Source: an uncultured Bacilli bacterium (GTDB lineage: Bacteria; Bacillota_I; Bacilli_A; RF39; UBA660). Taken from it: a stretch of 64,000 nucleotides of DNA. How positions within the stretch are numbered: the stretch's first letter is position 1; each line of letters opens with the position of its first letter. Below, one piece after another: positions 1 to 64,000 of the stretch. The stretch spans positions 163,103-227,102 of the forward strand of contig CALVQK010000001.1 of the NCBI GenBank assembly GCA_944358305.1, read 5' to 3'. The position numbers and the translations under genes were made by a program. The notes beneath the pieces are model-generated. The model was not told the origin of the DNA. It searched no databases and saw only the letters and a program-made list of their open reading frames with translations.

Positions 1-1227
1 AGTTATGATAACTTGCTTAATGTTTTAAATGCCGAAGAAGTAAATAGAGTAGATGATGAAATAATAGGTAATATCTTAGCAGCATCATATCGTAGTACTA
101 CATTTATTAATACTGTTAATTTAACAAGTGAAGATATTTTAATAGTAGGGGATAGACATAGTGTTATAGAATATGCTGTTAATTCTAAAGTTAAAATGAT
201 TATTTTATCAGGATATTCTGAGATTAAAGATGAACATATTGAACTTGCTAAGAAAAATAAAGTTAATATTATTAGAAGTAGTTATGATACTTATCACATT
301 GCTAAATTAGTTAGTTTATCTAATTACATTAGAACAATGAAAAGAACTACTAAAGATGCTGTTTACTTTGATGAAAATAGTTATGTTGATGATATATTAG
401 ATGTTAATAAAAAATTAAGACATACAAATTATCCTGTAATTAATAATAGAACTGGAAAATGCTTAGGACTACTTAGAATTACCGACTTAGATTCTAAAAA
501 TCCTAAAAAAGTAATATTAGTTGATCACAATGAAGAAAAACAAAGTGCTGAAGGACTTGATGAAGCAGAGATTATTGAAATAGTAGATCATCATAACTTA
601 AGTAGTTTATCTACACCTAGTCCTATTAATTTTAGAAATATGGCCGTAGGTTCTAGTAATACAATTATTTATTCTTTATATAAAGAAAGAAATATAGAAA
701 TACCTAAAGAAATAGCAGGTATGATGTTATCAGGAATTTTATCAGATACTCTAATATTAAAGTCACCTACAACAACAGAGTTAGATAGAAAAGCTGTTAT
801 GGAATTATCTAGTATAGCAGAAGTTAATTATGAAGAATATGGACTTAATTTAATTAAAGCAGGTACTTCACTTGATGGTATGACTCATGAAGATGTTTTA
901 TATAATGACTTTAAATTATATACAGTAGATGATAAAACTTTAGGTATAGGTCAATTCTTTACTACTAATTTTGATGATATTAAAAAAGAAATGGATGCTT
1001 ATCTTGATACCTTAGATAGAGAAGCTGAAGGAAATAATTATTCTCTAATCGCTTTATATATTACTGATATTATCAAAAATGGTTCTTATGTTTTATTTAA
1101 TAGAAAAGCTAAAGACATTATGGATAATGCTTATGATAAAGAAATGGAAGAAGGAGAATACTTACAAGATTGTGTTTCTCGTAAGAAAAATGTTGTACCT
1201 GTAATAATGGCAAGTTTTGAGAAATAG
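1..1227 (+). CDS. CBS/DRTGG-domain-containing family II (DHH/DHHA2) manganese-dependent inorganic pyrophosphatase, 5' end outside window
   Basis: Open frame from nt 1 with no in-window start. Tandem CBS-like segments plus a GDRHS (DRTGG-like) motif, then the DHH motif (VDHHN) and a DHHA2-like SPTTT region. Confidence 0.65.
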   Translation, partial: SYDNLLNVLNAEEVNRVDDEIIGNILAASYRSTTFINTVNLTSEDILIVGDRHSVIEYAVNSKVKMIILSGYSEIKDEHIELAKKNKVNIIRSSYDTYHIAKLVSLSNYIRTMKRTTKDAVYFDENSYVDDILDVNKKLRHTNYPVINNRTGKCLGLLRITDLDSKNPKKVILVDHNEEKQSAEGLDEAEIIEIVDHHNLSSLSTPSPINFRNMAVGSSNTIIYSLYKERNIEIPKEIAGMMLSGILSDTLILKSPTTTELDRKAVMELSSIAEVNYEEYGLNLIKAGTSLDGMTHEDVLYNDFKLYTVDDKTLGIGQFFTTNFDDIKKEMDAYLDTLDREAEGNNYSLIALYITDIIKNGSYVLFNRKAKDIMDNAYDKEMEEGEYLQDCVSRKKNVVPVIMASFEK

Positions 1228-1296
1228 TATAGTTTAAGCTATGCTTTTTCTTTTACTTAAATTATGTTATTATATAAGGCAACTGGAGAAAGTAGT

Positions 1297-1947
1297 ATGA
1301 ATGAAAATGAAAGATTTAAAATATTAAAAGATAATAGAGCAAATATCGAAGTATATAAGTATCTAAAAGAAAGACTAGAAAATTTAACTATTAAAGTTGT
1401 TAAAAATGAAGGTTCAGTTTTAGAATTAATGAAAAAGCATGTCTTAAAAGGATGGTGCTGGCAAACTACTGAGAGTACTATAGTCTTTCTAAACGATAAT
1501 GATTATATAGAAAGAGGTAATTTATTATTCGAAGAAGATAAACTATTAATAAAAACATATTATCATTCATGGATTAATTTTCGATATAGAGATATGGAAT
1601 ATACTTTTGATCCCTGCTTAAATATTTTATGTACTAAAAAGTTATACCAAGAAGTTTTTGAAACAGAAGTAAGAGGAATGGTTAGTGCTAAGGAAGTAAG
1701 AGATGAATTAATAGATTCTATCCTAAATCCTAAGCCTAAAAAAATTGATAGTTCACCTAGTAGTATTTTTGTTGAAAATTTTATGAAAAAACTTTTTGGA
1801 GAAGCTTTAGAAAATAAAAATAGTGAGATTACAATAATAGGTGATGATGATGTTTATTCACCAATGTATCGTAATAGTACTGGTTATAAAGCAGAAATAG
1901 AAGATGGGAAAATAAAGAAACTAGTCGCTCACTTTTATATGAATTAA
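1297..1947 (+). CDS. hypothetical protein
   Basis: ORF with RBS GGAGAAAG upstream of ATG 1297. No family recognised. Confidence 0.45.
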   Translation: MNENERFKILKDNRANIEVYKYLKERLENLTIKVVKNEGSVLELMKKHVLKGWCWQTTESTIVFLNDNDYIERGNLLFEEDKLLIKTYYHSWINFRYRDMEYTFDPCLNILCTKKLYQEVFETEVRGMVSAKEVRDELIDSILNPKPKKIDSSPSSIFVENFMKKLFGEALENKNSEITIIGDDDVYSPMYRNSTGYKAEIEDGKIKKLVAHFYMN

Positions 1948-2034
1948 TAATGTTTAGATATGTCTAATTGATTTTATAGTTCTTTTATTTCTTTCTTTTT
2001 AATGATATAATTATTGAATAGAAAAGAGGTTATT

Positions 2035-2850
2035 ATGACAGATATTATTAATACAATTATTTTAGGAATTATTCAGGGGATTGCAGAGTTCTTACCAATT
2101 TCAAGTAGTGCTCATCTAATTATTTTTAGAGATCTTTTTGGAATTGGCGCTGATATGTCTACAAAAGTAGCATTATGCTTTGATTTAGCTCTCCATTTAG
2201 GTACATTACTTGCCATTGCAGTATTCTTCTTTAAAGACTTTCTTAATATGGTTATAAAAGGAGTTACTAAAGGTGTTAAGGATAAAGAAGGAAAATTATT
2301 CTGGCAAATAGTAGTTGCAACTATTCCTGCTGCTATAGTTGGAGTCTTGTTTGAAAGTACTATCGAAAATGCTATTAGAACAAATTATCTTTTAATTGCA
2401 ACTGCCCTAATAGTAATGGGTATTATCATCTATCTAGTTGATAAAAAATGTAAGGAAGAGAAAAATACTAAAGAAATATCATTTAAAGATGCCATTATTA
2501 TAGGCTGTTCTCAAGTTTTTGCCTTAATACCAGGTTTTTCTCGTAGCGGGACAACTATCGCTAGTGCAAGATGCTTAAAAGTAGATAGAGAAAGTGCTGC
2601 TAAGTTTTCATTTTACTTATCAGCACCAGTTGTTCTTGGAGCCTGTGTTCTTCAACTATTAGATGACGGTGCTATCTCTTTAATACTTGAGAATGCAACA
2701 ATCTTTATTATTGGTATAGTCGTATCTTTTATCGTCGGTTTGATTTGTATTAAGTTTTTATTACAATATCTTAAAAAACATGACTTTAAACTATTTATGA
2801 TTTATCGTATTATTTTAGCAATTATTGTTATTTTAACAGTAATATTTTAA
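2035..2850 (+). CDS. uppP: undecaprenyl-diphosphate phosphatase (UppP/BacA)
   Basis: Polytopic membrane protein carrying the SRSGTTI motif typical of UppP. RBS AAAGAGG upstream of ATG 2035. Confidence 0.8.
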   Translation: MTDIINTIILGIIQGIAEFLPISSSAHLIIFRDLFGIGADMSTKVALCFDLALHLGTLLAIAVFFFKDFLNMVIKGVTKGVKDKEGKLFWQIVVATIPAAIVGVLFESTIENAIRTNYLLIATALIVMGIIIYLVDKKCKEEKNTKEISFKDAIIIGCSQVFALIPGFSRSGTTIASARCLKVDRESAAKFSFYLSAPVVLGACVLQLLDDGAISLILENATIFIIGIVVSFIVGLICIKFLLQYLKKHDFKLFMIYRIILAIIVILTVIF

Positions 2851-2864
2851 GGGGGAAGTGAATC

Positions 2865-3872
2865 ATGATAGATAAATCATTTAAAGAAATATGCGATGGT
2901 ATTAAAAAAGGCGTTAAAGATACACAATTAGAAATTATGGTAAATGCTAATACTAATTTAGTTAATCTTTATTATAGAATAGGGAAAACTCTAGAAGAAA
3001 ATAGTAAGTGGGGTAATAAATTTATTGATACTGTTGCTTTCGAACTTAAAAATACATTTCCTACTTTAAAAGGATTTTCTATTCGTAATTTAAAGTATAT
3101 GAAAACATTTTATAATGAATATAAAGATGAAACTGAATTTGTGCAACTGGTTGCACAATTACCTTGGAAGCATAATATTACTTTATTCCAAAAAGTAAAA
3201 GATAAAAACATTCGTAAATGGTATATGGAAAAATGTTTAGAAGAAGGTTGGTCAAATAATATTTTAATCTATCAGATAGATGCTGATTTATATAAAAGAC
3301 AGGTAGAAAATAAAAAGCACAATAATTTCAAGATTACTTTAAAAGAAAATAGTGATCTTGCTAATAACATTATGAAAGAGCCTTATGTTTTTGATTTAAT
3401 AGAATTAACTGAAGATTATAAGGAAAGAGAATTAGAAAATAAAATGTTAGAACGTTTAAAAAATGTTTTATTAGAATTAGGTAGTGGTTTTTCTTTTGTT
3501 GGTAATCAATATAAAATTACTGTAGACGATGAAGATTTTTATATTGATTTGTTATTCTATCATATTAAATTAAAATGTTATATTGCCATTGAACTTAAAG
3601 TAGGAAAGTTCAAACCTGAATTTGGTAGCAAAATGGGATTTTATTTGACTGCTTTAGATGAACAAGTAAAAGATAATAATGATAATCCATCTATAGGTAT
3701 TATTTTATGTTCTAGTAAGAGCAATAAAATAGTAGATTATACCTTAAAATATATTAATAAACCACTAGGAGTTAGTGAATATAAAATATTTAATGAACTT
3801 CCTAATAACTTATTAAAAGATTTCCCAACGGAAGATGAATTAAATATCTTTATAGATTTAGATGAGGAGTGA
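2865..3872 (+). CDS. YhcG/DUF1016-family PD-(D/E)XK nuclease-like protein
   Basis: The N-terminal region matches the DUF1016 pattern (KWGNKFIDTVAFELKNTFPTLKGFSIRNLKYMKTFY). C-terminal PD-(D/E)XK-like core D..IAIELKVGKFKPE. RBS GGGGGAAG. Confidence 0.6.
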   Translation: MIDKSFKEICDGIKKGVKDTQLEIMVNANTNLVNLYYRIGKTLEENSKWGNKFIDTVAFELKNTFPTLKGFSIRNLKYMKTFYNEYKDETEFVQLVAQLPWKHNITLFQKVKDKNIRKWYMEKCLEEGWSNNILIYQIDADLYKRQVENKKHNNFKITLKENSDLANNIMKEPYVFDLIELTEDYKERELENKMLERLKNVLLELGSGFSFVGNQYKITVDDEDFYIDLLFYHIKLKCYIAIELKVGKFKPEFGSKMGFYLTALDEQVKDNNDNPSIGIILCSSKSNKIVDYTLKYINKPLGVSEYKIFNELPNNLLKDFPTEDELNIFIDLDEE

Positions 3873-3876
3873 TTTT

Positions 3877-4626
3877 ATGCATAATACTCTTGCTTTATTT
3901 ATAACTTTTCTTTTAGGATTTTTTATAGTTATAGGAGTGATAATAGCTTTTTTCTTAAAAAAACAGCAAAAAGTCTTAGATTTTATTTTTGCTTTTGCTC
4001 TTTCAATTCTCACAATGTTAATATTAACAGACTTACTAGGTCATACTATAGAACATTTAGGAATTAAGCATATTTATCTATTTATTCTCTTTACTTGTCT
4101 TGGCCTCTTAATCTTTAAAATAATAGATGATTTTATCCCTGAACATGACGATAGTAAAATGACTAAGAAAGAAGAACATAAAAATATTGTTCATATTGGG
4201 GTGCTTGCAACTATTGCTTTAATTATTCATAACTTTGTAGAAGGTATGGCAATTTACCTAACCGCCACTAATGATATTAACTTAGGTATAATGATGGCTT
4301 TAGGAGTAGGTCTTCATAATATCCCTTTAGGAATAATTATTACTACGACTTTAAATAATGGTGAAAAATTAGGTAAATATCTCTTTTGCATAATTTCTTT
4401 ATTTATTTCTAGTTTTATAGGAGGATTATTACTTTACTTATTAAATATTAATACTGTAAGTGATATAGTAATAGGATCTCTACTTGCTCTTACTATAGGT
4501 ATGCTTTTATATATTATTATCTTTGAGTTATATCCTAAAGTTAAGAAAACTTCCAATAAAAAGATTACTATTATAGGGTTAGGCTGTGGTATTCTAATTG
4601 CCTTGCTAGCAATGATAATAGGCTAG
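3877..4626 (+). CDS. zupT: ZIP-family zinc/metal transporter (ZupT-like)
   Basis: Eight-TM protein with the ZIP signatures HNFVEGMAI and GLHNIPLG. RBS GAGGAG upstream of ATG 3877. Confidence 0.75.
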   Translation: MHNTLALFITFLLGFFIVIGVIIAFFLKKQQKVLDFIFAFALSILTMLILTDLLGHTIEHLGIKHIYLFILFTCLGLLIFKIIDDFIPEHDDSKMTKKEEHKNIVHIGVLATIALIIHNFVEGMAIYLTATNDINLGIMMALGVGLHNIPLGIIITTTLNNGEKLGKYLFCIISLFISSFIGGLLLYLLNINTVSDIVIGSLLALTIGMLLYIIIFELYPKVKKTSNKKITIIGLGCGILIALLAMIIG

Positions 4627-4635
4627 GTGTTGTTT

Positions 4636-5364
4636 ATGTTAGATAAATTTTTAAACCTATTTTTACAATTTATAATTTATTCTTTCTTTGGCTATTTAAT
4701 TGAAGTAACTAGCTGTTCAATGAGAAATAAAAAATTGACATTAAACAGAGGCTTCTTTTTAGGCCCTTATCTACCTATCTTTGGTTTTTCTTGTATGCTA
4801 ATGGGCTTTATTATACTAAGATATAAAAGTGATTTACTTATAGTTTTTGTCATGAGTGCTTTTATCTGTACTACTGTAGAATATATAACAAGCTATGTTT
4901 TAGAGAAAATATTTAAAGCTAGATGGTGGGATTATAGCGATCATAAATTTAATCTAGAAGGTAGAGTTTGTTTATTTAATTCTCTTCTTTTTGGACTGGG
5001 TGGTATAGCTTTCGCTTATATAATTAATCCAATTACAAGTTTTATAATAGACATAATGCCCTTATTTGTCTTTAGAATTATCTCTATTATTTTACTAATT
5101 TTATTTTTAGTAGATGTAATTATAACAATTACGACTTTATATCAAGTAAAAGTATCTTCAATAAAATTTAAAAGCCGTGATGTAACTGCCGAACTTACTA
5201 AAATAATCAGAGAAGAACTTACTAAAAAACGTGATATTAAGACTAACTTTTTTGTTAGACACATGTTAAATGCTTTCCCACAAATTAACCTGAACGATTA
5301 TAATAGTCCACTTAGTAAACTTAAAAGATATAGTACAAAAACATTTAGAAAGAAACAAAAATAA
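4636..5364 (+). CDS. DUF1113-like (putative ABC-transporter type IV family) membrane protein
   Basis: Polytopic membrane protein with the WWDYS...EGRVCLFNSLLFGLGG pattern seen in that family. AGGTG RBS. Confidence 0.4.
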   Translation: MLDKFLNLFLQFIIYSFFGYLIEVTSCSMRNKKLTLNRGFFLGPYLPIFGFSCMLMGFIILRYKSDLLIVFVMSAFICTTVEYITSYVLEKIFKARWWDYSDHKFNLEGRVCLFNSLLFGLGGIAFAYIINPITSFIIDIMPLFVFRIISIILLILFLVDVIITITTLYQVKVSSIKFKSRDVTAELTKIIREELTKKRDIKTNFFVRHMLNAFPQINLNDYNSPLSKLKRYSTKTFRKKQK

Positions 5365-5446
5365 TTGTCAATTTATGTAGAAATAAAATAAAGACTAATA
5401 TACGTTTTCTAAAAAATGTTATAATGAATAAAAGAAAGGAAATATT

Positions 5447-6820
5447 ATGCAAATAAAAGAAGATATAAATAAATATATATTTAGAGGATATGATATTAGA
5501 GGAGTTTTTGATAAAGATATTGATATAGATACAGCTTATACTATAGGACTTGGCTTTGGAAGTAAATTATATGATTTAGGAAAAAACACTTGTGTTGTAG
5601 GTCATGATAATAGATTGTCTTCTCCAGATTTACATCAAGCTTTAATCCAAGGTTTAATTGAAACAGGAATTAATGTTATTGATTTAGGCCTATGTACAAC
5701 ACCAATGTATTATTTTGCTTGTCAAGATTTAAAAATAGATAGTGGAATTATGATAACAGCAAGTCATAACCCTAAAGATGAAAATGGGTTTAAATTTGCT
5801 TTTTCTAACTATCAAAATGCTAAAGGAAAAGAAATAGAAGACTTTTATGATTATATTATTAAAGGTAATTTTCATAATGGAAAAGGTTCTATTACTAAAA
5901 AGACTGTTAAAGAAGATTATTATAATGCCTTAACAAATAACTTAGCTTTTGGAAAAAAGAAAGTTAAAGTAGTTCTTGATCCTGGTAATGGGACAACTTC
6001 TCCTTTTTTAAATGATATTTTTAAAAGAGTAAATGTAGATTATACCATTATTAATGGTGAAAGTGATGGTAGTTTTCCTAATCATCATCCTGATCCATCT
6101 ATTGAAAGCAATCTAGAAGAGTTAAAAAAACGTGTAAAAGAAACATCAGCAGATGTTGGCCTTGCTTTTGATGGTGACGGTGATAGAGTAGGAGTTATTT
6201 CTAATTTGGGTAATTTTATTCCTATTGACTATTATATGATTATTATTATTAGAAATATTATTGATAAAGTTAGTAACAAAACATTTTTATATGATGTTAA
6301 ATGTAGTAAATCTTTAGAAGATGAAATAATTAAATTAGGAGGAACTCCATATTGTTATAGAACTGGTAATTCATATACAAAAGCGAAAGTTGCAGAATTA
6401 GACTTAGCTTTCGGGGGAGAATTATCGGGACATGTTTATTTTAGAGACAAGTTTTTAGGATTTGATAGTGGAATTTATGCTGGTCTTAGATTACTTGAAA
6501 TATTATCTAATACTAATAAAACAGTAGAAGATTTACTTGCTGGTATTAATAGATATTATCAAACTCCTGAGACTAAATATAAAACTAAAGATGAAATTAA
6601 ATTTGCTGTTGTAGAAAAAATCGAAGACTATTGCAAAGAGAAAAATTATACTTATAATAATATCGATGGAGTTAGAGTAACTTTTACTGATGGCTGGGCT
6701 AGTGTAAGAGCTTCTAATACAGGTCCTAATTTAACAGCAAGATTTGAAGCAACAACAGAAAAAAGATTAGAAGAAATAAAATCAGAATTTGAAAACTTAA
6801 TCTTTAAATATAATAAATAA
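5447..6820 (+). CDS. phosphohexomutase (phosphoglucomutase/phosphomannomutase family)
   Basis: Active-site TASHNP, metal-binding DGDGDR and sugar-binding GGELSGH motifs. Extended -10 promoter TGtTATAAT at 5417-5425. Confidence 0.8.
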   Translation: MQIKEDINKYIFRGYDIRGVFDKDIDIDTAYTIGLGFGSKLYDLGKNTCVVGHDNRLSSPDLHQALIQGLIETGINVIDLGLCTTPMYYFACQDLKIDSGIMITASHNPKDENGFKFAFSNYQNAKGKEIEDFYDYIIKGNFHNGKGSITKKTVKEDYYNALTNNLAFGKKKVKVVLDPGNGTTSPFLNDIFKRVNVDYTIINGESDGSFPNHHPDPSIESNLEELKKRVKETSADVGLAFDGDGDRVGVISNLGNFIPIDYYMIIIIRNIIDKVSNKTFLYDVKCSKSLEDEIIKLGGTPYCYRTGNSYTKAKVAELDLAFGGELSGHVYFRDKFLGFDSGIYAGLRLLEILSNTNKTVEDLLAGINRYYQTPETKYKTKDEIKFAVVEKIEDYCKEKNYTYNNIDGVRVTFTDGWASVRASNTGPNLTARFEATTEKRLEEIKSEFENLIFKYNK

Positions 6821-6857
6821 GAAAGATGCATATCTTATAATAGGAAGGATGACTAAA

Positions 6858-7940
6858 ATGAAAGTAGTTATAACAGCAGGTGGTACCGGAGGACATATAT
6901 TTCCAGCTTTAGCCGTTATAGATAAGTTAAAAGAAAAAGATAAAAATGTGAAAATCTTATATATAGGCACTACTGATAGAATGGAAAAAGATATAATCCC
7001 TAAGACTGGAATACCCTATGTTGGTATTGAAATGAAAGGTTTAAATAGAAAAAATGTCTTTAAAAATATTGAGGTTATGAAGACATATTTTAGAGCATGT
7101 AAAAAAGCTAAAAACGAATTAGCTAAATTTAAACCTGATGTTGTTATCGGTTTTGGTGGTTATATAAGTGCCCCAGTTATATATTCAGCTTCTAAACTTA
7201 AAATAAAAACTATTATTCATGAACAAAATTCTATTCCTGGAGTTTCTAATAAATTCTTATCAAGATATGTAGATCGTGTTTTAGTTTCATTTAAAGAAAG
7301 TATAAAAGATTTTCCTAAAGATAAAACCATCTATACTGGTAATCCTCGCAGTGAGCAAATAAAAGATGTAAAAAAGATTAGTAAGACTTCTTTAGGCTTT
7401 AATAAAGATCTTCCTCTTGTTATAATAGTAATGGGTTCTCTTGGCTCTTTAACTATGACTAAAAAATTAAAAGAGATAATGCCTCTATTTAAAAATAAAA
7501 GCTATCAAGTTTTATTAATAACAGGTAAGAATTATTATGATGATTATAAAGACATAAAGCTTAGTAAAAATGTTAAAATAGTGCCATTTTTAGATAATCT
7601 AATAGGATATATGAAAGATGCTAGTTTAATTGTTACTAGAAGTGGTGCTAGTACTATCGCTGAAATTACAAGTATTGGCCTACCTGCTATTATGGTACCA
7701 AGTCCTTATGTTACTAATAATCATCAATATATAAATGCTAAATCACTAGAAAATGATAGTGCTTGCCTTATCTTAAAAGAAGAAGATTTTAATAAAGATA
7801 ATTTAATTAGTCTTGTAGATAAGCTAATTAATAATAAAGATAAATTAAATAGTATGCATGAAGCATTACTTAAAAGAAGTGTAACAGACAGTGCTACTCG
7901 TATTTACGAGGAAATAATAAAATTAGTAAGGGATGAATGA
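6858..7940 (+). CDS. murG: UDP-N-acetylglucosamine--N-acetylmuramyl-(pentapeptide) pyrophosphoryl-undecaprenol GlcNAc transferase MurG
   Basis: N-terminal GGTGGH(I/V)FPA motif and glycosyltransferase family 28 architecture. An alternative ATG lies at 6849. Confidence 0.85.
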   Translation: MKVVITAGGTGGHIFPALAVIDKLKEKDKNVKILYIGTTDRMEKDIIPKTGIPYVGIEMKGLNRKNVFKNIEVMKTYFRACKKAKNELAKFKPDVVIGFGGYISAPVIYSASKLKIKTIIHEQNSIPGVSNKFLSRYVDRVLVSFKESIKDFPKDKTIYTGNPRSEQIKDVKKISKTSLGFNKDLPLVIIVMGSLGSLTMTKKLKEIMPLFKNKSYQVLLITGKNYYDDYKDIKLSKNVKIVPFLDNLIGYMKDASLIVTRSGASTIAEITSIGLPAIMVPSPYVTNNHQYINAKSLENDSACLILKEEDFNKDNLISLVDKLINNKDKLNSMHEALLKRSVTDSATRIYEEIIKLVRDE

Positions 7941-8850
7941 AATGGATGAATTTTTAAAAGAAGTAGAATCTAATGATATAGGAAAAATATCCAAAGATGT
8001 TTTTATAAGTAAATATACTACCTATAAAGTAGGTGGCCTAGTAAAAGCGATCATTTATCCTAAAAATACTGAAAAACTAGTTTTATTATGTAAGTTAATA
8101 AAGAAATATAAAGTAAAACATAAAATTTTAGGTAATGGAAGCAATCTTTTATTTAGTGATAAAACCTATAATGGCGTTCTAATCAAATTAGATGAATTTA
8201 ATAAAATAGAATTCTTTGGTAATAAAGTAACTTGTGGTGCTGGAGCCTCTTTAATGAAAGTTGCTAAAGAATCAATAAAAAGAGGTCTAGCAGGTCTTGA
8301 ATTCGCTAGTGGTATACCTGGTACAATTGGTGGTGCTGTTTATATGAATGCCGGTGCTTATAAAAGTGATATGGGTTATGTTACTAGAGCTGTTAAAGTA
8401 TTAACAGATGATCTTAGAATAATAACTCTAACAAATGAAGAGATGGATTTTCACTATAGAAGCAGTTTCTTACAAAGGCACCCTAATTATATTTGTCTAG
8501 AAGCTGTAATAAGATTAGAAAAAGGAAATAAAAATGCTTTAGAAGAAGTAGTAAAAGATAGAAGAGAAAGACGTCTTAAGTCTCAGCCTTTAAATTATCC
8601 AAGTGCTGGTAGTGTTTTTAGAAATCCAGAAAATGCTGATCCTGCAGGTAAATTAATTGAAGATATAGGTTTAAAAGGCTTAACTAAAGGTGGCGCTGAA
8701 GTTAGTAAAGTTCATGCTAATTTTATCATTAATAAAAATAATGCTAGCGCTAAAGATATTCATGATTTAATTTTATTCGTAAAAGATGCTGTTAAAGAAC
8801 ATTATGGTATAGATTTGCGGGTAGAACAAGAATTTGTAAATTGGGAGTAG
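7933..8850 (+). CDS. murB: UDP-N-acetylenolpyruvoylglucosamine reductase MurB
   Basis: FAD-binding PCMH-type domain and MurB C-terminal domain (GSVFRNP motif). Overlaps the murG stop. An alternative ATG lies at 7942. Confidence 0.85.
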   Translation: MNEMDEFLKEVESNDIGKISKDVFISKYTTYKVGGLVKAIIYPKNTEKLVLLCKLIKKYKVKHKILGNGSNLLFSDKTYNGVLIKLDEFNKIEFFGNKVTCGAGASLMKVAKESIKRGLAGLEFASGIPGTIGGAVYMNAGAYKSDMGYVTRAVKVLTDDLRIITLTNEEMDFHYRSSFLQRHPNYICLEAVIRLEKGNKNALEEVVKDRRERRLKSQPLNYPSAGSVFRNPENADPAGKLIEDIGLKGLTKGGAEVSKVHANFIINKNNASAKDIHDLILFVKDAVKEHYGIDLRVEQEFVNWE

Positions 8851-8856
8851 TGATAT

Positions 8857-9540
8857 ATGACTAAAGTTATCAAGAAGAAAAAATTAAGACTATTACCATT
8901 TTTAATATTTATTATAGTAATCGCTATAATAGTTTTTGTCTGTCTTTTTGTTCTTGATACTAAAGTAAAAAATATTATTATAACAGGAAATGAGGTCCTA
9001 AGTGATGATGAAATCATAGAATTAGCAGGACTTACAGATTATCCAAGTTTCTATAAGACTTTAAATAGTAAGATAGAAAATGGAATTAAAGAAAACCCAC
9101 TTATTAAAGATGTAAATATTGATAGAAGTTTTTATCACATTATTGAAATAAAAGTAGATGAATATGAAATATTATATAAAAGAGAAGATAATGGTAAATA
9201 TGTTTTAGAAAATAAAGATGAAATAACTCTTGATAGTGAAACTCCATACACGATACCAAGATTAATTAATGAAATACCAGATAAAAAATTAAATAGTTTT
9301 ATCAAGTATTATAAAAGAATAGATTTAAACATTAGAGAAAAAATAAGTGAAATAAAGTATGATCCTAATGATTATGATGAAGATAGATTCTTATTATATA
9401 TGGATGATGGTAATAGCGTTTATGTAACTATTACTAAGTTTGAAAGATTAAATTATTATAATGATGTCCTACCTCAATTAGATGGTAGAAAAGGAATACT
9501 TTATTTAGATTCAGGAAACCATTTTAGGATAATGGAATAA
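8857..9540 (+). CDS. divIB: cell division protein DivIB/FtsQ (POTRA domain)
   Basis: Basic N-terminus, single TM and a POTRA-like region. Conserved position after murG-murB. Confidence 0.6.
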   Translation: MTKVIKKKKLRLLPFLIFIIVIAIIVFVCLFVLDTKVKNIIITGNEVLSDDEIIELAGLTDYPSFYKTLNSKIENGIKENPLIKDVNIDRSFYHIIEIKVDEYEILYKREDNGKYVLENKDEITLDSETPYTIPRLINEIPDKKLNSFIKYYKRIDLNIREKISEIKYDPNDYDEDRFLLYMDDGNSVYVTITKFERLNYYNDVLPQLDGRKGILYLDSGNHFRIME

Positions 9541-9557
9541 TAGATAATAATGAATGT

Positions 9558-9597
9558 AAAATAACAATGGGACCAAGACTTATTGTTATTTTTTATT
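9558..9597 (+). terminator. rho-independent terminator after divIB
   Basis: AAAATAACAAT-N13-ATTGTTATTTT stem followed by a T-run. Confidence 0.6.
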
Positions 9598-9625
9598 TGA
9601 ACAATAGGACTCTATGTGTTAATAT
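9597..9625 (+). promoter_or_regulatory. sigma-70-type promoter for the surface-protein gene; duplicated at 60553-60581
   Basis: TTGAAC-17nt-TGtTAATAT (extended -10). Confidence 0.5.
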
Positions 9626-9700
9626 TATATTAGAAAAGGTAGTAACAAATAAGTAGAAATACAAAAGTTGGTACATACTAAAGATTAGGAGTGGAGTCTA

Positions 9701-11470
9701 ATGAAAAGATTATTACTAGAAACAAGCTTTAGTAAAATTTATATGATTTCAGTAATAGTAATAAGCTTACTTATAATAGGAGGCTATTTTTCATATGCTA
9801 TGTTTACAGTAAATAGAGAAAAGGGAAATGCTATAAGTATAGTAACAGGGAATTTAACTTATAAACTAGAGGTAGATGGAAGTGAAGGCAATACTTTAAC
9901 AGTACCACAAAACAGTAGTAGAGAATTTATAGTAACACTATCTAATCCTAATAATAGAAAAGCAAGATTTAACTTTTATTATTTAAATGATTTACCTAAT
10001 AATGTAGAAGCAGGATATATAATAGATTGTGAAACAAACACTTTACCAGAATCTGTTGGCGTAAACTTAGAAACAAGTGGAACAGCAGGTTCTAGTAATA
10101 TATATAAAATAATGGTAGAGAATAATTCTAGTAATGATATAACAATAGAGTTAGGAGTAAATGTAGGACTAGATTATAATGATTTAGAATTACCAAGTAA
10201 TGGACATATATTTAAAGAATATGAGAATGTTCCAAATGCTCCAGAGTTAGATGAAGGAATGATACCAGTAAGTTATGATGGATCTAACTGGGTAAAAGCA
10301 GAGTCTAATAATACAGATAATAGTTGGTATAACTATGATGAACAGATGTGGGCAAATGCTGTCACCGTAACAGAAGAAACAAGAGATATATATAAGAGTG
10401 CTGATGTAGGAACAACAATATCAATGGATGATATAGAGACAATGTGGGTATGGATACCAAGATATAGTTACTCTATAGGAAGCGAAGATGGTACAAATTA
10501 CTATGGAAAAAAAGGATGCTATTTAGAAACAGATCCTACTCAAGCTTTACCAGGAGAAATAGATGTAAGATTTGTATCAACTTCTATAAAAGATAGAGGA
10601 ACAGCTAAATATGTAACAACTACAGGTTCAAGAGAGTATTATACTCCAGATGCCTTTACATTTGGAGATGAAGAACTATCAGGAATCTGGGTAGGAAAAT
10701 TTGAGACAAGTAGTAATTCAAGTTCTCCTGACGGAGGAGGAAATACAACAGAATTAGATCCGATGATAAAACCTAATACTCCAGATTGGCGCTGGATTAG
10801 TGTAAGTAATGCCTTTAATGTATCTTTAAAAATGAATGATGAAGGAAATAGGTATGGAATAGAAAGTACAACCGATACTCATATGATGAAGAATAGTGAA
10901 TGGGCAATAGTAGCCTATCTATCCCAAAGTAAATATGGTAAGTTAGGTAATACTAATTTCACAGGTGACAATAAAGAGATATATCAAAATAAATCAGATC
11001 AATATATAACAGGATGCAGTTATGGTGCTCCAAGTGATGATAGTACGGATTATGGATGTCAATATACCTATGACATCGATATAAACGGAACAGGAGCAAG
11101 TACAACAGGAAATATCTATGGAATTTATGATATGAGTGGAGGAGCTTGGGAGTATGTAATGGGTAATTACAATGATATAGTAGGTGATAGTAATTTTGTT
11201 TCTATGCCAGAATCAAAGTATTATGATAAATATACAAATAGTGATATTTTTTCTTCATGTAATGGTCAGTTATGCTTGAGCCATAATTTAGGCGAAACAG
11301 CAAATTGGTATAATAGTGCAAAAGGCCATGTTACAGAAACATATCCTTGGATGATATGTGGTGGTTATTATTCACAAATTGATTCTAGTTTATTTAAAGT
11401 AGACGCGTCAAATAATTATGGCAGTGCCCATTCACTTGTATCTTTCCGATTAGTAGCAACAACAAGTTAA
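9701..11470 (+). CDS. N-terminally anchored surface protein with C-terminal FGE-sulfatase (formylglycine-generating-enzyme)-like domain, paralogue A
   Basis: Single N-terminal TM/signal anchor. The C-terminal half carries FGE-family-like motifs NSEWAIVAYLS and GIYDMSGGAWEYVMGNY (compare GxYDMxGNVWEW). RBS AGGAGTGGAG. Confidence 0.6.
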   Translation: MKRLLLETSFSKIYMISVIVISLLIIGGYFSYAMFTVNREKGNAISIVTGNLTYKLEVDGSEGNTLTVPQNSSREFIVTLSNPNNRKARFNFYYLNDLPNNVEAGYIIDCETNTLPESVGVNLETSGTAGSSNIYKIMVENNSSNDITIELGVNVGLDYNDLELPSNGHIFKEYENVPNAPELDEGMIPVSYDGSNWVKAESNNTDNSWYNYDEQMWANAVTVTEETRDIYKSADVGTTISMDDIETMWVWIPRYSYSIGSEDGTNYYGKKGCYLETDPTQALPGEIDVRFVSTSIKDRGTAKYVTTTGSREYYTPDAFTFGDEELSGIWVGKFETSSNSSSPDGGGNTTELDPMIKPNTPDWRWISVSNAFNVSLKMNDEGNRYGIESTTDTHMMKNSEWAIVAYLSQSKYGKLGNTNFTGDNKEIYQNKSDQYITGCSYGAPSDDSTDYGCQYTYDIDINGTGASTTGNIYGIYDMSGGAWEYVMGNYNDIVGDSNFVSMPESKYYDKYTNSDIFSSCNGQLCLSHNLGETANWYNSAKGHVTETYPWMICGGYYSQIDSSLFKVDASNNYGSAHSLVSFRLVATTS

Positions 11471-11540
11471 TTGAGTAAAAAAAGAAAACAGTAAATAAAA
11501 AATTATTAGTACTGTGGTATAAGATATTTATTCATAATAA

Positions 11541-11572
11541 AAGGGAAATGAGTTTTTATTCATTTCCTTTTG
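11541..11572. terminator. bidirectional rho-independent terminator between convergent genes
   Basis: AAGGGAAATGA-loop-TCATTTCCTT hairpin. The minus-strand stop codon lies in the loop. Confidence 0.55.
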
Positions 11573-11924
11573 TCATTATTCTTAATTTATCATAACTTTC
11601 TAATCCTTTAGAACTTCCTTCTGGAAGTAGATAAATATAATAAGCTTTAAGTCTTGGCCTAACAAACTTCTCTGTTTTAATAGATGGGTATATTGCTAAG
11701 ATATTATTCTCTTTATCAGTAACTACAATGTCAAGTTTTTGACAAACAAAATAAGTGTTGATCATTTTCTTTTTAGGATAACATAATCCTTCTTTAATAG
11801 GATAAAGATAAAATCTATATCCTTTAATTCTATCCTTAAACTTAGTTACCATTTTAAATTTTATTTTATTCTTACCATTTTTTATATATCTTTCCACGAA
11901 AATCACCTGTATATATAATAACAT
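11556..11924 (-). CDS. small hypothetical protein, possibly DUF192-like
   Basis: MINTYFVCQKLDIVVTDKENNIL resembles the DUF192/COG1430 core. Start is uncertain (ATG 11924 or GTG 11897). Confidence 0.35.
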   Translation of the reverse strand: MLLYIQVIFVERYIKNGKNKIKFKMVTKFKDRIKGYRFYLYPIKEGLCYPKKKMINTYFVCQKLDIVVTDKENNILAIYPSIKTEKFVRPRLKAYYIYLLPEGSSKGLESYDKLRIMTKGNE

Positions 11925-12005
11925 TCCTTTAAGATTTTAGCCATATTATTAATTGAAAAACTATTATCTGTGTGCTAATATTAAAATAAGGAGTGTAGTG
12001 AGTGT

Positions 12006-13394
12006 ATGAATAATAATCAAAATAGCAGTAATTTATCTAATATGTATGGAACAAATAATGGAGTAGTTCATAATCAAGAGAGTAATAATATTTCAAATCA
12101 AACTAGTAATATGAATACGCAATCAACCGATATAAATAATACTGGAATTGTAGATAGTACGAATAGTTTAAATAATAGTAATAATCAAACTATAAATCAA
12201 AATAATAATATCCTAAAAGATCAGTCAAATATTTTAGGAGAAAATCTTTCTATTAATAGTGAGAGTATTAATCAAAATCTGAATGACAATAGTTCTAACA
12301 TAAATAATGTAAATAATTATTCATCTTCACCCTCAGTTTCTGCTAATATTAATCAAGAACCTTTAAGTGAACAAAAGAAAAGTGAAATAATTGATCATTA
12401 TATCAATCCAGGGCCAGGCAGTAATGAAACAGTAAACAATAATACCGCTTCTAATGATGAAGAATACTTAAAAGCTTATATAGGAAAAAATTATGAGAAA
12501 ATTATGAACAGTAATATTTCTATACCTGCTTTCTTCTTTGCTGAACTTTACTGGTTTTATCGAAAGATGTTCTTATTTGGACTTATTCTAGGTATAATAC
12601 GTATCCTTATTTTAAATAGTCCTTTAGGTCTTTTTGCACTCATTGTAAATGTTATTTGTATTTTTATTACTAATAAAGTCTACTTAATAGATGCTAAATA
12701 TAAGATAAGTAAAATAAAAAGTAAAATGTATGGTAAAAACAGCCAAGAAATACTAAATGCTTGTGCTTCTAAAGGTGGTACAAGTATTGGTCTAACAGTT
12801 GGAGGAATAGCAATAGAAATAGTAGGTATTATCATTTTTCTAATTGTAAGTTTAATAACAGGCATGGCCTCTATCTTTAATGTTGACTTTTTAAATAATT
12901 TGTTCTCTAATGTAAATATAAATATTATTCCTAACTCTTCTAGTGGAGAAGAGTCTAATAAAACTTTTGATGGAACTTTATACTTTGATGTTAATACTAA
13001 TATAACAGATAAAGTAGCAGTAAATGTTCCTAGCGTCTTTGAAGATGAAAGTATGGATTCTCATGAATATGCTTATACTTATAACAGTAATCCTAGTGGT
13101 GTCTTTGGAGATTGTAGTTTTTCTTTAAGTATTGTTTCTAATTATACTAATGCTGAAAACTTAGCGACTGGTATGGCTGAGTATTATAATAATACTACTA
13201 ATATAATTAATACAAATGTAAATGGTATAAATTGGTATGGTCTAAACTATAGTTCAGTTTATAATACTACCGCTTACCTTATGGAACTTGATAATAAAGT
13301 CTATTTATATAAATTTGAAATTGGTGATGACTCAGATCAAGCTGCCTGCAATACATATAATGAACAAATTTTCAATTCAATTAGTCTTAAGTAA
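12006..13394 (+). CDS. hypothetical membrane protein with N/S/Q-rich N-terminal low-complexity region
   Basis: An N-rich disordered region of about 150 aa, then a TM cluster, then a Cys-containing C-terminal domain. Confidence 0.45.
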   Translation: MNNNQNSSNLSNMYGTNNGVVHNQESNNISNQTSNMNTQSTDINNTGIVDSTNSLNNSNNQTINQNNNILKDQSNILGENLSINSESINQNLNDNSSNINNVNNYSSSPSVSANINQEPLSEQKKSEIIDHYINPGPGSNETVNNNTASNDEEYLKAYIGKNYEKIMNSNISIPAFFFAELYWFYRKMFLFGLILGIIRILILNSPLGLFALIVNVICIFITNKVYLIDAKYKISKIKSKMYGKNSQEILNACASKGGTSIGLTVGGIAIEIVGIIIFLIVSLITGMASIFNVDFLNNLFSNVNINIIPNSSSGEESNKTFDGTLYFDVNTNITDKVAVNVPSVFEDESMDSHEYAYTYNSNPSGVFGDCSFSLSIVSNYTNAENLATGMAEYYNNTTNIINTNVNGINWYGLNYSSVYNTTAYLMELDNKVYLYKFEIGDDSDQAACNTYNEQIFNSISLK

Positions 13395-13396
13395 TA

Positions 13397-13422
13397 AAGA
13401 GAGTTTTCATTAACTCTTTTTT
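13397..13422 (+). terminator. rho-independent terminator
   Basis: AAAGAGAGTT-ttcatt-AACTCTTTTTT. Confidence 0.6.
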
Positions 13423-13492
13423 CCTTCTTAAAATACTTTAATTAAACTGATATTTATGTTATTATATTGAAGAAAGAAAGGGAGGTAATAAC

Positions 13493-14215
13493 ATGAGTGG
13501 ACATTCAAAATGGGCTACTATTCATAGAAAGAAAGGATTAATAGATGCAGCGCGTGGTAAAGTTTTTCAAAAACTAGCTAAAGAATTATATGTTGCTGCA
13601 AAAAGCGGTGCTCCAGATCCTGATAGTAATGCGGCACTTAGACTTGTAGTTGAGAAAGCTAAAGCTGCTAATATGCCTAAAGATAACATCCAAAAAGCGA
13701 TTGATAAAGCTAAAGGAGCAGGTAATGGTGAAAATTATGAGAGTATAAGATATGAAGGCTATGGACCAGGTGGTGTCGCTATTATGGTAGATTGTCTTAC
13801 TGATAATCGTAATAGAACGGCCTCATCTGTACGTAGTACATTCTCTAAACGTGGTGGTAACTTAGGTACAGATGGTTCTGTTAGTTATATCTTTGAACGT
13901 AAAGGTATTATTGTTATTCCAAGTGATTATGATGAAGATGAAGTAATGTTAACTGCCCTAGATGCTGGAGCCTTAGATATGGAAAATACAGGAGATACAT
14001 ATTTAATTACAACACCTAGTGATAAATTTATTGCAGTAAAAGATGCCCTTGCTACTATGGGTGTTGCAGAATTTCTTACTAGTGAAGTTACATTCGTTCC
14101 AAATAATGAAGTAACTCTTGATGATGAAACTAAAGAAAAAGTATATAATCTAATAGAGGCTTTAGAAGATATAGATGATGTCGGGGATGTTCATCATAAT
14201 ATGAAAGAGGATTAA
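13493..14215 (+). CDS. yebC: YebC/PmpR-family DNA-binding transcriptional regulator
   Basis: Characteristic N-terminus MSGHSKWATIHRKK. Full-length family architecture. Confidence 0.85.
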   Translation: MSGHSKWATIHRKKGLIDAARGKVFQKLAKELYVAAKSGAPDPDSNAALRLVVEKAKAANMPKDNIQKAIDKAKGAGNGENYESIRYEGYGPGGVAIMVDCLTDNRNRTASSVRSTFSKRGGNLGTDGSVSYIFERKGIIVIPSDYDEDEVMLTALDAGALDMENTGDTYLITTPSDKFIAVKDALATMGVAEFLTSEVTFVPNNEVTLDDETKEKVYNLIEALEDIDDVGDVHHNMKED

Positions 14216-14216
14216 G

Positions 14217-14777
14217 ATGTATAGTTATATTATTGGTAAAGTAACAGAAGTAATGTCTAATGCTATTGTTCTAGAAAATAATGGTATAGGTTATCTTATT
14301 AATACACCTAATCCTTTCGCTTTTGAAGAAGGTAATGATTATAAAGTTTATTTGTATCAACAAATTAAAGAAGATGAACATAGTCTTTTTGGTTTTAAAA
14401 CTAAAGAAGAAAAAGAACTATTCTTAAAACTTATTGGTGTTAAAGGTCTAGGCCCCAAAATGGCTTTACCTATTATCGCTACTGGTTCAATTTCTGGTAT
14501 TAGTGATGCGATTAATAGAGAAAATATTCTTTATCTAAAAAAATTCCCTAAAATAGGAGAAAAACTTGCTAAACAAATGATTCTTGATTTAAAAGGTAAA
14601 CTTGATGATTTAAGTACAGAGGGAGAAATAGTTAAAGATACAAGTGAAGAGTTAAGAGAAGCTTTACTTGGTCTTGGCTATAAAGATAAAGAAATAAAAA
14701 GTGTTATTCTAAAAGTAGATCAATCTTTAAGTATCGAAGAGCAAATAAAAGAAGCCTTAAAACTATTTTTAAAGTAG
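14217..14777 (+). CDS. ruvA: Holliday junction DNA helicase subunit RuvA
   Basis: OB-fold N-terminus and a helix-hairpin-helix region (IGVKGLGPKMAL). Directly upstream of ruvB. Confidence 0.8.
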   Translation: MYSYIIGKVTEVMSNAIVLENNGIGYLINTPNPFAFEEGNDYKVYLYQQIKEDEHSLFGFKTKEEKELFLKLIGVKGLGPKMALPIIATGSISGISDAINRENILYLKKFPKIGEKLAKQMILDLKGKLDDLSTEGEIVKDTSEELREALLGLGYKDKEIKSVILKVDQSLSIEEQIKEALKLFLK

Positions 14778-14785
14778 GTGATTAG

Positions 14786-15811
14786 ATGAAGGAAAGAATA
14801 ATAACTAGCGAAGAATTAGAAGATGACGGTGTAGTTGATAATACAATTAGACCAGAAGTCTTAGATGAATATATTGGGCAGTCTGAAGTAAAAGAAAATA
14901 TTAGAGTTTTTATCGAAGCTAGTAAGATAAGGGGAGAAGTATTAGATCATGTACTTTTATATGGCCCTCCAGGCCTTGGTAAAACAACCCTTGCTTACAT
15001 TATCGCTAGAGAACTTGGTGTTAATATTAAAACTGCTAGTGGTCCTTCTATTGAAAAAAGTGGTGACTTAGCAGCAATTCTTTCAACTCTTGAACCAGGT
15101 GATGTTTTATTTATTGATGAAATTCATAGAATGCCTAGATTCATTGAAGAAATATTATACCCAGCGATGGAAGATTTTACTTTAGATATTATTATCGGTG
15201 GTGAAGGTAGTTCCAGAAGTATTAAAATAGATCTACCACCATTTACTCTTGTTGGAGCAACAACAAGAGCAGGAGATTTATCAGCACCACTTAGGGATCG
15301 TTTTGGTATTGTATCTAAATTAAAATTTTATACAACCGAAGAATTAACAGAAATAATTAAAAGAACTAGTAGAGTTTTAGAAATGCCAATAAATGAAGAT
15401 GCTGCCATTGAACTTGCTAAAAGAAGTAGAGGCACTCCACGTATTGCAAACCGTCTATTCAAAAGGGTAAGAGACTTTGCCTTAGTAGATAAAAAAGAAT
15501 CTATCGATTTAGATGTTATGAATAAAGCCTTAGAAAGATTAAAAGTCGGTAAAAGTGGGCTTGATGAAACTGACCATCAATTATTAAAAGCTATTATCGA
15601 AAGATTTAATGGTGGCCCTGTTGGCATAGATGCTCTAGCATCTTCAATCGGAGAAGAAACATCCACAATAGAAGATGTAATAGAACCATATCTTTTACAA
15701 GAAGGATATTTAAAAAGAACAAGCCGTGGTAGAATGGTAACAGAAAAAGCTTATAAAGAATTAAACATAAACTATCAGGGAGGCCTATTTGGAATAGATT
15801 TAGATGTATGA
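14786..15811 (+). CDS. ruvB: Holliday junction DNA helicase RuvB
   Basis: AAA+ Walker [12 protein letters not shown], Walker B DEIHR, and the RuvB C-terminal winged helix. Confidence 0.9.
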
Positions 15812-16334
15812 GGATTTAATTAATAAACTTCGCCAAGAAATTATAACTAGTGATTATGATAGAGACTTGTTATCATTTAGACTTAATAATCTAAATAATA
15901 GTAGAAACTTATCTAGCGAAATAAAAGATATAGTGCTTAAAGTTAATGAATTATATAAAATAAGAAAATTTCCTAAAAATGTTGAAGTCGGAGCGTTATT
16001 AGGATTAATATCACTTTTAAATATGATAAAGAACTATGATGAGTATTCTCTTGAAAGTTTCTTCTTTTTAGGTTTTTATTTAAGCGATTATGACAAGGAC
16101 GAATTAGAAGTCTTTGTTAAAACTGCTATTTCACCTAAGATAATAAATATATTATCTTTTAAAGTAGATAATTTATATGAAGAGAGTAGTTACTTAGATT
16201 ATTATTTAGGAAAAGATAATGAGATGGCTTATGATTTAGAAAATAAGAGTAGAACAGAAATAAGAAAGAAGACTGGTTTTATGGAAAATGAAAGTTTTGA
16301 TAGGGGGTATCTTTATGAAATTAGAAGAATTTGA
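15804..16334 (+). CDS. hypothetical protein
   Basis: ORF overlapping the ruvB stop by 8 nt and queA by about 20 nt. No family recognised. Confidence 0.4.
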
Positions 16335-17340
16335 TTATTATTTACCAGAAGACTTAATTGCTCAAACACCAATAAAACAAAGAGATGCTTCAAGGTTAAT
16401 GGTGCTTGATAAAGAAACAGGCGAAATATGTCATAAACATTTCTATGATATTATAGATTACTTAAATCCTGGTGATACTTTAGTTTTAAACGATACTAAA
16501 GTCTTACCTGCTAGATTAATTGGTGAGAAAGTAAGTACTAAAGCCGTAATAGAAGTTCTTCTTTTAAAAAATAAAGAAAATGATACTTGGGAAACCTTAG
16601 TTAAACCAGCTAGACGTGTCCATATAGGAGATGTTGTATCATTTGGTAATGGTTTATTAAAACTAACTTGTACAGAAGTTAAAGATGAAGGTATTAGAGT
16701 TTTTGAGGCAAGTTATAAAGGAATATTCTATGAGCTATTAGATAAGTTAGGTACGATGCCTCTACCTCCATATATTCATGAAAAACTAGAAGATAAAGAT
16801 CGTTATCAAACTGTCTATGCCAAAGAAATAGGTAGTGCCGCTGCTCCTACAGCAGGACTTCATTTCACTGAAGAATTACTTACTAAAATAAAAGAAAAAG
16901 GTATAAACATTGTTTATTTAACTCTACATGTAGGACTAGGTACTTTTAGACCTGTTAAAGTAGAAGATGTTACGAAACATAAAATGCATAGTGAATTTTA
17001 TTCATTAAGTAAGAGCGTTGCTGATATTCTTAATCAAACAAGAGCAAATGGGAAAAGAATAATAGCAGTTGGTACAACTTCAACAAGAACACTAGAAACT
17101 ATCTATGAAAAGTTTGGTGAGTTCAAAGAAGATCATGGCTTTACAGATATTTTTATCTATCCTGGAAAAGATGTTAAAAGTATAGATGGACTTATAACTA
17201 ACTTTCATTTACCTAAATCAACCCTAATTATGTTAGTATCAGCCATAGCAGGAAAAGATAATATCTTAAATGCCTATAAAATCGCTGTTAAAGAGAAATA
17301 TAGATTCTTCTCATTTGGAGATGCTATGTTTATAAAATAA
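16315..17340 (+). CDS. queA: S-adenosylmethionine:tRNA ribosyltransferase-isomerase QueA
   Basis: N-terminus [31 protein letters not shown] is the QueA signature. RBS GGGGG upstream of ATG 16315. Confidence 0.85.
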
Positions 17341-17393
17341 GCCTTGAAAAACTATAGTTTATAATATATAATAAGCATATTGGAGGAAGAAAT

Positions 17394-18680
17394 ATGGAAA
17401 AAAAAGAAACTAAAAAAGAAACAAATAAGAAAAATTATCATAATATTGAAATAAAAGTAGAAGGAAAAGAATGGACTGACGCTATCGGTAAAGCTTTCAA
17501 AGAAAAAGTAAAGAAAGTAAGTGTTGATGGCTTTAGAAAAGGAAAATGTCCAAAAAATATTTATGACAAAAAATTTGGTCAAGACTATTTAATAGATGCA
17601 GCAGACTTAGTATTACAAGATGCTTATACTAAAGCTTTAAAAGATAATGATTTAGTACCAGTAGTACAACCTGAGCCTAATTTAAAAAGTTTAGATGAAA
17701 AGAGCGTTACTTTTACTTTTAAAATTATTACTAAACCAGAAGTTAAAATTAGTAAATATAGAGACTTAGGTATTAAACCTAATGAAGTTAAAGTAACAAA
17801 AGAAGAAATAGATCATGAAATAGGTCATTTACTTGAGAGATTCGAAGAATTAGTTAATAAAGATGAAAATGGTAAAGTTGAAAATGGTGATGTTGCCGTT
17901 ATTGACTTTGAAGGATTTAAAGATGGAGAGCCTTTTGAAGGTGGTAAAGGAGAAAACTATTCTCTAGAAATAGGAAGTGGTACTTTTATTCCAGGCTTTG
18001 AAGAACAATTAATTGGTATGAAATCTGGAGATGAGAAAGATATTAAAGTAACATTCCCAGAAGATTATATGGAAGAATCTCTAAAAGGTAAAGAAGTAAC
18101 ATTTAAAGTAAAAGTACATGAAATTAAAACTAAAGAAAAAAGAGAACTTGATGAAGATTTCTTCTTCGATCTTGGTATTGAAGGCGTTAATGATGAAGAA
18201 AGCTTAAGAAAAGAAGTAGAAGCTAATATCAAAGCTAATAAAGATATGGAAGAAGAAAACAAATATATTGATAGATTACTAGAAGCAGTATCTAAAAATG
18301 TAGAAGTTGATATTCCAGAAGAAATGGTTAACGAAGAAGTTGAAAGACTATTTAGAAGAACAGAACAACAAATGGCTATGCAAGGAATTAGTTTAGATTT
18401 ATATTATCAAGTTACTAAATCTACTGAAAAAGATTTAAAAGATCAACTAGAAAAAGAAGCATATCAAAATGTTTTATATCGTTTAATGCTTGAAGAAATC
18501 ATGAATATAGAAAAGATTGAAGTAACAGAGAGTGATGCTATGGAAGAAGCTAAACGTCTTGCTGAAAGATATCAAATGGAACTTGATGCTTTCTTAAATG
18601 AATTTGGTGGTATTGAAATGGTTCAATATGACCAAGAAATGAGAAAAACTATTGAATTATTAAAAGAATTAAATAAATAG
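17394..18680 (+). CDS. tig: trigger factor
   Basis: N-terminal ribosome-binding region with GFRKGKCP, a central FKBP-type PPIase region and a C-terminal chaperone domain. Confidence 0.85.
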   Translation: MEKKETKKETNKKNYHNIEIKVEGKEWTDAIGKAFKEKVKKVSVDGFRKGKCPKNIYDKKFGQDYLIDAADLVLQDAYTKALKDNDLVPVVQPEPNLKSLDEKSVTFTFKIITKPEVKISKYRDLGIKPNEVKVTKEEIDHEIGHLLERFEELVNKDENGKVENGDVAVIDFEGFKDGEPFEGGKGENYSLEIGSGTFIPGFEEQLIGMKSGDEKDIKVTFPEDYMEESLKGKEVTFKVKVHEIKTKEKRELDEDFFFDLGIEGVNDEESLRKEVEANIKANKDMEEENKYIDRLLEAVSKNVEVDIPEEMVNEEVERLFRRTEQQMAMQGISLDLYYQVTKSTEKDLKDQLEKEAYQNVLYRLMLEEIMNIEKIEVTESDAMEEAKRLAERYQMELDAFLNEFGGIEMVQYDQEMRKTIELLKELNK

Positions 18681-18709
18681 TTGCTAGAATTAAAAATCTT
18701 TGATAAAAT
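18681..18709 (+). promoter_or_regulatory. sigma-70-type promoter for rpmG
   Basis: TTGCTA-17nt-TAAAAT. Confidence 0.45.
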
Positions 18710-18736
18710 TACTAGAGGAAAAAAGGAGGGATAACG

Positions 18737-18904
18737 ATGGCAAAGAAATTAGGACATAGACAAAAGAAGACATTTGTATGCTCAGTTTGTGGTAATGAAA
18801 ATTATAGAGAAGAGAAAAATGTAAATAATACTCCAGGAAGAATGGAAATTAGTAAATATTGTAAATTCTGTGGTAAACACACAACTCATAAAGAGAAAAA
18901 ATAA
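18737..18904 (+). CDS. rpmG: 50S ribosomal protein L33
   Basis: 55-aa ORF not in the supplied track. CxxC...NTPGR...CxxC zinc-ribbon pattern typical of L33. RBS AAAGGAGGG. Terminator hairpin 18911-18933. Confidence 0.8.
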   Translation: MAKKLGHRQKKTFVCSVCGNENYREEKNVNNTPGRMEISKYCKFCGKHTTHKEKK

Positions 18905-18910
18905 TAATAT

Positions 18911-18933
18911 AACAGTCATTTAATGACTGTTTT
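18911..18933 (+). terminator. rho-independent terminator after rpmG
   Basis: AACAGTCATT-t-AATGACTGTT palindrome plus TT. Confidence 0.55.
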
Positions 18934-18958
18934 AAGTCTATAAGAAAGGAGTAAGAAA

Positions 18959-19516
18959 ATGGTTAATTCAAATGATTTTAAACCAGGTATGACTATTAAG
19001 TTCGAAGGAGGAATCTATACAATCCTTGAAAGTCAACACGTTAAACCAGGTAAAGGAGCTGCTATTGTTAAAGCTAAGATGAAAAACTTAAGAACAGGTT
19101 CTATCGTTGAAAAAACATTTAATGCTGGTGTTAAAGTAGAAACTGCTCATATCGATAAGAAGACTATGCAATTCCTTTATGCTATGGGAGATACTTATTA
19201 TTTTATGAGTATGACAGATTATGAACAAATAGAACTTGATAAAAGTGTAATTGGTGATGATGCTAAATACTTAAAAGAAAACTTAGAAGTAGAAATTACT
19301 TTCTTTGAAGGTGAGATGTTAGGTATGAATTTACCTGATAAAGTAGTTATGAAAGTAACTAAGACAGAGGATGCTGTTAAAGGTAATACTTCAAGTGGTG
19401 CGATGAAAAATGCTGAACTTGAAACAGGTATGACTATTCAGGTACCATTATTTATTAAACAAGATGAAGATATTTTAGTTAGTACTAAAGACGGTAAATA
19501 TGTTTCACGTGCGTAA
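18959..19516 (+). CDS. efp: elongation factor P
   Basis: Conserved KPGKG loop (modifiable Lys) and the three-domain EF-P length. Confidence 0.9.
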   Translation: MVNSNDFKPGMTIKFEGGIYTILESQHVKPGKGAAIVKAKMKNLRTGSIVEKTFNAGVKVETAHIDKKTMQFLYAMGDTYYFMSMTDYEQIELDKSVIGDDAKYLKENLEVEITFFEGEMLGMNLPDKVVMKVTKTEDAVKGNTSSGAMKNAELETGMTIQVPLFIKQDEDILVSTKDGKYVSRA

Positions 19517-19545
19517 AACAATAACTTAAGTTATTGTTTTTTTCT
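19516..19545 (+). terminator. rho-independent terminator after efp
   Basis: AAAACAATAACTT/AAGTTATTGTTTT stem plus a T-run. Confidence 0.6.
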
Positions 19546-19645
19546 TTTCTATAATTGATTTATCGGATTCTATGTGGTAACATTTTATTAGATAATAGAA
19601 TGGCAAGACTAAGATATAACCATTCTAACTAATAAGGAGTGTAAC

Positions 19646-21499
19646 ATGGAGAAAGATAATAAAAAGAAAAAAATAATTACTTTAGTAATAAGTATATTAA
19701 TAATAATAATATTGATTCTTGCAATAAGTTATGCTTACTTTTCTACTAGATTAAATGGATCAGATCAAATAGTAAAAGTAGGAGAGTTAGAACTAGTATT
19801 AAATGAAACAAGTGAAGGAATAACTTTGGATAATGCTATAGGATTAAGTGATGAAGATGGTATGAATTTAACACCATCAACATTTGAATTAAGAAATAAT
19901 GGAGATAAGGCCGTTGATTATACTATTTATTTAGATGACAATACAATTGATGATGCAGATACCAGAATAGACGATATGTATTTAAAATACAATCTAAATA
20001 AAAATGGTGCAGATAGTGGTGCGACTTTACTTACTAGAACAGGATCTAATCCAAATAGAGTGCTAGACTCTGGAACTATAGAAGGTGGAGTGACTAATAC
20101 ATATAGTTTAAACTTATGGATAACAGATGAAGTAGATGGAAACTATTCAGGCCAAGTATTTAGTGGAGTCTTAAGAGTAGAGGTTAGTCAAGAAAGAGCT
20201 ATGGAAGCAAGTACAGTATTGCTTGATAATATACCAGAAGATAATCTTTATGATGATGGAATAGATACCTTTATAACAGGCGAAGATCCAAATAATTATA
20301 TATGGTACTCAGGAAAGTTATGGAGAGCGGTGAGTGTTAATAATGAAACGAAGACAGTTAAATTAGTAACACAATGGAGTATAAGTTCTATTCCTTATTC
20401 AAATGGCAGTTCTAAATTTACAGGAAGTTATATGGAAGAATGGTTAAATGATACAAGTGTAGATGGTTTTTTAGGTAATTTAAGAGATCATGAGAACTTT
20501 ATAGTAACAGATGCAAAGTGGGATGCAACAATGGATAATCGAAGTCTAGGTAATATAACAAGACCAAATGGTACAACTGTAGTGACAGATGCTGTAGGTC
20601 TACTTAATATGTATGAATACCAGACAAGTTATACTGGAACTACCTATAGCAATGGATATTTAAATAACGAACTATGGTGGTGGACTTTGACTCCAAGCGA
20701 TAATAGTAGTATTAATGTTATATTTGAACCAGGGAATGTAGGACATAATGAGCCCGCTAGTTCTTTTGGTGTTCGTCCTTCAGTGATACTAAAATCAAGT
20801 ATAAATATAGTTGGTGGTAATGGAAGTGAATATGACCCTTATCGTTTAGATGGCGATAATGACAATAATTTGTCTGGCACATTACTTAATACAAGGTATA
20901 GTGGGGAATACATTAGTTTTGGACTGGGCGAGAATAATTTGTATAGAATAGTAAGCCATGAAACAGAAAAACTAACTAAGATAACAAGTGCTGAAGCTTT
21001 AAAAAAATCTGATGGGTTTGTACAAACAGCTTTTGGCAATGATATAACATTTTCCAAAAATAATGCAATAGGTAGTTTTTTAAATGGTGAATATTTAAAT
21101 AACTATGTTGATAAAAAGCAAAGTGATATGATAGAAGACAGCACTATATGGTATCTTGGAGCAGTAGGAGAAGGTACGTCATATAAATTAGCTAAATATA
21201 CAGATGTAAGTGGAAAAACATTAACTTCAAATAGTACAAGTACCAAAGTAGGGTTGTTAAGATTAGGTGAGTTGCTAGCGGGCCAAACTGACAAATATAT
21301 TAGTAATGCCCATTATTGGCTTTTGACACCATATGATAGTTCTAGAGTTCGTGACATTGGTAATAGTAGTGATTCTTATTTTCTTCCTGTTGGTTGGGCA
21401 GATTATGGCATCAAACCTGCATTAAACCTAAAATCAAATGTTATTATAACCTCAGGTGATGGCACAAAAGAAAATCCATTTGAAATTGCATTGCAATAG
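19646..21499 (+). CDS. N-terminally anchored surface protein, paralogue sharing the N-terminal module with 9701/44730/60656; two C-terminal RPxxNL..GxG..(D/N)P(Y/F) modules
   Basis: A TM anchor followed by SYAYFS...VGELELVLNE...EGITL, alignable to SYAMFT...TGNLTYKLEV...EGNTL of the other paralogues. Two C-terminal modules end GVRPSVILKS..GGNGSEYDPYRL and GIKPALNLKS..SGDGTKENPFEI. Confidence 0.55.
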   Translation: MEKDNKKKKIITLVISILIIIILILAISYAYFSTRLNGSDQIVKVGELELVLNETSEGITLDNAIGLSDEDGMNLTPSTFELRNNGDKAVDYTIYLDDNTIDDADTRIDDMYLKYNLNKNGADSGATLLTRTGSNPNRVLDSGTIEGGVTNTYSLNLWITDEVDGNYSGQVFSGVLRVEVSQERAMEASTVLLDNIPEDNLYDDGIDTFITGEDPNNYIWYSGKLWRAVSVNNETKTVKLVTQWSISSIPYSNGSSKFTGSYMEEWLNDTSVDGFLGNLRDHENFIVTDAKWDATMDNRSLGNITRPNGTTVVTDAVGLLNMYEYQTSYTGTTYSNGYLNNELWWWTLTPSDNSSINVIFEPGNVGHNEPASSFGVRPSVILKSSINIVGGNGSEYDPYRLDGDNDNNLSGTLLNTRYSGEYISFGLGENNLYRIVSHETEKLTKITSAEALKKSDGFVQTAFGNDITFSKNNAIGSFLNGEYLNNYVDKKQSDMIEDSTIWYLGAVGEGTSYKLAKYTDVSGKTLTSNSTSTKVGLLRLGELLAGQTDKYISNAHYWLLTPYDSSRVRDIGNSSDSYFLPVGWADYGIKPALNLKSNVIITSGDGTKENPFEIALQ

Positions 21500-21500
21500 T

Positions 21501-21533
21501 AAAGAGTGATGAATAAAAATTCATCACTCTTCT
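21501..21533. terminator. bidirectional terminator between convergent genes
   Basis: Perfect 13-bp inverted repeat AAGAGTGATGAAT-aaaa-ATTCATCACTCTT. Confidence 0.65.
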
Positions 21534-22174
21534 TCATTTGTTTGATTATCTTCTGTATTATCACTTTCTTCTTCAACTATTCTTCCAATTCTAAAGCTAT
21601 ACTTATGATCACTATCTTTATATTCTTTTAAACTAAACTCTAATCCCTGATATTGAAAGAATTCTGATGTTTCACTTTTATCATCACTAGTATTTCCTAA
21701 TGTTTCAAAGACTCTATCATAAACTAAATCTGCTGTCTCTTCTGTTATTTCTTCATTACTAGATCTTATCATATCATTAATTAAATCTTTTATATCATTA
21801 CTTTTCTTATCAAAGTTAATACTTATAATATTTATATTATTATCATCTTTTAAATTAAACTCTATTTCTATATCGTTGATTACAATTTTATTATCAATAA
21901 TACTATTTATATCAATGTCATCATCGCTAATTTCATTAAAATTATTTATAAAATCTTGTAATGAAATATCACTTATAGTATCAAGCTCTATTAAATCACT
22001 AAAGTCTTCATTCTGATATTTCTCTTCCATTGTTCTATGATCAATTATTGACTTAGTTATCTCTGTTGAAATAACATAACATAATATTCCTAAGATAATT
22101 GTAACTATTATAAGTATAACAATTTGTTTTTTAGTTAATTTTTGTTTTTCCTTTTTCTTTTTTTCTTTTTTCAT
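21524..22174 (-). CDS. hypothetical membrane-anchored protein with an acidic C-terminus
   Basis: Lys-rich N-terminus, one TM, then a D/E/N-rich region. No family recognised. Confidence 0.4.
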   Translation of the reverse strand: MKKEKKKKEKQKLTKKQIVILIIVTIILGILCYVISTEITKSIIDHRTMEEKYQNEDFSDLIELDTISDISLQDFINNFNEISDDDIDINSIIDNKIVINDIEIEFNLKDDNNINIISINFDKKSNDIKDLINDMIRSSNEEITEETADLVYDRVFETLGNTSDDKSETSEFFQYQGLEFSLKEYKDSDHKYSFRIGRIVEEESDNTEDNQTNEEE

Positions 22175-22271
22175 AGTACCACCTCTTTAATTATAACAGA
22201 TATTTACACTATAGTCCCTTATTTTTCTATATTTTTTAATCTAATCCTGTTATAATAATATTGGTGATAAT

Positions 22272-23174
22272 ATGAAATATTTAGCAATTGGACATGCTTC
22301 TTATGATATTACTTTTAGATTAGATAAGTTTCCAATAGAAAATACTAAACAAAGAGTGAATAAACATATAGATTGTGGTGGAGGTCCTGCTAGTAATGCT
22401 GGTTACTTATTGGCATTGTGGGATCAGTCTGTATCATTTCAAGGAGTAGTAGGTAATGACTATTATGGTAATAAAATAAAAGAGGAATTTCAAAGAGTAG
22501 GAGTAGATACTACTTATTTAGAATTAGTTGAAGGATTTGATACTATGTTAAGCTTCATTATCGCTAATTCTACTAATGCTAGTAGAACTATTCTTACAAG
22601 TCAAGATGATACAGTACCTAAATGTAGTTTATCTAATGATAATAAGTATGATGTTATCTTAGTAGATGGCGAAGAGGAAGAGATGAGTAAAAAGATTCTT
22701 CTAAATAATAAAGATGCTGTTAAGATAATAGATGCTGGAACATGTAAACCTGGAACCGTTAATTTATGTCCTTATGTAGATTACCTTGTCTGCTCTAAAA
22801 ACTTTGCCTTAGACTATACTAAACTTGAATATGATGGAAGTATGGAAAGTTTAATTAAAATTCATAATAAATTAACAGAAGACTTCCATAATACAGTTGT
22901 TATAACCTTAGAAGATAAAGGCTGTTTTACTAAAATAGGTGAAGAATATAAACTAATACCTAGTATTAAAGTAAAATCCGTTGATACAACAGGCGCAGGA
23001 GATATATTCCATGGAGCATTTACTTACTTTATAACTCATAATTATTCCCTTTTGGATACATGTCGTCTTTCTAATATCACAGGTGCCTTATCTACTTTAA
23101 GAGTAGGAGGACGTTATTCTATTCCAAACTTAGAAGCAGTCTTAGAAAGAAGTAATTTAATTGATACTATCTAG
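22272..23174 (+). CDS. PfkB-family carbohydrate kinase (ribokinase-like)
   Basis: C-terminal PfkB signature DTTGAGDIFHGAF. N-terminal GG dipeptide (CGGGPASNAG). Confidence 0.7.
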   Translation: MKYLAIGHASYDITFRLDKFPIENTKQRVNKHIDCGGGPASNAGYLLALWDQSVSFQGVVGNDYYGNKIKEEFQRVGVDTTYLELVEGFDTMLSFIIANSTNASRTILTSQDDTVPKCSLSNDNKYDVILVDGEEEEMSKKILLNNKDAVKIIDAGTCKPGTVNLCPYVDYLVCSKNFALDYTKLEYDGSMESLIKIHNKLTEDFHNTVVITLEDKGCFTKIGEEYKLIPSIKVKSVDTTGAGDIFHGAFTYFITHNYSLLDTCRLSNITGALSTLRVGGRYSIPNLEAVLERSNLIDTI

Positions 23175-23418
23175 TTACCCAAAACTTGATTTACATGGCA
23201 TGGATAGAGAATATGCAACCTTCAAAGTAAAAGAATTTATTGATGACTGCTATAAACTAAAATACGAAAAAATAGTTATAATCCATGGCATTGGAACAGG
23301 AATACTAAAAGATGCTGTTAGAAGTTACTTGCAAAAAGATAAAAGAGTGTTAGAATATAAATTAGATTTTATGAATCCAGGCTGTACAATTGTAAGCTTA
23401 AAATTTGACAATCCTTAG
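23161..23418 (+). CDS. Smr (small MutS-related) domain protein
   Basis: LDLHGM motif and the Smr-domain length. Start is uncertain (TTG 23161 overlaps the upstream stop). Confidence 0.5.
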   Translation: MILSSYPKLDLHGMDREYATFKVKEFIDDCYKLKYEKIVIIHGIGTGILKDAVRSYLQKDKRVLEYKLDFMNPGCTIVSLKFDNP

Positions 23419-23464
23419 GTTTTGTGGTATAATATGGCCAGCTTAAGGAAAAGGGGGATTTTAG

Positions 23465-24493
23465 ATGTATACAGAAGAAAATCAAAGAGGCAGATTTCCA
23501 TTAAGAGATATTTTATTAAAAGCTATTATAGTTATAATTTTTATAATTTTAATTATTTTTATCATTACAAGACTTACTACACCAAATAATAGTAATAACA
23601 GTAATAGCGTAAATTCTAATTATGATCAAGTATTTAGTGAAAATTTAAAAGCAATGGAAGATGCTGCCTATAGTTATTATACAGAAGAAAGATTACCAAA
23701 AGAAGTTGGAGATATTAATGAATTAACTCTAAGAGAAATGATAAATTCTAATCTTTTAGAAGCATTTACTGATGCAGATGGTAATTCATGTGATGTTAAT
23801 GCTAGTTATATCAGATTAACAAAAAATGAAGAAGATTACACTTTAAGAGTAAATCTTAAATGTAATGAAAAAGAAGATTATTCCCTTACAAAGGTAGGAG
23901 AATATGACTATTGTGAACATGATATATGTAAAAGAGATAGTAGTAAAGAAAACGAAGAAACAGCTAAAGAAGAAGATAACGAAGTAACTGATGAAGTAGA
24001 TATTACAGAAGAAACAGAGACTACCACTACTCCAGCTACTAATAACAGTAATACTAATAATAATACTGGAACTACTAATAACAGTACATCTAATAATAAT
24101 AGCAATACTGGAGGTAGTAGTGGTTCTAGTGGTAATTCAAATAATACATCTAATAATACACCGCAAGTAATAACAATGTATGAATATAGAAAAGTAACAG
24201 ATCCTGTTTTATCAGGATGGAGTGCTTGGAGTAGTTGGGCTTATAATACAGAAAGATATAGTGCTATTAAATGTGGTACTACTGATGCCAATTGTTTAAG
24301 AGAAGTTCAATTATATTCACGAAGAGAACAAGTAGGAACAAGTAATGGTAGACCAGTTTATGGTACAGTTAATTACTATAGTTATAGAACAAGAACCTTA
24401 ATTAGTAGTGGTTCTACTGATACAAAATGGAGTACTTATAATGACCAAAGCTTATTAAGCCAAGGTTATACTTATACAGGAAATACCAGATAG
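23465..24493 (+). CDS. hypothetical N-anchored secreted protein (N/S/T-rich linker, Cys-containing C-terminal domain)
   Basis: N-terminal TM, low-complexity T/N/S region and a C-terminal W/Y-rich domain. Confidence 0.4.
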   Translation: MYTEENQRGRFPLRDILLKAIIVIIFIILIIFIITRLTTPNNSNNSNSVNSNYDQVFSENLKAMEDAAYSYYTEERLPKEVGDINELTLREMINSNLLEAFTDADGNSCDVNASYIRLTKNEEDYTLRVNLKCNEKEDYSLTKVGEYDYCEHDICKRDSSKENEETAKEEDNEVTDEVDITEETETTTTPATNNSNTNNNTGTTNNSTSNNNSNTGGSSGSSGNSNNTSNNTPQVITMYEYRKVTDPVLSGWSAWSSWAYNTERYSAIKCGTTDANCLREVQLYSRREQVGTSNGRPVYGTVNYYSYRTRTLISSGSTDTKWSTYNDQSLLSQGYTYTGNTR

Positions 24494-24503
24494 GAGTGAT
24501 AAT

Positions 24504-26162
24504 ATGGGTAAAATAAGAGGACTTTATCGTTTTAAAACTTCAGACATAAATGATCATGCTAAATTAGCATATTGTTATGTTGAAGAAAATGAGTATGGTA
24601 ACTTAGAATATCATTTTACAGAGGATTTATCAATAATAAGAAAAATCTTTGTAAGATATGCTGAGGATAACGGTTATACCAAAGCAGATTTAAATAATAT
24701 TCAAGATCATAAGCACTTTGATTTGAACTGTTCATCTCCTAAAAATGTTTTTGATAAAATAAGAGAAGCGAACAGCGATAAGAATTTATCTATTGAAGAT
24801 TTTGCTAGTAGTTTTGTTCATTCTACAGTTGATCCTCTTAATCTAAATCCTTCTGAATCTGCAGAAGCAGAAGAAGAGTTAGAATTAGATATAGATGATG
24901 CTGAGGACTTAGATGATGATTTTGATGATGAGGAAGATTTAGATGAAAAGGACAAATTCCCAACTCGTGTCCGCAAATTCTTTAGTAATAAATTAACTAC
25001 TTTGAAAAATAAATGGAATAGTTTAAATCCAAGAACAAAAGTTGGCTTTATTGGCGCTGGTATGGCTGCTTTAAGTGTTGCTATTGCTATCGGAGCAAGT
25101 GTAGCTGTTAATAAATTTGGTGGCCCAACCGCTACAAATAGTAGAGTCGCTTCTGTAACAGATGATAATGATAAAGATAAAAACAAAGATCAAAATGATA
25201 AAAAAGATGAACAAGAAACTAAAGATGAAGATCAAAAAGAGAAAGAAAATGAAGCTAGTAAACAAAATACAGATGGTTCTAGCCAAACATCTAATGATAA
25301 CTCTTACAGCCAAGCCTCATCTAATGGCAACTCTAATTCTGGCTCAGGTTCATCATCAAATGGTGGTGGTTCATCAAGTGGTGGAACTTCTGGAGGCGGA
25401 TCAACTGGTTCTACAACAACTCCAGGAAGTATAAATGAAGATGTTCCAGTTTTCCAAAACCCTGACGAGTCACTAGATAATTCTAATAATGGTGGTTCAT
25501 CTGATGGAGAGACAGAAGATCCTTATGAAAATGTTAATGAAGGAGAACAAGATACCAATATAGGAGAAGGTGAACAGCCTGATCAAGATGAAGATTATAG
25601 TGAAGAGATTGATGTTCCACCTTCAACTGAAGATAAAGATAATGTCGATAAAGATGATGTTGATTTCAACGATGAACTTACAGGAAATGAAGATGCTGTA
25701 GATGACGATGATCTAAGCTATGATATGGATGTACCATTAGATCAAGGTGATTCTGAAGATTATGAAGTAGTTACTCCAGCACCACTTCCAGATCCTAATG
25801 ATACAGCAGTAGCTGGAGATGGTGATTATAATACAACAGAAGATGAATTAAATAATGTAACAGAAGAAGAAGTTAATACTACAACACCTACTACACCAGA
25901 TCAAAGTCAAACAGAAGACTATAGCGAGGAAATAGATGTTGTTCCAGTAACTCAAGAATTAGTAGAACCAGAAGGACAATATGTAGATCAGGATGCGGAG
26001 TTAGCTGCAAGACAAGAAGCCAATGCTAATGCTGTAGAACAAGCTGTTAATGAAATGGCTGAAGGTAATGATGTTAGCTTAATATTTAATGATCAAACAG
26101 GTACCGTAAGTATCCAGCAAAATACAACTACTAACACACAAACAAATAGTATGACAAAATAG
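24504..26162 (+). CDS. hypothetical single-pass membrane protein with acidic and S/G/N/D-rich low-complexity regions
   Basis: A roughly 100-aa globular N-terminal domain, an acidic stretch, a TM (VGFIGAGMAALSVAIAIGASVAV) and a long D/E/S/G/N-rich exterior region. Confidence 0.4.
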   Translation: MGKIRGLYRFKTSDINDHAKLAYCYVEENEYGNLEYHFTEDLSIIRKIFVRYAEDNGYTKADLNNIQDHKHFDLNCSSPKNVFDKIREANSDKNLSIEDFASSFVHSTVDPLNLNPSESAEAEEELELDIDDAEDLDDDFDDEEDLDEKDKFPTRVRKFFSNKLTTLKNKWNSLNPRTKVGFIGAGMAALSVAIAIGASVAVNKFGGPTATNSRVASVTDDNDKDKNKDQNDKKDEQETKDEDQKEKENEASKQNTDGSSQTSNDNSYSQASSNGNSNSGSGSSSNGGGSSSGGTSGGGSTGSTTTPGSINEDVPVFQNPDESLDNSNNGGSSDGETEDPYENVNEGEQDTNIGEGEQPDQDEDYSEEIDVPPSTEDKDNVDKDDVDFNDELTGNEDAVDDDDLSYDMDVPLDQGDSEDYEVVTPAPLPDPNDTAVAGDGDYNTTEDELNNVTEEEVNTTTPTTPDQSQTEDYSEEIDVVPVTQELVEPEGQYVDQDAELAARQEANANAVEQAVNEMAEGNDVSLIFNDQTGTVSIQQNTTTNTQTNSMTK

Positions 26163-26219
26163 TTTTACTATTTGTTTTTTCTTTGGTATAATTTAAGTAA
26201 AGAATAGGAAGTGGTGTTT

Positions 26220-28124
26220 ATGAATTATAGTTTTGATTTACTAACAGAGCTTGATGATAATAGAAATGAAATAGAGGTCTTTATTGATTCTTCTAACACC
26301 GCTATAGATAGTGAAAGAATAACTGAACTTACAACTATAATTAACCAACTATTAGGGCATTTTAATCAACTTTTAGTTAGAGTACAAGATATTATCCCTA
26401 AAGAAGATATTGATAATAATATAAAATTAGCCAAAGAAATAGAAAATAAATTAAAAGAGATAGAAATAAAAAAACCAAAAGATAAAGTAGAATCACTAAT
26501 AGCAATATATAATAATTTAAGAAACCATTATGATAATTTAACTGCCAAAATATTAACTTACATAAAAACAAGTGATACTATTTCCTCTTATAACAAACTA
26601 GTAATAAAAGCTAATGAGAATATTGTTGCCCTAAATAACTTAGATCTTTCTAAAGATATAATAGATGAAATATCTTCTCTTTATAATGAATTAAAAAATA
26701 GTAATGATCTTTCTAAAATAAATAATTTTATCAATAAGACTAATGACATAATAAAAGAATATACTACTAGCGATTTAAATGAAAAAAAAGGAAAACCATC
26801 AGAACGTATTTTTTCTCTTTTCGCTAAAATAAACGACCAAATAATAGACTCATTATTTCTCCCTAAAGACAACTTAGTTTATGCTTCATATATTCTAGAA
26901 GATAAAAGTAAATATTATGCTATTATAAAAGAAGAAAAAGAAATAGCTATATTAGATCAAAGCTTTACTAATTTGCCAAATTTAGTATTAACTAAAGACA
27001 ATATAATAGATACCTGTAAAACTATTATTAAAAATGCAGGTATATATTATGATATAAATGAGTACATGCGTTATATTGAAAAAAGTTATAAAACTAAAAT
27101 GACTAAAGAAATAGATGAATTAGTGCTTAAATATAAAGTAAGATTAAAAGAATTAGAAAAAAACATTAATAGCCAATTATCTTTTATTGATGATATAGCA
27201 CTTATAGTTAATAAAATGCCTTGTAAGAAGTATCCTAATATTAAATATAATGATGTAAAAGTAGAAGAGTATTTCCCTAATTATGAAGAAGAACCTGATA
27301 GTAAAGCTAAAGAAATAAAACGTCTTATAATAGAAGTTTTATTAAATCCTAATATTAAAAGCGAGTTCGATACTAAAAGTATTTTAAAGACATTATATGA
27401 TAAAGATACAATTGCCTCTCTTCTTAAAAGTGATTATAAACCAAATAATACAATTCCTATAGTTAATACAGATAATAATATTAATATAGATACTGATTTA
27501 ACTAATCCTCTTAAAACTAATTCTGAAAAAATAAATACTTATCTAAATAATAGACTTGATGAGTTAGAGCTTCTTAAAAGTAGTCCTAAGATAAATGTTA
27601 CAATTACTAAATATGATGATGTTTTATATAAAGATATAAATACTATATTAGATCTTATAACAGCAGGTGTAATATGTGATAAAGTTTATAAAAAAGGGCA
27701 AGGAGACTATGCAATATTAGATTATTTAAAAACTGGCAATAATTTAAAGTTCACTTCAAAATATAAAGCTAGAGTCTTAGCCACTAGTATAAATAGAGAT
27801 AGTTATCTAAAACTATTATTAGAAAATATTCTAAAAAAATATATTTATATAACTTCATCTAATGGTAAAGACATTATAATAGATTATTTAACACCTCTTT
27901 TAACTAAAGAGAAAATATTACCTAAAGATATACTAAACGATTTACTTAATAATGAAGAAATGTTAAAAAACTGCATCAAACACTTTGATTATGATTTTCT
28001 TAATCCTTTATCAGATAAATCTCTAAAAGTAGAAAAAATAGGTAAAGAAAGTAATGATATAAATATCAGTAAAGCAAATGATATGTTAGTAGAATTAAAA
28101 AAAATAGATAACATACTTAATTAA
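26220..28124 (+). CDS. hypothetical protein (K/N/I-rich, predicted helical)
   Basis: Long ORF with RBS AGGAAG. No recognisable family. Confidence 0.4.
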   Translation: MNYSFDLLTELDDNRNEIEVFIDSSNTAIDSERITELTTIINQLLGHFNQLLVRVQDIIPKEDIDNNIKLAKEIENKLKEIEIKKPKDKVESLIAIYNNLRNHYDNLTAKILTYIKTSDTISSYNKLVIKANENIVALNNLDLSKDIIDEISSLYNELKNSNDLSKINNFINKTNDIIKEYTTSDLNEKKGKPSERIFSLFAKINDQIIDSLFLPKDNLVYASYILEDKSKYYAIIKEEKEIAILDQSFTNLPNLVLTKDNIIDTCKTIIKNAGIYYDINEYMRYIEKSYKTKMTKEIDELVLKYKVRLKELEKNINSQLSFIDDIALIVNKMPCKKYPNIKYNDVKVEEYFPNYEEEPDSKAKEIKRLIIEVLLNPNIKSEFDTKSILKTLYDKDTIASLLKSDYKPNNTIPIVNTDNNINIDTDLTNPLKTNSEKINTYLNNRLDELELLKSSPKINVTITKYDDVLYKDINTILDLITAGVICDKVYKKGQGDYAILDYLKTGNNLKFTSKYKARVLATSINRDSYLKLLLENILKKYIYITSSNGKDIIIDYLTPLLTKEKILPKDILNDLLNNEEMLKNCIKHFDYDFLNPLSDKSLKVEKIGKESNDINISKANDMLVELKKIDNILN

Positions 28125-28137
28125 GGAGAAGAATAGA

Positions 28138-28274
28138 ATGGAGTTACTAAACTATAAAAACATCACTTATACTATAAAATCTATCTTCTTCTTTCTGCTT
28201 TAGCTAAAAGTCTTTTAAATACCTTTAATTGCATTTATCTATATAAACAAGGATATTCAGTCAGTGAAATCGCT
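28138..28274 (+). pseudogene. frameshifted N-terminal segment of the membrane-protein paralogue
   Basis: ATG 28138 reads MELLNYKNITYTIKSIFFFLL then stops. The continuation (LSALAKSLLNTFNCIYLYKQGYSVSEIALW) is in the frame of the 28275 ORF, and it aligns to the intact N-terminus of the downstream paralogue. Confidence 0.5.
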
Positions 28275-29258
28275 TTGTGGCTTATAGTTGTTTATATTGG
28301 TTATATAATTTTTCAACCATTATTAATTAAATATAATCATAAGCTTACAAATAAGAAAACTATAATTATCTCTTTCTTCTTTTTCTTATGTACATATGTA
28401 CAATTGATTTTTTGTCTTCATACAACCTTTGATTTAATTATTAATGCCATTCTTTTTTCATGTTATGCTGGAACATACTGGAATTTAAGACATAATCTTG
28501 AATTTAAAACTTTAAATGAAAATAGAATAGGTAGGAAAGTAGGAATACTCATAATTATTACGCAAATAGCAGATATTACCGCAGGTATCATCTCTGCTTT
28601 AATACTAGATAATTTTAGTATTATACCTTTATTTATAATTTCAACTATTTTAATGATCATATCTATTATCTATATTTTTTTAGTTAAAGAAAAAAGAAGA
28701 AAGAAAACTAAAGATAATATATTAAAATACTTTAAGACAGTTCCAAAAACAACATTATTTCATATTTTTCTCAAGGAAGCCTCAACCGTCATGAGTCAAC
28801 TTTTTTCTCTTTATCTTTTCATCTATGTATCAAACACTTATAGTTTTGCAGGCCTTGCCAACTTTTTCTTAGGCTTAGCAGGAATTATATTTACTTACTT
28901 CTTATCAAAGAAAATAGATGAAAATAGAGAAAAATACTTACTACTAAGTGTTGTTTTAATATGTACAATTTATTTATTAAAAATAAATATAACTTCAGAA
29001 CTTGTTTTAATTATTGTCTTTATAGAAGGTTTTATAAAACAGTTTTATAAAGTTGTTACTAGTAATAACTATTATTTACTAGGCCATAAGTTAGATAAAA
29101 TTACCTATATTTGTGGCAATGAATTATTTGTTAATATTTCAAGAATAATTATTATTTTAATTGGATTCTTCTTAACAGGAAGCTTACCTAAATTAATGTA
29201 CTTTTGTATAGGTCTATTAATTTTATCAGGATTTGTACCTTTTAAAACTAAAAAATAA
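28275..29258 (+). CDS. polytopic membrane protein, tandem paralogue 1 (N-terminus disrupted by frameshift)
   Basis: About 10 TM segments and about 80% identity to the downstream paralogue, with identical blocks (KYFKTVPKTTLFHIFLKEASTVMS; SNTYSFAGLANFFLGLAGIIFTYFLSKKIDE). Confidence 0.5.
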   Translation: MWLIVVYIGYIIFQPLLIKYNHKLTNKKTIIISFFFFLCTYVQLIFCLHTTFDLIINAILFSCYAGTYWNLRHNLEFKTLNENRIGRKVGILIIITQIADITAGIISALILDNFSIIPLFIISTILMIISIIYIFLVKEKRRKKTKDNILKYFKTVPKTTLFHIFLKEASTVMSQLFSLYLFIYVSNTYSFAGLANFFLGLAGIIFTYFLSKKIDENREKYLLLSVVLICTIYLLKINITSELVLIIVFIEGFIKQFYKVVTSNNYYLLGHKLDKITYICGNELFVNISRIIIILIGFFLTGSLPKLMYFCIGLLILSGFVPFKTKK

Positions 29259-29278
29259 TCAAGATAGGAATGATAAAA

Positions 29279-30397
29279 ATGGATAATATAATTTCAAAGA
29301 ACATAATATATTCCAAATTTTTTATATTGTTATCAGCTTTAGCCAAGAATTTATTAGGCACATTTAATGCTATTTATTTGTATAAGCAAGGTTTTTCTTT
29401 AACTTTAGTAGTTTCATGGCAACTAACAGTATATATATGTTACATGATTTTTCAACCATTTATACATAGGTACCTTTATAAGTTCAGTAATAAATTCTTA
29501 ATGGTAATATCCTTCCTATTTTTCTTAAGTGCCTATTTAAAATTAATCTTTGATCTTCATACAACTTTTGATTTAATAGTTAATGCTATCCTTTTTGGTT
29601 TATATGCCAATATCTATTGGAATGTTAGACACAGTCTTGAGTTTAAGACTTTAAATGATAAAAAAATAGGTAGAAAAGTAGGAATAATTTTAATAATTTC
29701 CCAAATATCCGAGATATTAGCATCACTTATCTCTGCTTTTATTCTTGATAACTTTAGTATTATTCCACTATTTATTACCTCTAGTATCTTAATGCTTATA
29801 TCTTTAATTTATGTCTTTATGTTGAAAGAAAAAAGAAGAAAGCCACCTAAGGAATCTATATTTAAGTATTTTAAAACAGTTCCTAAGACAACACTGTTTC
29901 ATATTTTCTTAAAAGAAGCCTCAACTGTTATGAGTCATTTCTTTTCTTTATACTTGTTCCTTTATGTTTCAAATACATATTCTTTTGCAGGACTTGCTAA
30001 CTTTTTCTTAGGCTTAGCAGGAATAATATTTACTTACTTCTTATCAAAGAAAATAGATGAAAAAAGAGAAAGTTATTTACTATTCTGCACAGTATTAATT
30101 TGTACTGTTTATTTACTAAAAATAAATATAACTTCTGAATTTGTTCTAATAGTAGTATTTATGGAAGGCTTTATCAAACAATTCTTTAATGTTGTCTCTA
30201 ATAATAATTATTATTTATTAGGTCATAACTTAGAAAAAACTACTTATATTTGTGGTTATGAATTATTCATAAACTTTGCTAGAGTAGTGATTCTTTTTGT
30301 AGGTTTCTTCTTAACTGGAAGTTTACCTAAACTTATGTATTTTTGCATTGGCTTACTAATTTTATCTGGTTTTCTTCCTTTCAAAATAAAAAAATAA
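29279..30397 (+). CDS. polytopic membrane protein, tandem paralogue 2 (intact); possible transporter
   Basis: See the 28275 ORF. An alternative ATG lies at 29270. Confidence 0.55.
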   Translation: MDNIISKNIIYSKFFILLSALAKNLLGTFNAIYLYKQGFSLTLVVSWQLTVYICYMIFQPFIHRYLYKFSNKFLMVISFLFFLSAYLKLIFDLHTTFDLIVNAILFGLYANIYWNVRHSLEFKTLNDKKIGRKVGIILIISQISEILASLISAFILDNFSIIPLFITSSILMLISLIYVFMLKEKRRKPPKESIFKYFKTVPKTTLFHIFLKEASTVMSHFFSLYLFLYVSNTYSFAGLANFFLGLAGIIFTYFLSKKIDEKRESYLLFCTVLICTVYLLKINITSEFVLIVVFMEGFIKQFFNVVSNNNYYLLGHNLEKTTYICGYELFINFARVVILFVGFFLTGSLPKLMYFCIGLLILSGFLPFKIKK

Positions 30398-30561
30398 AAT
30401 TATTTAACGTTGATATTACTAGTTTTCATCTAGTTTACGAAAACTCGTACTTGTAACTTTTCGATTTTTATTATATATTGTTATTGGGAATGAAAATTCC
30501 TAGTCATCTAACTCTCTTTACCATCTTAATTAATTTTTGTTTAAAGTCGCCCAAATAAACA

Positions 30562-30594
30562 AAAAAAGAAGAGTTTAGGTGACTTCTTTTTTGT
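30562..30594. terminator. bidirectional rho-independent terminator
   Basis: A-run, AAGAAGAG-tttaggtg-ACTTCTT, T-run. Confidence 0.5.
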
Positions 30595-30595
30595 C

Positions 30596-31381
30596 TTAAA
30601 CTAAATTATTAGTTTTTCTATATATTTTAGCACTTTCTACTAATATCCTATTTTCATCTTGTAAAGATTTTTCTAAGACATCAAAATAAGGGCTATTATT
30701 ATCGTTACTTAAATAACTTTCTAAAAGATAATATATATCTTTATTTTCCTTAAATATACCAATAATACTCTTAATATTTGGCATTCTAATAATGATCTCT
30801 TCAAGATCAATTCCATATAGTAGTGAAAGATTTGTAATGGCTTGGTATAATCTATCTAAATTATAGCTAGAACTTAATTTTGTTCCATTCAGGATAAGAT
30901 CATAATGAGTTTCTACTGATGTTTCATTTTGACCTTTAGTGACGGCATCAAAATCGACTAAGTGACCGCCATCTTTATCAATAAGTTGATTAGAAAGAGC
31001 GATGTCATTAAAAAGGAATCCCTGTTTATGAAGTTGTTTCAATTGCCTTGCACAGTCAATGGCTGCCTTCATTTTCTCTTGATGGGTAAAGTGAGCATTT
31101 TTAATTTCTTCTTCAAAAGTTAATGCCTTATCAAAATATAACATTATAAAGCCCCTAAAGTGCTCATCTACTGAATAATAATCAAGAGGGTAACCACTAT
31201 TTTCAATAAAATTTCCTCTAAGGAGTCTCTTTATATTTCTTCTTTTTAAATTACTCTCACTATTTAATACTTTTATAACAGTACCTTTTGGAAGTGACTT
31301 ATAAGTAGCAAGGAAGCCAAAAGCACCTTCCATTTCTGGTATTTTTTTAAGTAAGAAAGATTCCCTAAAACTAATATTCAT
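30596..31381 (-). CDS. protein-kinase-like / aminoglycoside-phosphotransferase-like fold protein
   Basis: Catalytic-loop-like FNDIALSNQLI (compare HGDLHPGNIL) followed by LVDFDAV (DFG/DFD-like). Confidence 0.4.
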   Translation of the reverse strand: MNISFRESFLLKKIPEMEGAFGFLATYKSLPKGTVIKVLNSESNLKRRNIKRLLRGNFIENSGYPLDYYSVDEHFRGFIMLYFDKALTFEEEIKNAHFTHQEKMKAAIDCARQLKQLHKQGFLFNDIALSNQLIDKDGGHLVDFDAVTKGQNETSVETHYDLILNGTKLSSSYNLDRLYQAITNLSLLYGIDLEEIIIRMPNIKSIIGIFKENKDIYYLLESYLSNDNNSPYFDVLEKSLQDENRILVESAKIYRKTNNLV

Positions 31382-31502
31382 ATAATTGCTCCTTCCAAGT
31401 AAACGTTATTTAAAATACTATAAAATTAAATAAAAATCAAGGTTAGGCTTTTAAAGTTTAGAAAATTACTGTATAATAAAGCATAGAAAGAAAGGGATAA
31501 TT

Positions 31503-32807
31503 ATGATTAGTAAACCAAAAGGAACAGTAGATTTAACTGATAAAAAAGCAAGATGTTGGAAGTATGTCGAAGAAGTTATTGATTCTGTTATGGAAAAATA
31601 TAATTATAACTATATTAGAACTCCTATCTTTGAAGCTAGTGAATTGTTTCATAGAGGAATAGGGGATTCTACTGATATAGTAACAAAAGAAACATATGAT
31701 TTTAAAGATAGAGGAGATAGAAGTATTACTTTAAGACCCGAAGGAACAGCAGGAGTAGTTAGAAGTTATATTGAAAATAAAATGTATGGCAAAAATAACT
31801 TACCTGTTAAAGTTTATTATAATGGAACAATGTACCGTTATGAAAGACCACAGAAGGGAAGACTTAGAGAACTTAGTCAATATGGAGTAGAAGTCTTAGG
31901 TAGCACTGATCCTATGATGGATGCTGAAGTTATTTCTCTAGCTTATAACATCAATAAAATGTTAGGCTTAACTGATACAGTAGTACACATTAATAGTCTA
32001 GGAGATAAAGAGTCCCGTGATAAATATAGAGAAGCTTTAAAAAGTTATTTTAAGCCTCATTTAGATGATTTATGTGACGATTGTAAAGAAAGATTTGATA
32101 AAAACCCTTTAAGAATTATAGATTGTAAAATAGATAGTAATAAAGACTATTTTAAAGATGCTCCTAATATTTTAGACTATCTAAATAAAGAGAGTAAAGA
32201 GCACTTTGAAAAGGTGTGTGAATACCTTGATATTTTAGAAGTTAAATATGTAATAGATCCAAAAATAGTAAGAGGTCTAGATTATTATAACCATACTGTC
32301 TTTGAACTTATGACCGAAGAAAGTAATCTTGCTTTAGGTGGTGGTGGCCGTTATGATAACTTAGTAAGTACTCTAGATGGCCCCGAAACATCATGTGTAG
32401 GTTATGCCGTTGGCCTAGATAGATTAGTAGATCTTTTAATGGAAAAAGAGTTAACTACTAATGTAAGAGATTATATAGATGCTTTTATTATGTATGTTAA
32501 TGAAGATGAAAAGAAAAATGCTATTTATCTTGCTAATGAACTTAGAATGTCAGGTTTTGTTGTAGAAACAGAATATACTAAAAAAAGCTTAAAGAGTCAG
32601 TTTAAAAGAGCAGATTACTTTAATAGTAAATATTTAATACTACTAAATAGTGATGACTTGAATGAAGGGTTAGTTACTATTAAAAATAATAAAACTAAAG
32701 AAGAAGAAAAGATTATGATGGAATATATTATTTATTATTTCGATGAACATATAAGTGATGATAATTTACCTATTGACTATCATAATCATGATGAAGAAGA
32801 GGTGTAG
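31503..32807 (+). CDS. hisS: histidine--tRNA ligase
   Basis: Class II aaRS motifs (RPEGTA..R, GGGRYD) and a C-terminal anticodon-binding domain. Confidence 0.85.
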   Translation: MISKPKGTVDLTDKKARCWKYVEEVIDSVMEKYNYNYIRTPIFEASELFHRGIGDSTDIVTKETYDFKDRGDRSITLRPEGTAGVVRSYIENKMYGKNNLPVKVYYNGTMYRYERPQKGRLRELSQYGVEVLGSTDPMMDAEVISLAYNINKMLGLTDTVVHINSLGDKESRDKYREALKSYFKPHLDDLCDDCKERFDKNPLRIIDCKIDSNKDYFKDAPNILDYLNKESKEHFEKVCEYLDILEVKYVIDPKIVRGLDYYNHTVFELMTEESNLALGGGGRYDNLVSTLDGPETSCVGYAVGLDRLVDLLMEKELTTNVRDYIDAFIMYVNEDEKKNAIYLANELRMSGFVVETEYTKKSLKSQFKRADYFNSKYLILLNSDDLNEGLVTIKNNKTKEEEKIMMEYIIYYFDEHISDDNLPIDYHNHDEEEV

Positions 32808-32811
32808 TTTA

Positions 32812-34128
32812 GTGAATAAAATATTTTTTAAAGACTTAGAAAACTATTTTGATAAAGAAATAGAACTAAGTGGTTTCGTTGAAAATATTAGAAATATAAA
32901 ATGGGTACAGTTTTTAGTATTAAGAGACTCTACAGACAAAGTTCAAGTAACTATTGAAAAAAGCGAAGAGAAAAATAAGGAAATGGTAGAATTAGTTAAT
33001 AACTTAACTCTTGAATCTACTGTTAAAGTAACAGGAACTTTAAAGAAAAATGAAAATGTTAGATTAAGAGGAATGGAATTTATTCCTACAAAAATAGAAG
33101 TAACTAGTACAAGTGATGCTGAACTTCCTATCAATATTCATGATAAAGAAGCTCAACTATTAGATCAAAGATTAGATTATAGATGGTTAGACTTAAGAAA
33201 TGAATATAATTTTAATATCTTTAAAATTCAAAGTGATATGGTCAAATATATGCGTGAATTTATGTATTCTAAAGACTTTACAGAAATACATACTCCTAAG
33301 TTAATTGGAGCAGCATCAGAAAGTGGTTCAGAGGTATTTGAAGTAAAATACTTTGATCGTAAAGCTTATCTTGCTCAATCTCCTCAATTTTATAAACAAA
33401 TGGCTATCGCTAGTGGTTATGACAAAGTCTTTGAAGTAGCACCTGTCTTTCGTGCCGAGAATTCTAATACTTCTCGTCATACTACTGAGTTTACTGGTTT
33501 TGATGTAGAATTTGCCTATATTGATTCATATGAAGATGTTATGGACTTAGAAGAAGAATTATTAACTTATACTTTAAAGAAATTAAATGAAAAATATGGA
33601 GAACTAGCTAAAAGTTTGTATGATAAAGAAATCGTAGTACCTAAAGGAAAATTCCCAAGAGTAAAACTTGCAGATCTTTATGAAGAGTTAGAAAAAAGAT
33701 ATGACTATAAAGTAGATGAAAGTGAAAAAAATGACTTAACTACTGAAGCAGAGCGTTTAAGTTATCGTTATGCTATGGATGAATTTAATCAAGAATTTAT
33801 CTTTGTTACAGACTTTCCTAAAGAAAAAAGAGCTTTTTACCACATGCGTAAAAATGATATACCTGAAGGTTATGATTTAATCTATCGCGGAGTAGAAATA
33901 ACTACTGGTGCAGAACGTGAACACAGATATGATGTTTTAGTTAAACAAGCTAAAGAAAAGGGACTAGATAAAGATGTAGAATTCTACTTAGAATTTTTCA
34001 AATATGGTTGTCCTCCTCACGGTGGCTTTGGCTTAGGTATTGATAGATTAACCATGTTAGTATTAGGATTACCTAGTGTTAAAGAATCCATGTTAATATT
34101 TAGAGGACCTAATAGATTAAACCCATAA
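32812..34128 (+). CDS. aspS: aspartate--tRNA ligase, short archaeal/type-2-like form (possibly non-discriminating); AsnRS not fully excluded
   Basis: N-terminal OB fold and class II core FRAENSNTSRHTTEF...GGFGLGIDRL. GTG start 32812 with RBS GAGGTG. The hisS-aspS synteny favours AspRS. Confidence 0.6.
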   Translation: MNKIFFKDLENYFDKEIELSGFVENIRNIKWVQFLVLRDSTDKVQVTIEKSEEKNKEMVELVNNLTLESTVKVTGTLKKNENVRLRGMEFIPTKIEVTSTSDAELPINIHDKEAQLLDQRLDYRWLDLRNEYNFNIFKIQSDMVKYMREFMYSKDFTEIHTPKLIGAASESGSEVFEVKYFDRKAYLAQSPQFYKQMAIASGYDKVFEVAPVFRAENSNTSRHTTEFTGFDVEFAYIDSYEDVMDLEEELLTYTLKKLNEKYGELAKSLYDKEIVVPKGKFPRVKLADLYEELEKRYDYKVDESEKNDLTTEAERLSYRYAMDEFNQEFIFVTDFPKEKRAFYHMRKNDIPEGYDLIYRGVEITTGAEREHRYDVLVKQAKEKGLDKDVEFYLEFFKYGCPPHGGFGLGIDRLTMLVLGLPSVKESMLIFRGPNRLNP

Positions 34129-34156
34129 AGCATGTAAATTTACATGCTTTTTTTCT
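34128..34156 (+). terminator. rho-independent terminator after aspS
   Basis: AAAGCATGTAAA/TTTACATGCTTT palindrome plus a T-run. Confidence 0.65.
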
Positions 34157-34204
34157 TTTCTTATGGAATAAATTTGTAACTTCCATTATACTTTAAGTAA
34201 GTAG

Positions 34205-35023
34205 GTGATACTTATGGAAAATATAAAAAGAGTAGGAATGGTTTTGATTTCCGTATTAACTTTAATTATAGTAGCATCTCTAATCTTTGTAATTAATATT
34301 AATTTAACATCAAGCGAAAAACAAACCTTTAATGATGATAGTGAACATTTAACAGAAGAAGAAATAATTTCATTAATTGAGCTTATAAATGTATATGATA
34401 GTTATTTGATTACTTTTGATGGTACTAAAGATTTAAATACTCTAACTATGCAAGAGAAAATTAACTTTATTGATAGATTGCCAAATGAGGTTAAACAAGA
34501 ATTAAATCTTGATTTTGAAAGTGGTGTCAGTTTAAATAAAATAGAATCTGTTTTAAAAAGTTATTTAGGTCCTAATACTACTTTTTCTCCTGTTAATTCA
34601 ACTTGTTATTTAAATGATGGAGATTACTTAATTTATGATGAAAGTACCAAAATGTATAAGGCAGATAGTGATTATCATGCTCATGGCGCCTATACTCCGC
34701 CATCTATAGAAAACTATTATGTTGAAGGAAAAAGAATTGTCGATGGAGATAAATTAATCTATACTATCACACTAAAAAAGGCTTTCGCTTATCCTAATAG
34801 TTCTCTATATTATGGCAGTTACACTGACCTAGTTAATAATACTAATTTAGTAGTAAATTTATATGAAGAATATGGAAATTATGAACAAGAAGAAATCTCT
34901 TCATTATTAGAAGATTATAAAGACGAGTTTACAAGCTATACTTATGTCCTTGAAACCAAAGATAGCCTTAACAATAGTTACTTAGTAGAACTTGCTAATT
35001 TAAAAAGTCAAAGTGAATTTTAA
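34205..35023 (+). CDS. hypothetical N-anchored secreted protein
   Basis: N-terminal TM/signal. No family recognised. Confidence 0.4.
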   Translation: MILMENIKRVGMVLISVLTLIIVASLIFVININLTSSEKQTFNDDSEHLTEEEIISLIELINVYDSYLITFDGTKDLNTLTMQEKINFIDRLPNEVKQELNLDFESGVSLNKIESVLKSYLGPNTTFSPVNSTCYLNDGDYLIYDESTKMYKADSDYHAHGAYTPPSIENYYVEGKRIVDGDKLIYTITLKKAFAYPNSSLYYGSYTDLVNNTNLVVNLYEEYGNYEQEEISSLLEDYKDEFTSYTYVLETKDSLNNSYLVELANLKSQSEF

Positions 35024-35029
35024 AAGACC

Positions 35030-35497
35030 TTAACTGTTTTTAGTTAAAGTCTTTTCTTTTTGATAACCATCTGCAAAGCTTTTCGCTTCTGTGAATAAAT
35101 CTATAGTTTTAGAGAAAGTTTCGTGTCCTTTATTATTATATCTATAATCTATAAAACTATCTTCATAATCTCTAACACTTTGATAATGAGCTGCAAATTG
35201 ATTAATATTTTCTTTAATAAAATTTGTTCTCAAGATATGTAATCCTTCACTTAAATCACTAACTAAAGTTAAGCCATTATTAATTGTTATATAATCAAGT
35301 CCATTATTACTTTCATTTTCTCTAACTGTCTCAAACTCTTCTTCTAAGTAATTAATACTTCTGCCAGCAGATATTAAAAAACGCCTTCTATCAAAACCGT
35401 TTAAAGTTTTATCTTGAGCTTTCTTTACTAATTCAAAAAATATATTTTCATGTAGGGCTACACTTTTTTCTTTTAAAACTTCAATCATTTCAATCAT
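35030..35497 (-). CDS. hypothetical protein
   Basis: 155-aa ORF divergent from the toxin-like gene. No family recognised. Confidence 0.4.
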   Translation of the reverse strand: MIEMIEVLKEKSVALHENIFFELVKKAQDKTLNGFDRRRFLISAGRSINYLEEEFETVRENESNNGLDYITINNGLTLVSDLSEGLHILRTNFIKENINQFAAHYQSVRDYEDSFIDYRYNNKGHETFSKTIDLFTEAKSFADGYQKEKTLTKNS

Positions 35498-35589
35498 AAA
35501 AACCTCCAGAAACTATTATACTGCAAAAGAAAGATAATCGCAAAAAAATTAAAGTATTTACTAAAACAAGACCTTATGATATAATAACA

Positions 35590-35619
35590 TTGTATTAAAT
35601 GAAAGGAATTTCATATAAT
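35590..35619 (+). promoter_or_regulatory. candidate promoter upstream of the tandem repeats
   Basis: TTGTAT-18nt-TATAAT. Confidence 0.3.
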
Positions 35620-35647
35620 ATAAAAGTAAGTGGATTTCTCTTACGAA

Positions 35648-35745
35648 AATGTCTGTCGCTTCTGGGTGGTGCGACTAATAAATGATCCCAATAGGCAATG
35701 TTTGTCGCTTCTGGGTGGTGCGACTAATAAATGATCCCAATAGAA
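35648..35745 (+). ncRNA. candidate type III antitoxin RNA: two tandem 49-nt repeats
   Basis: Unit 1 (35648-35696) and unit 2 (35697-35745) differ at 3 positions. Each holds a GC-rich hairpin GTCGC-ttctgggtggt-GCGAC, anomalous for this AT-rich genome. The repeats are followed by a terminator and then a ToxN/AbiQ-like ORF. Confidence 0.45.
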
Positions 35746-35747
35746 AA

Positions 35748-35785
35748 TAAAAGAAAGTTCTATCAATGATAGAATTTTCTTTTTA
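35748..35785 (+). terminator. terminator-like hairpin between repeats and toxin gene
   Basis: AAAGAAAGTTCTATC-aat-GATAGAATTTTCTTT (about 15 bp, one G:U) followed by TT. Confidence 0.5.
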
Positions 35786-35800
35786 AGTTTGAAAGGAACA

Positions 35801-35829
35801 TTGACGAACATATTTTTGTGTAGTATACT
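35801..35829 (+). promoter_or_regulatory. strong sigma-70-like promoter immediately upstream of the toxin-like ORF
   Basis: TTGACG-17nt-TATACT. RBS GAGGTG 7 nt before ATG 35866. Confidence 0.45.
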
Positions 35830-35865
35830 TTGGTTACAAATTATATATTTATGAGGTGTTAAAAC

Positions 35866-36333
35866 ATGAAAGTAAAAACAGGATATTTATACCATATTAA
35901 AGATGAATTTTTTGATGTTGTTAATGATGAAAATTTAATGGCTAATAAAGAAAAGGGACATAAACGTCCAACTTATTTTACTATAAGAGATAAAGATATA
36001 TTATGGTTTATACCTTTAAGCAGCAAGGTGGATAAATATAAGAAAATAGTTGATAAAAAAATTAAAAAATATGGTAAATGCAATACAATATTGATAAGAA
36101 AAGTTTTTGATGAAGAAAGTGCAATTTTATTGCAAAATACATTCCCAACTTTAGAAAAATATATTGATCATATTCACAAGAGAAATGGTAAGCCTGCTAA
36201 AGTTCCTTCCGTTTTGCAAAAAGATATAGAAAAAAACTTTAAATATATGATAGATCTGAAAAGACATGGTAATAATTTGTTCTTTACTGACATTGATAAA
36301 ATTAAAGAACAGATGTTAAAAGAGCTTAGATAA
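35866..36333 (+). CDS. ToxN/AbiQ-superfamily type III toxin-like endoribonuclease
   Basis: The 155-aa length and N-terminal pattern Y.Y.I.D.F.DVV....RPTYFTI....LWFIPLSSKVDKYKK match the ToxN/AbiQ core (..RPY.G.V.......YFAPLSSPK.KH) as I recall it. Tandem repeats plus a terminator lie upstream. Confidence 0.5.
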   Translation: MKVKTGYLYHIKDEFFDVVNDENLMANKEKGHKRPTYFTIRDKDILWFIPLSSKVDKYKKIVDKKIKKYGKCNTILIRKVFDEESAILLQNTFPTLEKYIDHIHKRNGKPAKVPSVLQKDIEKNFKYMIDLKRHGNNLFFTDIDKIKEQMLKELR

Positions 36334-36419
36334 TATATATATAGAAAAATTTTAGTAGTTTATAGAACTTTCTTTATTGATGTGTTAAAATATTTGATAG
36401 ATTAAAGAGGAGTGATACC

Positions 36420-38171
36420 ATGAATAATCAAGACATTATTAATGAAGTCAGAAGAAAAAATGATATTGTTGATATTATTGGTGAAAAAATACCTCTTGAA
36501 AAACGCGGGAAAAACTACTTTGGGGTTTGTCCGTTTCATGATGATACCAATCCTTCCATGAGCGTATCTCGTGAAAAACAAATATATACTTGCTTTTCTT
36601 GTCATGCTACAGGGAATGTCTTTACCTTTCTAATGAATTATGAGCATAAAGAGTTTAGTCAAGTTTTAAGTGATCTAGCAGTACGTGTTGGCATTACTTT
36701 AAATGGAGTTAGAGTAAAGAGAACATCAACTAAATATGATGACTGGTATAAAGCTTACGACCTTGCTAATAAATATTATCAAAATAACTTACTAACAAAA
36801 GAAGGGGAAGCAGCTCGTAATTATTTAAAGGAAAGACAAATAGATGATGAAACTATCAAAGAGTTTGAAATTGGCTATTCCCTAAAAACACGAGATGATT
36901 TAACTAAACTATTAACTTTGAAAGGAAACTCACTTGATTTTCTTAATAAAATAGGACTTACTAATGAAGATCATGATATTTATACTTCAAGGTTAATGTT
37001 TCCTTTACACGATTTAAATGGTAAAGTAATAGGCTTTAGTGGCCGTATTATTACTAATAGTAAGCAAAATAAATATCTTAATACTAAAGAAACAGATCTT
37101 TTTAAGAAAGGCAAACTATTATATCACTACCACATTGCTAAAGAAGCTGCTAGAATTAGCAAGTCAGTTATCATTATGGAAGGCTTTATGGATATAATAA
37201 GAGCTAGTACTGTTGGTATAAAAAATACTGTTGCTACTATGGGTACTGCTCTAACTAAAGATCATATCAAAGAGATTAAAAGACTTTCTAATAATATAAT
37301 TCTTTGTTTTGACGGAGATGATGCCGGCGTAAAAGCAACAATTGCATCAGGGGAGTTATTTGCAAGTGAAGGACTTGAAGTAAAAGTAATTTCTTTACCA
37401 AATAAAGATGATCCAGATACTTACATTTTAAAGAACGGTAAAGATGCTTTTGTTACTTTAATAAATAATGCTATTTTCTATAGCGATTTTAAAATTAGAA
37501 ATTTAAGTCGCAACCGTAATTTTGCTAGTAGTGAGGATAAAGCTAACTATATTCATGAGGTTTTAAAAGAAACTGCTAAAATAGAAGATAACATTAGAGT
37601 AGAAATAATTCTAAAAGATCTTGCAAAAAAGTTTGAAATAGGGTATAATACCCTAGAAAAAAGTTTTCAGGAGTTAGTAAATGCTAAGAATGCCGAAAAT
37701 TCTAAAGAACAAGAAATTAAAATCACTACAACTCCTAGAACTTCACAGCTTAAGAAAAAAGATATGTATCAAAAAGCAAGCCTCAGCGTTATATATTATA
37801 TGTTAAATAAGCAAGAGATAATAGATCAGGTAGAATCCGAACATCTTGTGTTTCCTACCGAAGCTTTAAGAGCATTAGAAAGTGAAATTGTTTATTTTTA
37901 TCATAAGTATGGCTTTATTAATGAAGCGGACTTTTATACTTATCTTTCGCCTAAGAAAGAATTAGTTGATCTTTTAAGTGAAATAATAGAGTTAGATTTA
38001 AAAAGTGAACCTAGTAAGGAAGCGCTTTCTGATTACTTTAAAGTAATTAGAGAATATAACTATAAAAAAACAATTGAAGCACTTGAAGAGAAAATAAAAA
38101 ACGAATCTGATCCTACTATGCAAATCAAATATGCAGAAAAGATTAGAGAACTAAGAATAGGGGAGAGTTAA
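36420..38171 (+). CDS. dnaG: DNA primase DnaG
   Basis: N-terminal CHC2 zinc finger ([13 protein letters not shown]...CFSCH), TOPRIM domain (EGFMD..DGDDAG) and a C-terminal helicase-interaction domain. Confidence 0.9.
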
Positions 38172-38172
38172 A

Positions 38173-39264
38173 ATGGTAGAAGAAATTAAAACAATGGCTG
38201 AAAGAAAAGAAAAACTTATTAAATTAGGTAAAGAACAAGGATATATTACTTATGAACAACTAGCTAATGAATTAAAAGGACTTGAAGTAGATAGTGATAG
38301 TCTTGATGATTTATATAACAGCCTAGTATCATTAGGAATTGAAATAGTTTCTGAAGATGGTAGTGATGATGCAAGCGGAGCAGAAATAACAGAAAATACT
38401 AAAACAGAGGATTTAACAATGTCTAAAGACATTAAAATAAATGACCCTGTTAGAATGTATTTAAAAGAAATAGGTAGAATTCCACTTTTAACTAGTGACG
38501 AAGAATTTGAATACGCCGAAAGAGCCGTTGATGGTGATGAAGAAGCCAAAAGAATATTAGCAGAATCTAACCTTCGTTTGGTAGTATCAATCGCTAAACG
38601 TTATGTAGGAAGAGGTATGCTTTTTCTTGATTTAATTCAAGAAGGAAATATTGGTCTTATGAAAGCCGTTGAAAAGTTTGACCCTACTAAAGGATACAAA
38701 TTTTCAACATATGCAACTTGGTGGATTAGACAAGCTATAACAAGAGCTATTGCTGATCAAGCTAGAACTATTAGAGTTCCCGTTCATATGGTTGAAACAA
38801 TTAATAAACTAGCTCGTGTTCAAAGACAACTTACTCAAGAATTAAATAGAGAACCAACAGATGATGAAATAGCAGCTAAATTAGAAATACCTGTAGAGAA
38901 GGTAAGAGAAGTATATAAAATTAGTCAAGATCCTGTCGCTTTAGAAACACCTATTGGTGAAGAAGATGATTCTCATTTAGGAGACTTTATTAAAGATGAT
39001 AGAATGATTGGTCCAGAAGAATATACTACTGAAGAAATGCTAAAAGAAGAACTTGCTAGTGTCCTTTTAACATTAACTGATAGAGAAGAGAAAGTATTAA
39101 GATTAAGATTTGGTCTTGATGATGGACAGTGTAGAACCCTAGAAGAAGTAGGACAAATCTTTGGTGTAACAAGAGAGCGCATTAGACAAATAGAAGCAAA
39201 AGCTTTAAGAAAATTAAGGCATCCATCAAGATCAAGAAAGTTAAAGGATTTCTTAACAGATTAA
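38173..39264 (+). CDS. sigA: RNA polymerase primary sigma factor SigA/RpoD
   Basis: Sigma-70 regions 1.2, 2, 3 and 4 ([31 protein letters not shown]; TWWIRQAI). Conserved position after dnaG. Confidence 0.9.
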
Positions 39265-39932
39265 TGAAAATAAATAATAGATTAAAAACAATAGGGGATT
39301 TAGTTCCCCTTTCTTCATATCCCTTAGATATAGGGTGTGATCATGCTCTTTTGTCCATTTATTTAGTTAAAGAAAAAGGAATACAAAAAGTACTTGCTAG
39401 TGATAATAAAAGTGGCCCTTTAAAAAAAGCTAAAGAGAATGTAAATTTTTATAAAGTAAAAGATAAAATTAAATTAGTTGAAGCTGAAGGCTTAGATTCT
39501 TATGAAGAGGGAATAGATACTATTACTATTTCTGGTATGGGTGGTCTTAATATCAATAAAATATTAGATGATAATAAAAGATATTTAAAGAATATAAACA
39601 CTTTAATATTATCTCCTAATAACTATTCTATTGCTGTTAAAAGAAAATTAACTAAGTTAGGATACCATATAGATAATGAAGTCTTAGTTAAAGAAAATAA
39701 TATAATTTATGAGATATTAGTTTTTAAAAAAGGAAGAAAATACTATTCATATAAAAAATTATTTTTAGGGCCAGTTTTAATGACTAAGCAAGATAATCTT
39801 ACTAAAGAACATTATCAAAATCTTTTAGAAACTAAAAGATCACTCCTTAAAGCTCTACCTTTATCATTTTCTAATAAAATTAGAGTTACTAAAAAAGAAA
39901 TTAAATATTTAGAAGAAGTTATAAACATTTAA
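39264..39932 (+). CDS. trmK: tRNA (adenine22-N1)-methyltransferase TrmK (YqfN-like)
   Basis: SAM-MTase N-terminus (LDIGCDHA) and the conserved dnaG-sigA-trmK synteny. ATG overlaps the sigA stop (TAATG). Confidence 0.7.
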   Translation: MKINNRLKTIGDLVPLSSYPLDIGCDHALLSIYLVKEKGIQKVLASDNKSGPLKKAKENVNFYKVKDKIKLVEAEGLDSYEEGIDTITISGMGGLNINKILDDNKRYLKNINTLILSPNNYSIAVKRKLTKLGYHIDNEVLVKENNIIYEILVFKKGRKYYSYKKLFLGPVLMTKQDNLTKEHYQNLLETKRSLLKALPLSFSNKIRVTKKEIKYLEEVINI

Positions 39933-39944
39933 GGTATTACTAAA

Positions 39945-40313
39945 TTATTTAGTAGTATCTTTTTTATTAATCCCAATAACAGCACCTACACTAGTTGTTA
40001 AAAGAATTATAAAACTATAAATAAATGTCCTAATATCAAAAGAGCTATTAGTTATTAATTTTAATATTATCATAACAAGTAAAAATATTGCCCCTAATTT
40101 CAAACCCTCAACAATACCATATTTATTAGAACTTTTTCCTAAAAATAAAGCATTAATAAAAAGTACTCCTAATACTATAACCATTTTCATAATATTATAA
40201 ATATTGTTATTGATTACATCAAAATAATAAAGTGTATTTAGAATAAGCCCTAATATAATTATACTACCAAAAGTAATTAAAATAAATTTTCCTATTTTTT
40301 TTAAATAATTCAC
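39945..40313 (-). CDS. small hypothetical membrane protein (4 TM)
   Basis: A 122-aa hydrophobic ORF. Confidence 0.35.
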   Translation of the reverse strand: MNYLKKIGKFILITFGSIIILGLILNTLYYFDVINNNIYNIMKMVIVLGVLFINALFLGKSSNKYGIVEGLKLGAIFLLVMIILKLITNSSFDIRTFIYSFIILLTTSVGAVIGINKKDTTK

Positions 40314-40439
40314 TAAAGCATCACCTACTAAATGTTATGTAAATATATAAACTTATATTACAGTTTTATGTAATATGACAAAATATTAGTTTGTGTTTTT
40401 ATCTTTTTTGTTTTATAATTTAAAATAAGGAGGATCAAA

Positions 40440-42641
40440 ATGAGAGGTAGAAAAAAAGAAAAAAAGGGATTTACGTTAGTAGAGCTTTTAGCAACGATCA
40501 TAATATTAGGCCTATTAACAGCAATCGCTTATATAAGTGTAAGAAGCATTTTAGATAGAGGTAATGACAGTTATTATGTTTCTCAAGAAGATATGCTTGT
40601 TTTAGCAGGAAGAGAATATTATGCTGATCATAGAAGCGAATTACCTAAAGATGTAGGAGATACATCTAATGTAACATTAGAAACATTAATTGAACAAAAA
40701 TATATAGATCCTATTAAAGATAGAAATGAAAATGATTGTGATTTTGTTAATAGTAGTGTGACAGTCCAAAAAATAACAGAGACTGATTATCAATACTATG
40801 GTATTTTAACTTGTAGTGGTGACAATTATCAAACAGAAGAGGATGAAGCAAATCCAGTGATAAAATTTAATCCAAACAAAAAGTCTTCACAAAATTCTAT
40901 AAACGTTACTATGCAAGTTACAGATAATGTAGAAGTTGCCAGTGTTAGATATGTAATAACTAAAGATGGTGAAGCATATCAAGATAGTGGTTATCAAGTA
41001 TACAATGGAGATATTAATATAAGATTAACAGAATTAGGTTTATATGAAATAACAGGATATGCTATTGATACAAGTGGTAATATGACATCTAGAAGATCTG
41101 GTCAATACTCAATTTATAAAGGAGTAGATTGTAGTAATGTTAAATTTACTAGTAGTGATACCATTGCAAACGAAAATATAACTGTTAAAGTAAATGTTCC
41201 AGATAATACTTATAGATGGGAATTAAGTGAAAGAGTAGATGGTGGCTCATATCAATTAATGGAGTCTTATATAGGAAGCGAAGATCAAACTATAGAATTA
41301 TCTGATGAAGGAACTCATCAATTGAGAGCTGTAGTATATGATCAGTATGGTAACACCTGTACATCTACAAGTTCTTCATATACAATTGATAAAACTCCTC
41401 CAACTTTATCAGTAGTTTTAAAGAAAAAGTCAAGTAAAACAGACTTAGGAGAAACAGCTAATATTTCTTCCTTAGCAGATTATACAAATAATACTTGGTA
41501 TAGTGGTTATGTTGTCTTAAGAGGAAGTTGCTCTGACAATAGAGGAAGTTGTACGGTTTCTTATCAAGTTACAGGAGCTTCAACAAACACAGATGGTTAT
41601 GTAAATAAAACTACTCGTAATATTAACGCTGAAGGAACATCAACAGTAACATATAGAGTAACAGATACAGCAGGAAATGTTACAACAAGATCATATACTA
41701 TAAAACTAGATAGAACAGCTCCTTCGTGTCCAACCCTTACATCATCTATCGCTCAAAAGACTTGGACTAATCAAAATGTAAGCTTTACTTTTGACTTTGA
41801 TAATGATACCGACAAGTGGCAATGGTATACAGGTTCTGCTGGTAAATCTTGGACAGATTGGGGAGAAAAACCAATTAGCACTACATCAGTATCTATAAGT
41901 GGAGAAGGTAAAAGAACAATTAAAGTAGGTCTATATGACGAAGCAGGTAATTATAGGGAGTGCTTTGATGGTAACCAATATTATATTGATAAGACCAAAC
42001 CAGTATTAACATACTCTGTAACTCAATCATCAGATAGTTCAAAAGGAGTTTCAGGAAACAGTAAAGATGGTAATGTCTCAAAAAACTTCACTTCTCTTGG
42101 CAACGCTATAAGAAAATTCAGTGCTACAGATAGTGCAAGTGGCATTTCAACTTATCAGTACAACTCTGGCAGTGGTTGGAAGACGGAAACAAAGTATTCT
42201 AGCTATACTGTAAAATCAAATAATAACGCTAGCTACAGAGTTAGGGACAAAGCCGGTAATTATTCTAATACAGTAACTTTAAATATAACTATTCAGGATC
42301 CAGATCCAGACAAAAACTTCAAAGTAACTTGTAAACAAACTTGCCATGGGAATTGTAGTTTAAATGGTTGGAATAACGATACTATCTGGCGTTGGGATAT
42401 TTCAGGTGCAGGTAGTGGTGTTTCTAAAGCTAAACTTGATTATTCAACCGAATGGGTAGATCATTACTGGACAGCTGAAATGACTAAAACTGGTAAGCAA
42501 GTAGTAAGTAAGAGTGGTGGATATGCAGTATTTAATTTACCAACTAAGTTTGAATTTACTAGATCTTATGCCAAACTAAAAATAGTAGGAGATGTTTGGA
42601 CTGTAAATGGTAAGAAAAAAACGTGTACAATACAAGAATAA
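40440..42641 (+). CDS. large type IV pilin-like (prepilin-type N-terminal cleavage/methylation) protein with Ig-like repeats
   Basis: Class III signal peptide KKG|FTLVELLATIIILGLLTAIAY (G-F-T-L-x-E consensus). About 690 aa of repeated beta-rich (Ig-like) modules follow. Confidence 0.65.
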   Translation: MRGRKKEKKGFTLVELLATIIILGLLTAIAYISVRSILDRGNDSYYVSQEDMLVLAGREYYADHRSELPKDVGDTSNVTLETLIEQKYIDPIKDRNENDCDFVNSSVTVQKITETDYQYYGILTCSGDNYQTEEDEANPVIKFNPNKKSSQNSINVTMQVTDNVEVASVRYVITKDGEAYQDSGYQVYNGDINIRLTELGLYEITGYAIDTSGNMTSRRSGQYSIYKGVDCSNVKFTSSDTIANENITVKVNVPDNTYRWELSERVDGGSYQLMESYIGSEDQTIELSDEGTHQLRAVVYDQYGNTCTSTSSSYTIDKTPPTLSVVLKKKSSKTDLGETANISSLADYTNNTWYSGYVVLRGSCSDNRGSCTVSYQVTGASTNTDGYVNKTTRNINAEGTSTVTYRVTDTAGNVTTRSYTIKLDRTAPSCPTLTSSIAQKTWTNQNVSFTFDFDNDTDKWQWYTGSAGKSWTDWGEKPISTTSVSISGEGKRTIKVGLYDEAGNYRECFDGNQYYIDKTKPVLTYSVTQSSDSSKGVSGNSKDGNVSKNFTSLGNAIRKFSATDSASGISTYQYNSGSGWKTETKYSSYTVKSNNNASYRVRDKAGNYSNTVTLNITIQDPDPDKNFKVTCKQTCHGNCSLNGWNNDTIWRWDISGAGSGVSKAKLDYSTEWVDHYWTAEMTKTGKQVVSKSGGYAVFNLPTKFEFTRSYAKLKIVGDVWTVNGKKKTCTIQE

Positions 42642-42658
42642 TAAAGGAAGGTTATAAT

Positions 42659-43468
42659 ATGAAAAACAAATTAAAAATTGCTGTAGTAATCGCTATAATA
42701 GCTATTTTGTTAATTATTGGAGGAGTAGTTATTTACTTCTCCTCTAACTCTAATAACAGTGAAGAAAATAAACCAAACACCGAAAGAGCAACTCTTGAGG
42801 AAATGAGAAATTATGTAGAGACATTAAACAATACTATTATTCACGGAGGAAATGAAGATGTTTTAAAGAAAGTCTTACATACCACTGAAATTGATGAAAC
42901 ATCTATTATGACCGGTAAAGATGCTTATCTTTTAAAGACGCCTAGTGAAGAAATAATAGAGGAATATTCCTTGGGTCAATATGAAAACACCGCAAAAACA
43001 CTAGCTCAAAACCTAGAAACAAAAATAAAAGATAACTTTGAATATACAATTACCGATGTAGGTGAAACAGATGATTATACTTCTTTTCATATAACTTATA
43101 GAACATTCTATTATAATGCTTATATTAATGATTTACTTACAATTAGAAATGAACTTTTAACAAGAGAAGGATACGACTTAGATAATGTCGTAAATAATGC
43201 CCAATTTATAGCTGACTTATATAAAGCAAAAATAAAAGCTGCCTATCTATTAAACAATTATTTAGATAATTATGTTAATCAAAATGAAACAGCTAATACC
43301 GTTTTAAGTTTTACTAACAATAAAATTGAAGATAGTACCGATGAATTTCTATCTTATCTACATAATTTAAATGGTGAAAACTATACTAAAAGTCCTAATC
43401 TAACAACTGAAGAAGAAATAAATGCTTTTTTAAATAATTTTGATTTAACAGATCCGCTAGCTTTATAA
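42659..43468 (+). CDS. hypothetical N-anchored protein co-transcribed with the pilin-like gene
   Basis: RBS GGAAGG, then MKNKLKIAVVIAIIAILLIIGGVV TM anchor. No family recognised. Confidence 0.4.
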   Translation: MKNKLKIAVVIAIIAILLIIGGVVIYFSSNSNNSEENKPNTERATLEEMRNYVETLNNTIIHGGNEDVLKKVLHTTEIDETSIMTGKDAYLLKTPSEEIIEEYSLGQYENTAKTLAQNLETKIKDNFEYTITDVGETDDYTSFHITYRTFYYNAYINDLLTIRNELLTREGYDLDNVVNNAQFIADLYKAKIKAAYLLNNYLDNYVNQNETANTVLSFTNNKIEDSTDEFLSYLHNLNGENYTKSPNLTTEEEINAFLNNFDLTDPLAL

Positions 43469-43520
43469 AATAACATATGATAAAATAATAAACGTTAACG
43501 AAAGAAGTGATATTTACATT

Positions 43521-44564
43521 ATGAAAAAAATTATTTTAACTGGTGATAGACCCACTGGGAATCTACATTTAGGTCATTATGTAGGTTCCTTAAAAAACAG
43601 GGTAGAATTACAAGAAAAGGGCGATTACGATGAAATGTATGTTTTTATCGCTGATGCTCAAGCTCTAACAGATAATTTTAATAACCCTAAGAAGGTTAGA
43701 GATAATATTATAGAAGTAGCGATAGATTATTTATCTGTAGGAATAGATCCCTCTAAAGTAACTATCTTTATTCAGAGTATGATTTCACCACTTTGTGAAC
43801 TTACTATGTATTATATGAATTTAGTAACATTAGCGAGACTAGAGAGAAATCCTACTGTTAAAAGTGAAATAAAACAAAAAGAGTTTGGTAATAGTATTCC
43901 TGTAGGATTTTTAAACTATCCAATAAGTCAAACTGCAGATATAACTGCTTTTGAAGCTACAATTGTTCCCGTAGGAGATGACCAACTACCTATGATAGAA
44001 CAGGCAAGAGAAATAGTTAGAAGTTTTAATAATATTTATGGAGAAACATTAGTAGAACCAAAAGCTGTTATTCCTGATAATGAAGCTTGTAGAAGACTAC
44101 CAGGTACAGATGGTAAAGCTAAAATGAGTAAATCTATTGGCAATTGTATTTACTTAAAAGATGATAGCGAAACAGTTAAAAAGAAAGTTATGAGTATGTA
44201 TACAGATCCTAATCACTTAAAAGTAGAAGATCCTGGTAATACTAAAGATAATCCTGTATTTATCTATTTAGAAGCTCTATCAAAAGATGAACATTTTAAG
44301 AAGTATTTACCTGAATATAAAAATTTAGATGAATTAAAAGCTCATTATGAAAAAGGTGGCCTAGGCGATGTTAAAGTAAAGAGATTCTTATATGAAGTTA
44401 TAGAAGATACTCTAAGGCCTATAAGAGAAAAAAGAAAGTATTATGAAGAAAACATTGACCTTGTCTATAATATCCTAAAAGATGGTAGTAATAAAGCCTT
44501 AAAGAAAGCCAACGCTACTTTAAAAAAAGTAAAAAAAGCTATGTTAATAGATTATTTTGATTAA
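43521..44564 (+). CDS. trpS: tryptophan--tRNA ligase
   Basis: Class I HIGH-type motif (TGNLHLGH) and KMSKS. Confidence 0.9.
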   Translation: MKKIILTGDRPTGNLHLGHYVGSLKNRVELQEKGDYDEMYVFIADAQALTDNFNNPKKVRDNIIEVAIDYLSVGIDPSKVTIFIQSMISPLCELTMYYMNLVTLARLERNPTVKSEIKQKEFGNSIPVGFLNYPISQTADITAFEATIVPVGDDQLPMIEQAREIVRSFNNIYGETLVEPKAVIPDNEACRRLPGTDGKAKMSKSIGNCIYLKDDSETVKKKVMSMYTDPNHLKVEDPGNTKDNPVFIYLEALSKDEHFKKYLPEYKNLDELKAHYEKGGLGDVKVKRFLYEVIEDTLRPIREKRKYYEENIDLVYNILKDGSNKALKKANATLKKVKKAMLIDYFD

Positions 44565-44602
44565 TTATTAGTTTACACAGTTATTTGTAAATACCTTATC
44601 TT

Positions 44603-44630
44603 AATAGCACAAAATGTGCTATTATTTTTA
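44603..44630 (+). terminator. rho-independent terminator after trpS
   Basis: AATAGCACA-aaa-TGTGCTATT plus T-rich tail. Confidence 0.55.
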
Positions 44631-44729
44631 TATATAATAAAAGTGCGTCCAAGTAGGAATCTTTGGATGTAACGTCAAGAGAAAATAAAATAAATTTTAT
44701 TTCTTATATCTAAGGTAAGGTGTTGGTTT

Positions 44730-46334
44730 ATGAGATTTAATATCAAAGAATTTATGAAAGCAGATATATCTAAGTTTTATATTTTAATAGCAGGAACTAT
44801 TTGTCTATTAGTATTAGGAGGTTATTTTTCTTACGCTATGTTTACAGTATCAAAAGAACAAGATAATGCTGTAAGTATTATAACTGGTAATTTAGAATAT
44901 GATTTACAAGTAGATGGAGAAGAAGGTAATACTTTAACAGTACCTGCTAATTCAACGAATGACTTTATTGTTACTTTAAGTAATCCCAATAATAGAGAAG
45001 CAAGATTTAATTTCTATTATGAAGATACATTACCTGATGATGTAACAGTTGGTTATGTCCCTGCTAATGGTGTAAATGCTGTTGCAGAAGCCAAAGGTAT
45101 AAACTTATCATCTGATGGTTCAAGTGGTTCTAGTAATACCTATAGAATCCAAGTGAAAAATGATACAGATAGTGAAATAAAAGTTACCTTAGGAGCAGAA
45201 GTAGGATTAGATTATAATGATTTAACATTGCCAGAAAATACTCAAACAGTTGATGAAATAGAACTTTCTCCTGCTGCCAAGACAATTCTTTCTGCTAATG
45301 CGATACAGGATGATTCTAAAAATATGTTTAACTATGTAAACGATAATGCTTTATATGCTTCTATTAATGATGATAGTACAAACTCTACTCCTAATTCTGA
45401 GTCTACAGTAAGCGGGTTATATGCTATTGAAGATGATAATGGTATCAGTTATTATTTTAGGGGTAATGTAAATAATAATAATGTTCAGTTTGGCCAATAT
45501 GATAATGATTACTATATTTACCAAAGTGGTACTAATTATTATCAGAGTGAAGAAAGTTGCATAGAAGCTGGAAACAGCAACTGTACGAGTGTAAAATTAG
45601 CATCTAAGGGCGATAAAATGTACTGGAAGATAGTAAGAATAAATGGTGATGGAAGTTTAAGATTAATCTATAACGGAATAAGTCCGACTCCTAATGGTAG
45701 TGATTTAGCTAATTCTTATGCAATAGGTGTTGCTCCATACAATTTAACTAGTAATGATCCAAAATATACTGGCTATACCTACGATAATGGAACAAATAGT
45801 TTTATTAAAAGAGAAATAGATACATGGTATAATAATACATTAGGAATTAATACTAATTATGATAGTAAAGTTTTAAGCAATATATTTTGTAGTGATAGTA
45901 GTGGTTACAAGTTAGGAACAGATTATGGTCTAGATGATACTAACTATAATGTCTTTGCTAGTTTTAATAGATTAAGACAAGATTTAAGTAATTATTCTAA
46001 ACCAAATGCTCCAACATTAAAATGTCAAGGGACAGAAGAAACTTATGGTGGATCATATAATTTAAAAGCTGCTTTAATAACAATAGATGAACTAAATATA
46101 GCAGGACTTGGAAGCGAAGCGACTACTTATTTAAGTCAAGATAGTTCCCCACTATATTATTGGACTATGACACCTGCTGCTTTTAATAACAACAATGCAT
46201 TCACTTGGCTTGACAGTTTAGATAATGTTAATGTTACTAATAATTACGCTATACGTCCTGTTATTAATTTATCATTAGAAAATGCTTTTGCAAGTGGCAG
46301 TGGTACTACTGATGATCCTTATATTGTATCATAG
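44730..46334 (+). CDS. N-terminally anchored surface protein, paralogue with shared N-terminal module and one C-terminal RPxxNL..GxG..DPY module
   Basis: GGYFSYAMFTVSKEQDNAVSIITGNLEYDLQVDGEEGNTLTVP...ARFNFYYED aligns to the 9701/60656 N-terminal region. C-terminus AIRPVINLSLENAFASGSGTTDDPYIVS. Confidence 0.55.
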   Translation: MRFNIKEFMKADISKFYILIAGTICLLVLGGYFSYAMFTVSKEQDNAVSIITGNLEYDLQVDGEEGNTLTVPANSTNDFIVTLSNPNNREARFNFYYEDTLPDDVTVGYVPANGVNAVAEAKGINLSSDGSSGSSNTYRIQVKNDTDSEIKVTLGAEVGLDYNDLTLPENTQTVDEIELSPAAKTILSANAIQDDSKNMFNYVNDNALYASINDDSTNSTPNSESTVSGLYAIEDDNGISYYFRGNVNNNNVQFGQYDNDYYIYQSGTNYYQSEESCIEAGNSNCTSVKLASKGDKMYWKIVRINGDGSLRLIYNGISPTPNGSDLANSYAIGVAPYNLTSNDPKYTGYTYDNGTNSFIKREIDTWYNNTLGINTNYDSKVLSNIFCSDSSGYKLGTDYGLDDTNYNVFASFNRLRQDLSNYSKPNAPTLKCQGTEETYGGSYNLKAALITIDELNIAGLGSEATTYLSQDSSPLYYWTMTPAAFNNNNAFTWLDSLDNVNVTNNYAIRPVINLSLENAFASGSGTTDDPYIVS

Positions 46335-46358
46335 TAAAATTACTAAAATATTTTAATT

Positions 46359-46392
46359 AAGAATAATTGTAAAACAGTTATTCTTTTTTTAT
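46359..46392 (+). terminator. rho-independent terminator
   Basis: AAGAATAA-N11-TTATTCTT plus TTTTTTT. Confidence 0.5.
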
Positions 46393-46645
46393 TGATTTAT
46401 TTTATCTAATATGATACATTAAAATTAGATGGGAGACTTGTAAAAAAGATGGAAAAGGAAGGAGGAAGAAAAAAGTGAAAAAACTTGTAATTTTGAAAAT
46501 TGAATATACTTTTTAATGTCAATGTTTTAAATTGGTCTAATGAAATGAAAAAATTGATAGGTGTTTTTAAGATCAATTTACAAAATTCCCTTTTTGTTTT
46601 AGGGCTATAATTATGTTACAACTATTGCAGAAAGGAGTTATTGTA

Positions 46646-47602
46646 ATGAAAAAAAGAATGAAAAATATTCCTAAAGGCGTTAGTAATAAAGAAATTAGAG
46701 ATTATATGTTATCTAATAATTTCGTTTATGAAGCAACTTTTGATCCCGTGTTTAAATCAATAATGGGAAACTGTCCTAATTATTTAGCAGATTTAATATC
46801 TAATATAACAGGTATAGATAAAAACTTAATAAAAAAGACATTTAAAGAAAAGAATGTTGAGTATAAAGTAAGTAATGCTTTAGAAAGAAAGAAAACTTCA
46901 GATTTTATCTTTCAGTGTAGAGGCTATATCATTAATCTAGAATGTAATAATGAATACTGGGAAGGTCTAATAGAAAGAAATGAAGCTTACTTTTCTAAAA
47001 TAAAAGGAGAATTATTAAATAAGGGAGAACAATATAGTAAGAATATAAAAGTAATTCAAATAAACTTTGATAATTATAAGGAATATGAAAAAGCTTTAGG
47101 GAAAGAATTAATATCAGATTTTAAGATAAGAAATGGCATTGGTTTAATAGAAACAGAGTCTAGTATAAAATATCATATAAATTTATATAAAATAAAAGAG
47201 AAATATTATAAAGGAGAAGATTTAACGAGATTAGAAAAAGAGTTATTAATATTAACACTAGATGATTATAAAGAAATAATAAAAATAAGTGAAGGAGATG
47301 AAATACTAATGGAAGTAAGAGATAAATTATATGAACTAACAAATGATATAGATAATATAGGGCTTTATGATCCTGAGAAGAGGAGAAAAGAGGAAGAAGA
47401 GTTAAAGATAGAATACCATACTAAACTTGCTAGAGAAGAAGGAATTGAACAAGGAATAGAAAAAGGGATTGAACAAGGGATTAAACAAGGTACTAGTAAT
47501 GAAAAAAAATTTATTGCTAAAAATCTCTTAAAAGATGGATTGCCTATAGATAAAATATCTAAATATACTGGCCTTAGTGAAAAGCAGGTATCACTATTAT
47601 AG
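46646..47602 (+). CDS. Rpn/YhgA-like PD-(D/E)XK nuclease family transposase-like protein
   Basis: C-terminal repeated (E/K)GIEQG motifs and ...IAKNLLKDGLPIDKISKYTGLSEKQVSLL tail typical of this family. RBS AAAGGAG. Confidence 0.55.
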   Translation: MKKRMKNIPKGVSNKEIRDYMLSNNFVYEATFDPVFKSIMGNCPNYLADLISNITGIDKNLIKKTFKEKNVEYKVSNALERKKTSDFIFQCRGYIINLECNNEYWEGLIERNEAYFSKIKGELLNKGEQYSKNIKVIQINFDNYKEYEKALGKELISDFKIRNGIGLIETESSIKYHINLYKIKEKYYKGEDLTRLEKELLILTLDDYKEIIKISEGDEILMEVRDKLYELTNDIDNIGLYDPEKRRKEEEELKIEYHTKLAREEGIEQGIEKGIEQGIKQGTSNEKKFIAKNLLKDGLPIDKISKYTGLSEKQVSLL

Positions 47603-47945
47603 GAGATGAAAATTTAATGGAAGTAAGAGATAAATTATATGAACTAACAAATGATATAGATAATATCGGACTATATGATCCAGAGAAAAGGAGAAAAGAG
47701 GAAGAAGAGTTAAAGATAGAATACCATAGTAAGCTTGCTAGGGAAGAAGGAATAGAGAAAGGAATTAAAAGAGGTGCTAGTAATGAAAAGAAATCTATTG
47801 CTAAAAATCTTTTAGAGATAGGTATATCTAAAAAAGATGTAATGAAAGCGACAGGATTAAACGAGAAACAGTTATCACTATTATAGGAGATAAAAACTTA
47901 ATGGAAGTAAGAAATAAATTATATGAACTAACAAAACTAATTTGA
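47293..47945 (+). repeat. tandem direct repeat (about 284-309 bp, about 2.2 copies) duplicating the 3' end of the Rpn-like gene
   Basis: GGAGATGAAA(T/A)(A/T)TTAATGGAAGTAAGAGATAAATTATATGAACTAACAAATGATATAGATAAT recurs at 47293, 47602 and 47886 (third copy truncated). Confidence 0.85.
47617..47886 (+). pseudogene. in-frame fragment duplicating the C-terminal 89 aa of the Rpn-like protein
   Basis: MEVRDKLYELTNDIDNIGLYDPEKRRKEEEELKIEYH... is near-identical to residues of the upstream gene. A third 14-aa remnant lies at 47901-47945. Confidence 0.6.
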
Positions 47946-47971
47946 TTATATAATTGAAAACTGTAAATAAT

Positions 47972-47997
47972 AAAAAAGCGTCATTAAGACGCTTTTA
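47972..47997. terminator. bidirectional terminator between convergent genes
   Basis: AAAAGCGTC-attaa-GACGCTTTT. Confidence 0.6.
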
Positions 47998-48693
47998 ATA
48001 TACAAAAATAGATAAAATAATTAAAGCACTATTATGTATTGCATGCATTATAATAGATGGATAAATACTTTTTGTATCGTAATAAGTTAAAGCAAAGAAG
48101 AATCCTAAACTACCATACGGAATTATATATAAATATTCTAATATATTGCTACTACCAATTACATGTAGAAGACCAAATATTAGTCCAGAACTAAAAGCAT
48201 ATACCCATTTATTTTTAAATAATTTAGATACACCTTTTCTAAAGGTAAGTTCCTCTGCTATAGGAGCAAGTATGCCAGCTGTAAATAACATTAAATAAGG
48301 AGTAGAACTAACTAATGTCTGTACAGCTTCTTCATTACTAGAAGTATTTAAATTAGCAATAAAGCCAATTATTATATTAGATATACACATAATCATTAAT
48401 CCCACAAACCAGTATTTGAAAGCTGTATCCATATTTAATTTTATATTCTTTTTAAAAGTTTTAAACTCAGTTTTTAGCTCTTTAAAATATAAAATAATCA
48501 ATACAATTACTAATATCACATCCACAAATGTATTAGCAATTGCAAGGTCACTGGCTGTATAATTATTAACATCAATATTAAATAACATTATGGGTATTAT
48601 TTGTAAATAACTACTAAAGTAAAATATTAAAAATGTTAATAAACCTTTACAAATCTCTAAGATTCTTTCTTTTGTAAAAATATTTTTCATCAT
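47995..48693 (-). CDS. CPBP-family (CAAX protease / Abi) intramembrane metalloprotease
   Basis: Motifs EELTFRKG, FGLLHV and MHAIHNS in a 6-7 TM protein. Confidence 0.7.
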   Translation of the reverse strand: MMKNIFTKERILEICKGLLTFLIFYFSSYLQIIPIMLFNIDVNNYTASDLAIANTFVDVILVIVLIILYFKELKTEFKTFKKNIKLNMDTAFKYWFVGLMIMCISNIIIGFIANLNTSSNEEAVQTLVSSTPYLMLFTAGILAPIAEELTFRKGVSKLFKNKWVYAFSSGLIFGLLHVIGSSNILEYLYIIPYGSLGFFFALTYYDTKSIYPSIIMHAIHNSALIILSIFVY

Positions 48694-48799
48694 ATATCAC
48701 CTACTATATAATAATAGCACAAATCAATATAAAATAGTATTGTTTGATATAAATTTCTTTGTTATACTATAACTATAAAATAACGGAGATGATATAATA

Positions 48800-49396
48800 A
48801 TGGATACAAGAAAAGCCAAATTACAAGAAAAAGGATTAATTATAGAAAATGATAACAACTTATATAAAAGAGTTTTAACATTATATAAAGATGGATTTAA
48901 TGCTATTTTAAATGAAGTAGTAAATTTTTCTAATTTATCTAAAGCAATAGAAGAGTCAAAGTGCTTTTTTGCACCCTCTAAGACTTTTAAAGATTATGGT
49001 TATTTATCCACAACCTCGCCATATTTTTATTTTTTGAATACTTTTTATCTTGAAAATTTAAATGAAAATGATATAGAAATTTTAAAAAATAAAACTCAAC
49101 TAGATGAAGAAGTAGTTCAACTAGTTAAAAGAACTTTAAAAGATGTTATAAAAAAAGAAAAAGCTAAAAATATCACTTATTTTAATGCTACGCCAGAAAC
49201 AATTATAAGAAATGGAACATTAGTATTCGCTTTTGTATATGGAAAAAATAGTAAAGCCCTAAACGATGAAGAGTATCTTAACAATATAAAGGCACAAAAA
49301 AAATTTATTAATTTACTTAAAAATAATTTTGAAAGCGGTATAAGTTCAAGCTTCAACAATGTAGACTGTAAATTATTAAGTTATAAAATTTTATAA
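48800..49396 (+). CDS. hypothetical protein
   Basis: A 198-aa ORF. No family recognised. Confidence 0.4.
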   Translation: MDTRKAKLQEKGLIIENDNNLYKRVLTLYKDGFNAILNEVVNFSNLSKAIEESKCFFAPSKTFKDYGYLSTTSPYFYFLNTFYLENLNENDIEILKNKTQLDEEVVQLVKRTLKDVIKKEKAKNITYFNATPETIIRNGTLVFAFVYGKNSKALNDEEYLNNIKAQKKFINLLKNNFESGISSSFNNVDCKLLSYKIL

Positions 49397-49408
49397 GGAG
49401 GTTTTACT

Positions 49409-50527
49409 ATGGCAATAATTTCAAATGTTAATGTTCCTAAAATAGACATACCTAACCGAAAAAACAATAAAGATAGTGGTGTTTCTAAAATACAATCAAA
49501 CTCTATTCAAAAAGAAAAAATGATTAATATAAATAATCAAAATGCCAATAAAGAAAGCATGGTTTTAACAAGTAATACATTTAATGATGCTAATGATGAT
49601 AATAGAGCATATGGTGGCAATCAAGCATCTTTAATTATAAGTGTTGAAGATTTTATAGATGATAATAATGTTTGGGAAATCGTTCACAAATACTATCCTG
49701 AAGCTTCAAAAGAAGATATAGAATTACTATTTAATAGAATGAACTTCGTTGGTTGTGGTTATGTAGCTGCTGTTAATACTTTATTTCAATATTTTGATAG
49801 CATTCCTAATGGTCAAAGCAAATTTGAAGAAATATTCGGGTTTTCTATGTTAGCTAATAAAGAAAATCCAAGTACAGGAGAACATTACTATGGTTACCGT
49901 TATGAATATTTATTTTTAGATTTTTTTCTATATTATGCTAAAAATGAAAGAGGCTTTGATACTATCGAAGAGGCCTACGGTAACGTAGAAGAAGAAATGG
50001 AAATCAGAAACAATGATGCAGCATTAGACGAAGAAGACTTCCAGCGAACAGGAATGGAAGGCACCTATGCTGTAGAAGCAGGAAATGTTTTTGCTAAATA
50101 CCTAGAAGAGAAAGGAATAGAACTTTCTGTTACTTCAGACACTATAACAGCCAAAGTAACATTAGAACCAGGCACTGAAGAATGGAAAAAGAGAAAAGCA
50201 GAATTAGAAGCTATCGGGATTAATATTCCTGATGATCAACCAATAACTGAAAACGAAACTGAAAAAGTAGATATTAAAGAAGCTTTAAGAGAAGGTAAAT
50301 TTGCTATAGTATCAGCTAATGACTTTACTTTATATTACCCAGAAGATATTGATGGCAATGGGAAGTTAGACGATATTTATATAGAAGATGTTGGTTCTCA
50401 TGCTATGACTATTGTTGATATTACAGATGATGGTAAATATATAGTATCAAGTTGGGGCCACAAATATATTTTAGATCCCGCTTTAGATAAACCAACAGGA
50501 ATTGCCATATATGATTATGAAAGATAA
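49409..50527 (+). CDS. hypothetical protein; possible papain-like/C39-like cysteine peptidase fold
   Basis: Low-complexity N-terminus, then a NFVGCGYVAAVNTLFQ (Cys) ... GSHAMTIVD (His) arrangement. Weak. Confidence 0.3.
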   Translation: MAIISNVNVPKIDIPNRKNNKDSGVSKIQSNSIQKEKMININNQNANKESMVLTSNTFNDANDDNRAYGGNQASLIISVEDFIDDNNVWEIVHKYYPEASKEDIELLFNRMNFVGCGYVAAVNTLFQYFDSIPNGQSKFEEIFGFSMLANKENPSTGEHYYGYRYEYLFLDFFLYYAKNERGFDTIEEAYGNVEEEMEIRNNDAALDEEDFQRTGMEGTYAVEAGNVFAKYLEEKGIELSVTSDTITAKVTLEPGTEEWKKRKAELEAIGINIPDDQPITENETEKVDIKEALREGKFAIVSANDFTLYYPEDIDGNGKLDDIYIEDVGSHAMTIVDITDDGKYIVSSWGHKYILDPALDKPTGIAIYDYER

Positions 50528-50636
50528 TTTAAGATAGGTAAATGAGTTTGACAAAAAATAAAATAACATGTATACTTATAGGCAAGAAAGGAGTGGAGTT
50601 TCAAAACCCCACTCTTTAGTTTGTAAGGAGGTAGTT

Positions 50637-50885
50637 ATGGAAGAAAAAGTAAAATCTTTAGTAGATGATAAAATTAAAGATCTAAATCTATTTGTAAGTA
50701 GTGTTTACTATTCTACTGAAGAAGGAGTAAAAACTTTAAATATTGAACTTGATAGTGATGAAGTAATTGATGTTAATAAAATAACAGAAGCAACAAAAAT
50801 AATTAATCCTATAATGGATGATAATAATTTATGTAATGATATAGATGTATTAGATATACATTCAAAAGAGAAAGGAGATAATTAA
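50637..50885 (+). CDS. rimP: RimP-like ribosome maturation factor (short form)
   Basis: Position immediately upstream of nusA and N-terminal-domain-like sequence. RBS AAGGAGG upstream of ATG 50637. The C-terminal domain appears to be missing. Confidence 0.5.
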   Translation: MEEKVKSLVDDKIKDLNLFVSSVYYSTEEGVKTLNIELDSDEVIDVNKITEATKIINPIMDDNNLCNDIDVLDIHSKEKGDN

Positions 50886-50886
50886 A

Positions 50887-52098
50887 ATGAATGGAAAAGA
50901 ATTTCTTAATGCTGTTGATTTAGTAGTTAAAGAAAAACATATTGATAAAGAAATTATTTTTGAAGCAATGAGAAACGCTTTAACTAGTGCATATAAGAAA
51001 AATGCAAAGACTAAAAATAATAATGTAAAAGTTCTAATCAATGAAAATACCGGAGATATTAAAGTATTCTCTTATTTAACAGTTGTACCAGATGATAAGA
51101 TGACTAAAGAAGAGTATGAAGATGCTTTATTTGAACGCTATGCTGAAGATGATGAACTAGATACAGAAAAACCTGAAAATGAAGAGCTAGCAGAAAAAGA
51201 AGAGAATGAAGAAGAAAAAGAAAAAATAAGTTTCTTTAATCCAGCGCTAGAAATTAAACTTAGTGATGCTAGAAAAATAGATAAAACAGTTAATATTGGA
51301 GATACTATTGATACTGAAGTAACTCCTAAAGACTTTGGTAGAGTTGCTGCCTCTACTGCTAAACAAGTAGTTATTCAAAAAATAAGAGAAGCAGAACGTA
51401 GTAGTATTACTGATGAATTTGGAGATAAACAAGATGAATTATTAGTTGGTACAGTAGCTCTTGAAGATACTGATAACTATTTTATCGATTTAGGGCGTAC
51501 TAATGGTATTTTACCTAAAAAAGATATAATTCCTGGTGAAAAAATAAAAATGGGAAGCCAAATTAAAGTTTATGTTACTAAAGTAGATAATAATGGAAGA
51601 AGCTTACTAGTTCTACTTAGTAGAAGACATTTTGGTTTCGTTAAAAGATTATTTGAAAGTGAAATTCCAGAGCTTGCTGATGGTACTGTGCTTTTATATA
51701 GCGTGGCAAGAGAAGCAGGAATTAGAAGTAAAGTAGCCGTATATTCAGAAAATCCTAAAGTAGATCCAATTGGAGCATGTATTGGTGAACGAGGAGCACG
51801 TATCGCTAATATAATTACAGAACTTAATGGCGAGAAAGTAGATATTGTAAAATATGATAATGATCCTTCTATATTTATCGCTAATGCTCTACAACCTGCT
51901 AAAGACTTAACTGTTTTAATAACAGATGTTAAGAAAAAAGAAGCTTTAGTAATCGCTGATGGAGATAATTTCTCTCTTGCAATAGGTAAGAAAGGTCTTA
52001 ATGCTAGACTTGCTACTAAACTTACTAAATATAAAATAGATATTAAAACAACAGAACAAGCTAAGGAACTTGGTATTAGTATAAAAAGTGAAGAATAG
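50887..52098 (+). CDS. nusA: transcription termination/antitermination factor NusA
   Basis: N-terminal domain with an acidic insert, S1 domain and two KH domains (GACIGERGARI). Confidence 0.9.
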   Translation: MNGKEFLNAVDLVVKEKHIDKEIIFEAMRNALTSAYKKNAKTKNNNVKVLINENTGDIKVFSYLTVVPDDKMTKEEYEDALFERYAEDDELDTEKPENEELAEKEENEEEKEKISFFNPALEIKLSDARKIDKTVNIGDTIDTEVTPKDFGRVAASTAKQVVIQKIREAERSSITDEFGDKQDELLVGTVALEDTDNYFIDLGRTNGILPKKDIIPGEKIKMGSQIKVYVTKVDNNGRSLLVLLSRRHFGFVKRLFESEIPELADGTVLLYSVAREAGIRSKVAVYSENPKVDPIGACIGERGARIANIITELNGEKVDIVKYDNDPSIFIANALQPAKDLTVLITDVKKKEALVIADGDNFSLAIGKKGLNARLATKLTKYKIDIKTTEQAKELGISIKSEE

Positions 52099-52107
52099 GA
52101 GGTACCT

Positions 52108-52371
52108 ATGAAAAAAAGAAAGATTCCTCTTAGAACATGCGTAGTTACAGGTGAAAAGTTAGATAAACGTGACTTACTTAGAATAGTAAGAGATAAAGAT
52201 TTAAATGTTAGTATTGATTTAACTGGAAAAATGAACGGTAGAGGTGCATATATTAAAAAAGACTTAAAAGTTTTAGATGAAGCTATTAAGAAAAAAAGTC
52301 TAGAAAAAAAATTAGAATGTAAAATAAGTGATGAGGTATATGATGAAATAAGAAAACTATTAGAAAATTGA
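52108..52371 (+). CDS. ylxR: YlxR/RnpM-family RNA-binding protein (DUF448)
   Basis: RTCVVTGEK...RGAYI motif. Conserved position between nusA and infB. Confidence 0.8.
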   Translation: MKKRKIPLRTCVVTGEKLDKRDLLRIVRDKDLNVSIDLTGKMNGRGAYIKKDLKVLDEAIKKKSLEKKLECKISDEVYDEIRKLLEN

Positions 52372-52384
52372 AAGAGGTGATTTT

Positions 52385-54517
52385 ATGACGATAAAAGAAT
52401 ATGCAGAAGATATTAATAAAAGTATTGAAGATGTAATTAAGCATATGGAACGTCTTGAAATGGATACAAGTGATAAGATGAGAGTATTAAGTGATGATGA
52501 AGTAATTTTATTAGATAATTCTTTTCAAGATGAAGAAGATTACGTAGATACTACGCCAGATGAAGAAATGATTAATGATTTCTCCTTAGATGAAAAAGCA
52601 GAACAAATAGCTTATGATTCAAATCTTACTAATGATAACGAGATTAAAACAAGTAAAGTAAAGAAAGTAAAAAAACAGGAGAAAGATAAAAGTAACTTTA
52701 AACAAGAAAGAAAAAATATATATAAACATAAAGAAAAACTTCAAAGTAATGAACAGTCTATTGATGAAAATGTTTTGTTATACAAAGAAGGCATGACTGT
52801 AGCTGATGTTGCTTCTGCCTTAAATGTTTCTCCAAGTGAGATTATTATGAAATTAATGGGCTTAGGTATTATGGCTACTGCTAATAATTCTCTTAATTTT
52901 GAAGATGTAGAAGTACTAGCTTTAGATTATAATAAGACTGTAAAAAAAGAAGAAACTGCCGATATTTCTAATTTTGAAAATTATGAGATAGAAGATAAGG
53001 AAGAAGACTTAGTAGAACGTCCTCCTGTCGTTACTATTATGGGACACGTTGATCATGGTAAAACTACTTTACTAGATACTATCAGAAAGAGTAATGTTGT
53101 AGACAGCGAAGCAGGAGGAATAACTCAAGAAATTGGGGCTTATCAAGTAGAATGTAATGGTAAAAAAATAACTTTTATCGATACTCCAGGCCATGAAGCT
53201 TTTACAGAGATGAGAGCAAGAGGTGCTAGTGTCACTGATATAGTTATAATCATAGTAGCAGCAGATGATGGTGTTATGCCACAAACAAAAGAAGCAATTG
53301 ATCATGCTAAAGCAGCAGGGGTTCCAATTATCGTTTGTATTAATAAAATAGATAAGCCAGGTGTCACTGATGCTAATATTGAAAAAGTTATGACTAGTTT
53401 AGTAGAAGCAGGTCTTACTCCTGAAGAGTGGGGTGGAGATACTATTGTTACTAAAATATCTGCTAAAACTGGCCAAGGTGTTGACGAATTATTAGAAAAT
53501 ATTCTTTTAATTGCTGAAATGCAAGAATTAAAAGCTAATCCTAATCGTTATGCTACAGGAGCTGTTTTAGAAAGTAAAATGGATAAACATGTAGGAGCAG
53601 TTGCAACGCTACTTATCGGAAACGGTACTTTAAGATTAGGGGACCCTCTTGTTGTAGGAACTACTTTTGGTAAAGTTAGAACCCTAAAAGATGATTTAGG
53701 AAGAAATATTGTTGAAGCACCACCTGCTATGCCAGTAGAAATTACAGGTTTATCTAGTGTTCCAAGTGCTGGTGATAAATTTATGGCTTTTGAAACTGAA
53801 AAACAAGCTAAACAAATAGCAAGTGATAGATCCCTAAGAGCTAAAGATGCTGATACAAATAGAACTGGTATGAGCCTAGAAGAATTATTTGGACAAATTA
53901 ATGAAGGCCTTAAAGAAATAAATGTTATTTTAAAAACAGATACTAACGGTAGTCTAGAAGCTGTTAAATCATCTCTAGAAAAAATAGATGTAGAAGGTGT
54001 TAAAATAAATGTTATTCGTAGTGCCGTTGGTGGTATTACGGAAAGTGATATTGTTCTAGCTGGCGCTTCTAATGCTATTATTATCGGCTTTAATGTTAGA
54101 GGCAGTAATAAAGTAGTTGATATGGCTAAAGAATACAATATTGAAATAAGACTATATGATATTATTTATAAAGTTGTAGAAGATATGGAAAAAGCTATGA
54201 AAGGTATGCTAGAACCAATCTATGAAGAAAAAGTAACAGGAACTGCCGAAATTAGACAATTATTTAAATTCTCTAAAGTTGGTATGATAGCAGGTTGTCA
54301 TGTAACATCAGGAGTAATAAAAAATAATGACAAAGCTAGAGTCGTAAGAGATGGTATAGTTATTTATAATGGAACCATTAAATCACTTCAACACGAAAAA
54401 GACCAGATTAAAGAGATTTCTAAAGACCATGATTGTGGACTAACTCTGGATAATTTCCAAGATTATAAAGAAGGAGATACTATTGAAGTATACGAGTTAG
54501 TAGAAATAGAAAGATAA
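52385..54517 (+). CDS. infB: translation initiation factor IF-2
   Basis: G domain ([25 protein letters not shown]) and the IF-2 C-terminal domains. Confidence 0.95.
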
Positions 54518-54534
54518 AAGAAGTAGAGAAATAT

Positions 54535-55050
54535 CTACTTCTTTTTATCTTGTAAGTCTATTTTATAAACTTTTACGTTTTCTACATGATCTAGAGAATA
54601 TAATAAATTATCTTTAGGGACACTTCCTTCATATATTAAATGCCCATTATTATTAAGCGCCACCTTTTGTGAATAAATATTATCCGGAACAGTAGCAATT
54701 ACAAGACCATTTTCTAGGGCATACTTATTATTTTTAAGAGCTTCTTTTAAAAGCTTTAAAGCCATAGTAGCATATCCTTGATTCCTAAATTTCTCTTCAA
54801 TGTAGTAACTTACATTACCTCCAAAAAATAAATCATCATTACTAGAACTATGAAAACTAATAGATCCAATTATTTCTAATGATTCATTAAGGCTGATTTT
54901 TAAAGAGATAAAAGATGAAGTTAAAAGATCATCACCGAAAGATCTAGATGCTAAACTAATCTTATCATTTGCTACTATCTCATTAAACCCATCAGCACTT
55001 TTAGGATTAAAGTCAAGTCCACTATTAAAATAATCATAGAATTTAAACAT
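54535..55050 (-). CDS. GNAT-family N-acetyltransferase
   Basis: Acetyl-CoA-binding motif RNQGYATMALKLLKEA. Start probably at Met 18 of the tracked ORF (RBS AAGGAAGAGAAG), which avoids overlap with the upstream gene. Confidence 0.6.
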   Translation of the reverse strand: MFKFYDYFNSGLDFNPKSADGFNEIVANDKISLASRSFGDDLLTSSFISLKISLNESLEIIGSISFHSSSNDDLFFGGNVSYYIEEKFRNQGYATMALKLLKEALKNNKYALENGLVIATVPDNIYSQKVALNNNGHLIYEGSVPKDNLLYSLDHVENVKVYKIDLQDKKK

Positions 55051-57514
55051 TCTGAGCTTCTCTTCCTTTACAAAGAACCTTTTTATCTCTAAAATACTCA
55101 TCCTTTGAACACTCTAAACAACTTTTTGTTAAATTAATAACAGTTTCAATAGGCACATTCATAATATTAGCAACTTCTTCACTAGAGAAAAACTTACAAT
55201 CAAAATATCCAAGCCTCAAAGCTAATATTTTTTTCTCTAAATCACTACATGTACTCACATAATTTTTAAAAACAGATTGTTCTAAAGCCTTTATTCCTTT
55301 AAGAATTTTTCCTTTACTATCTTTTTCTTTAATATTTTCTAAATCCTTTTCGTTGATTTTAACACTATCTGTTTTTCTAAAATTATCCCTAATCATAAAC
55401 TCTTCTAAAAAATTAGGCCATAATGTGATATTTAAATCATTATCTTCATCAACACTATTAATAATTTTAGTTAAAGAATTTCTTTCATACTTTCTTGCAT
55501 CATCATAACTAATAGAAAGCTTTGAAGAAATTTCTCTACGAGTTTGATAAACAAGATGATTATCTTTAACTAAACAAATCTCCTGTAAATAATTAATTTC
55601 ATTATTAGAAAAAGTAATTTTAATACTAGCTTTTTCTAAATCAATATAATTACTTAAATCAGGGAAAATACTTAAAGCTTCTCGTTTTAAATTTTCATTT
55701 GTCTTTATTTTTTGAAACAACGTATAACGTAGTACTAAATAATCTAATAGACTATCAACATTTAATTTTTCTCTCATTTCTTCACTAGTTAAAGGGCTAT
55801 TCTTATGTCTATTTAGCAATTTCAAAAACTTTATTTCTAAATTAGATAACATCTCACACTCTTTTATATCATAACTAATTTTACTCTTTAGTTCCATTAC
55901 TTGCTCATACAAATTAGTATCAGCTGATATAACAGTAAATAGTTCCTTTTCATCGGCACTTTTATAATCTTCATATCCTTCATTAGTAGCAATAATCCTA
56001 CTAACTAGTTGTTTATGTCTGTGAATAAAATCTTTTAATTCTCTTTTTTTAATAGATGTATTATTCTTACTTTTAACAGGTAATAAAAGAGTAGAAGGAT
56101 CACTACAATACTTTAATGCTTCTTCTAAAATTTCCTTATCGCTAAGAATCTTATTGAACAAAGCTGTTTTTCTTATTGAATAACCTCTTTTACTTTTATA
56201 GTCAAGTCTTGAGGCCATTTCTTCATTCGATAGAGGATCACCCTTAGTTTCTTCTAATAACATTAATAATTTTATTTCTTTGTCAGTTAATAACTTTTCA
56301 TTATTTTGCTCTTTAATTTCAATTTCCCTTTTACTAACATCAAGGTTTTTATAATATGATAAAGCTTCCTCTAACAAAATAGGATTTTTTCTTAATTTAC
56401 TAAATAAATTACTTTTAAAAACTAAAAATGCTTTTTTACTGCCATAATTACCCAACTTTGCAAGTTTATCAGCATTAATATCTGTACTATCATGATATTT
56501 GTTTAATAAAATAAGCAATCTAATTTCTTTCTTTGTTAAGTACCCTCTATTCTTTAACACTTCATAATCAAAGTCAGGAATAAATTTTTTAGCTATTTTA
56601 ACTAACTCATTATTTCTAGTAAGCTTTTTAAATATTTTAATCCTTGCATCAATATAATGAAAAACATCAGCATATCCTTCTATATTAATATCATCCTTAG
56701 TAACTGCTTTGTCTTTAAATCTCCATAAAAATTTTAAACATTTCAACTCTTCATAGGCAAGTTTACTAACAGGTTCTTTGCGTTCATAACTTTTTCCTTT
56801 AGTTAACTTAAATTTAAGTTTCTCTTTTCTTTTTTGCAAATTATTCTCTAGATTAGGAAACTCTTCTAATAATTTTTTAAGATTATTACCTTTTTGAAGT
56901 TTATTAAAGGCTCTAATTAAATCTTCTTTAATAATGTCAGGAGCTTTTTTATATTTAGTAGATAATTGATTGATAGATAAAGGTTTCTCTACCGCACCAC
57001 AGAATTCTTTAATAAGCTCTAATTGATAAACTGACATAGTATTATTTTTTTCTTCAAAATATTTATCTCGCTTTTTAGAAATATTTCTATACCCTGGAAA
57101 AATCCTTTCAACTTCATTTTTATCTTTCTTAAAAGCTGTGCTAATAACATCACTAACAGTATTAACACCATAGTGAAGCATTTCAGCAATTTCCATTTTA
57201 GAAAGATATTTTCCATCTTGCATATTAAAATAAAGTGAAAGTACTTTATATTCAAAACTTGTAAATATTCCCGTATCAATTTCTTCTTTTTCTTTAATAG
57301 ATCTTTTTATCACTGCTTTAAGATGGAATAAAAAAGGTAACTTAACTTCTTCTGTACATGTATCAATCGCTTGTTTTAAATAATCATCTACCATCTCTTC
57401 ATCAAAGTCGACCTTAAGGGCCTCTAAATATTTCCTAATTTCATTTTTAAAATAATTAGTTCTTTCGCTATCGCCATTTTTTAATTTTTTTACTACTTCT
57501 AGATTTTGATTCAT
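55043..57514 (-). CDS. large protein built from at least five tandem sigma-70 region-4-like helix-turn-helix repeats
   Basis: Repeating units of about 60-65 aa with the pattern L(S/T)..E(I/L).LL.LL.......L(S/T).EE(M/I)A..L......(V/I)......(A/L)..K(I/L), e.g. YLSKMEIAEMLHYGVNTVSDVISTAFKK and LTDKEIKLLMLLEETKGDPLSNEEMASRLDY...IRKTALFNKI. Confidence 0.5.
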   Translation of the reverse strand: MNQNLEVVKKLKNGDSERTNYFKNEIRKYLEALKVDFDEEMVDDYLKQAIDTCTEEVKLPFLFHLKAVIKRSIKEKEEIDTGIFTSFEYKVLSLYFNMQDGKYLSKMEIAEMLHYGVNTVSDVISTAFKKDKNEVERIFPGYRNISKKRDKYFEEKNNTMSVYQLELIKEFCGAVEKPLSINQLSTKYKKAPDIIKEDLIRAFNKLQKGNNLKKLLEEFPNLENNLQKRKEKLKFKLTKGKSYERKEPVSKLAYEELKCLKFLWRFKDKAVTKDDINIEGYADVFHYIDARIKIFKKLTRNNELVKIAKKFIPDFDYEVLKNRGYLTKKEIRLLILLNKYHDSTDINADKLAKLGNYGSKKAFLVFKSNLFSKLRKNPILLEEALSYYKNLDVSKREIEIKEQNNEKLLTDKEIKLLMLLEETKGDPLSNEEMASRLDYKSKRGYSIRKTALFNKILSDKEILEEALKYCSDPSTLLLPVKSKNNTSIKKRELKDFIHRHKQLVSRIIATNEGYEDYKSADEKELFTVISADTNLYEQVMELKSKISYDIKECEMLSNLEIKFLKLLNRHKNSPLTSEEMREKLNVDSLLDYLVLRYTLFQKIKTNENLKREALSIFPDLSNYIDLEKASIKITFSNNEINYLQEICLVKDNHLVYQTRREISSKLSISYDDARKYERNSLTKIINSVDEDNDLNITLWPNFLEEFMIRDNFRKTDSVKINEKDLENIKEKDSKGKILKGIKALEQSVFKNYVSTCSDLEKKILALRLGYFDCKFFSSEEVANIMNVPIETVINLTKSCLECSKDEYFRDKKVLCKGREAQNV

Positions 57515-57596
57515 AAGTATCCCCCTAACTAAGACAATTATATCTAAAAAGTTAAAAATATGCTATAATTATTTAAAGAAAGGACGAGAAAATATT

Positions 57597-57947
57597 ATGA
57601 ATATAAAAATTGAAAGAATTAATCACATGATTAGAGAAGAAATAAGTAAAATTTTAATGTTGGAAGTTAAAGATGAAAATATAAAATTCGTAACTGTTAC
57701 TGATTGTGATACATCAAATGATTTAAGTTATTGCAAAGTATATGTAACAGTCTTAGATAGTGAAAAAAAAGAGGAAACTTTAAAAGCTTTAAATAATGCT
57801 AGTAGTTTTATAAGAGGAGAGCTTGCTAAGAGAATTGAGATAAGAAATATTCCTGAACTTAAATTTTTCTATGATGAGTCTATTTCTTATGGAGAAAAGA
57901 TTGATAAGATTATAGATAAAATAAATGAGGAAGATAATGAACTATAA
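57597..57947 (+). CDS. rbfA: ribosome-binding factor A
   Basis: N-terminus ...RINHMIREEISKIL... and KH-like fold length. Conserved position after infB. Confidence 0.85.
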   Translation: MNIKIERINHMIREEISKILMLEVKDENIKFVTVTDCDTSNDLSYCKVYVTVLDSEKKEETLKALNNASSFIRGELAKRIEIRNIPELKFFYDESISYGEKIDKIIDKINEEDNEL

Positions 57948-59346
57948 GATTATCGTTAATAAAGAAAAATTATATAACAAAAAAGATTTTTCAAATATTG
58001 AATTCAAAAAAATAGTTAGTACCCTAAATGAAGAATATTTACTTGAAAAAAGAACTTTAAAAGCCTATCTTGATTTAAAAAGAGATTTAGAAAAAGAAAA
58101 TATTTTTATAGATATTGCAAGTGGTTACAGAAGTGTAGAAGAACAAATTGATCTAATAGAAGAGTTTACTAACACTTATGGTAGTGATTATACAGAAAAG
58201 TATGTCGCTAAGCCTAAAACCAGTGAACATCATACAGGCCTTGCTTTTGATGTTGATCTAGTTATTGATAATAAAGTTGTTTATGATAATAATATATTAT
58301 TTGAACAAGTTGAAACTTGGGAAAAGATAATTAGTATTTTACCTAACTATGGACTAATACTAAGATACCCCAAAGGAAAAGAAAAAATCACAGGTTATAA
58401 TTATGAACCATGGCATTATCGTTATGTTGGTAAAAGTACTGCTAAAATAATAATGGAAAATAACTTAACTTTAGAAGAGTATGATAAATTATATAATAAA
58501 TCAGGAATTCTTTTAGTTAACAAGCCTAAAGGCATTACTTCAAGAGATGTCGTTAATAAAATAGAAAGAATATTTGATACTAAAAAAGTAGGACATAACG
58601 GCACTCTTGATCCTTTAGCAGAAGGATTACTTGTAATTACTATTAATAGGTCGACTAAAGTAAATGAATTATTAACAAGTACCGAAAAAGAGTATATTGC
58701 TGAAGTTAAAATAGGAATAGAAACAGATACTTTAGATTTAGAAGGCAAAGTAGAAAAAACTAGTGATAAAAAGATAACTAAAGATATGTTAGATAATCTT
58801 TTTACAAACCTTAAAAGAGAATATCTTCAAGAAGTTCCTAAATATTCAGCAATTAAAGTTAGTGGTAAAAAATTATATGAATATGCTAGGAATAATGAGA
58901 TGGTAGAGCTACCAAAAAGAAAAGTTATTATAAAAGAACTAGAATTATTAGATTATAAAGAAGATAGTTTTAAATTTAGATGTCTTGTATCTAAAGGAAC
59001 ATACATTAGAAGCCTTATTAAAGATATGGGAGATTTTTTAGATATTCCTTGTACTATGAAAAGTCTTCTAAGAACAAAGCAAGGAAAGTTTTCCCTAAAA
59101 GATGCTTTAGATTTAGAAGAAGTTAATATAAATAGTAACTTAATTAGTATTAGTAATGCTTTAGATATAGATAAAAAGGAAATAGAAGCTAGAGATTATA
59201 AAAAAATAATAAATGGCGCTTCTATAAATAACACATACAATATTAAAAACGAAGTATTATTTATTAAAAACAATAAAGAGATAGCCATTTATAAAAATAT
59301 TAATAGTAAATTAATTTGTTATAAAATGATAAATGAGACTAATTAA
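57925..59346 (+). CDS. truB: in-frame fusion: VanY-like M15 D-Ala-D-Ala carboxypeptidase domain + tRNA pseudouridine(55) synthase TruB
   Basis: The N-terminal ~180 aa carry SGYRSVEEQ, SEHHTGLAFDVD and EPWHYRYVG...LTLEEY (VanY/M15B signatures). They continue without a stop into TruB (GILLVNKPKGITSRDVV...VGHNGTLDPLAEGLL...KVSGKKLYEYAR). Confidence 0.65.
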   Translation: MRKIMNYKIIVNKEKLYNKKDFSNIEFKKIVSTLNEEYLLEKRTLKAYLDLKRDLEKENIFIDIASGYRSVEEQIDLIEEFTNTYGSDYTEKYVAKPKTSEHHTGLAFDVDLVIDNKVVYDNNILFEQVETWEKIISILPNYGLILRYPKGKEKITGYNYEPWHYRYVGKSTAKIIMENNLTLEEYDKLYNKSGILLVNKPKGITSRDVVNKIERIFDTKKVGHNGTLDPLAEGLLVITINRSTKVNELLTSTEKEYIAEVKIGIETDTLDLEGKVEKTSDKKITKDMLDNLFTNLKREYLQEVPKYSAIKVSGKKLYEYARNNEMVELPKRKVIIKELELLDYKEDSFKFRCLVSKGTYIRSLIKDMGDFLDIPCTMKSLLRTKQGKFSLKDALDLEEVNINSNLISISNALDIDKKEIEARDYKKIINGASINNTYNIKNEVLFIKNNKEIAIYKNINSKLICYKMINETN

Positions 59347-59968
59347 GTCTCATTTTAATATCCTCACTTATTATATCAGTACAAAGTTTTATAAATGGTT
59401 TAATATTATCTATATCAAAAGAATAAGCAAAGCTCTTCTTACTATTTTCAATAATTATTCCCATCTTATCAACTATTATCTGTAACTTATCAATTGGTAT
59501 CTCATCAAAATCAATGTTAGGAGTCCTTAACTCTTCATAAAACAATGATAAGTCCAAATTATATTCATCAATAAGTAAAACATTTAAATTAGTATAATCA
59601 TTATAAATTAGTCTTGTTATCTCCTCTGCACTACATTTAAGCGTTTCTCCAGATAAAAGTTTTATATAGTCATTACTATTAGATATTTCCCTAATAAAAT
59701 ATTTAAACCAAAGATAATCTGTAAAAAGATGAATATAATATCCCATTATGAAAGGACTATCTAATTTCTTTTCATATTTCTTTAAAAAAGCTTCTAAATT
59801 AGGTAGGTCACTATCTTTATTAGTTAAAAAATGAGACTTAACTTTAGTTTCTCCTAAATGTTTACTAATATCAGGAGCAATTGTTCCTAAAAATAGTTCC
59901 TTTTCATTCATATTTAAATTTTTATTAATTTCTTTAGCGACTGCTAAATGTATAACTGCACTTGCCAT
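59339..59968 (-). CDS. hypothetical protein, possibly zinc-dependent phospholipase C-family-like metal hydrolase
   Basis: VIHLAVAKE...APD..H...YYIHLFTDYLW resembles the H/PD/H..HL.TD pattern of that family. Weak. Confidence 0.3.
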   Translation of the reverse strand: MASAVIHLAVAKEINKNLNMNEKELFLGTIAPDISKHLGETKVKSHFLTNKDSDLPNLEAFLKKYEKKLDSPFIMGYYIHLFTDYLWFKYFIREISNSNDYIKLLSGETLKCSAEEITRLIYNDYTNLNVLLIDEYNLDLSLFYEELRTPNIDFDEIPIDKLQIIVDKMGIIIENSKKSFAYSFDIDNIKPFIKLCTDIISEDIKMRLN

Positions 59969-60039
59969 ATTATCACCATAGTGATTTTAGCATATTTTCT
60001 GATAAAATAATAGACAAAATAAGAAAAATATAGTATATT

Positions 60040-60129
60040 ATATGCATACCTATTCCTAGTAATTGGAGTTCTTCCTTAAACCAATTACCAAGAATAAGGC
60101 TAATTATAAAATAAGAAAGGAAGGTAAAT
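60040..60129 (+). promoter_or_regulatory. rpsO 5' leader with hairpin (possible S15 autoregulatory element)
   Basis: TAATTGG-N14-CCAATTA stem-loop about 60 nt upstream of the rpsO ATG. Confidence 0.25.
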
Positions 60130-60399
60130 ATGGCTTTAACAAAAGAAGAAAAACAACAAATCATTAAAGATTTTGGTGTTAATGCTAATGATACTGGATC
60201 TGCTCCTGTACAAATAGCAATTTTAACTAAAGAAATTGATAATTTAACAGAGCATTTAAAGACTCATATTCATGATCATCATTCACGCCGTGGTCTTTTA
60301 ATGAAAGTTGGACAAAGACGTAATATGCTTAACTATTTAGCTAAAAAAGATGTTGCAAAATATCGTGAAGTAGTTAAAAAGTTAGGTTTAAGAAAGTAA
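60130..60399 (+). CDS. rpsO: 30S ribosomal protein S15
   Basis: 89-aa protein with conserved ...[22 protein letters not shown]... Confidence 0.9.
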
Positions 60400-60410
60400 A
60401 ATATTTACTT

Positions 60411-60447
60411 AAGAACTATTACATAACTGTAATGGTTCTTATTTTTA
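60411..60447 (+). terminator. rho-independent terminator after rpsO
   Basis: AAGAAC-T-ATTACA-taac-TGTAAT-G-GTTCTT then ATTTTTAT. Confidence 0.5.
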
Positions 60448-60462
60448 TATTAATAACATTCA

Positions 60463-62598
60463 GATTCAGGAAACCATTTTAGGATAATGGAATAATAGAT
60501 AATAATGAATGTAAAATAACAATAAGACTAAAAGTTATTGTTATTTTTTATTTGAACAATAGGACTCTATGTGTTAATATTATATTAGAAAAGGTAGTAA
60601 CAAATAAGTAGAAATACAAAAGTTAGTACATACTAAAGATTAGGAGTGGAGTCTAATGAAAAGATTATTACTAGAAACAAGCTTCAGTAAAATTTATATG
60701 ATCTCTGTAATAGTAATAAGCTTACTTATAATAGGAGGCTATTTTTCATATGCTATGTTTACAGTAAATAGGGAGCAGAGTAATGCAATAAGTATTATTA
60801 CAGGGAACTTAACTTATAAACTAGAAGTAGATGAAAGTGAAGGTAATACTTTAACAGTTCCACAAAACAGTAGTAGAGAATTTATAGTAACACTATCTAA
60901 TCCTAATAATAGAAAAGCAAGATTTAACTTTTATTATTTAAATGATTTACCTAATAATGTAGAAGCAGGCTATATTGTAGATTGTGAAACAAATACTTTA
61001 CCAGAATCTGTTGGCGTAAACTTAGAAACAAGTGGCACAGCAGGATCTAGTAATATATATAAAATAATGGTAGAGAATAATTCTAGTAATGATGTAACAA
61101 TAGAGTTAGGAGTAAATGTAGGGCTTGACTATAATGATTTAGAATTACCAAGTAATGGTCATATATTTAAAGAATATGAGAATGTTCCAAATGCTCCAGA
61201 GTTAGATGAAGGAATGATACCAGTAAGTTATGATGGATCTAACTGGGTAAAAGCAGAGTCTAATAATACAGATAATAGTTGGTATAACTATGATGAACAG
61301 ATGTGGGCAAATGCTGTCACCGTAACAGAAGAAACAAGAGATATATATAAGAGTGCTGATGTAGGAACAACAATATCAATGGATGATATAGAGACAATGT
61401 GGGTATGGATACCAAGATATAGTTACTCTATAGGAAGCGAAGATGGAACAAATTACTATGGAAAGAAAGGATGCTATTTAGAAACAGATCCTACTCAAGC
61501 TTTACCAGGAGAAATAGATGTAAGATTTGTAGATACTAATATAAAAGATAGAGGAACAGCCAAGTATGTAACAACAAGTGGAGCAAGAGAGTATTATACC
61601 CCAGATGCCTTTACATTTGGTAGTGTTGAGCTTAGTGGAATATGGGTAGGAAAGTTTGAGACAAGTAGTTCTAATCCAAGTGTAACAGCAGGAGGAGGCA
61701 ATACAACAGAGTTAGATGCCATGATCAAACCAAATGTGGCAAGTTGGAGAGATATAAATGTAAGTAATGCCTTTAATGTAAGTTTAAAGATGAATAATAA
61801 TGGAAATAGATATGGAATAGAGAGTACAACAGATACTCATATGATGAAGAATAGTGAATGGGCTACAGTTGCCTATTTATCACAATCAAAATATGGAAAG
61901 TTAGGTAATACTAACTTTACTGGGGCGGATAAAGAGATATATCAAAATAAATCAGATCTTTTTATAACAGGATGCAGTTATGGCAGTCCAAGTAACGGGA
62001 ATACAGATTATGGTTGCCAATATCAATATAATATAGAAATAAATGGAACAGGGGCAAGTACAACAGGAAATATCTATGGAATTTATGATATGAGTGGTGG
62101 TGCTCATGAATATACAATGGCAAATTATAATGATTTAATTGCAGATAGTGGTTTTTCTTCTATGCCTGACTCAAAATATTATGATAAATATACAACTGAT
62201 AACATGTTAACAGCTTGTAGTGGAAATGAATGTTTGAGCCATGCTTTATACGAGACTAATAATTGGTATAGTGATTATCGTGGTTTAGTAAGAGAACAAT
62301 ACCCATGGCAATTACGTGGAGGAATTTATAATTATAGTATTAAAGCGGGAATTTTTAATTTTGAAATTAGTAATAGTGCTGTTGGGGGTAATACTATAAA
62401 TGATGCTTTCCGTTTAGTAGCTACAACAAGTTAAGTGAGTAAAAAAGAAAAAATTAGTATTGTATAAGATATTTATTCATAATAAAAGGAAATGAGTTTT
62501 ATTCATTTCCTTTTGTCATTATTCTTAATTTATCATAACTTTCTAATCCTTTAGAGCTTCCATCTGGAAGCAGATAAATATAATAAACTTTAAGTCTT
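60463..62598. repeat. segmental duplication, copy B (inserted between rpsO and pnp)
   Basis: Collinear with 9507-11655. Includes a 34-nt relic of the divIB 3' end and a truncated relic of the convergent small gene. Confidence 0.9.
60656..62434 (+). CDS. N-terminally anchored surface protein with C-terminal FGE-sulfatase-like domain, paralogue B (duplicate of 9701-11470)
   Basis: First ~300 aa nearly identical to paralogue A. The C-terminal FGE-like half is roughly 75% identical, including WEY -> HEY within the GIYDMSGGA(W/H)EY motif. Confidence 0.6.
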   Translation: MKRLLLETSFSKIYMISVIVISLLIIGGYFSYAMFTVNREQSNAISIITGNLTYKLEVDESEGNTLTVPQNSSREFIVTLSNPNNRKARFNFYYLNDLPNNVEAGYIVDCETNTLPESVGVNLETSGTAGSSNIYKIMVENNSSNDVTIELGVNVGLDYNDLELPSNGHIFKEYENVPNAPELDEGMIPVSYDGSNWVKAESNNTDNSWYNYDEQMWANAVTVTEETRDIYKSADVGTTISMDDIETMWVWIPRYSYSIGSEDGTNYYGKKGCYLETDPTQALPGEIDVRFVDTNIKDRGTAKYVTTSGAREYYTPDAFTFGSVELSGIWVGKFETSSSNPSVTAGGGNTTELDAMIKPNVASWRDINVSNAFNVSLKMNNNGNRYGIESTTDTHMMKNSEWATVAYLSQSKYGKLGNTNFTGADKEIYQNKSDLFITGCSYGSPSNGNTDYGCQYQYNIEINGTGASTTGNIYGIYDMSGGAHEYTMANYNDLIADSGFSSMPDSKYYDKYTTDNMLTACSGNECLSHALYETNNWYSDYRGLVREQYPWQLRGGIYNYSIKAGIFNFEISNSAVGGNTINDAFRLVATTS

Positions 62599-62695
62599 TA
62601 CCTTATATACTTTCTGTTTTAATACTGAGATATTATTCATTTTAATTTTGATTACACCATAAAGAAAATTAACTGTTTTGATAAATTAATAAAAA

Positions 62696-62724
62696 GAAAG
62701 AGTAGAAATTTCTTTCTTTTTCTG
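62696..62724 (+). terminator. rho-independent terminator upstream of pnp
   Basis: AAAGAAAGA-gtagaaatt-TCTTTCTTTTT. Confidence 0.5.
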
Positions 62725-62757
62725 CTATTATATAATAGATTTGTGGAGGAAGTAAAA

Positions 62758-64000
62758 ATGACTAAAAAAATATATGAATATGATTTTTATGGAAAGAAAA
62801 TAGTAGTAGAACATGGAGAGCTTGCTAAACAAGCAACAGGTTCTGTCTTAGTTAGATATAATGATACTGTAATATTGACAGCTACTGTTATTAATAAAAA
62901 AGCTAATCTTTTGAGCGATTTCTTTCCATTAACAGTTAATTATCAAGAAAAACTTTATTCTGTTGGTAAAATACCCGGAGGCTTTATTAAACGTGAAGGA
63001 AGACCAACTGATGCTGCAACTCTTGCTGCAAGAATGATTGATAGACCAATGAGACCTTTATTTAAAGAAGACTTTAAAAATGAAGTTCAAGTTATCAATA
63101 CTGTTTTATCAGTTGATCAAGATTGTTCTCCTGAGTTAACAGCAATGTTGGGATCAAGCCTTGCAACTATGATTAGTGGTGCACCTTTCTTAGGACCTAT
63201 CGCTGGAGTTAAAGTGGGCTATATTGATGGGGAATATATTATTAATCCAACAGTAGAAGAATTAGAAAAAAGTGAATTAGACCTTACTGTCGCTGGGACA
63301 AAAGACGCTATTAATATGGTAGAAGCAGGCGCTAAACAAGTTAGTGAAAAAATTATGCTCGAAGGATTAATGAAAGGTCATGAAGCAATTAAAGAATTGT
63401 GTACTTGGCAAGAAGAAATTATTTCTGATATTGGTGTTACTCCTTTTGAATATGAAAGTTTAATTATTGAAGATAATTTAAAAGATGAAGTAGCTAAACT
63501 AATTGAAAAAGACTTAGATGAAGCTTTAAGAATTAAAGAAAAATTAGAGCGTTATGCTAGAATTGATGAAATTAAAGATAACTTATTAGAAAAATATAAG
63601 GAAGAAAATATTGAGTTAGAAGATGAAGATCTAGATTTATTACTTGTTAAAGTTGAGAAAATATTTAGTGATGTAGAATACAGATTGTTTAGAAATATCG
63701 TTGTTAAAGAAAAAATTAGATCTGATGGTAGAAAAATGGATGAAATTAGGCCTTTATCAACTGACATAGATTTACTTCCTAGAACTCATGGTTCTGCTTT
63801 ATTTACAAGAGGAGAGACACAATGTCTTGCTGTTACAACACTAGGCGCATTAGGAGAACATCAAATTCTTGATGGCCTTAGCTTAGAAGATGAAAAAAGA
63901 TTCATGTTACATTATAACTTTCCTCAATTTTCAGTTGGAGAAACAGGAAGATATGGTGCCCCAGGACGCCGTGAAATAGGACATGGTGCTTTAGGAGAGA
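62758..64000 (+). CDS. pnp: polyribonucleotide nucleotidyltransferase (PNPase), 3' end outside window
   Basis: The N-terminal RNase PH domain sequence matches PNPase. RBS GGAGGAAG. No stop within the window. Confidence 0.9.
   Translation, partial: MTKKIYEYDFYGKKIVVEHGELAKQATGSVLVRYNDTVILTATVINKKANLLSDFFPLTVNYQEKLYSVGKIPGGFIKREGRPTDAATLAARMIDRPMRPLFKEDFKNEVQVINTVLSVDQDCSPELTAMLGSSLATMISGAPFLGPIAGVKVGYIDGEYIINPTVEELEKSELDLTVAGTKDAINMVEAGAKQVSEKIMLEGLMKGHEAIKELCTWQEEIISDIGVTPFEYESLIIEDNLKDEVAKLIEKDLDEALRIKEKLERYARIDEIKDNLLEKYKEENIELEDEDLDLLLVKVEKIFSDVEYRLFRNIVVKEKIRSDGRKMDEIRPLSTDIDLLPRTHGSALFTRGETQCLAVTTLGALGEHQILDGLSLEDEKRFMLHYNFPQFSVGETGRYGAPGRREIGHGALGE

Follow-up and report, generated by a model that had tools for sequence, protein, structure and literature searches.

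A putatively sigma-derived protein with chained helix-turn-helix units at the infB-rbfA junction of uncultured gut Bacilli

Results and discussion

Gene organisation of the locus

The window (the whole 64,000-nucleotide stretch analysed here, from a contig of an uncultured Bacilli bacterium) contains two minus-strand genes between infB and rbfA, both of which are present as open reading frames, as originally predicted (Table 1). The larger encodes an 823-aa protein, hereafter X, a protein identical to which is encoded on 16 public contigs, and the smaller a GNAT acetyltransferase. The TATAAT (sigmaA-type -10) element and a strong Shine-Dalgarno sequence also lie 5' of the X orthologues at seven of eight further loci in the alignment, and no shared operator-like repeat was seen 5' of X when the upstream regions of nine loci were read by eye. 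Rfam and tRNA scans of the window gave nothing relevant.

Table 1. Features of the X locus, with positions in the window. Residue numbers (aa) refer to X.
Feature	Position	Strand	Evidence
infB	52385-54517	+	
Hairpin resembling a bidirectional intrinsic terminator, 12-bp stem, between the convergent infB and GNAT 3' ends	54516-54545	.	
GNAT ORF, full extent, 188 aa	54535-55101	-	
GNAT acetyltransferase, 171 aa from ATG 55050	54535-55050	-	Acetyltransf_3; public gene calls
X gene, sigma-derived multi-HTH (putative)	55043-57514	-	ORF list; stop codon 55043-55045 included
R8, aa 753-823, 'LALRLGYF'-type sigma region-4 homologue	55046-55258	-	Pfam, hhalign, BLASTP
Y segment, aa 703-752, motif WPNF..EF.IRDNF....S	55259-55408	-	Alignment; AF2
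R7, aa 633-702, conserved HTH opening the C-terminal module	55409-55618	-	Alignment, repeat HMM
Central array: R3 (249-316), R4 (324-392), R5 (406-474), insert, R6 (555-625)	55640-56770	-	hhalign, repeat HMM
R2, aa 158-224, HTH closing the conserved N-terminal module	56843-57043	-	Repeat HMM; profile
R1, aa 82-146, HTH unit aligned to SigK/SigE-like region 4	57077-57271	-	Profile; AF2 pLDDT >90
Eight units R1-R8, aa 82-146, 158-224, 249-316, 324-392, 406-474, 555-625, 633-702, 753-812		-	Iterated repeat HMM
N domain, aa 1-80, divergent sigma-70 region-2-like four-helix domain	57275-57514	-	hhalign
Candidate divergent promoter region X/rbfA	57515-57596	.	Consensus matches only
X candidate Shine-Dalgarno GGGGGA	57525-57520	-	Consensus match
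X candidate TATAAT	57542-57537	-	Consensus match
rbfA candidate TGcTATAAT	57561-57569	+	Consensus match
rbfA	57597-57947	+	

The identification of the smaller gene as a GNAT was upheld, its product scoring above the Pfam gathering cut-offs for both Acetyltransf_3 (PF13302; 36.4 bits, cut-off 25.4) and Acetyltransf_1 (24.7 bits, cut-off 20.7); no close solved structure was found for it. Most public gene calls place its start at ATG 55050 (171 aa), from where the gene overlaps the X stop codon (55043-55045) by 8 nt, and this overlap, together with an AGGAAG Shine-Dalgarno sequence 11 nt upstream of the ATG, would be compatible with the possible translational coupling to X that had been suggested. 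The GNAT gene is confined to the species group of the window, persists as a remnant in the sister species (L009) and is absent from other lineages, and hence is not a conserved partner of X; judged from these sequences it is a lineage-specific, dispensable accessory that is already decaying in the sister species.

The two genes had been regarded as inserted into the infB-rbfA junction, a view that did not hold. Their G+C content (0.25-0.28) matches that of the flanks (0.23-0.31) and distant relatives share the arrangement, so that the two genes were not inserted recently, and the position is ancestral for the X family. Using synteny taken from contigs encoding family members, we found X convergent with the end of nusA-ylxR-infB(-rbfA) in all nine family loci examined, even at ~25% protein identity. 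This constancy, and the membership of the GNAT in Acetyltransf_3, the RimJ/RimL family, would suit a role tied to the neighbours NusA, IF2, RbfA and TruB, with X as a helical repeat protein of RNA or ribosome biogenesis and the GNAT as a RimJ/RimL-like enzyme. We regard such a role as very unlikely: X lies on the opposite strand with its own candidate promoter and terminator, rbfA changes side between lineages, relatives have no GNAT or a decaying one, and all homology detected points to transcription-type HTH domains. Moreover, the whole neighbourhood is syntenic in the clade (an unrelated Rce1-like gene 5' of nusA recurs too), so a conserved position need not mean shared function.

Eight helix-turn-helix units

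X carries eight homologous HTH units of ~65 aa (R1-R8), each recovered at a domain E <= 1e-3 by an iterated repeat HMM. The repeats of the original prediction are thus genuine and beyond chance, whilst their number is eight and not the 'at least five' first counted. Self-BLASTP of X gave no off-diagonal matches, and with only 19-37% identity the repeats are so diverged that HMM or profile methods are required to detect them. When repeat slices were compared profile to profile (hhalign), R3, R4, R5 and R6 were linked at 88-98% probability (E 1e-6 to 7e-13), R1 and R8 at 92% and R2 and R7 at 56%, and an HMM of three repeats recovered a fourth with 9.3 bits, against a maximum of 5.8 over 500 shuffles. 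The units of the central array score 47-61 bits each with the repeat HMM and have the consensus LTxKEIkiLkLL..(k)..LS.EEiAkkL.Y.s..s....K..LfkKl..ne.LkeeaL.iyP.l; aa 475-554 form a lineage-specific, non-repeat insert between R5 and R6. The central repeats tend to be basic, with a mean charge of +2.2 per unit and 68% positive (n=292); in a proteome that is AT-rich and rich in lysine, this charge is weak evidence for DNA binding. R5 and R7 have a net negative charge.

The predicted kinship of the units with the HTH of sigma region 4 or LuxR type was borne out by region-4 matches of R8 (hhalign and BLASTP, see below), with which the fold comparison agrees, and R2 gave a second hhalign alignment onto sigma region 4 (35%). 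A generic, TPR-like helical repeat was considered as the contrary case, and no TPR-like family appeared in any profile or fold search: neither X nor its relatives' modules matched TPR, HEAT, PPR or similar Pfam families, and PPR10 surfaced only at Foldseek rank 42-45 (probability 0.11-0.12) with a low-confidence full-length X model. Resemblance of the units to LuxR/GerE (PF00196) is, in the models, at the level of the fold only. PF00196 had no match to X and a weak match in 2 of 24 relatives' C modules, and whereas LuxR/GerE proteins are dimeric with one domain each, the units of X are chained in cis, their turn is slightly longer, and each adds a C-terminal helix that closes with (Y/F)P(D/E/N)(L/F).

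A sigma-like N-terminal module without the threading linker

The N domain aligned in register over 69 columns with region 2 of Pfam-verified sigma factors (hhalign score 26.6, E 2.7e-4), whilst 40 column shuffles scored at most 15.4, and the N domain together with R1 (aa 1-145) was collinear with region 2 and region 4 of SigK/SigE-like factors (hhalign, 95%, E 2.7e-8). The best 50 Foldseek PDB matches of the 245-aa N module were all sigma factors, aligned over ~200-270 columns, with SigD and Clostridioides difficile SigA at probability 0.99 and none at E <= 0.001. Sigma70_r2 (PF04542) had no match at E <= 0.1 in X or in the N modules of 24 family members, the best PDB sequence match of the N domain was SigI6 region 2 (E 0.075), the N-module profile found only marginal MarR and BirA wHTH matches among PDB sequences, and a phmmer search of the PDB with full-length X returned only a chance match, ribosomal protein S18.

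The original prediction had described X as concatenated region-4 domains; the chained region-4-like units stand, and the sigma-region-2-like N domain had been missed. Given this domain, X derives from a complete sigma factor and is not a plain concatenation of region 4, and the profile comparisons show its descent, as far as sequence likeness tells, from a SigK/SigE-like member of the sigma-70 family. As a separate canonical RpoD is encoded in the same window (38173-39264, beside dnaG; NF006666, 592 bits, cut-off 572), we rejected X as the housekeeping sigma factor (RpoD/SigA).

The sigma2-sigma4 linker has to pass through RNA polymerase (RNAP), for which we took roughly at least 20 residues (region 3/3.2 or an ECF linker) as the criterion. 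In X the N domain and R1 are only ~8-10 residues apart, ~55 linker residues of the template being unaligned or deleted; this spacing falls short of a threading length, and a long path exists only from N to R8. Because the RNAP-threading linker is deleted, X is probably no longer a canonical sigma factor. Its region 2.2 also lacks, in the hhalign alignment, the QEG core-binding signature and has a 4-residue deletion. Compared with SigK/SigE-like group-3 sigma factors (PF04542 + PF04545), which X resembles in N/region 2, R1/region 4, R8/region 4 and fold neighbours, X has a region 2 outside Pfam recognition, a deleted sigma2-sigma4 linker, six more sigma4-like units and the novel Y motif.

The C-terminal module and its occurrence on true sigma factors

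The Y region has invariant columns at W699, N701, F702, E705, F706, R709, D710, F712 and S717, is predicted to be disordered (AF2 pLDDT 30-34 over aa 685-735) and gave no sign of homology with the sigma 3.2 linker. R8, which carries two family-conserved cysteines (C756 and C799), matched canonical sigma region 4 at 97% (hhalign, E 8e-11) and region 4 of the RpoD of the same window with 35% identity (BLASTP, E 4e-5). Its score against Pfam Sigma70_r4 (PF04545) is 23.3 bits, the gathering cut-off being 24.1; the relatives P0053 (30.2 bits), P0078 (28.3) and P0098 (30.8) lie above it, and PF04545 matches 8 of 24 family C modules at E <= 0.1. The TIGR02947 and RpoE models align weakly to aa 714-794 (linker plus region 4; E 0.015-0.034), and the C-module profile found no sigma factor among PDB sequences at E <= 1. 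R8 has a recognition helix (VPIETVINLTKSCL) that is acidic or neutral, not arginine-rich, and devoid of the -35-contacting arginines; that of R7 is acidic. Given the R8 helix and the net negative charge of R5 and R7, some units of X may mediate protein contacts and not DNA binding.

The nearest non-family matches to the family profile (E 6e-13 to 1.5e-6) are metagenomic sigma factors with C-terminal HTH extensions (P0110, P0118, P0109, P0122, P0101 and P0127), which share with X the 'LxLRLGYxDxKFFSxxEIA' domain and the helix preceding it (~40% identity by eye). Unlike X, they keep a canonical sigma core (188-287 bits with SigK or RpoD models), have only 1-2 extra units and possess neither the Y motif nor the conserved cysteine pair. 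This LRLGY domain forms the end of the SigK/E-like P0110, P0118 and P0101 and of the RpoD-like P0127, and is therefore tied to transcription initiation.

These end modules bear on whether X is a genuine alternative sigma factor, in which the N domain would take the place of sigma2 at the beta' clamp helices, R8 that of sigma4 at the beta flap and Y that of the region 3.2 linker, and the array would replace sigma3 outside the enzyme, where it would read additional promoter elements upstream. X opens with a sigma2-like domain and closes with a region-4 homologue, both being its most conserved parts, and this would suit such a reading, as would the invariant, low-pLDDT Y of ~50 aa directly before R8, the weak TIGR02947/RpoE alignments across it and structural neighbours that are all sigma factors. 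However, the collinear sigma4 orthologue is R1, too close behind sigma2 to span RNAP; since the LRLGY domain is an extra domain beyond the own region 4 of bona fide sigma factors, R8 is not obviously a flap-binding sigma4; and the altered region 2.2, the recognition helix of R8, the missing 3.2 homology of Y and the 4-20 repeats, hard to fit with a fixed promoter geometry, all speak against it. We therefore consider this reading unlikely, though far from negligible.

The short-linker, closed sigma-like unit of X also resembles the sigma-like domain of PhyR, a precedent for a sigma2-sigma4 unit repurposed for protein-protein interaction. X could accordingly be imagined as a sigma mimic, decoy or partner-switching scaffold whose PhyR-like N+R1 and sigma4-like units titrate anti-sigma-like proteins, sigma4-docking activators or the beta flap and do not bind DNA; the recognition helices of R8 and R7 would fit, and PF22233 (PhyR_sigma-like) matches one family member (E 0.005). 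This seems quite improbable to us, as the PhyR similarities are weak and non-specific, a likeness of generic fold only, X has neither a receiver domain nor a NepR-like partner, no conserved anti-sigma-like or receiver partner adjoins its gene, and most central units have the basic charge to be expected of nucleic-acid-binding modules.

Family, distribution and selection

Clustering at 50% identity divides the X family into no fewer than 33 full-length clusters, its members being 562-1915 aa long (SigK/SigE, ~230 aa), with conserved end modules and from 4 to ~20 central repeats; unit number differs even between 97%-identical members, and P0054 has 16 units and P0056 11, differences to which collapse of repeats in short-read assemblies may contribute. 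Tandem duplicates are indicated in L011. All members are unnamed or 'hypothetical', the sole named one being a 'hypothetical protein'. The family is undescribed and confined to uncultured gut Bacilli of low GC ('Tenericutes'-like MAGs), consistent with the earlier statement that no such family was known: X matched nothing above curated cut-offs in Pfam or NCBIfam, had no PADLOC match and only a sub-threshold PHROGs match, and literature searches gave no description of proteins with its architecture. A metagenome scan with six family sequences and a genome-contig scan yielded one locus each, and a homologue search with the N-module alignment yielded two fragments only, probably swamped by low-complexity lysine-rich words.

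Against its 84%-identical L009 orthologue, X has a dN/dS of 0.26 overall, with 0.08 in R7, 0.07 in Y and 0.04 in R8; the central array (0.30-0.58) is the least constrained part. Judged from these substitutions X is under purifying selection, and the dN/dS values and family conservation led us to reject an artefact or pseudogene. Mobile-element or defence cargo was also rejected, tblastn with X finding no match among the 50,697 phage and 72,556 plasmid records searched, PADLOC finding none either, and G+C being like that of the flanks.

A proposed mode of action

X consists, in order, of a degenerate sigma2, R1, a variable HTH array, the Y motif and a terminal sigma4-like LRLGY domain. Our tentative preference, which might well prove right though we would stop short of calling it likely, is that X, being of sigma descent, is a multivalent DNA-binding factor associated with promoters or RNAP. 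As such it would act as a transcription or architectural factor at promoters, its string of HTH units lying along the DNA, the constrained ends (N domain, Y motif and LRLGY domain) contacting RNAP or a partner, and the repeat number setting the length of DNA engaged. A bolder version, which we hold to be improbable, is that the family forms a new class of transcription-initiation factor in which the sigma4-like array reads extended or repeated DNA unit by unit whilst the ends hold RNAP, gain or loss of units retargeting or retuning it. Such a unit-by-unit reader would amount to a sigma-plus-activator array or a TALE-like HTH reader. TALE, mTERF and Myb repeats, as variable-copy arrays of small helical nucleic-acid-binding modules, are analogous to X and share no homology with it, and one DNA segment per X unit would be speculative.

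Few bacterial proteins have been studied as closely as sigma factors, and we found no description of a family with sigma2 and sigma4 homology that chains 4-20 sigma4-like HTH units per polypeptide. If the array binds DNA, it would offer a route from a sigma factor to a multivalent DNA reader and a natural scaffold of minimal HTH modules that varies in length; should X have remained a sigma factor, the accepted limits of sigma architecture would be stretched. Purifying selection maintains the X family in a clade with few regulators, and it therefore probably makes up a major, as yet unannotated share of gene regulation in small-genome uncultured gut Bacilli. The LRLGY domain, found as it is on true SigK/E-like and RpoD-like sigma factors, is an accessory domain that deserves study in its own right.

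Locus organisation and genomic position

The ORF map bore out the prediction of two minus-strand genes between infB and rbfA, with nusA and ylxR upstream and a VanY-TruB fusion downstream (ORF map, Pfam). The larger encodes X, the protein under study, and the smaller a GNAT acetyltransferase (Acetyltransf_3, 36.4 bits against a Pfam cut-off of 25.4); the G+C content of this region equals that of its flanks. X has its own promoter-like and terminator-like signals: the 82-nt gap to rbfA contains -10 elements for divergent transcription and, in front of X, a ribosome-binding site (GGGGGA), and a hairpin lies at the far end of the pair. Most public gene calls start the GNAT at the ATG at 55050 (171 aa), giving an 8-nt overlap with the X stop codon (55043-55045) and placing the start 11 nt downstream of an AGGAAG Shine-Dalgarno sequence, which makes the suggested translational coupling to X plausible. 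The GNAT is limited to the window's species group, other lineages being without it, and in the sister species with the 84% identical X ortholog (L009) there is a remnant at 8978-9191, a fragment matching aa 115-166 at 81% identity with no ORF, which looks like recent gene decay.

Features of the window discussed in the text
Feature	Position	Strand	Remarks
49-nt unit, two copies	35648-35743		97% identity; directly upstream of the 155-aa ORF
Type III toxin-antitoxin locus	35648-36333
155-aa ORF	35866-36333	+	CptIN-family toxin (NF047359, 169.5 bits, cut-off 90)
733-aa protein	40440-42641	+	N-terminal prepilin-type signal KKGFTLVELL
infB	52385-54517	+	flanks X/GNAT pair
Terminator-like hairpin	54516-54545	bidirectional	12-bp stem; between convergent ends of infB and GNAT
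GNAT ORF	54535-55101	-	188 aa (ORF map)
X ORF	55043-57514	-	823 aa (ORF map)
C799 of X	~55118-55120	-	terminal sigma4-like domain
C756 of X	~55247-55249	-	terminal sigma4-like domain
rbfA	57597-57947	+	flanks X/GNAT pair
VanY-TruB fusion	57925-59346	+	473 aa; VanY aa 39-170, TruB_N aa 215-361
209-aa ORF	59339-59968	-	antisense, between truB and rpsO

The original prediction saw the pair as inserted into the infB-rbfA junction. In all nine family loci examined, X runs convergently towards the end of the nusA-ylxR-infB(-rbfA) cluster: it lies between infB and rbfA in the window, in L009 and at the loci of the metagenome protein representatives P0009, P0072 and P0053, after rbfA for P0054 and P0078, and convergent with infB for P0044 and L010, where a paralog or an unresolved flank is on the upstream side. 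This conserved arrangement indicates that the supposed insertion is the ancestral position. Two tandem X-family paralogs, both convergent with infB, occur on one contig (L011, 3-2234 and 2291-4696). The neighbouring genes suggest an RNA- or ribosome-linked role for X, which we consider highly improbable given that the surrounding synteny is conserved generally (a Rce1-like gene, for example, recurs upstream of nusA) and position alone is no proof of a functional link. No X homologs were found on phages or plasmids, and X had no defence-system match.

The VanY-TruB fusion, an odd pairing of a cell-wall D-Ala-D-Ala carboxypeptidase domain with a tRNA pseudouridine synthase, is kept in three relatives (L001, L005, L015). 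The 209-aa ORF, with a weak match to zinc-dependent phospholipase C (24.8 bits against a cut-off of 26.8), occupies the same position in the relatives L001, L002, L004 and L005.

The repeat units and N-terminal domain of X

Candidate units were sliced from the family alignment and their profiles compared with one another, which linked R3, R4, R5 and R6 mutually at 88-98% probability, R1 to R8 at 92%, R1 to R5 at 60% and R2 to R7 at 56%. An HMM built from three units detected a fourth, exceeding all 500 shuffles, and the iterated repeat HMM resolved eight units (R1-R8; each domain E ≤ 1e-3) where at least five had been predicted. Among all window ORFs of at least 60 aa (64 kb), this HMM matched just X and the housekeeping sigma factor, whose best stretch was region 4 (14.6 bits), its E-values being valid solely for this small set of 147 ORFs.

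The units are sigma-70 region-4-like, as had been proposed. The sole Pfam match to a unit fell just short of threshold (Sigma70_r4, 23.3 bits where 24.1 are required, in the last unit); the C-terminal profile aligned at 97% (E 8e-11) with region 4 of real sigma factors as verified by Pfam, and R8 and region 4 of the window's RpoD share 35% identity (E 4e-5). For the 245-aa N module, the best 50 Foldseek matches in the PDB were all sigma factors, with alignments of about 200-270 columns; SigD and Clostridioides difficile SigA reached probability 0.99, E-values were modest (at least 0.003, none ≤ 0.001), and TM-scores are low because domain orientations differ. No TPR-like family or fold competed in the profile and structure searches, which speaks against a generic helical repeat. 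Two cysteines of the terminal domain, C756 and C799, one just before helix 1 and the other in the recognition helix, are invariant or nearly so family-wide and have no counterpart in the related domain of true sigma factors; as a pair they may be redox-sensitive or bind metal.

That X is composed of tandem region-4 HTH units holds for these eight but overlooks a sigma2-like domain at the N-terminus. Its 80 residues (N; ELVxxLKxGDxxRxxFF...AIDxYxxxxxIPFLFHLKxxIK) match region 2 of sigma factors verified by Pfam, in register (score 26.6, E 2.7e-4; 40 column-shuffled controls, mean 11.2, maximum 15.4), and N plus R1 is collinear with a SigK/E-like core, N as region 2 and R1 as region 4 (95%, E 2.7e-8), with ~55 template residues of the inter-domain linker lacking a counterpart. 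The best PDB sequence match of the N profile was SigI6 region 2 (E 0.075). Pfam Sigma70_r2 matched none of 24 family members, indicating a strongly diverged domain; in the profile alignment region 2.2 no longer has its QEG signature, and region 2.3 keeps part of its aromatic positions.

Family variation and origin

A word-index search returned ten X-family clusters, and an exhaustive profile search 169 representatives at E ≤ 1e-3 (48 at E ≤ 1e-30). Both end modules are present in 33 of the 150 representatives listed (562-1479 aa, 4-16 units); P0072 has 1915 aa and 20 units. The N module (N+R1+R2) and the C module (R7, an invariant WPNF..EF.IRDNF motif in segment Y, and R8) are conserved, and the central array is variable, with units up to 95% identical in some members. 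Both end modules of P0054 and P0056 share 97% identity, but the unit counts are 16 and 11, a difference to be read knowing that short-read assembly may collapse such repeats. Between X and its 84% ortholog, from a MAG labelled 'uncultured Tenericutes bacterium', dN/dS was 0.26 overall, 0.04-0.08 for R7-Y-R8, 0.12-0.19 for N and R1, and 0.30-0.58 for central units; this marks X as a genuine gene under selection, with its ends the most important parts.

The sole named member is a 'hypothetical protein' (HIT37408.1, Candidatus Onthousia faecipullorum, Bacilli incertae sedis). In line with the expectation that no such family had been described, the architecture (sigma-derived, with a chain of 4-20 sigma4-like units and, specific to the family, a Y motif and a cysteine pair) was not found in Pfam, NCBIfam, PHROGs, PADLOC, the PDB and the searchable literature. 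It is this architecture that appears new, the constituent domains being already known, and X stands out for it together with clear sigma ancestry and clade-wide conservation.

The weaker matches at the end of the family search are genuine sigma factors, several of them SigK/E-like (188-212 bits) and one RpoD-like, with C-terminal extensions ending in the R8-type LRLGY domain. These are P0110, P0118, P0109, P0122 and P0101 (440-533 aa) and the RpoD-like P0127 (711 aa); their extensions, 230-320 aa long, include one or two additional region-4-like HTH domains and terminate with the 'LRLGY(V/I)DxK(F/Y)FS' domain that X shares, an accessory sigma domain of which we found no description. This shared ending suggests that X arose from an extended SigK/E-like sigma factor, which would have gained a C-terminal HTH extension, then lost the sigma2-sigma4 linker as region 2 degenerated, after which the HTH units would have multiplied.

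Possible function of X

A canonical RpoD adjoins dnaG in the window (592 bits against a cut-off of 572), and X as the primary sigma factor is therefore ruled out. That X might be a giant alternative sigma factor is rather unlikely: the linker between N and R1 is ~8-10 residues, too short for the pair to occupy both sigma sites on RNA polymerase, so a canonical sigma role would be possible solely with R8 as sigma4, but the recognition helix of R8 is without the -35-contacting arginines (alignment with region 4 of the window's RpoD) and real sigma factors carry the R8-type domain as an extra. A PhyR-like sigma mimic or decoy we regard as improbable. The short linker and these two features of R8 lead us to favour, tentatively, a sigma-derived multivalent DNA-binding factor. 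The central units are mostly basic (average +2.2 per unit) and would lie along DNA, while the conserved ends, including the Y motif, which is invariant yet of low pLDDT, may dock on RNA polymerase or on a partner.

Elsewhere in the window, the 49-nt repeats of the toxin-antitoxin locus are expected to be the antitoxin RNA, and the 733-aa protein is pseudopilin- or competence-pilin-like and unusually large for a 'Tenericutes'-like genome.

Follow-up and report, generated by a model that had tools for sequence, protein, structure and literature searches.

A signal-less M15B peptidase domain fused in frame to the tRNA pseudouridine synthase TruB in gut Bacilli, with catalytically decayed forms in sister lineages

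The fusion gene and its locus

Within the 64-kb window, by which we mean the whole stretch of DNA analysed, an uninterrupted open reading frame of 473 codons runs along the plus strand from 57925 to 59346, at the position of truB in the translation operon nusA-infB-rbfA-truB-rpsO. An alternative upstream ATG, at 57925, would yield a protein of 473 aa; the likely start is the ATG at 57937 (MNYKIIV...), giving 469 aa, because a GAGGA element lies 5 nt upstream, homologs of 465-469 aa match this length, and the frame then overlaps the rbfA stop, the final 11 nt of rbfA being shared with the start of the fusion gene. Domain boundaries and named residues are numbered below from this second start unless stated otherwise, and the features of the locus are as follows.

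57597..57947, plus strand: rbfA (ribosome-binding factor A; Pfam RBFA, E 5e-36), directly 5' of the fusion gene
57927..57931, plus strand: Shine-Dalgarno-like GAGGA, recognised from the sequence, ahead of the ATG at 57937
57937..59346, plus strand: VanY(M15B)-TruB fusion gene, 469 aa plus stop, defined by the ORF, its domains, homologs and an AF2 model
57937..58500, plus strand: signal-less M15B (VanY/VanXY/LdcB-type) zinc-peptidase domain, aa 1-188, from PF02557, Foldseek and PDB sequence matches
58120..58134, plus strand: SGYRS motif containing Arg65, at least 90% kept in 73 homologs
58222..58251, plus strand: SEHHTGLAFD motif with zinc ligands His98 and Asp105 (H-x6-D) and the substrate contact Ser96
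58318..58320, plus strand: Trp128 codon TGG, which is TAG in the near-identical strain L081, cutting the peptidase half short
58405..58416, plus strand: EPWH motif with catalytic Glu157 and third zinc ligand His160
58498..58503, plus strand: fusion junction Lys188/Ser189, aligned with the stand-alone L024 peptidase and the unfused L019/L021 TruB
58501..59343, plus strand: TruB tRNA pseudouridine-55 synthase, catalytic plus C-terminal PUA-like domain, aa 189-469, from TIGR00431 and Foldseek
58609..58611, plus strand: codon of the TruB catalytic Asp225 in GHNGTLDP, invariant in every alignment, decayed-fusion relatives included
59331..59355, no strand assigned: palindromic hairpin across the stop codon, a terminator-like match

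The two halves of the gene have equal GC content (24.8% and 24.7%), and the junction reads ...LTLEEYDKLYNK followed immediately by SGILLVNKPKGITS, with the break at 58500/58501. On the 3' side lies a convergent gene for a 209-aa Zn_dep_PLPC-like protein and then rpsO, so that ribF is indeed missing here, as the initial annotation had pointed out; the hairpin is probably a bidirectional terminator between the two convergent genes. In canonical bacterial TruB, roughly 280-315 aa long, the N-terminus is short and free, whereas here residue 2 of TruB is joined directly to a 188-aa peptidase domain. No second, unfused truB was found within the window. The peptidoglycan genes uppP, murG, murB and divIB are present in it, which indicates that the organism makes peptidoglycan and that a substrate for the peptidase is at hand.

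Recurrence of the fusion and its product

The fusion is genuine: it is conserved and does not stem from an assembly error. The same architecture, with both Pfam domains, a length of about 465-470 aa and the same junction, is shared at 50-98% identity by over 100 protein clusters (clustered at 90% identity and drawn from ENA, NCBI, JGI, Logan and MGnify assemblies), and by hundreds once further ones are counted; some clusters have hundreds of members, and the contigs reach 387 kb. Its carriers are independent gut metagenomes and MAGs labelled "uncultured Bacilli/Tenericutes" and Candidatus Onthousia, in which the gene order rbfA-fusion-rpsO recurs, and every related locus with enough upstream sequence has rbfA 5' of the fusion. 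In the 17 GTDB-species genome loci compared, the VanY and TruB matches adjoin in one frame straight after rbfA, and in every member both an intergenic spacer and a start codon for TruB are lacking. The claim of an in-frame fusion between a complete, signal-less VanY-like M15 peptidase and TruB is thereby borne out by the ORF, the Pfam and NCBIfam matches and the motifs quoted for it, and truly separate genes in related genomes, which had been proposed as its refutation, were not found within the clade. Literature searches returned nothing relevant on a VanY-TruB fusion, and the view that the arrangement is new stands for the literature searched, though the protein itself has entries in NCBI and UniProt, where its only name is 'tRNA pseudouridine(55) synthase TruB'.

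A merger of adjacent vanY-like and truB genes through a missed stop or a frameshift, the latter a concern of the initial annotation, has next to no chance of being the correct reading. It could draw on the few database entries that split the ORF (P0083 in L081; P0086 with P0390 in L088/L089), but the former is due to one G-to-A nonsense SNP, the sole difference in 1.9 kb, on a contig of 3.5x coverage, and the latter to a homopolymer indel (A7 in place of A6) in long-read contigs; in a third case (P0270/L084) the gene is cut at a contig end. As these causes explain the splits, we rejected a true two-gene state in relatives, and an identical in-frame junction across hundreds of independent assemblies, several pipelines and hosts and the full range of sequence identity argues against an artefact. 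That the single ORF gives rise to two proteins, with TruB freed by internal initiation or proteolysis, is very unlikely. Gene callers can begin a 297-aa TruB at Met177 in the 473-aa numbering (P0083), and the L081 nonsense allele, if real, would require reinitiation to make TruB. Yet this residue (Met173 in the 469-aa protein) is the sole in-frame ATG, GTG or TTG in codons 150-215, has no upstream Shine-Dalgarno sequence and is a Met in only 33% of the 73 homologs; the initial annotation was right that it lacks a ribosome-binding site, while its distance from the TruB part is 16 codons, not the 18 given there. Promoter-like matches occur at chance level (28 found against 24.3 expected), so an internal promoter or start was rejected, and proteolysis would find no flexible linker to cut, with pLDDT predicted at 94-97 across the junction. 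With no hydrophobic segment, no conserved internal start and promoter matches at chance, the product is expected to be a cytoplasmic protein translated as a single chain.

Two domains with intact active sites

Residues 39-170 match the VanY profile PF02557 over positions 3-132 of 132 (E 1.5e-30; 106.2 bits, gathering score 25), which places the N-domain in the M15B/VanY family at full length. The zinc ligands H98, D105 and H160, the catalytic Glu E157 (ExxH) and the substrate Arg R65 (SxYR) are all present. These roles were assigned by alignment with SpLdcB, in which R120, the residue aligned to Arg65, binds substrate and H153, D160 and H207 ligate zinc, alongside E204 and S151 (PMC4087270). 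As the initial annotation had noted, no signal peptide is present, nor any membrane-spanning stretch: averaged over 19 aa, Kyte-Doolittle hydropathy peaks at 0.07 within the first 60 residues and at 0.87 across the whole protein. Since it has neither signal nor anchor, the domain must act in the cytoplasm.

Closer comparison with known peptidases indicates VanXYc and VanXYg (4MUR, 4OAK, 4F78, 4MUQ) as the best structural match, sharing the M15B fold, the H-x6-D...H, ExxH and SxYR motifs and a signal-less, cytoplasmic nature; Foldseek aligned the N-domain to VanXYc (4oak/4mur) with a TM of 0.81-0.83 over the full 190 aa at 34-35% identity. VanXYc is the best-studied signal-less M15B peptidase of about 185-200 aa and acts as a D,D-dipeptidase/D,D-pentapeptidase. 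Unlike these enzymes, the fusion domain is joined to TruB, reaches 131.2 of the 250 bits required by the VanXY equivalog NF000380, and has no van operon nearby, the window ORFs scanned containing no van genes (vanR/S, vanC/T, D-Ala-D-Ser or D-Ala-D-Lac ligase, racemase). Similarity to LdcB (DacB/YodJ; 4OX3, 4OX5, 4MPH) is about equal (E 1e-23 to 1e-25), with the same zinc ligands, Glu, Arg and Ser; LdcB, however, works on tetrapeptides of the wall after export or from a membrane anchor, whereas the fusion domain lacks the hydrophobic N-terminus and scores 93.8 bits against a cutoff of 275 for NF041194. For the membrane D,D-carboxypeptidases VanY-A and VanY-B (NF000472/NF000473) the scores are 72 and 62 bits against 425 and 400, and the N-terminal anchor is absent. 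A PDB sequence search with the N-domain matched VanXYg and LdcB at E 1e-25 with nearly tied scores; given this near tie and scores below both NCBIfam equivalog cutoffs, we dropped any call of VanXY-type or LdcB-type specificity. The feature that distinguishes these specificities is the beta4-alpha5 loop (PMC4087270).

Firmicutes also encode M15B proteins of this kind as stand-alone, signal-less products about 185-200 aa long (for example Clostridium sp. CAG:914, L024 6010-6564; P0274-P0300), which share 43-54% identity with the N-domain over their full length. They have in common with it the N-terminus M-D/N-Y-x-I-L-V-N-K and the C-terminus ...LTLEEYxKxYNK, which ends at the junction, but they are encoded by separate genes in unrelated contexts (after pcrA; beside S41 peptidase and sortase genes). 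We found no experimentally characterised stand-alone signal-less M15B of this group.

By sequence and by its orthologous slot after rbfA and before rpsO, the C-terminal part of 281 residues is probably the organism's housekeeping TruB, predicted to isomerise U55 in the tRNA T-loop by way of the catalytic Asp225. TruB_N (PF01509) matches residues 215-361 (E 1.1e-48), and TIGR00431 matches residues 193-399 in the 473-aa numbering over profile positions 2-209 of 210, scoring 213.8 bits against an equivalog cutoff of 151.45. Foldseek aligned this part, PUA-like domain included, to 2ab4_A (TM 0.85 over 299 columns) and 1k8w_A (TM 0.81). The likeness to TruB of E. coli (1K8W) and T. maritima (2AB4/1R3E) covers the catalytic Asp (GTLDP), the Tyr (KEY), the Arg (YIRS) and the rbfA-truB-rpsO position.

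Conservation extends across both active sites. In the peptidase part S96, E97, H98, D105, W159, H160 and R162 are invariant in the 73 homologs, and at least 90% of them keep R65, Q70 and E157; in the TruB part K196, D225, Y253 and R358 are invariant. The halves have similar dN/dS values (VanY 0.10-0.30, TruB 0.14-0.37), and pairs of homologs are on average 57% identical in VanY and 66% identical in the TruB core. AlphaFold (AF2) returned a model with a pLDDT of 93.5 and a pTM of 0.86 and no dip in confidence at the junction, predicting a rigid two-domain protein.

Decay, origin and maintenance of the peptidase domain

In sister lineages the fused N-domain measures 121-166 aa and has lost peptidase residues in differing ways, while TruB is intact: 28 related fusions display varied patterns of loss, and all retain the TruB active-site residues D225, Y253 and R358. 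Two decay events are set apart on the TruB NJ tree by nodes with 98-99% bootstrap, the peptidase residues having been lost at least twice independently. Compared with intact domains at the same level of TruB divergence, the remnants have changed more quickly (identity 0.34-0.47 vs 0.49-0.63), and they still carry E37, L47, G139, I141, R162, Y163, E180 and Y182. They are predicted to stay folded, a decayed fusion modelling with a pLDDT of 93.9 and a pTM of 0.85 from an MSA that included intact relatives and so biases toward the fold. Sister lineages thus appear to have shed the chemistry repeatedly and the domain itself never, and the repeated loss of peptidase residues beside a preserved TruB active site indicates that the two chemistries are independent. 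Unrelated N-terminal partners of TruB, YgjV (P0127) and a HAD-like domain (P0237), also occur in related organisms.

We consider the most probable explanation to be a genuine, inherited fusion, arising by read-through between neighbouring genes, that yields a bifunctional cytoplasmic protein, TruB with a still-active peptidase, the N-domain having become locked to TruB. On this reading the N-domain is a full M15B zinc peptidase belonging to the signal-less type of roughly 185-200 aa, is presumably still active in this lineage, and would most likely trim C-terminal D-Ala from cytoplasmic D-Ala-D-Ala, UDP-MurNAc-pentapeptide or recycled stem peptide. A stand-alone peptidase gene may have settled between rbfA and truB, the slot held by a DHH-family gene in sister genomes, where the order is rbfA-DHH-truB and TruB has 279 aa. 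The peptidase stop codon and the spacer would then have been lost, so that the last peptidase residue runs into TruB residue 2: a stand-alone 184-aa homolog terminates in ...LTLEEYKKIYNK and its stop, precisely at the junction, and the fusion passes from ...YNK into SGILLVNKP where unfused TruB starts MNGIIVVNK. TruB translation would now rely on the peptidase start site, with the peptidase fold packing rigidly on TruB in the predicted structure, and this dependence would account for a shrunken, folded and catalytically dead remnant being kept instead of deleted. The case for a single origin rests on the shared junction and N-terminus, because monophyly of all fusions on the TruB tree has a bootstrap of 8%; we therefore dropped this TruB-only NJ tree as proof of single origin, its deep nodes being unresolved and only the two shallow intact-plus-decayed nodes being usable.

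We think it unlikely that the window's lineage, too, already has a pseudo-enzyme as its N-domain, one that serves TruB as a structural or solubility module without peptidase activity. The fold outlives catalytic death in sister lineages, the predicted rigid attachment hints at a structural role, and the N-domain scores under the VanXY and LdcB equivalog cutoffs. Against this stand the invariance of the zinc ligands and adjoining Ser and the conservation of the Glu and Arg/Gln in 73 sequences spanning 50-98% identity, together with the dN/dS range of the N-part and its better conservation relative to the decayed remnants; invariant ligands, low dN/dS and slower change than the remnants together form the pattern that selection on an active site would produce. 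Functional coupling strikes us as quite improbable, whether the domain were to sense or process a ligand ending in D-Ala and so adjust TruB (its tRNA binding or chaperoning, or the output of the ribosome-biogenesis operon), or the peptidase were guided to a tRNA-linked substrate by the tRNA binding of TruB. The predicted linker-less, rigid junction, the retention of the domain over long evolutionary times even when decayed and the location of the gene inside a translation operon would fit such coupling, and it would raise the interest of the fusion considerably if true. However, catalytic and ligand-binding residues have been lost repeatedly with TruB unchanged, implying that TruB needs no peptidase chemistry; the YgjV and HAD-like partners suggest opportunistic fusion of upstream genes, and to our knowledge no biochemistry connects the two activities. 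We attach similarly low credence to the idea that the domain is an integral TruB module needed for folding, tRNA binding or chaperoning, which, where the active site is intact, may couple TruB to the level of D-Ala-terminated precursors. If true, this would explain why the domain was killed catalytically several times and never removed, and it would be the first single-polypeptide link from peptidoglycan-precursor status to tRNA and ribosome maturation.

Both M15B peptidases and TruB are textbook enzymes. The new element is the graded decay in sister lineages, which the initial annotation had not covered and which alters the reading of the fusion: under the favoured explanation of a read-through fusion locked in place, it offers a clean natural example of a gene-fusion ratchet, in which the upstream enzyme may lose its chemistry but cannot be excised, leaving on a protein of an essential pathway a gradation that begins with an active enzyme and ends with a folded pseudo-enzyme. 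The fusion also draws attention to a large Firmicutes family of M15B proteins, about 190 aa long and signal-less, that are putative cytoplasmic D-Ala trimmers outside vancomycin-resistance operons. Annotation pipelines overlook the second domain, and its decayed versions entirely, and metabolic reconstructions of abundant gut Bacilli consequently miss a putative cell-wall-precursor peptidase.

The fused reading frame and its surroundings

The initial annotation had described an in-frame fusion of a VanY-like peptidase to TruB, and we found every quoted motif where it had been placed and both domain profiles matched within one open ORF of the AT-rich window (28% GC). The features concerned are as follows.

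9701-11470, 12006-13394, 19646-21499, 23465-28124, 40440-42641 and 44730-46334: further large ORFs with no or marginal Pfam matches
32755-34128, plus strand: aspartyl/asparaginyl-tRNA synthetase ORF with a GTG start, overlapping the end of hisS by ~50 nt
54535-55101, minus strand: GNAT-like 188-aa gene, an opposite-strand insert
55043-57514, minus strand: 823-aa protein gene with weak Sigma70_r4 and Trans_reg_C matches only
57925-59346, plus strand: fusion ORF, single and uninterrupted
59339-59968, minus strand: convergent 209-aa gene with a sub-threshold Zn_dep_PLPC match
60656-62434, plus strand: 592-aa protein ORF, likewise with no or marginal Pfam match, and with an N-terminal membrane segment

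By Pfam, aa 39-170 form a complete VanY/M15B domain (E 1.5e-30, profile positions 3-132 of 132) and aa 215-361 match TruB_N (E 1.1e-48); with TIGR00431, the NCBIfam equivalog model of TruB, the protein reached 213.8 bits, above the cutoff of 151. ATG 57937 (MNYKIIV...) is the probable start: GAGGA lies 5 nt upstream, the codon overlaps the final 11 nt of rbfA, and it fits the homolog lengths of 465-469 aa. Counted from this Met, which sets our residue numbering, the fusion comprises 469 aa. The claims that it lacks a plausible internal start and a signal peptide also held. Met173 is the sole in-frame ATG, GTG or TTG in codons 150-215, no Shine-Dalgarno sequence was found before it, and just one third of homologs have Met there; promoter-like matches in the fusion region were at chance level (28 found versus 24.3 expected). 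There is no N-terminal hydrophobic segment (maximal 19-aa hydropathy of 0.07 in the first 60 aa), and the fusion protein, judged by its sequence, is cytoplasmic.

The 823-aa protein appears repetitive and HTH-rich, and its gene sits with the GNAT-like gene between infB and rbfA, breaking the canonical operon; at this spot in related genomes the insert is highly divergent (27-41% identity) or of different size. The 209-aa gene overlaps the fusion stop by 8 nt and occurs in some related loci, being absent elsewhere with rpsO directly next. Marginal Pfam matches among the large ORFs comprise DUF6273 and an N_methyl pilin-like leader with Big domains. A 549-aa protein upstream in a sister locus (L019) is similar in general appearance, and the large ORFs without clear Pfam assignment may form a lineage-specific surface protein family. 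The true start of the tRNA synthetase ORF is probably further downstream.

Recurrence of the junction and its origin

Searching 5.8 billion clustered proteins yielded >100 clusters of ~465-470 aa with both Pfam domains at 50-98% identity, originating from ENA, NCBI, JGI, Logan and MGnify. A second search, queried with a distant relative, added many further clusters, some of them with hundreds of members and located on contigs as long as 387 kb. Comparison of orthologous loci, as suggested with the initial annotation, agreed: in GTDB contigs (one genome per species), VanY and TruB matches abutted contiguously in the same frame at 17 loci, found in gut MAGs named 'uncultured Bacilli/Tenericutes' and in Candidatus Onthousia. 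Gene order at these loci was infB, a variable minus-strand insert, rbfA, the fusion, the convergent 209-aa gene where present, and rpsO, with the textbook order nusA-ylxR-infB-rbfA-fusion retained in one relative.

Recurrence of the in-frame junction across >100 clusters, several sources and 17 loci rejects an assembly artefact. The few split gene calls, which could be read as a true two-gene state, have trivial causes. One 8.2-kb contig at 3.5x coverage (L081), from a near-identical strain, equals the window over 1.9 kb bar a G-to-A at 58319 (L081 position 3867). This change turns Trp128 from TGG to TAG within the peptidase half; it may be a read error, the alternative being a naturally occurring null allele in which TruB would have to be made by reinitiation. 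In two contigs assembled from long reads, 89 and 449 kb in length (L088/L089, 2619-4020), the ORF is broken by an A7 homopolymer, identical in both assemblies, where A6 would restore ...IYEKIIEMLPNYG...; the break may stem from a long-read indel error or mark a site prone to slippage. The split call in the homolog P0270 arises where a contig end cuts the gene off. These comparisons establish a genuine, conserved fusion with no linker and support the initial interpretation overall.

Clostridium sp. CAG:914 encodes a stand-alone signal-less homolog of 184 aa that starts with MDYHILVNK... and terminates in ...LTLEEYKKIYNK*. In the window protein, ...LTLEEYDKLYNK is followed directly by SGILLVNKPKGITS, which aligns with unfused TruB of sister genomes (MNGIIVVNKENGYTS) from residue 2 on; the two are therefore joined end to start with zero linker. 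Three sister genomes (L018, L019, L021) carry rbfA, a DHH-family gene and a 279-aa truB, so the ancestral TruB was unfused and the rbfA-truB slot variable. This DHH gene, in the slot held by the peptidase in the fusion clade, encodes a DHH/DHHA1-type, NrnA-like phosphoesterase of ~318 aa and overlaps the truB start by ~26 nt. Recent acquisition is not indicated, since the halves have equal GC content (24.8% and 24.7%). In an exhaustive search of 1.84 billion representatives, all VanY+TruB proteins among the top-scoring matches belonged to this one group, and no independent fusion outside it was found among those matches. The fusion probably arose through read-through of adjacent genes. In other TruBs of related organisms, the N-terminal partner is an Imp-YgjV membrane domain in P0127 (447 aa) and a HAD-like hydrolase in P0237 (412 aa), and P0154 and P0131 have unrecognised extensions, a pattern suggesting that these AT-rich genomes repeatedly join truB to whichever gene is upstream.

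Active sites and decay of the peptidase half

Across 73 fused homologs, S96, E97, H98, D105, W159, H160 and R162 of the N-domain and K196, H220, D225, Y253 and R358 of TruB were invariant, with R65, Q70 and E157 conserved in ≥90%. PDB alignments and the LdcB structure paper (PMC4087270) identify three Zn ligands (H98, D105, H160), the catalytic Glu (E157) and two substrate contacts (R65, S96). In comparisons with nine relatives, the peptidase half had a dN/dS of 0.10-0.30 and TruB one of 0.14-0.37; mean pairwise identities were 57% and 66%, respectively. Purifying selection acts on both active sites in the lineage of the window. From the family alignment, AlphaFold2 predicted a rigid two-domain body (pLDDT 93.5, pTM 0.86; pLDDT ~94-97 over the junction). 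Foldseek matched residues 1-188 to full-length cytoplasmic VanXYc (TM 0.81-0.83, 34-35% identity) and residues ~189-469 to T. maritima and E. coli TruB (TM 0.81-0.85); none of its matches was a solved chain spanning both halves.

In relatives, peptidase chemistry has been lost repeatedly with TruB untouched. Related TruBs that are 395-447 aa long have extended N-termini; Pfam matches these extensions partly (P0122) or not at all, and alignment reveals them as eroded versions of the same peptidase domain. Most lack the SGYRS...Q helices, ExxH is gone, and SEH-x6-D is mutated (LEY...H, SEY...K, IDY...N or FEY...K, for example); some, among them P0412 (548 member sequences), P0439 and P0122, keep the Zn triad and miss the substrate Arg segment. 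TruB D225, Y253 and R358 were intact in 28/28 decayed fusions. Because the nodes {P0121, P0128, P0134, P0131} (99% support) and {P0115, P0118, P0122} (98%) place decayed beside different intact forms, decay occurred at least twice. Deeper nodes had 8% bootstrap, so a single fusion origin draws on the common junction and N-terminus, not on the tree. With TruB divergence matched, remnant identity was 0.34-0.47 versus 0.49-0.63 for intact domains. Remnants nonetheless stay in frame and keep E37, L47, G139, I141, R162, Y163, E180 and Y182. One such protein, P0123, found on independent 55-64 kb contigs in the truB-rpsO-pnp position, was modelled with its remnant rigidly attached and confidently folded (pLDDT 93.9, pTM 0.85; the MSA included intact relatives).

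Classification and persistence of the fusion

The C-terminal part agrees with TruB in every sequence, profile and fold comparison examined, and the N-terminal part is a bona fide M15B/VanY member. The N-domain scored below the equivalog cutoffs of VanXY (131 bits versus 250), LdcB (94 versus 275) and VanY-A/B (72 and 62 versus 425 and 400) and has neither van operon context nor export signal; we therefore call it a VanXY-like cytoplasmic M15B peptidase rather than VanXY, VanY or LdcB. Separately, a Candidatus Fimihabitans contig (L033, 5479-7700) holds a tandem pair of membrane-anchored VanY-family genes (314 and 409 aa) with long N-terminal repeat-like extensions, unrelated to truB. Members in NCBI and UniProt are titled only 'tRNA pseudouridine(55) synthase TruB' (HIR58629.1, A0A9D1J2Z9, MBP3841015.1), and full-text search found no description of a VanY-TruB fusion. 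The domain architecture is new; both component enzymes are known.

The organism clearly makes peptidoglycan, as uppP/bacA, murG, murB and ftsQ/divIB are encoded at 2-9.5 kb of the window, and D-Ala-terminated cytoplasmic substrates therefore exist. We infer a bifunctional protein with independent chemistries, Psi55 synthesis and VanXY-like release of D-Ala from such a substrate. Repeated decay speaks against the two catalytic activities being obligatorily coupled in mechanism. The N-domain is never deleted, which could reflect a structural or regulatory role, a reading we consider quite improbable. No new mechanism is demonstrated, and what is instructive is the evolutionary story: the fusion would persist as a ratchet, because TruB is tied to the upstream start and probably also depends on packing against the peptidase fold.
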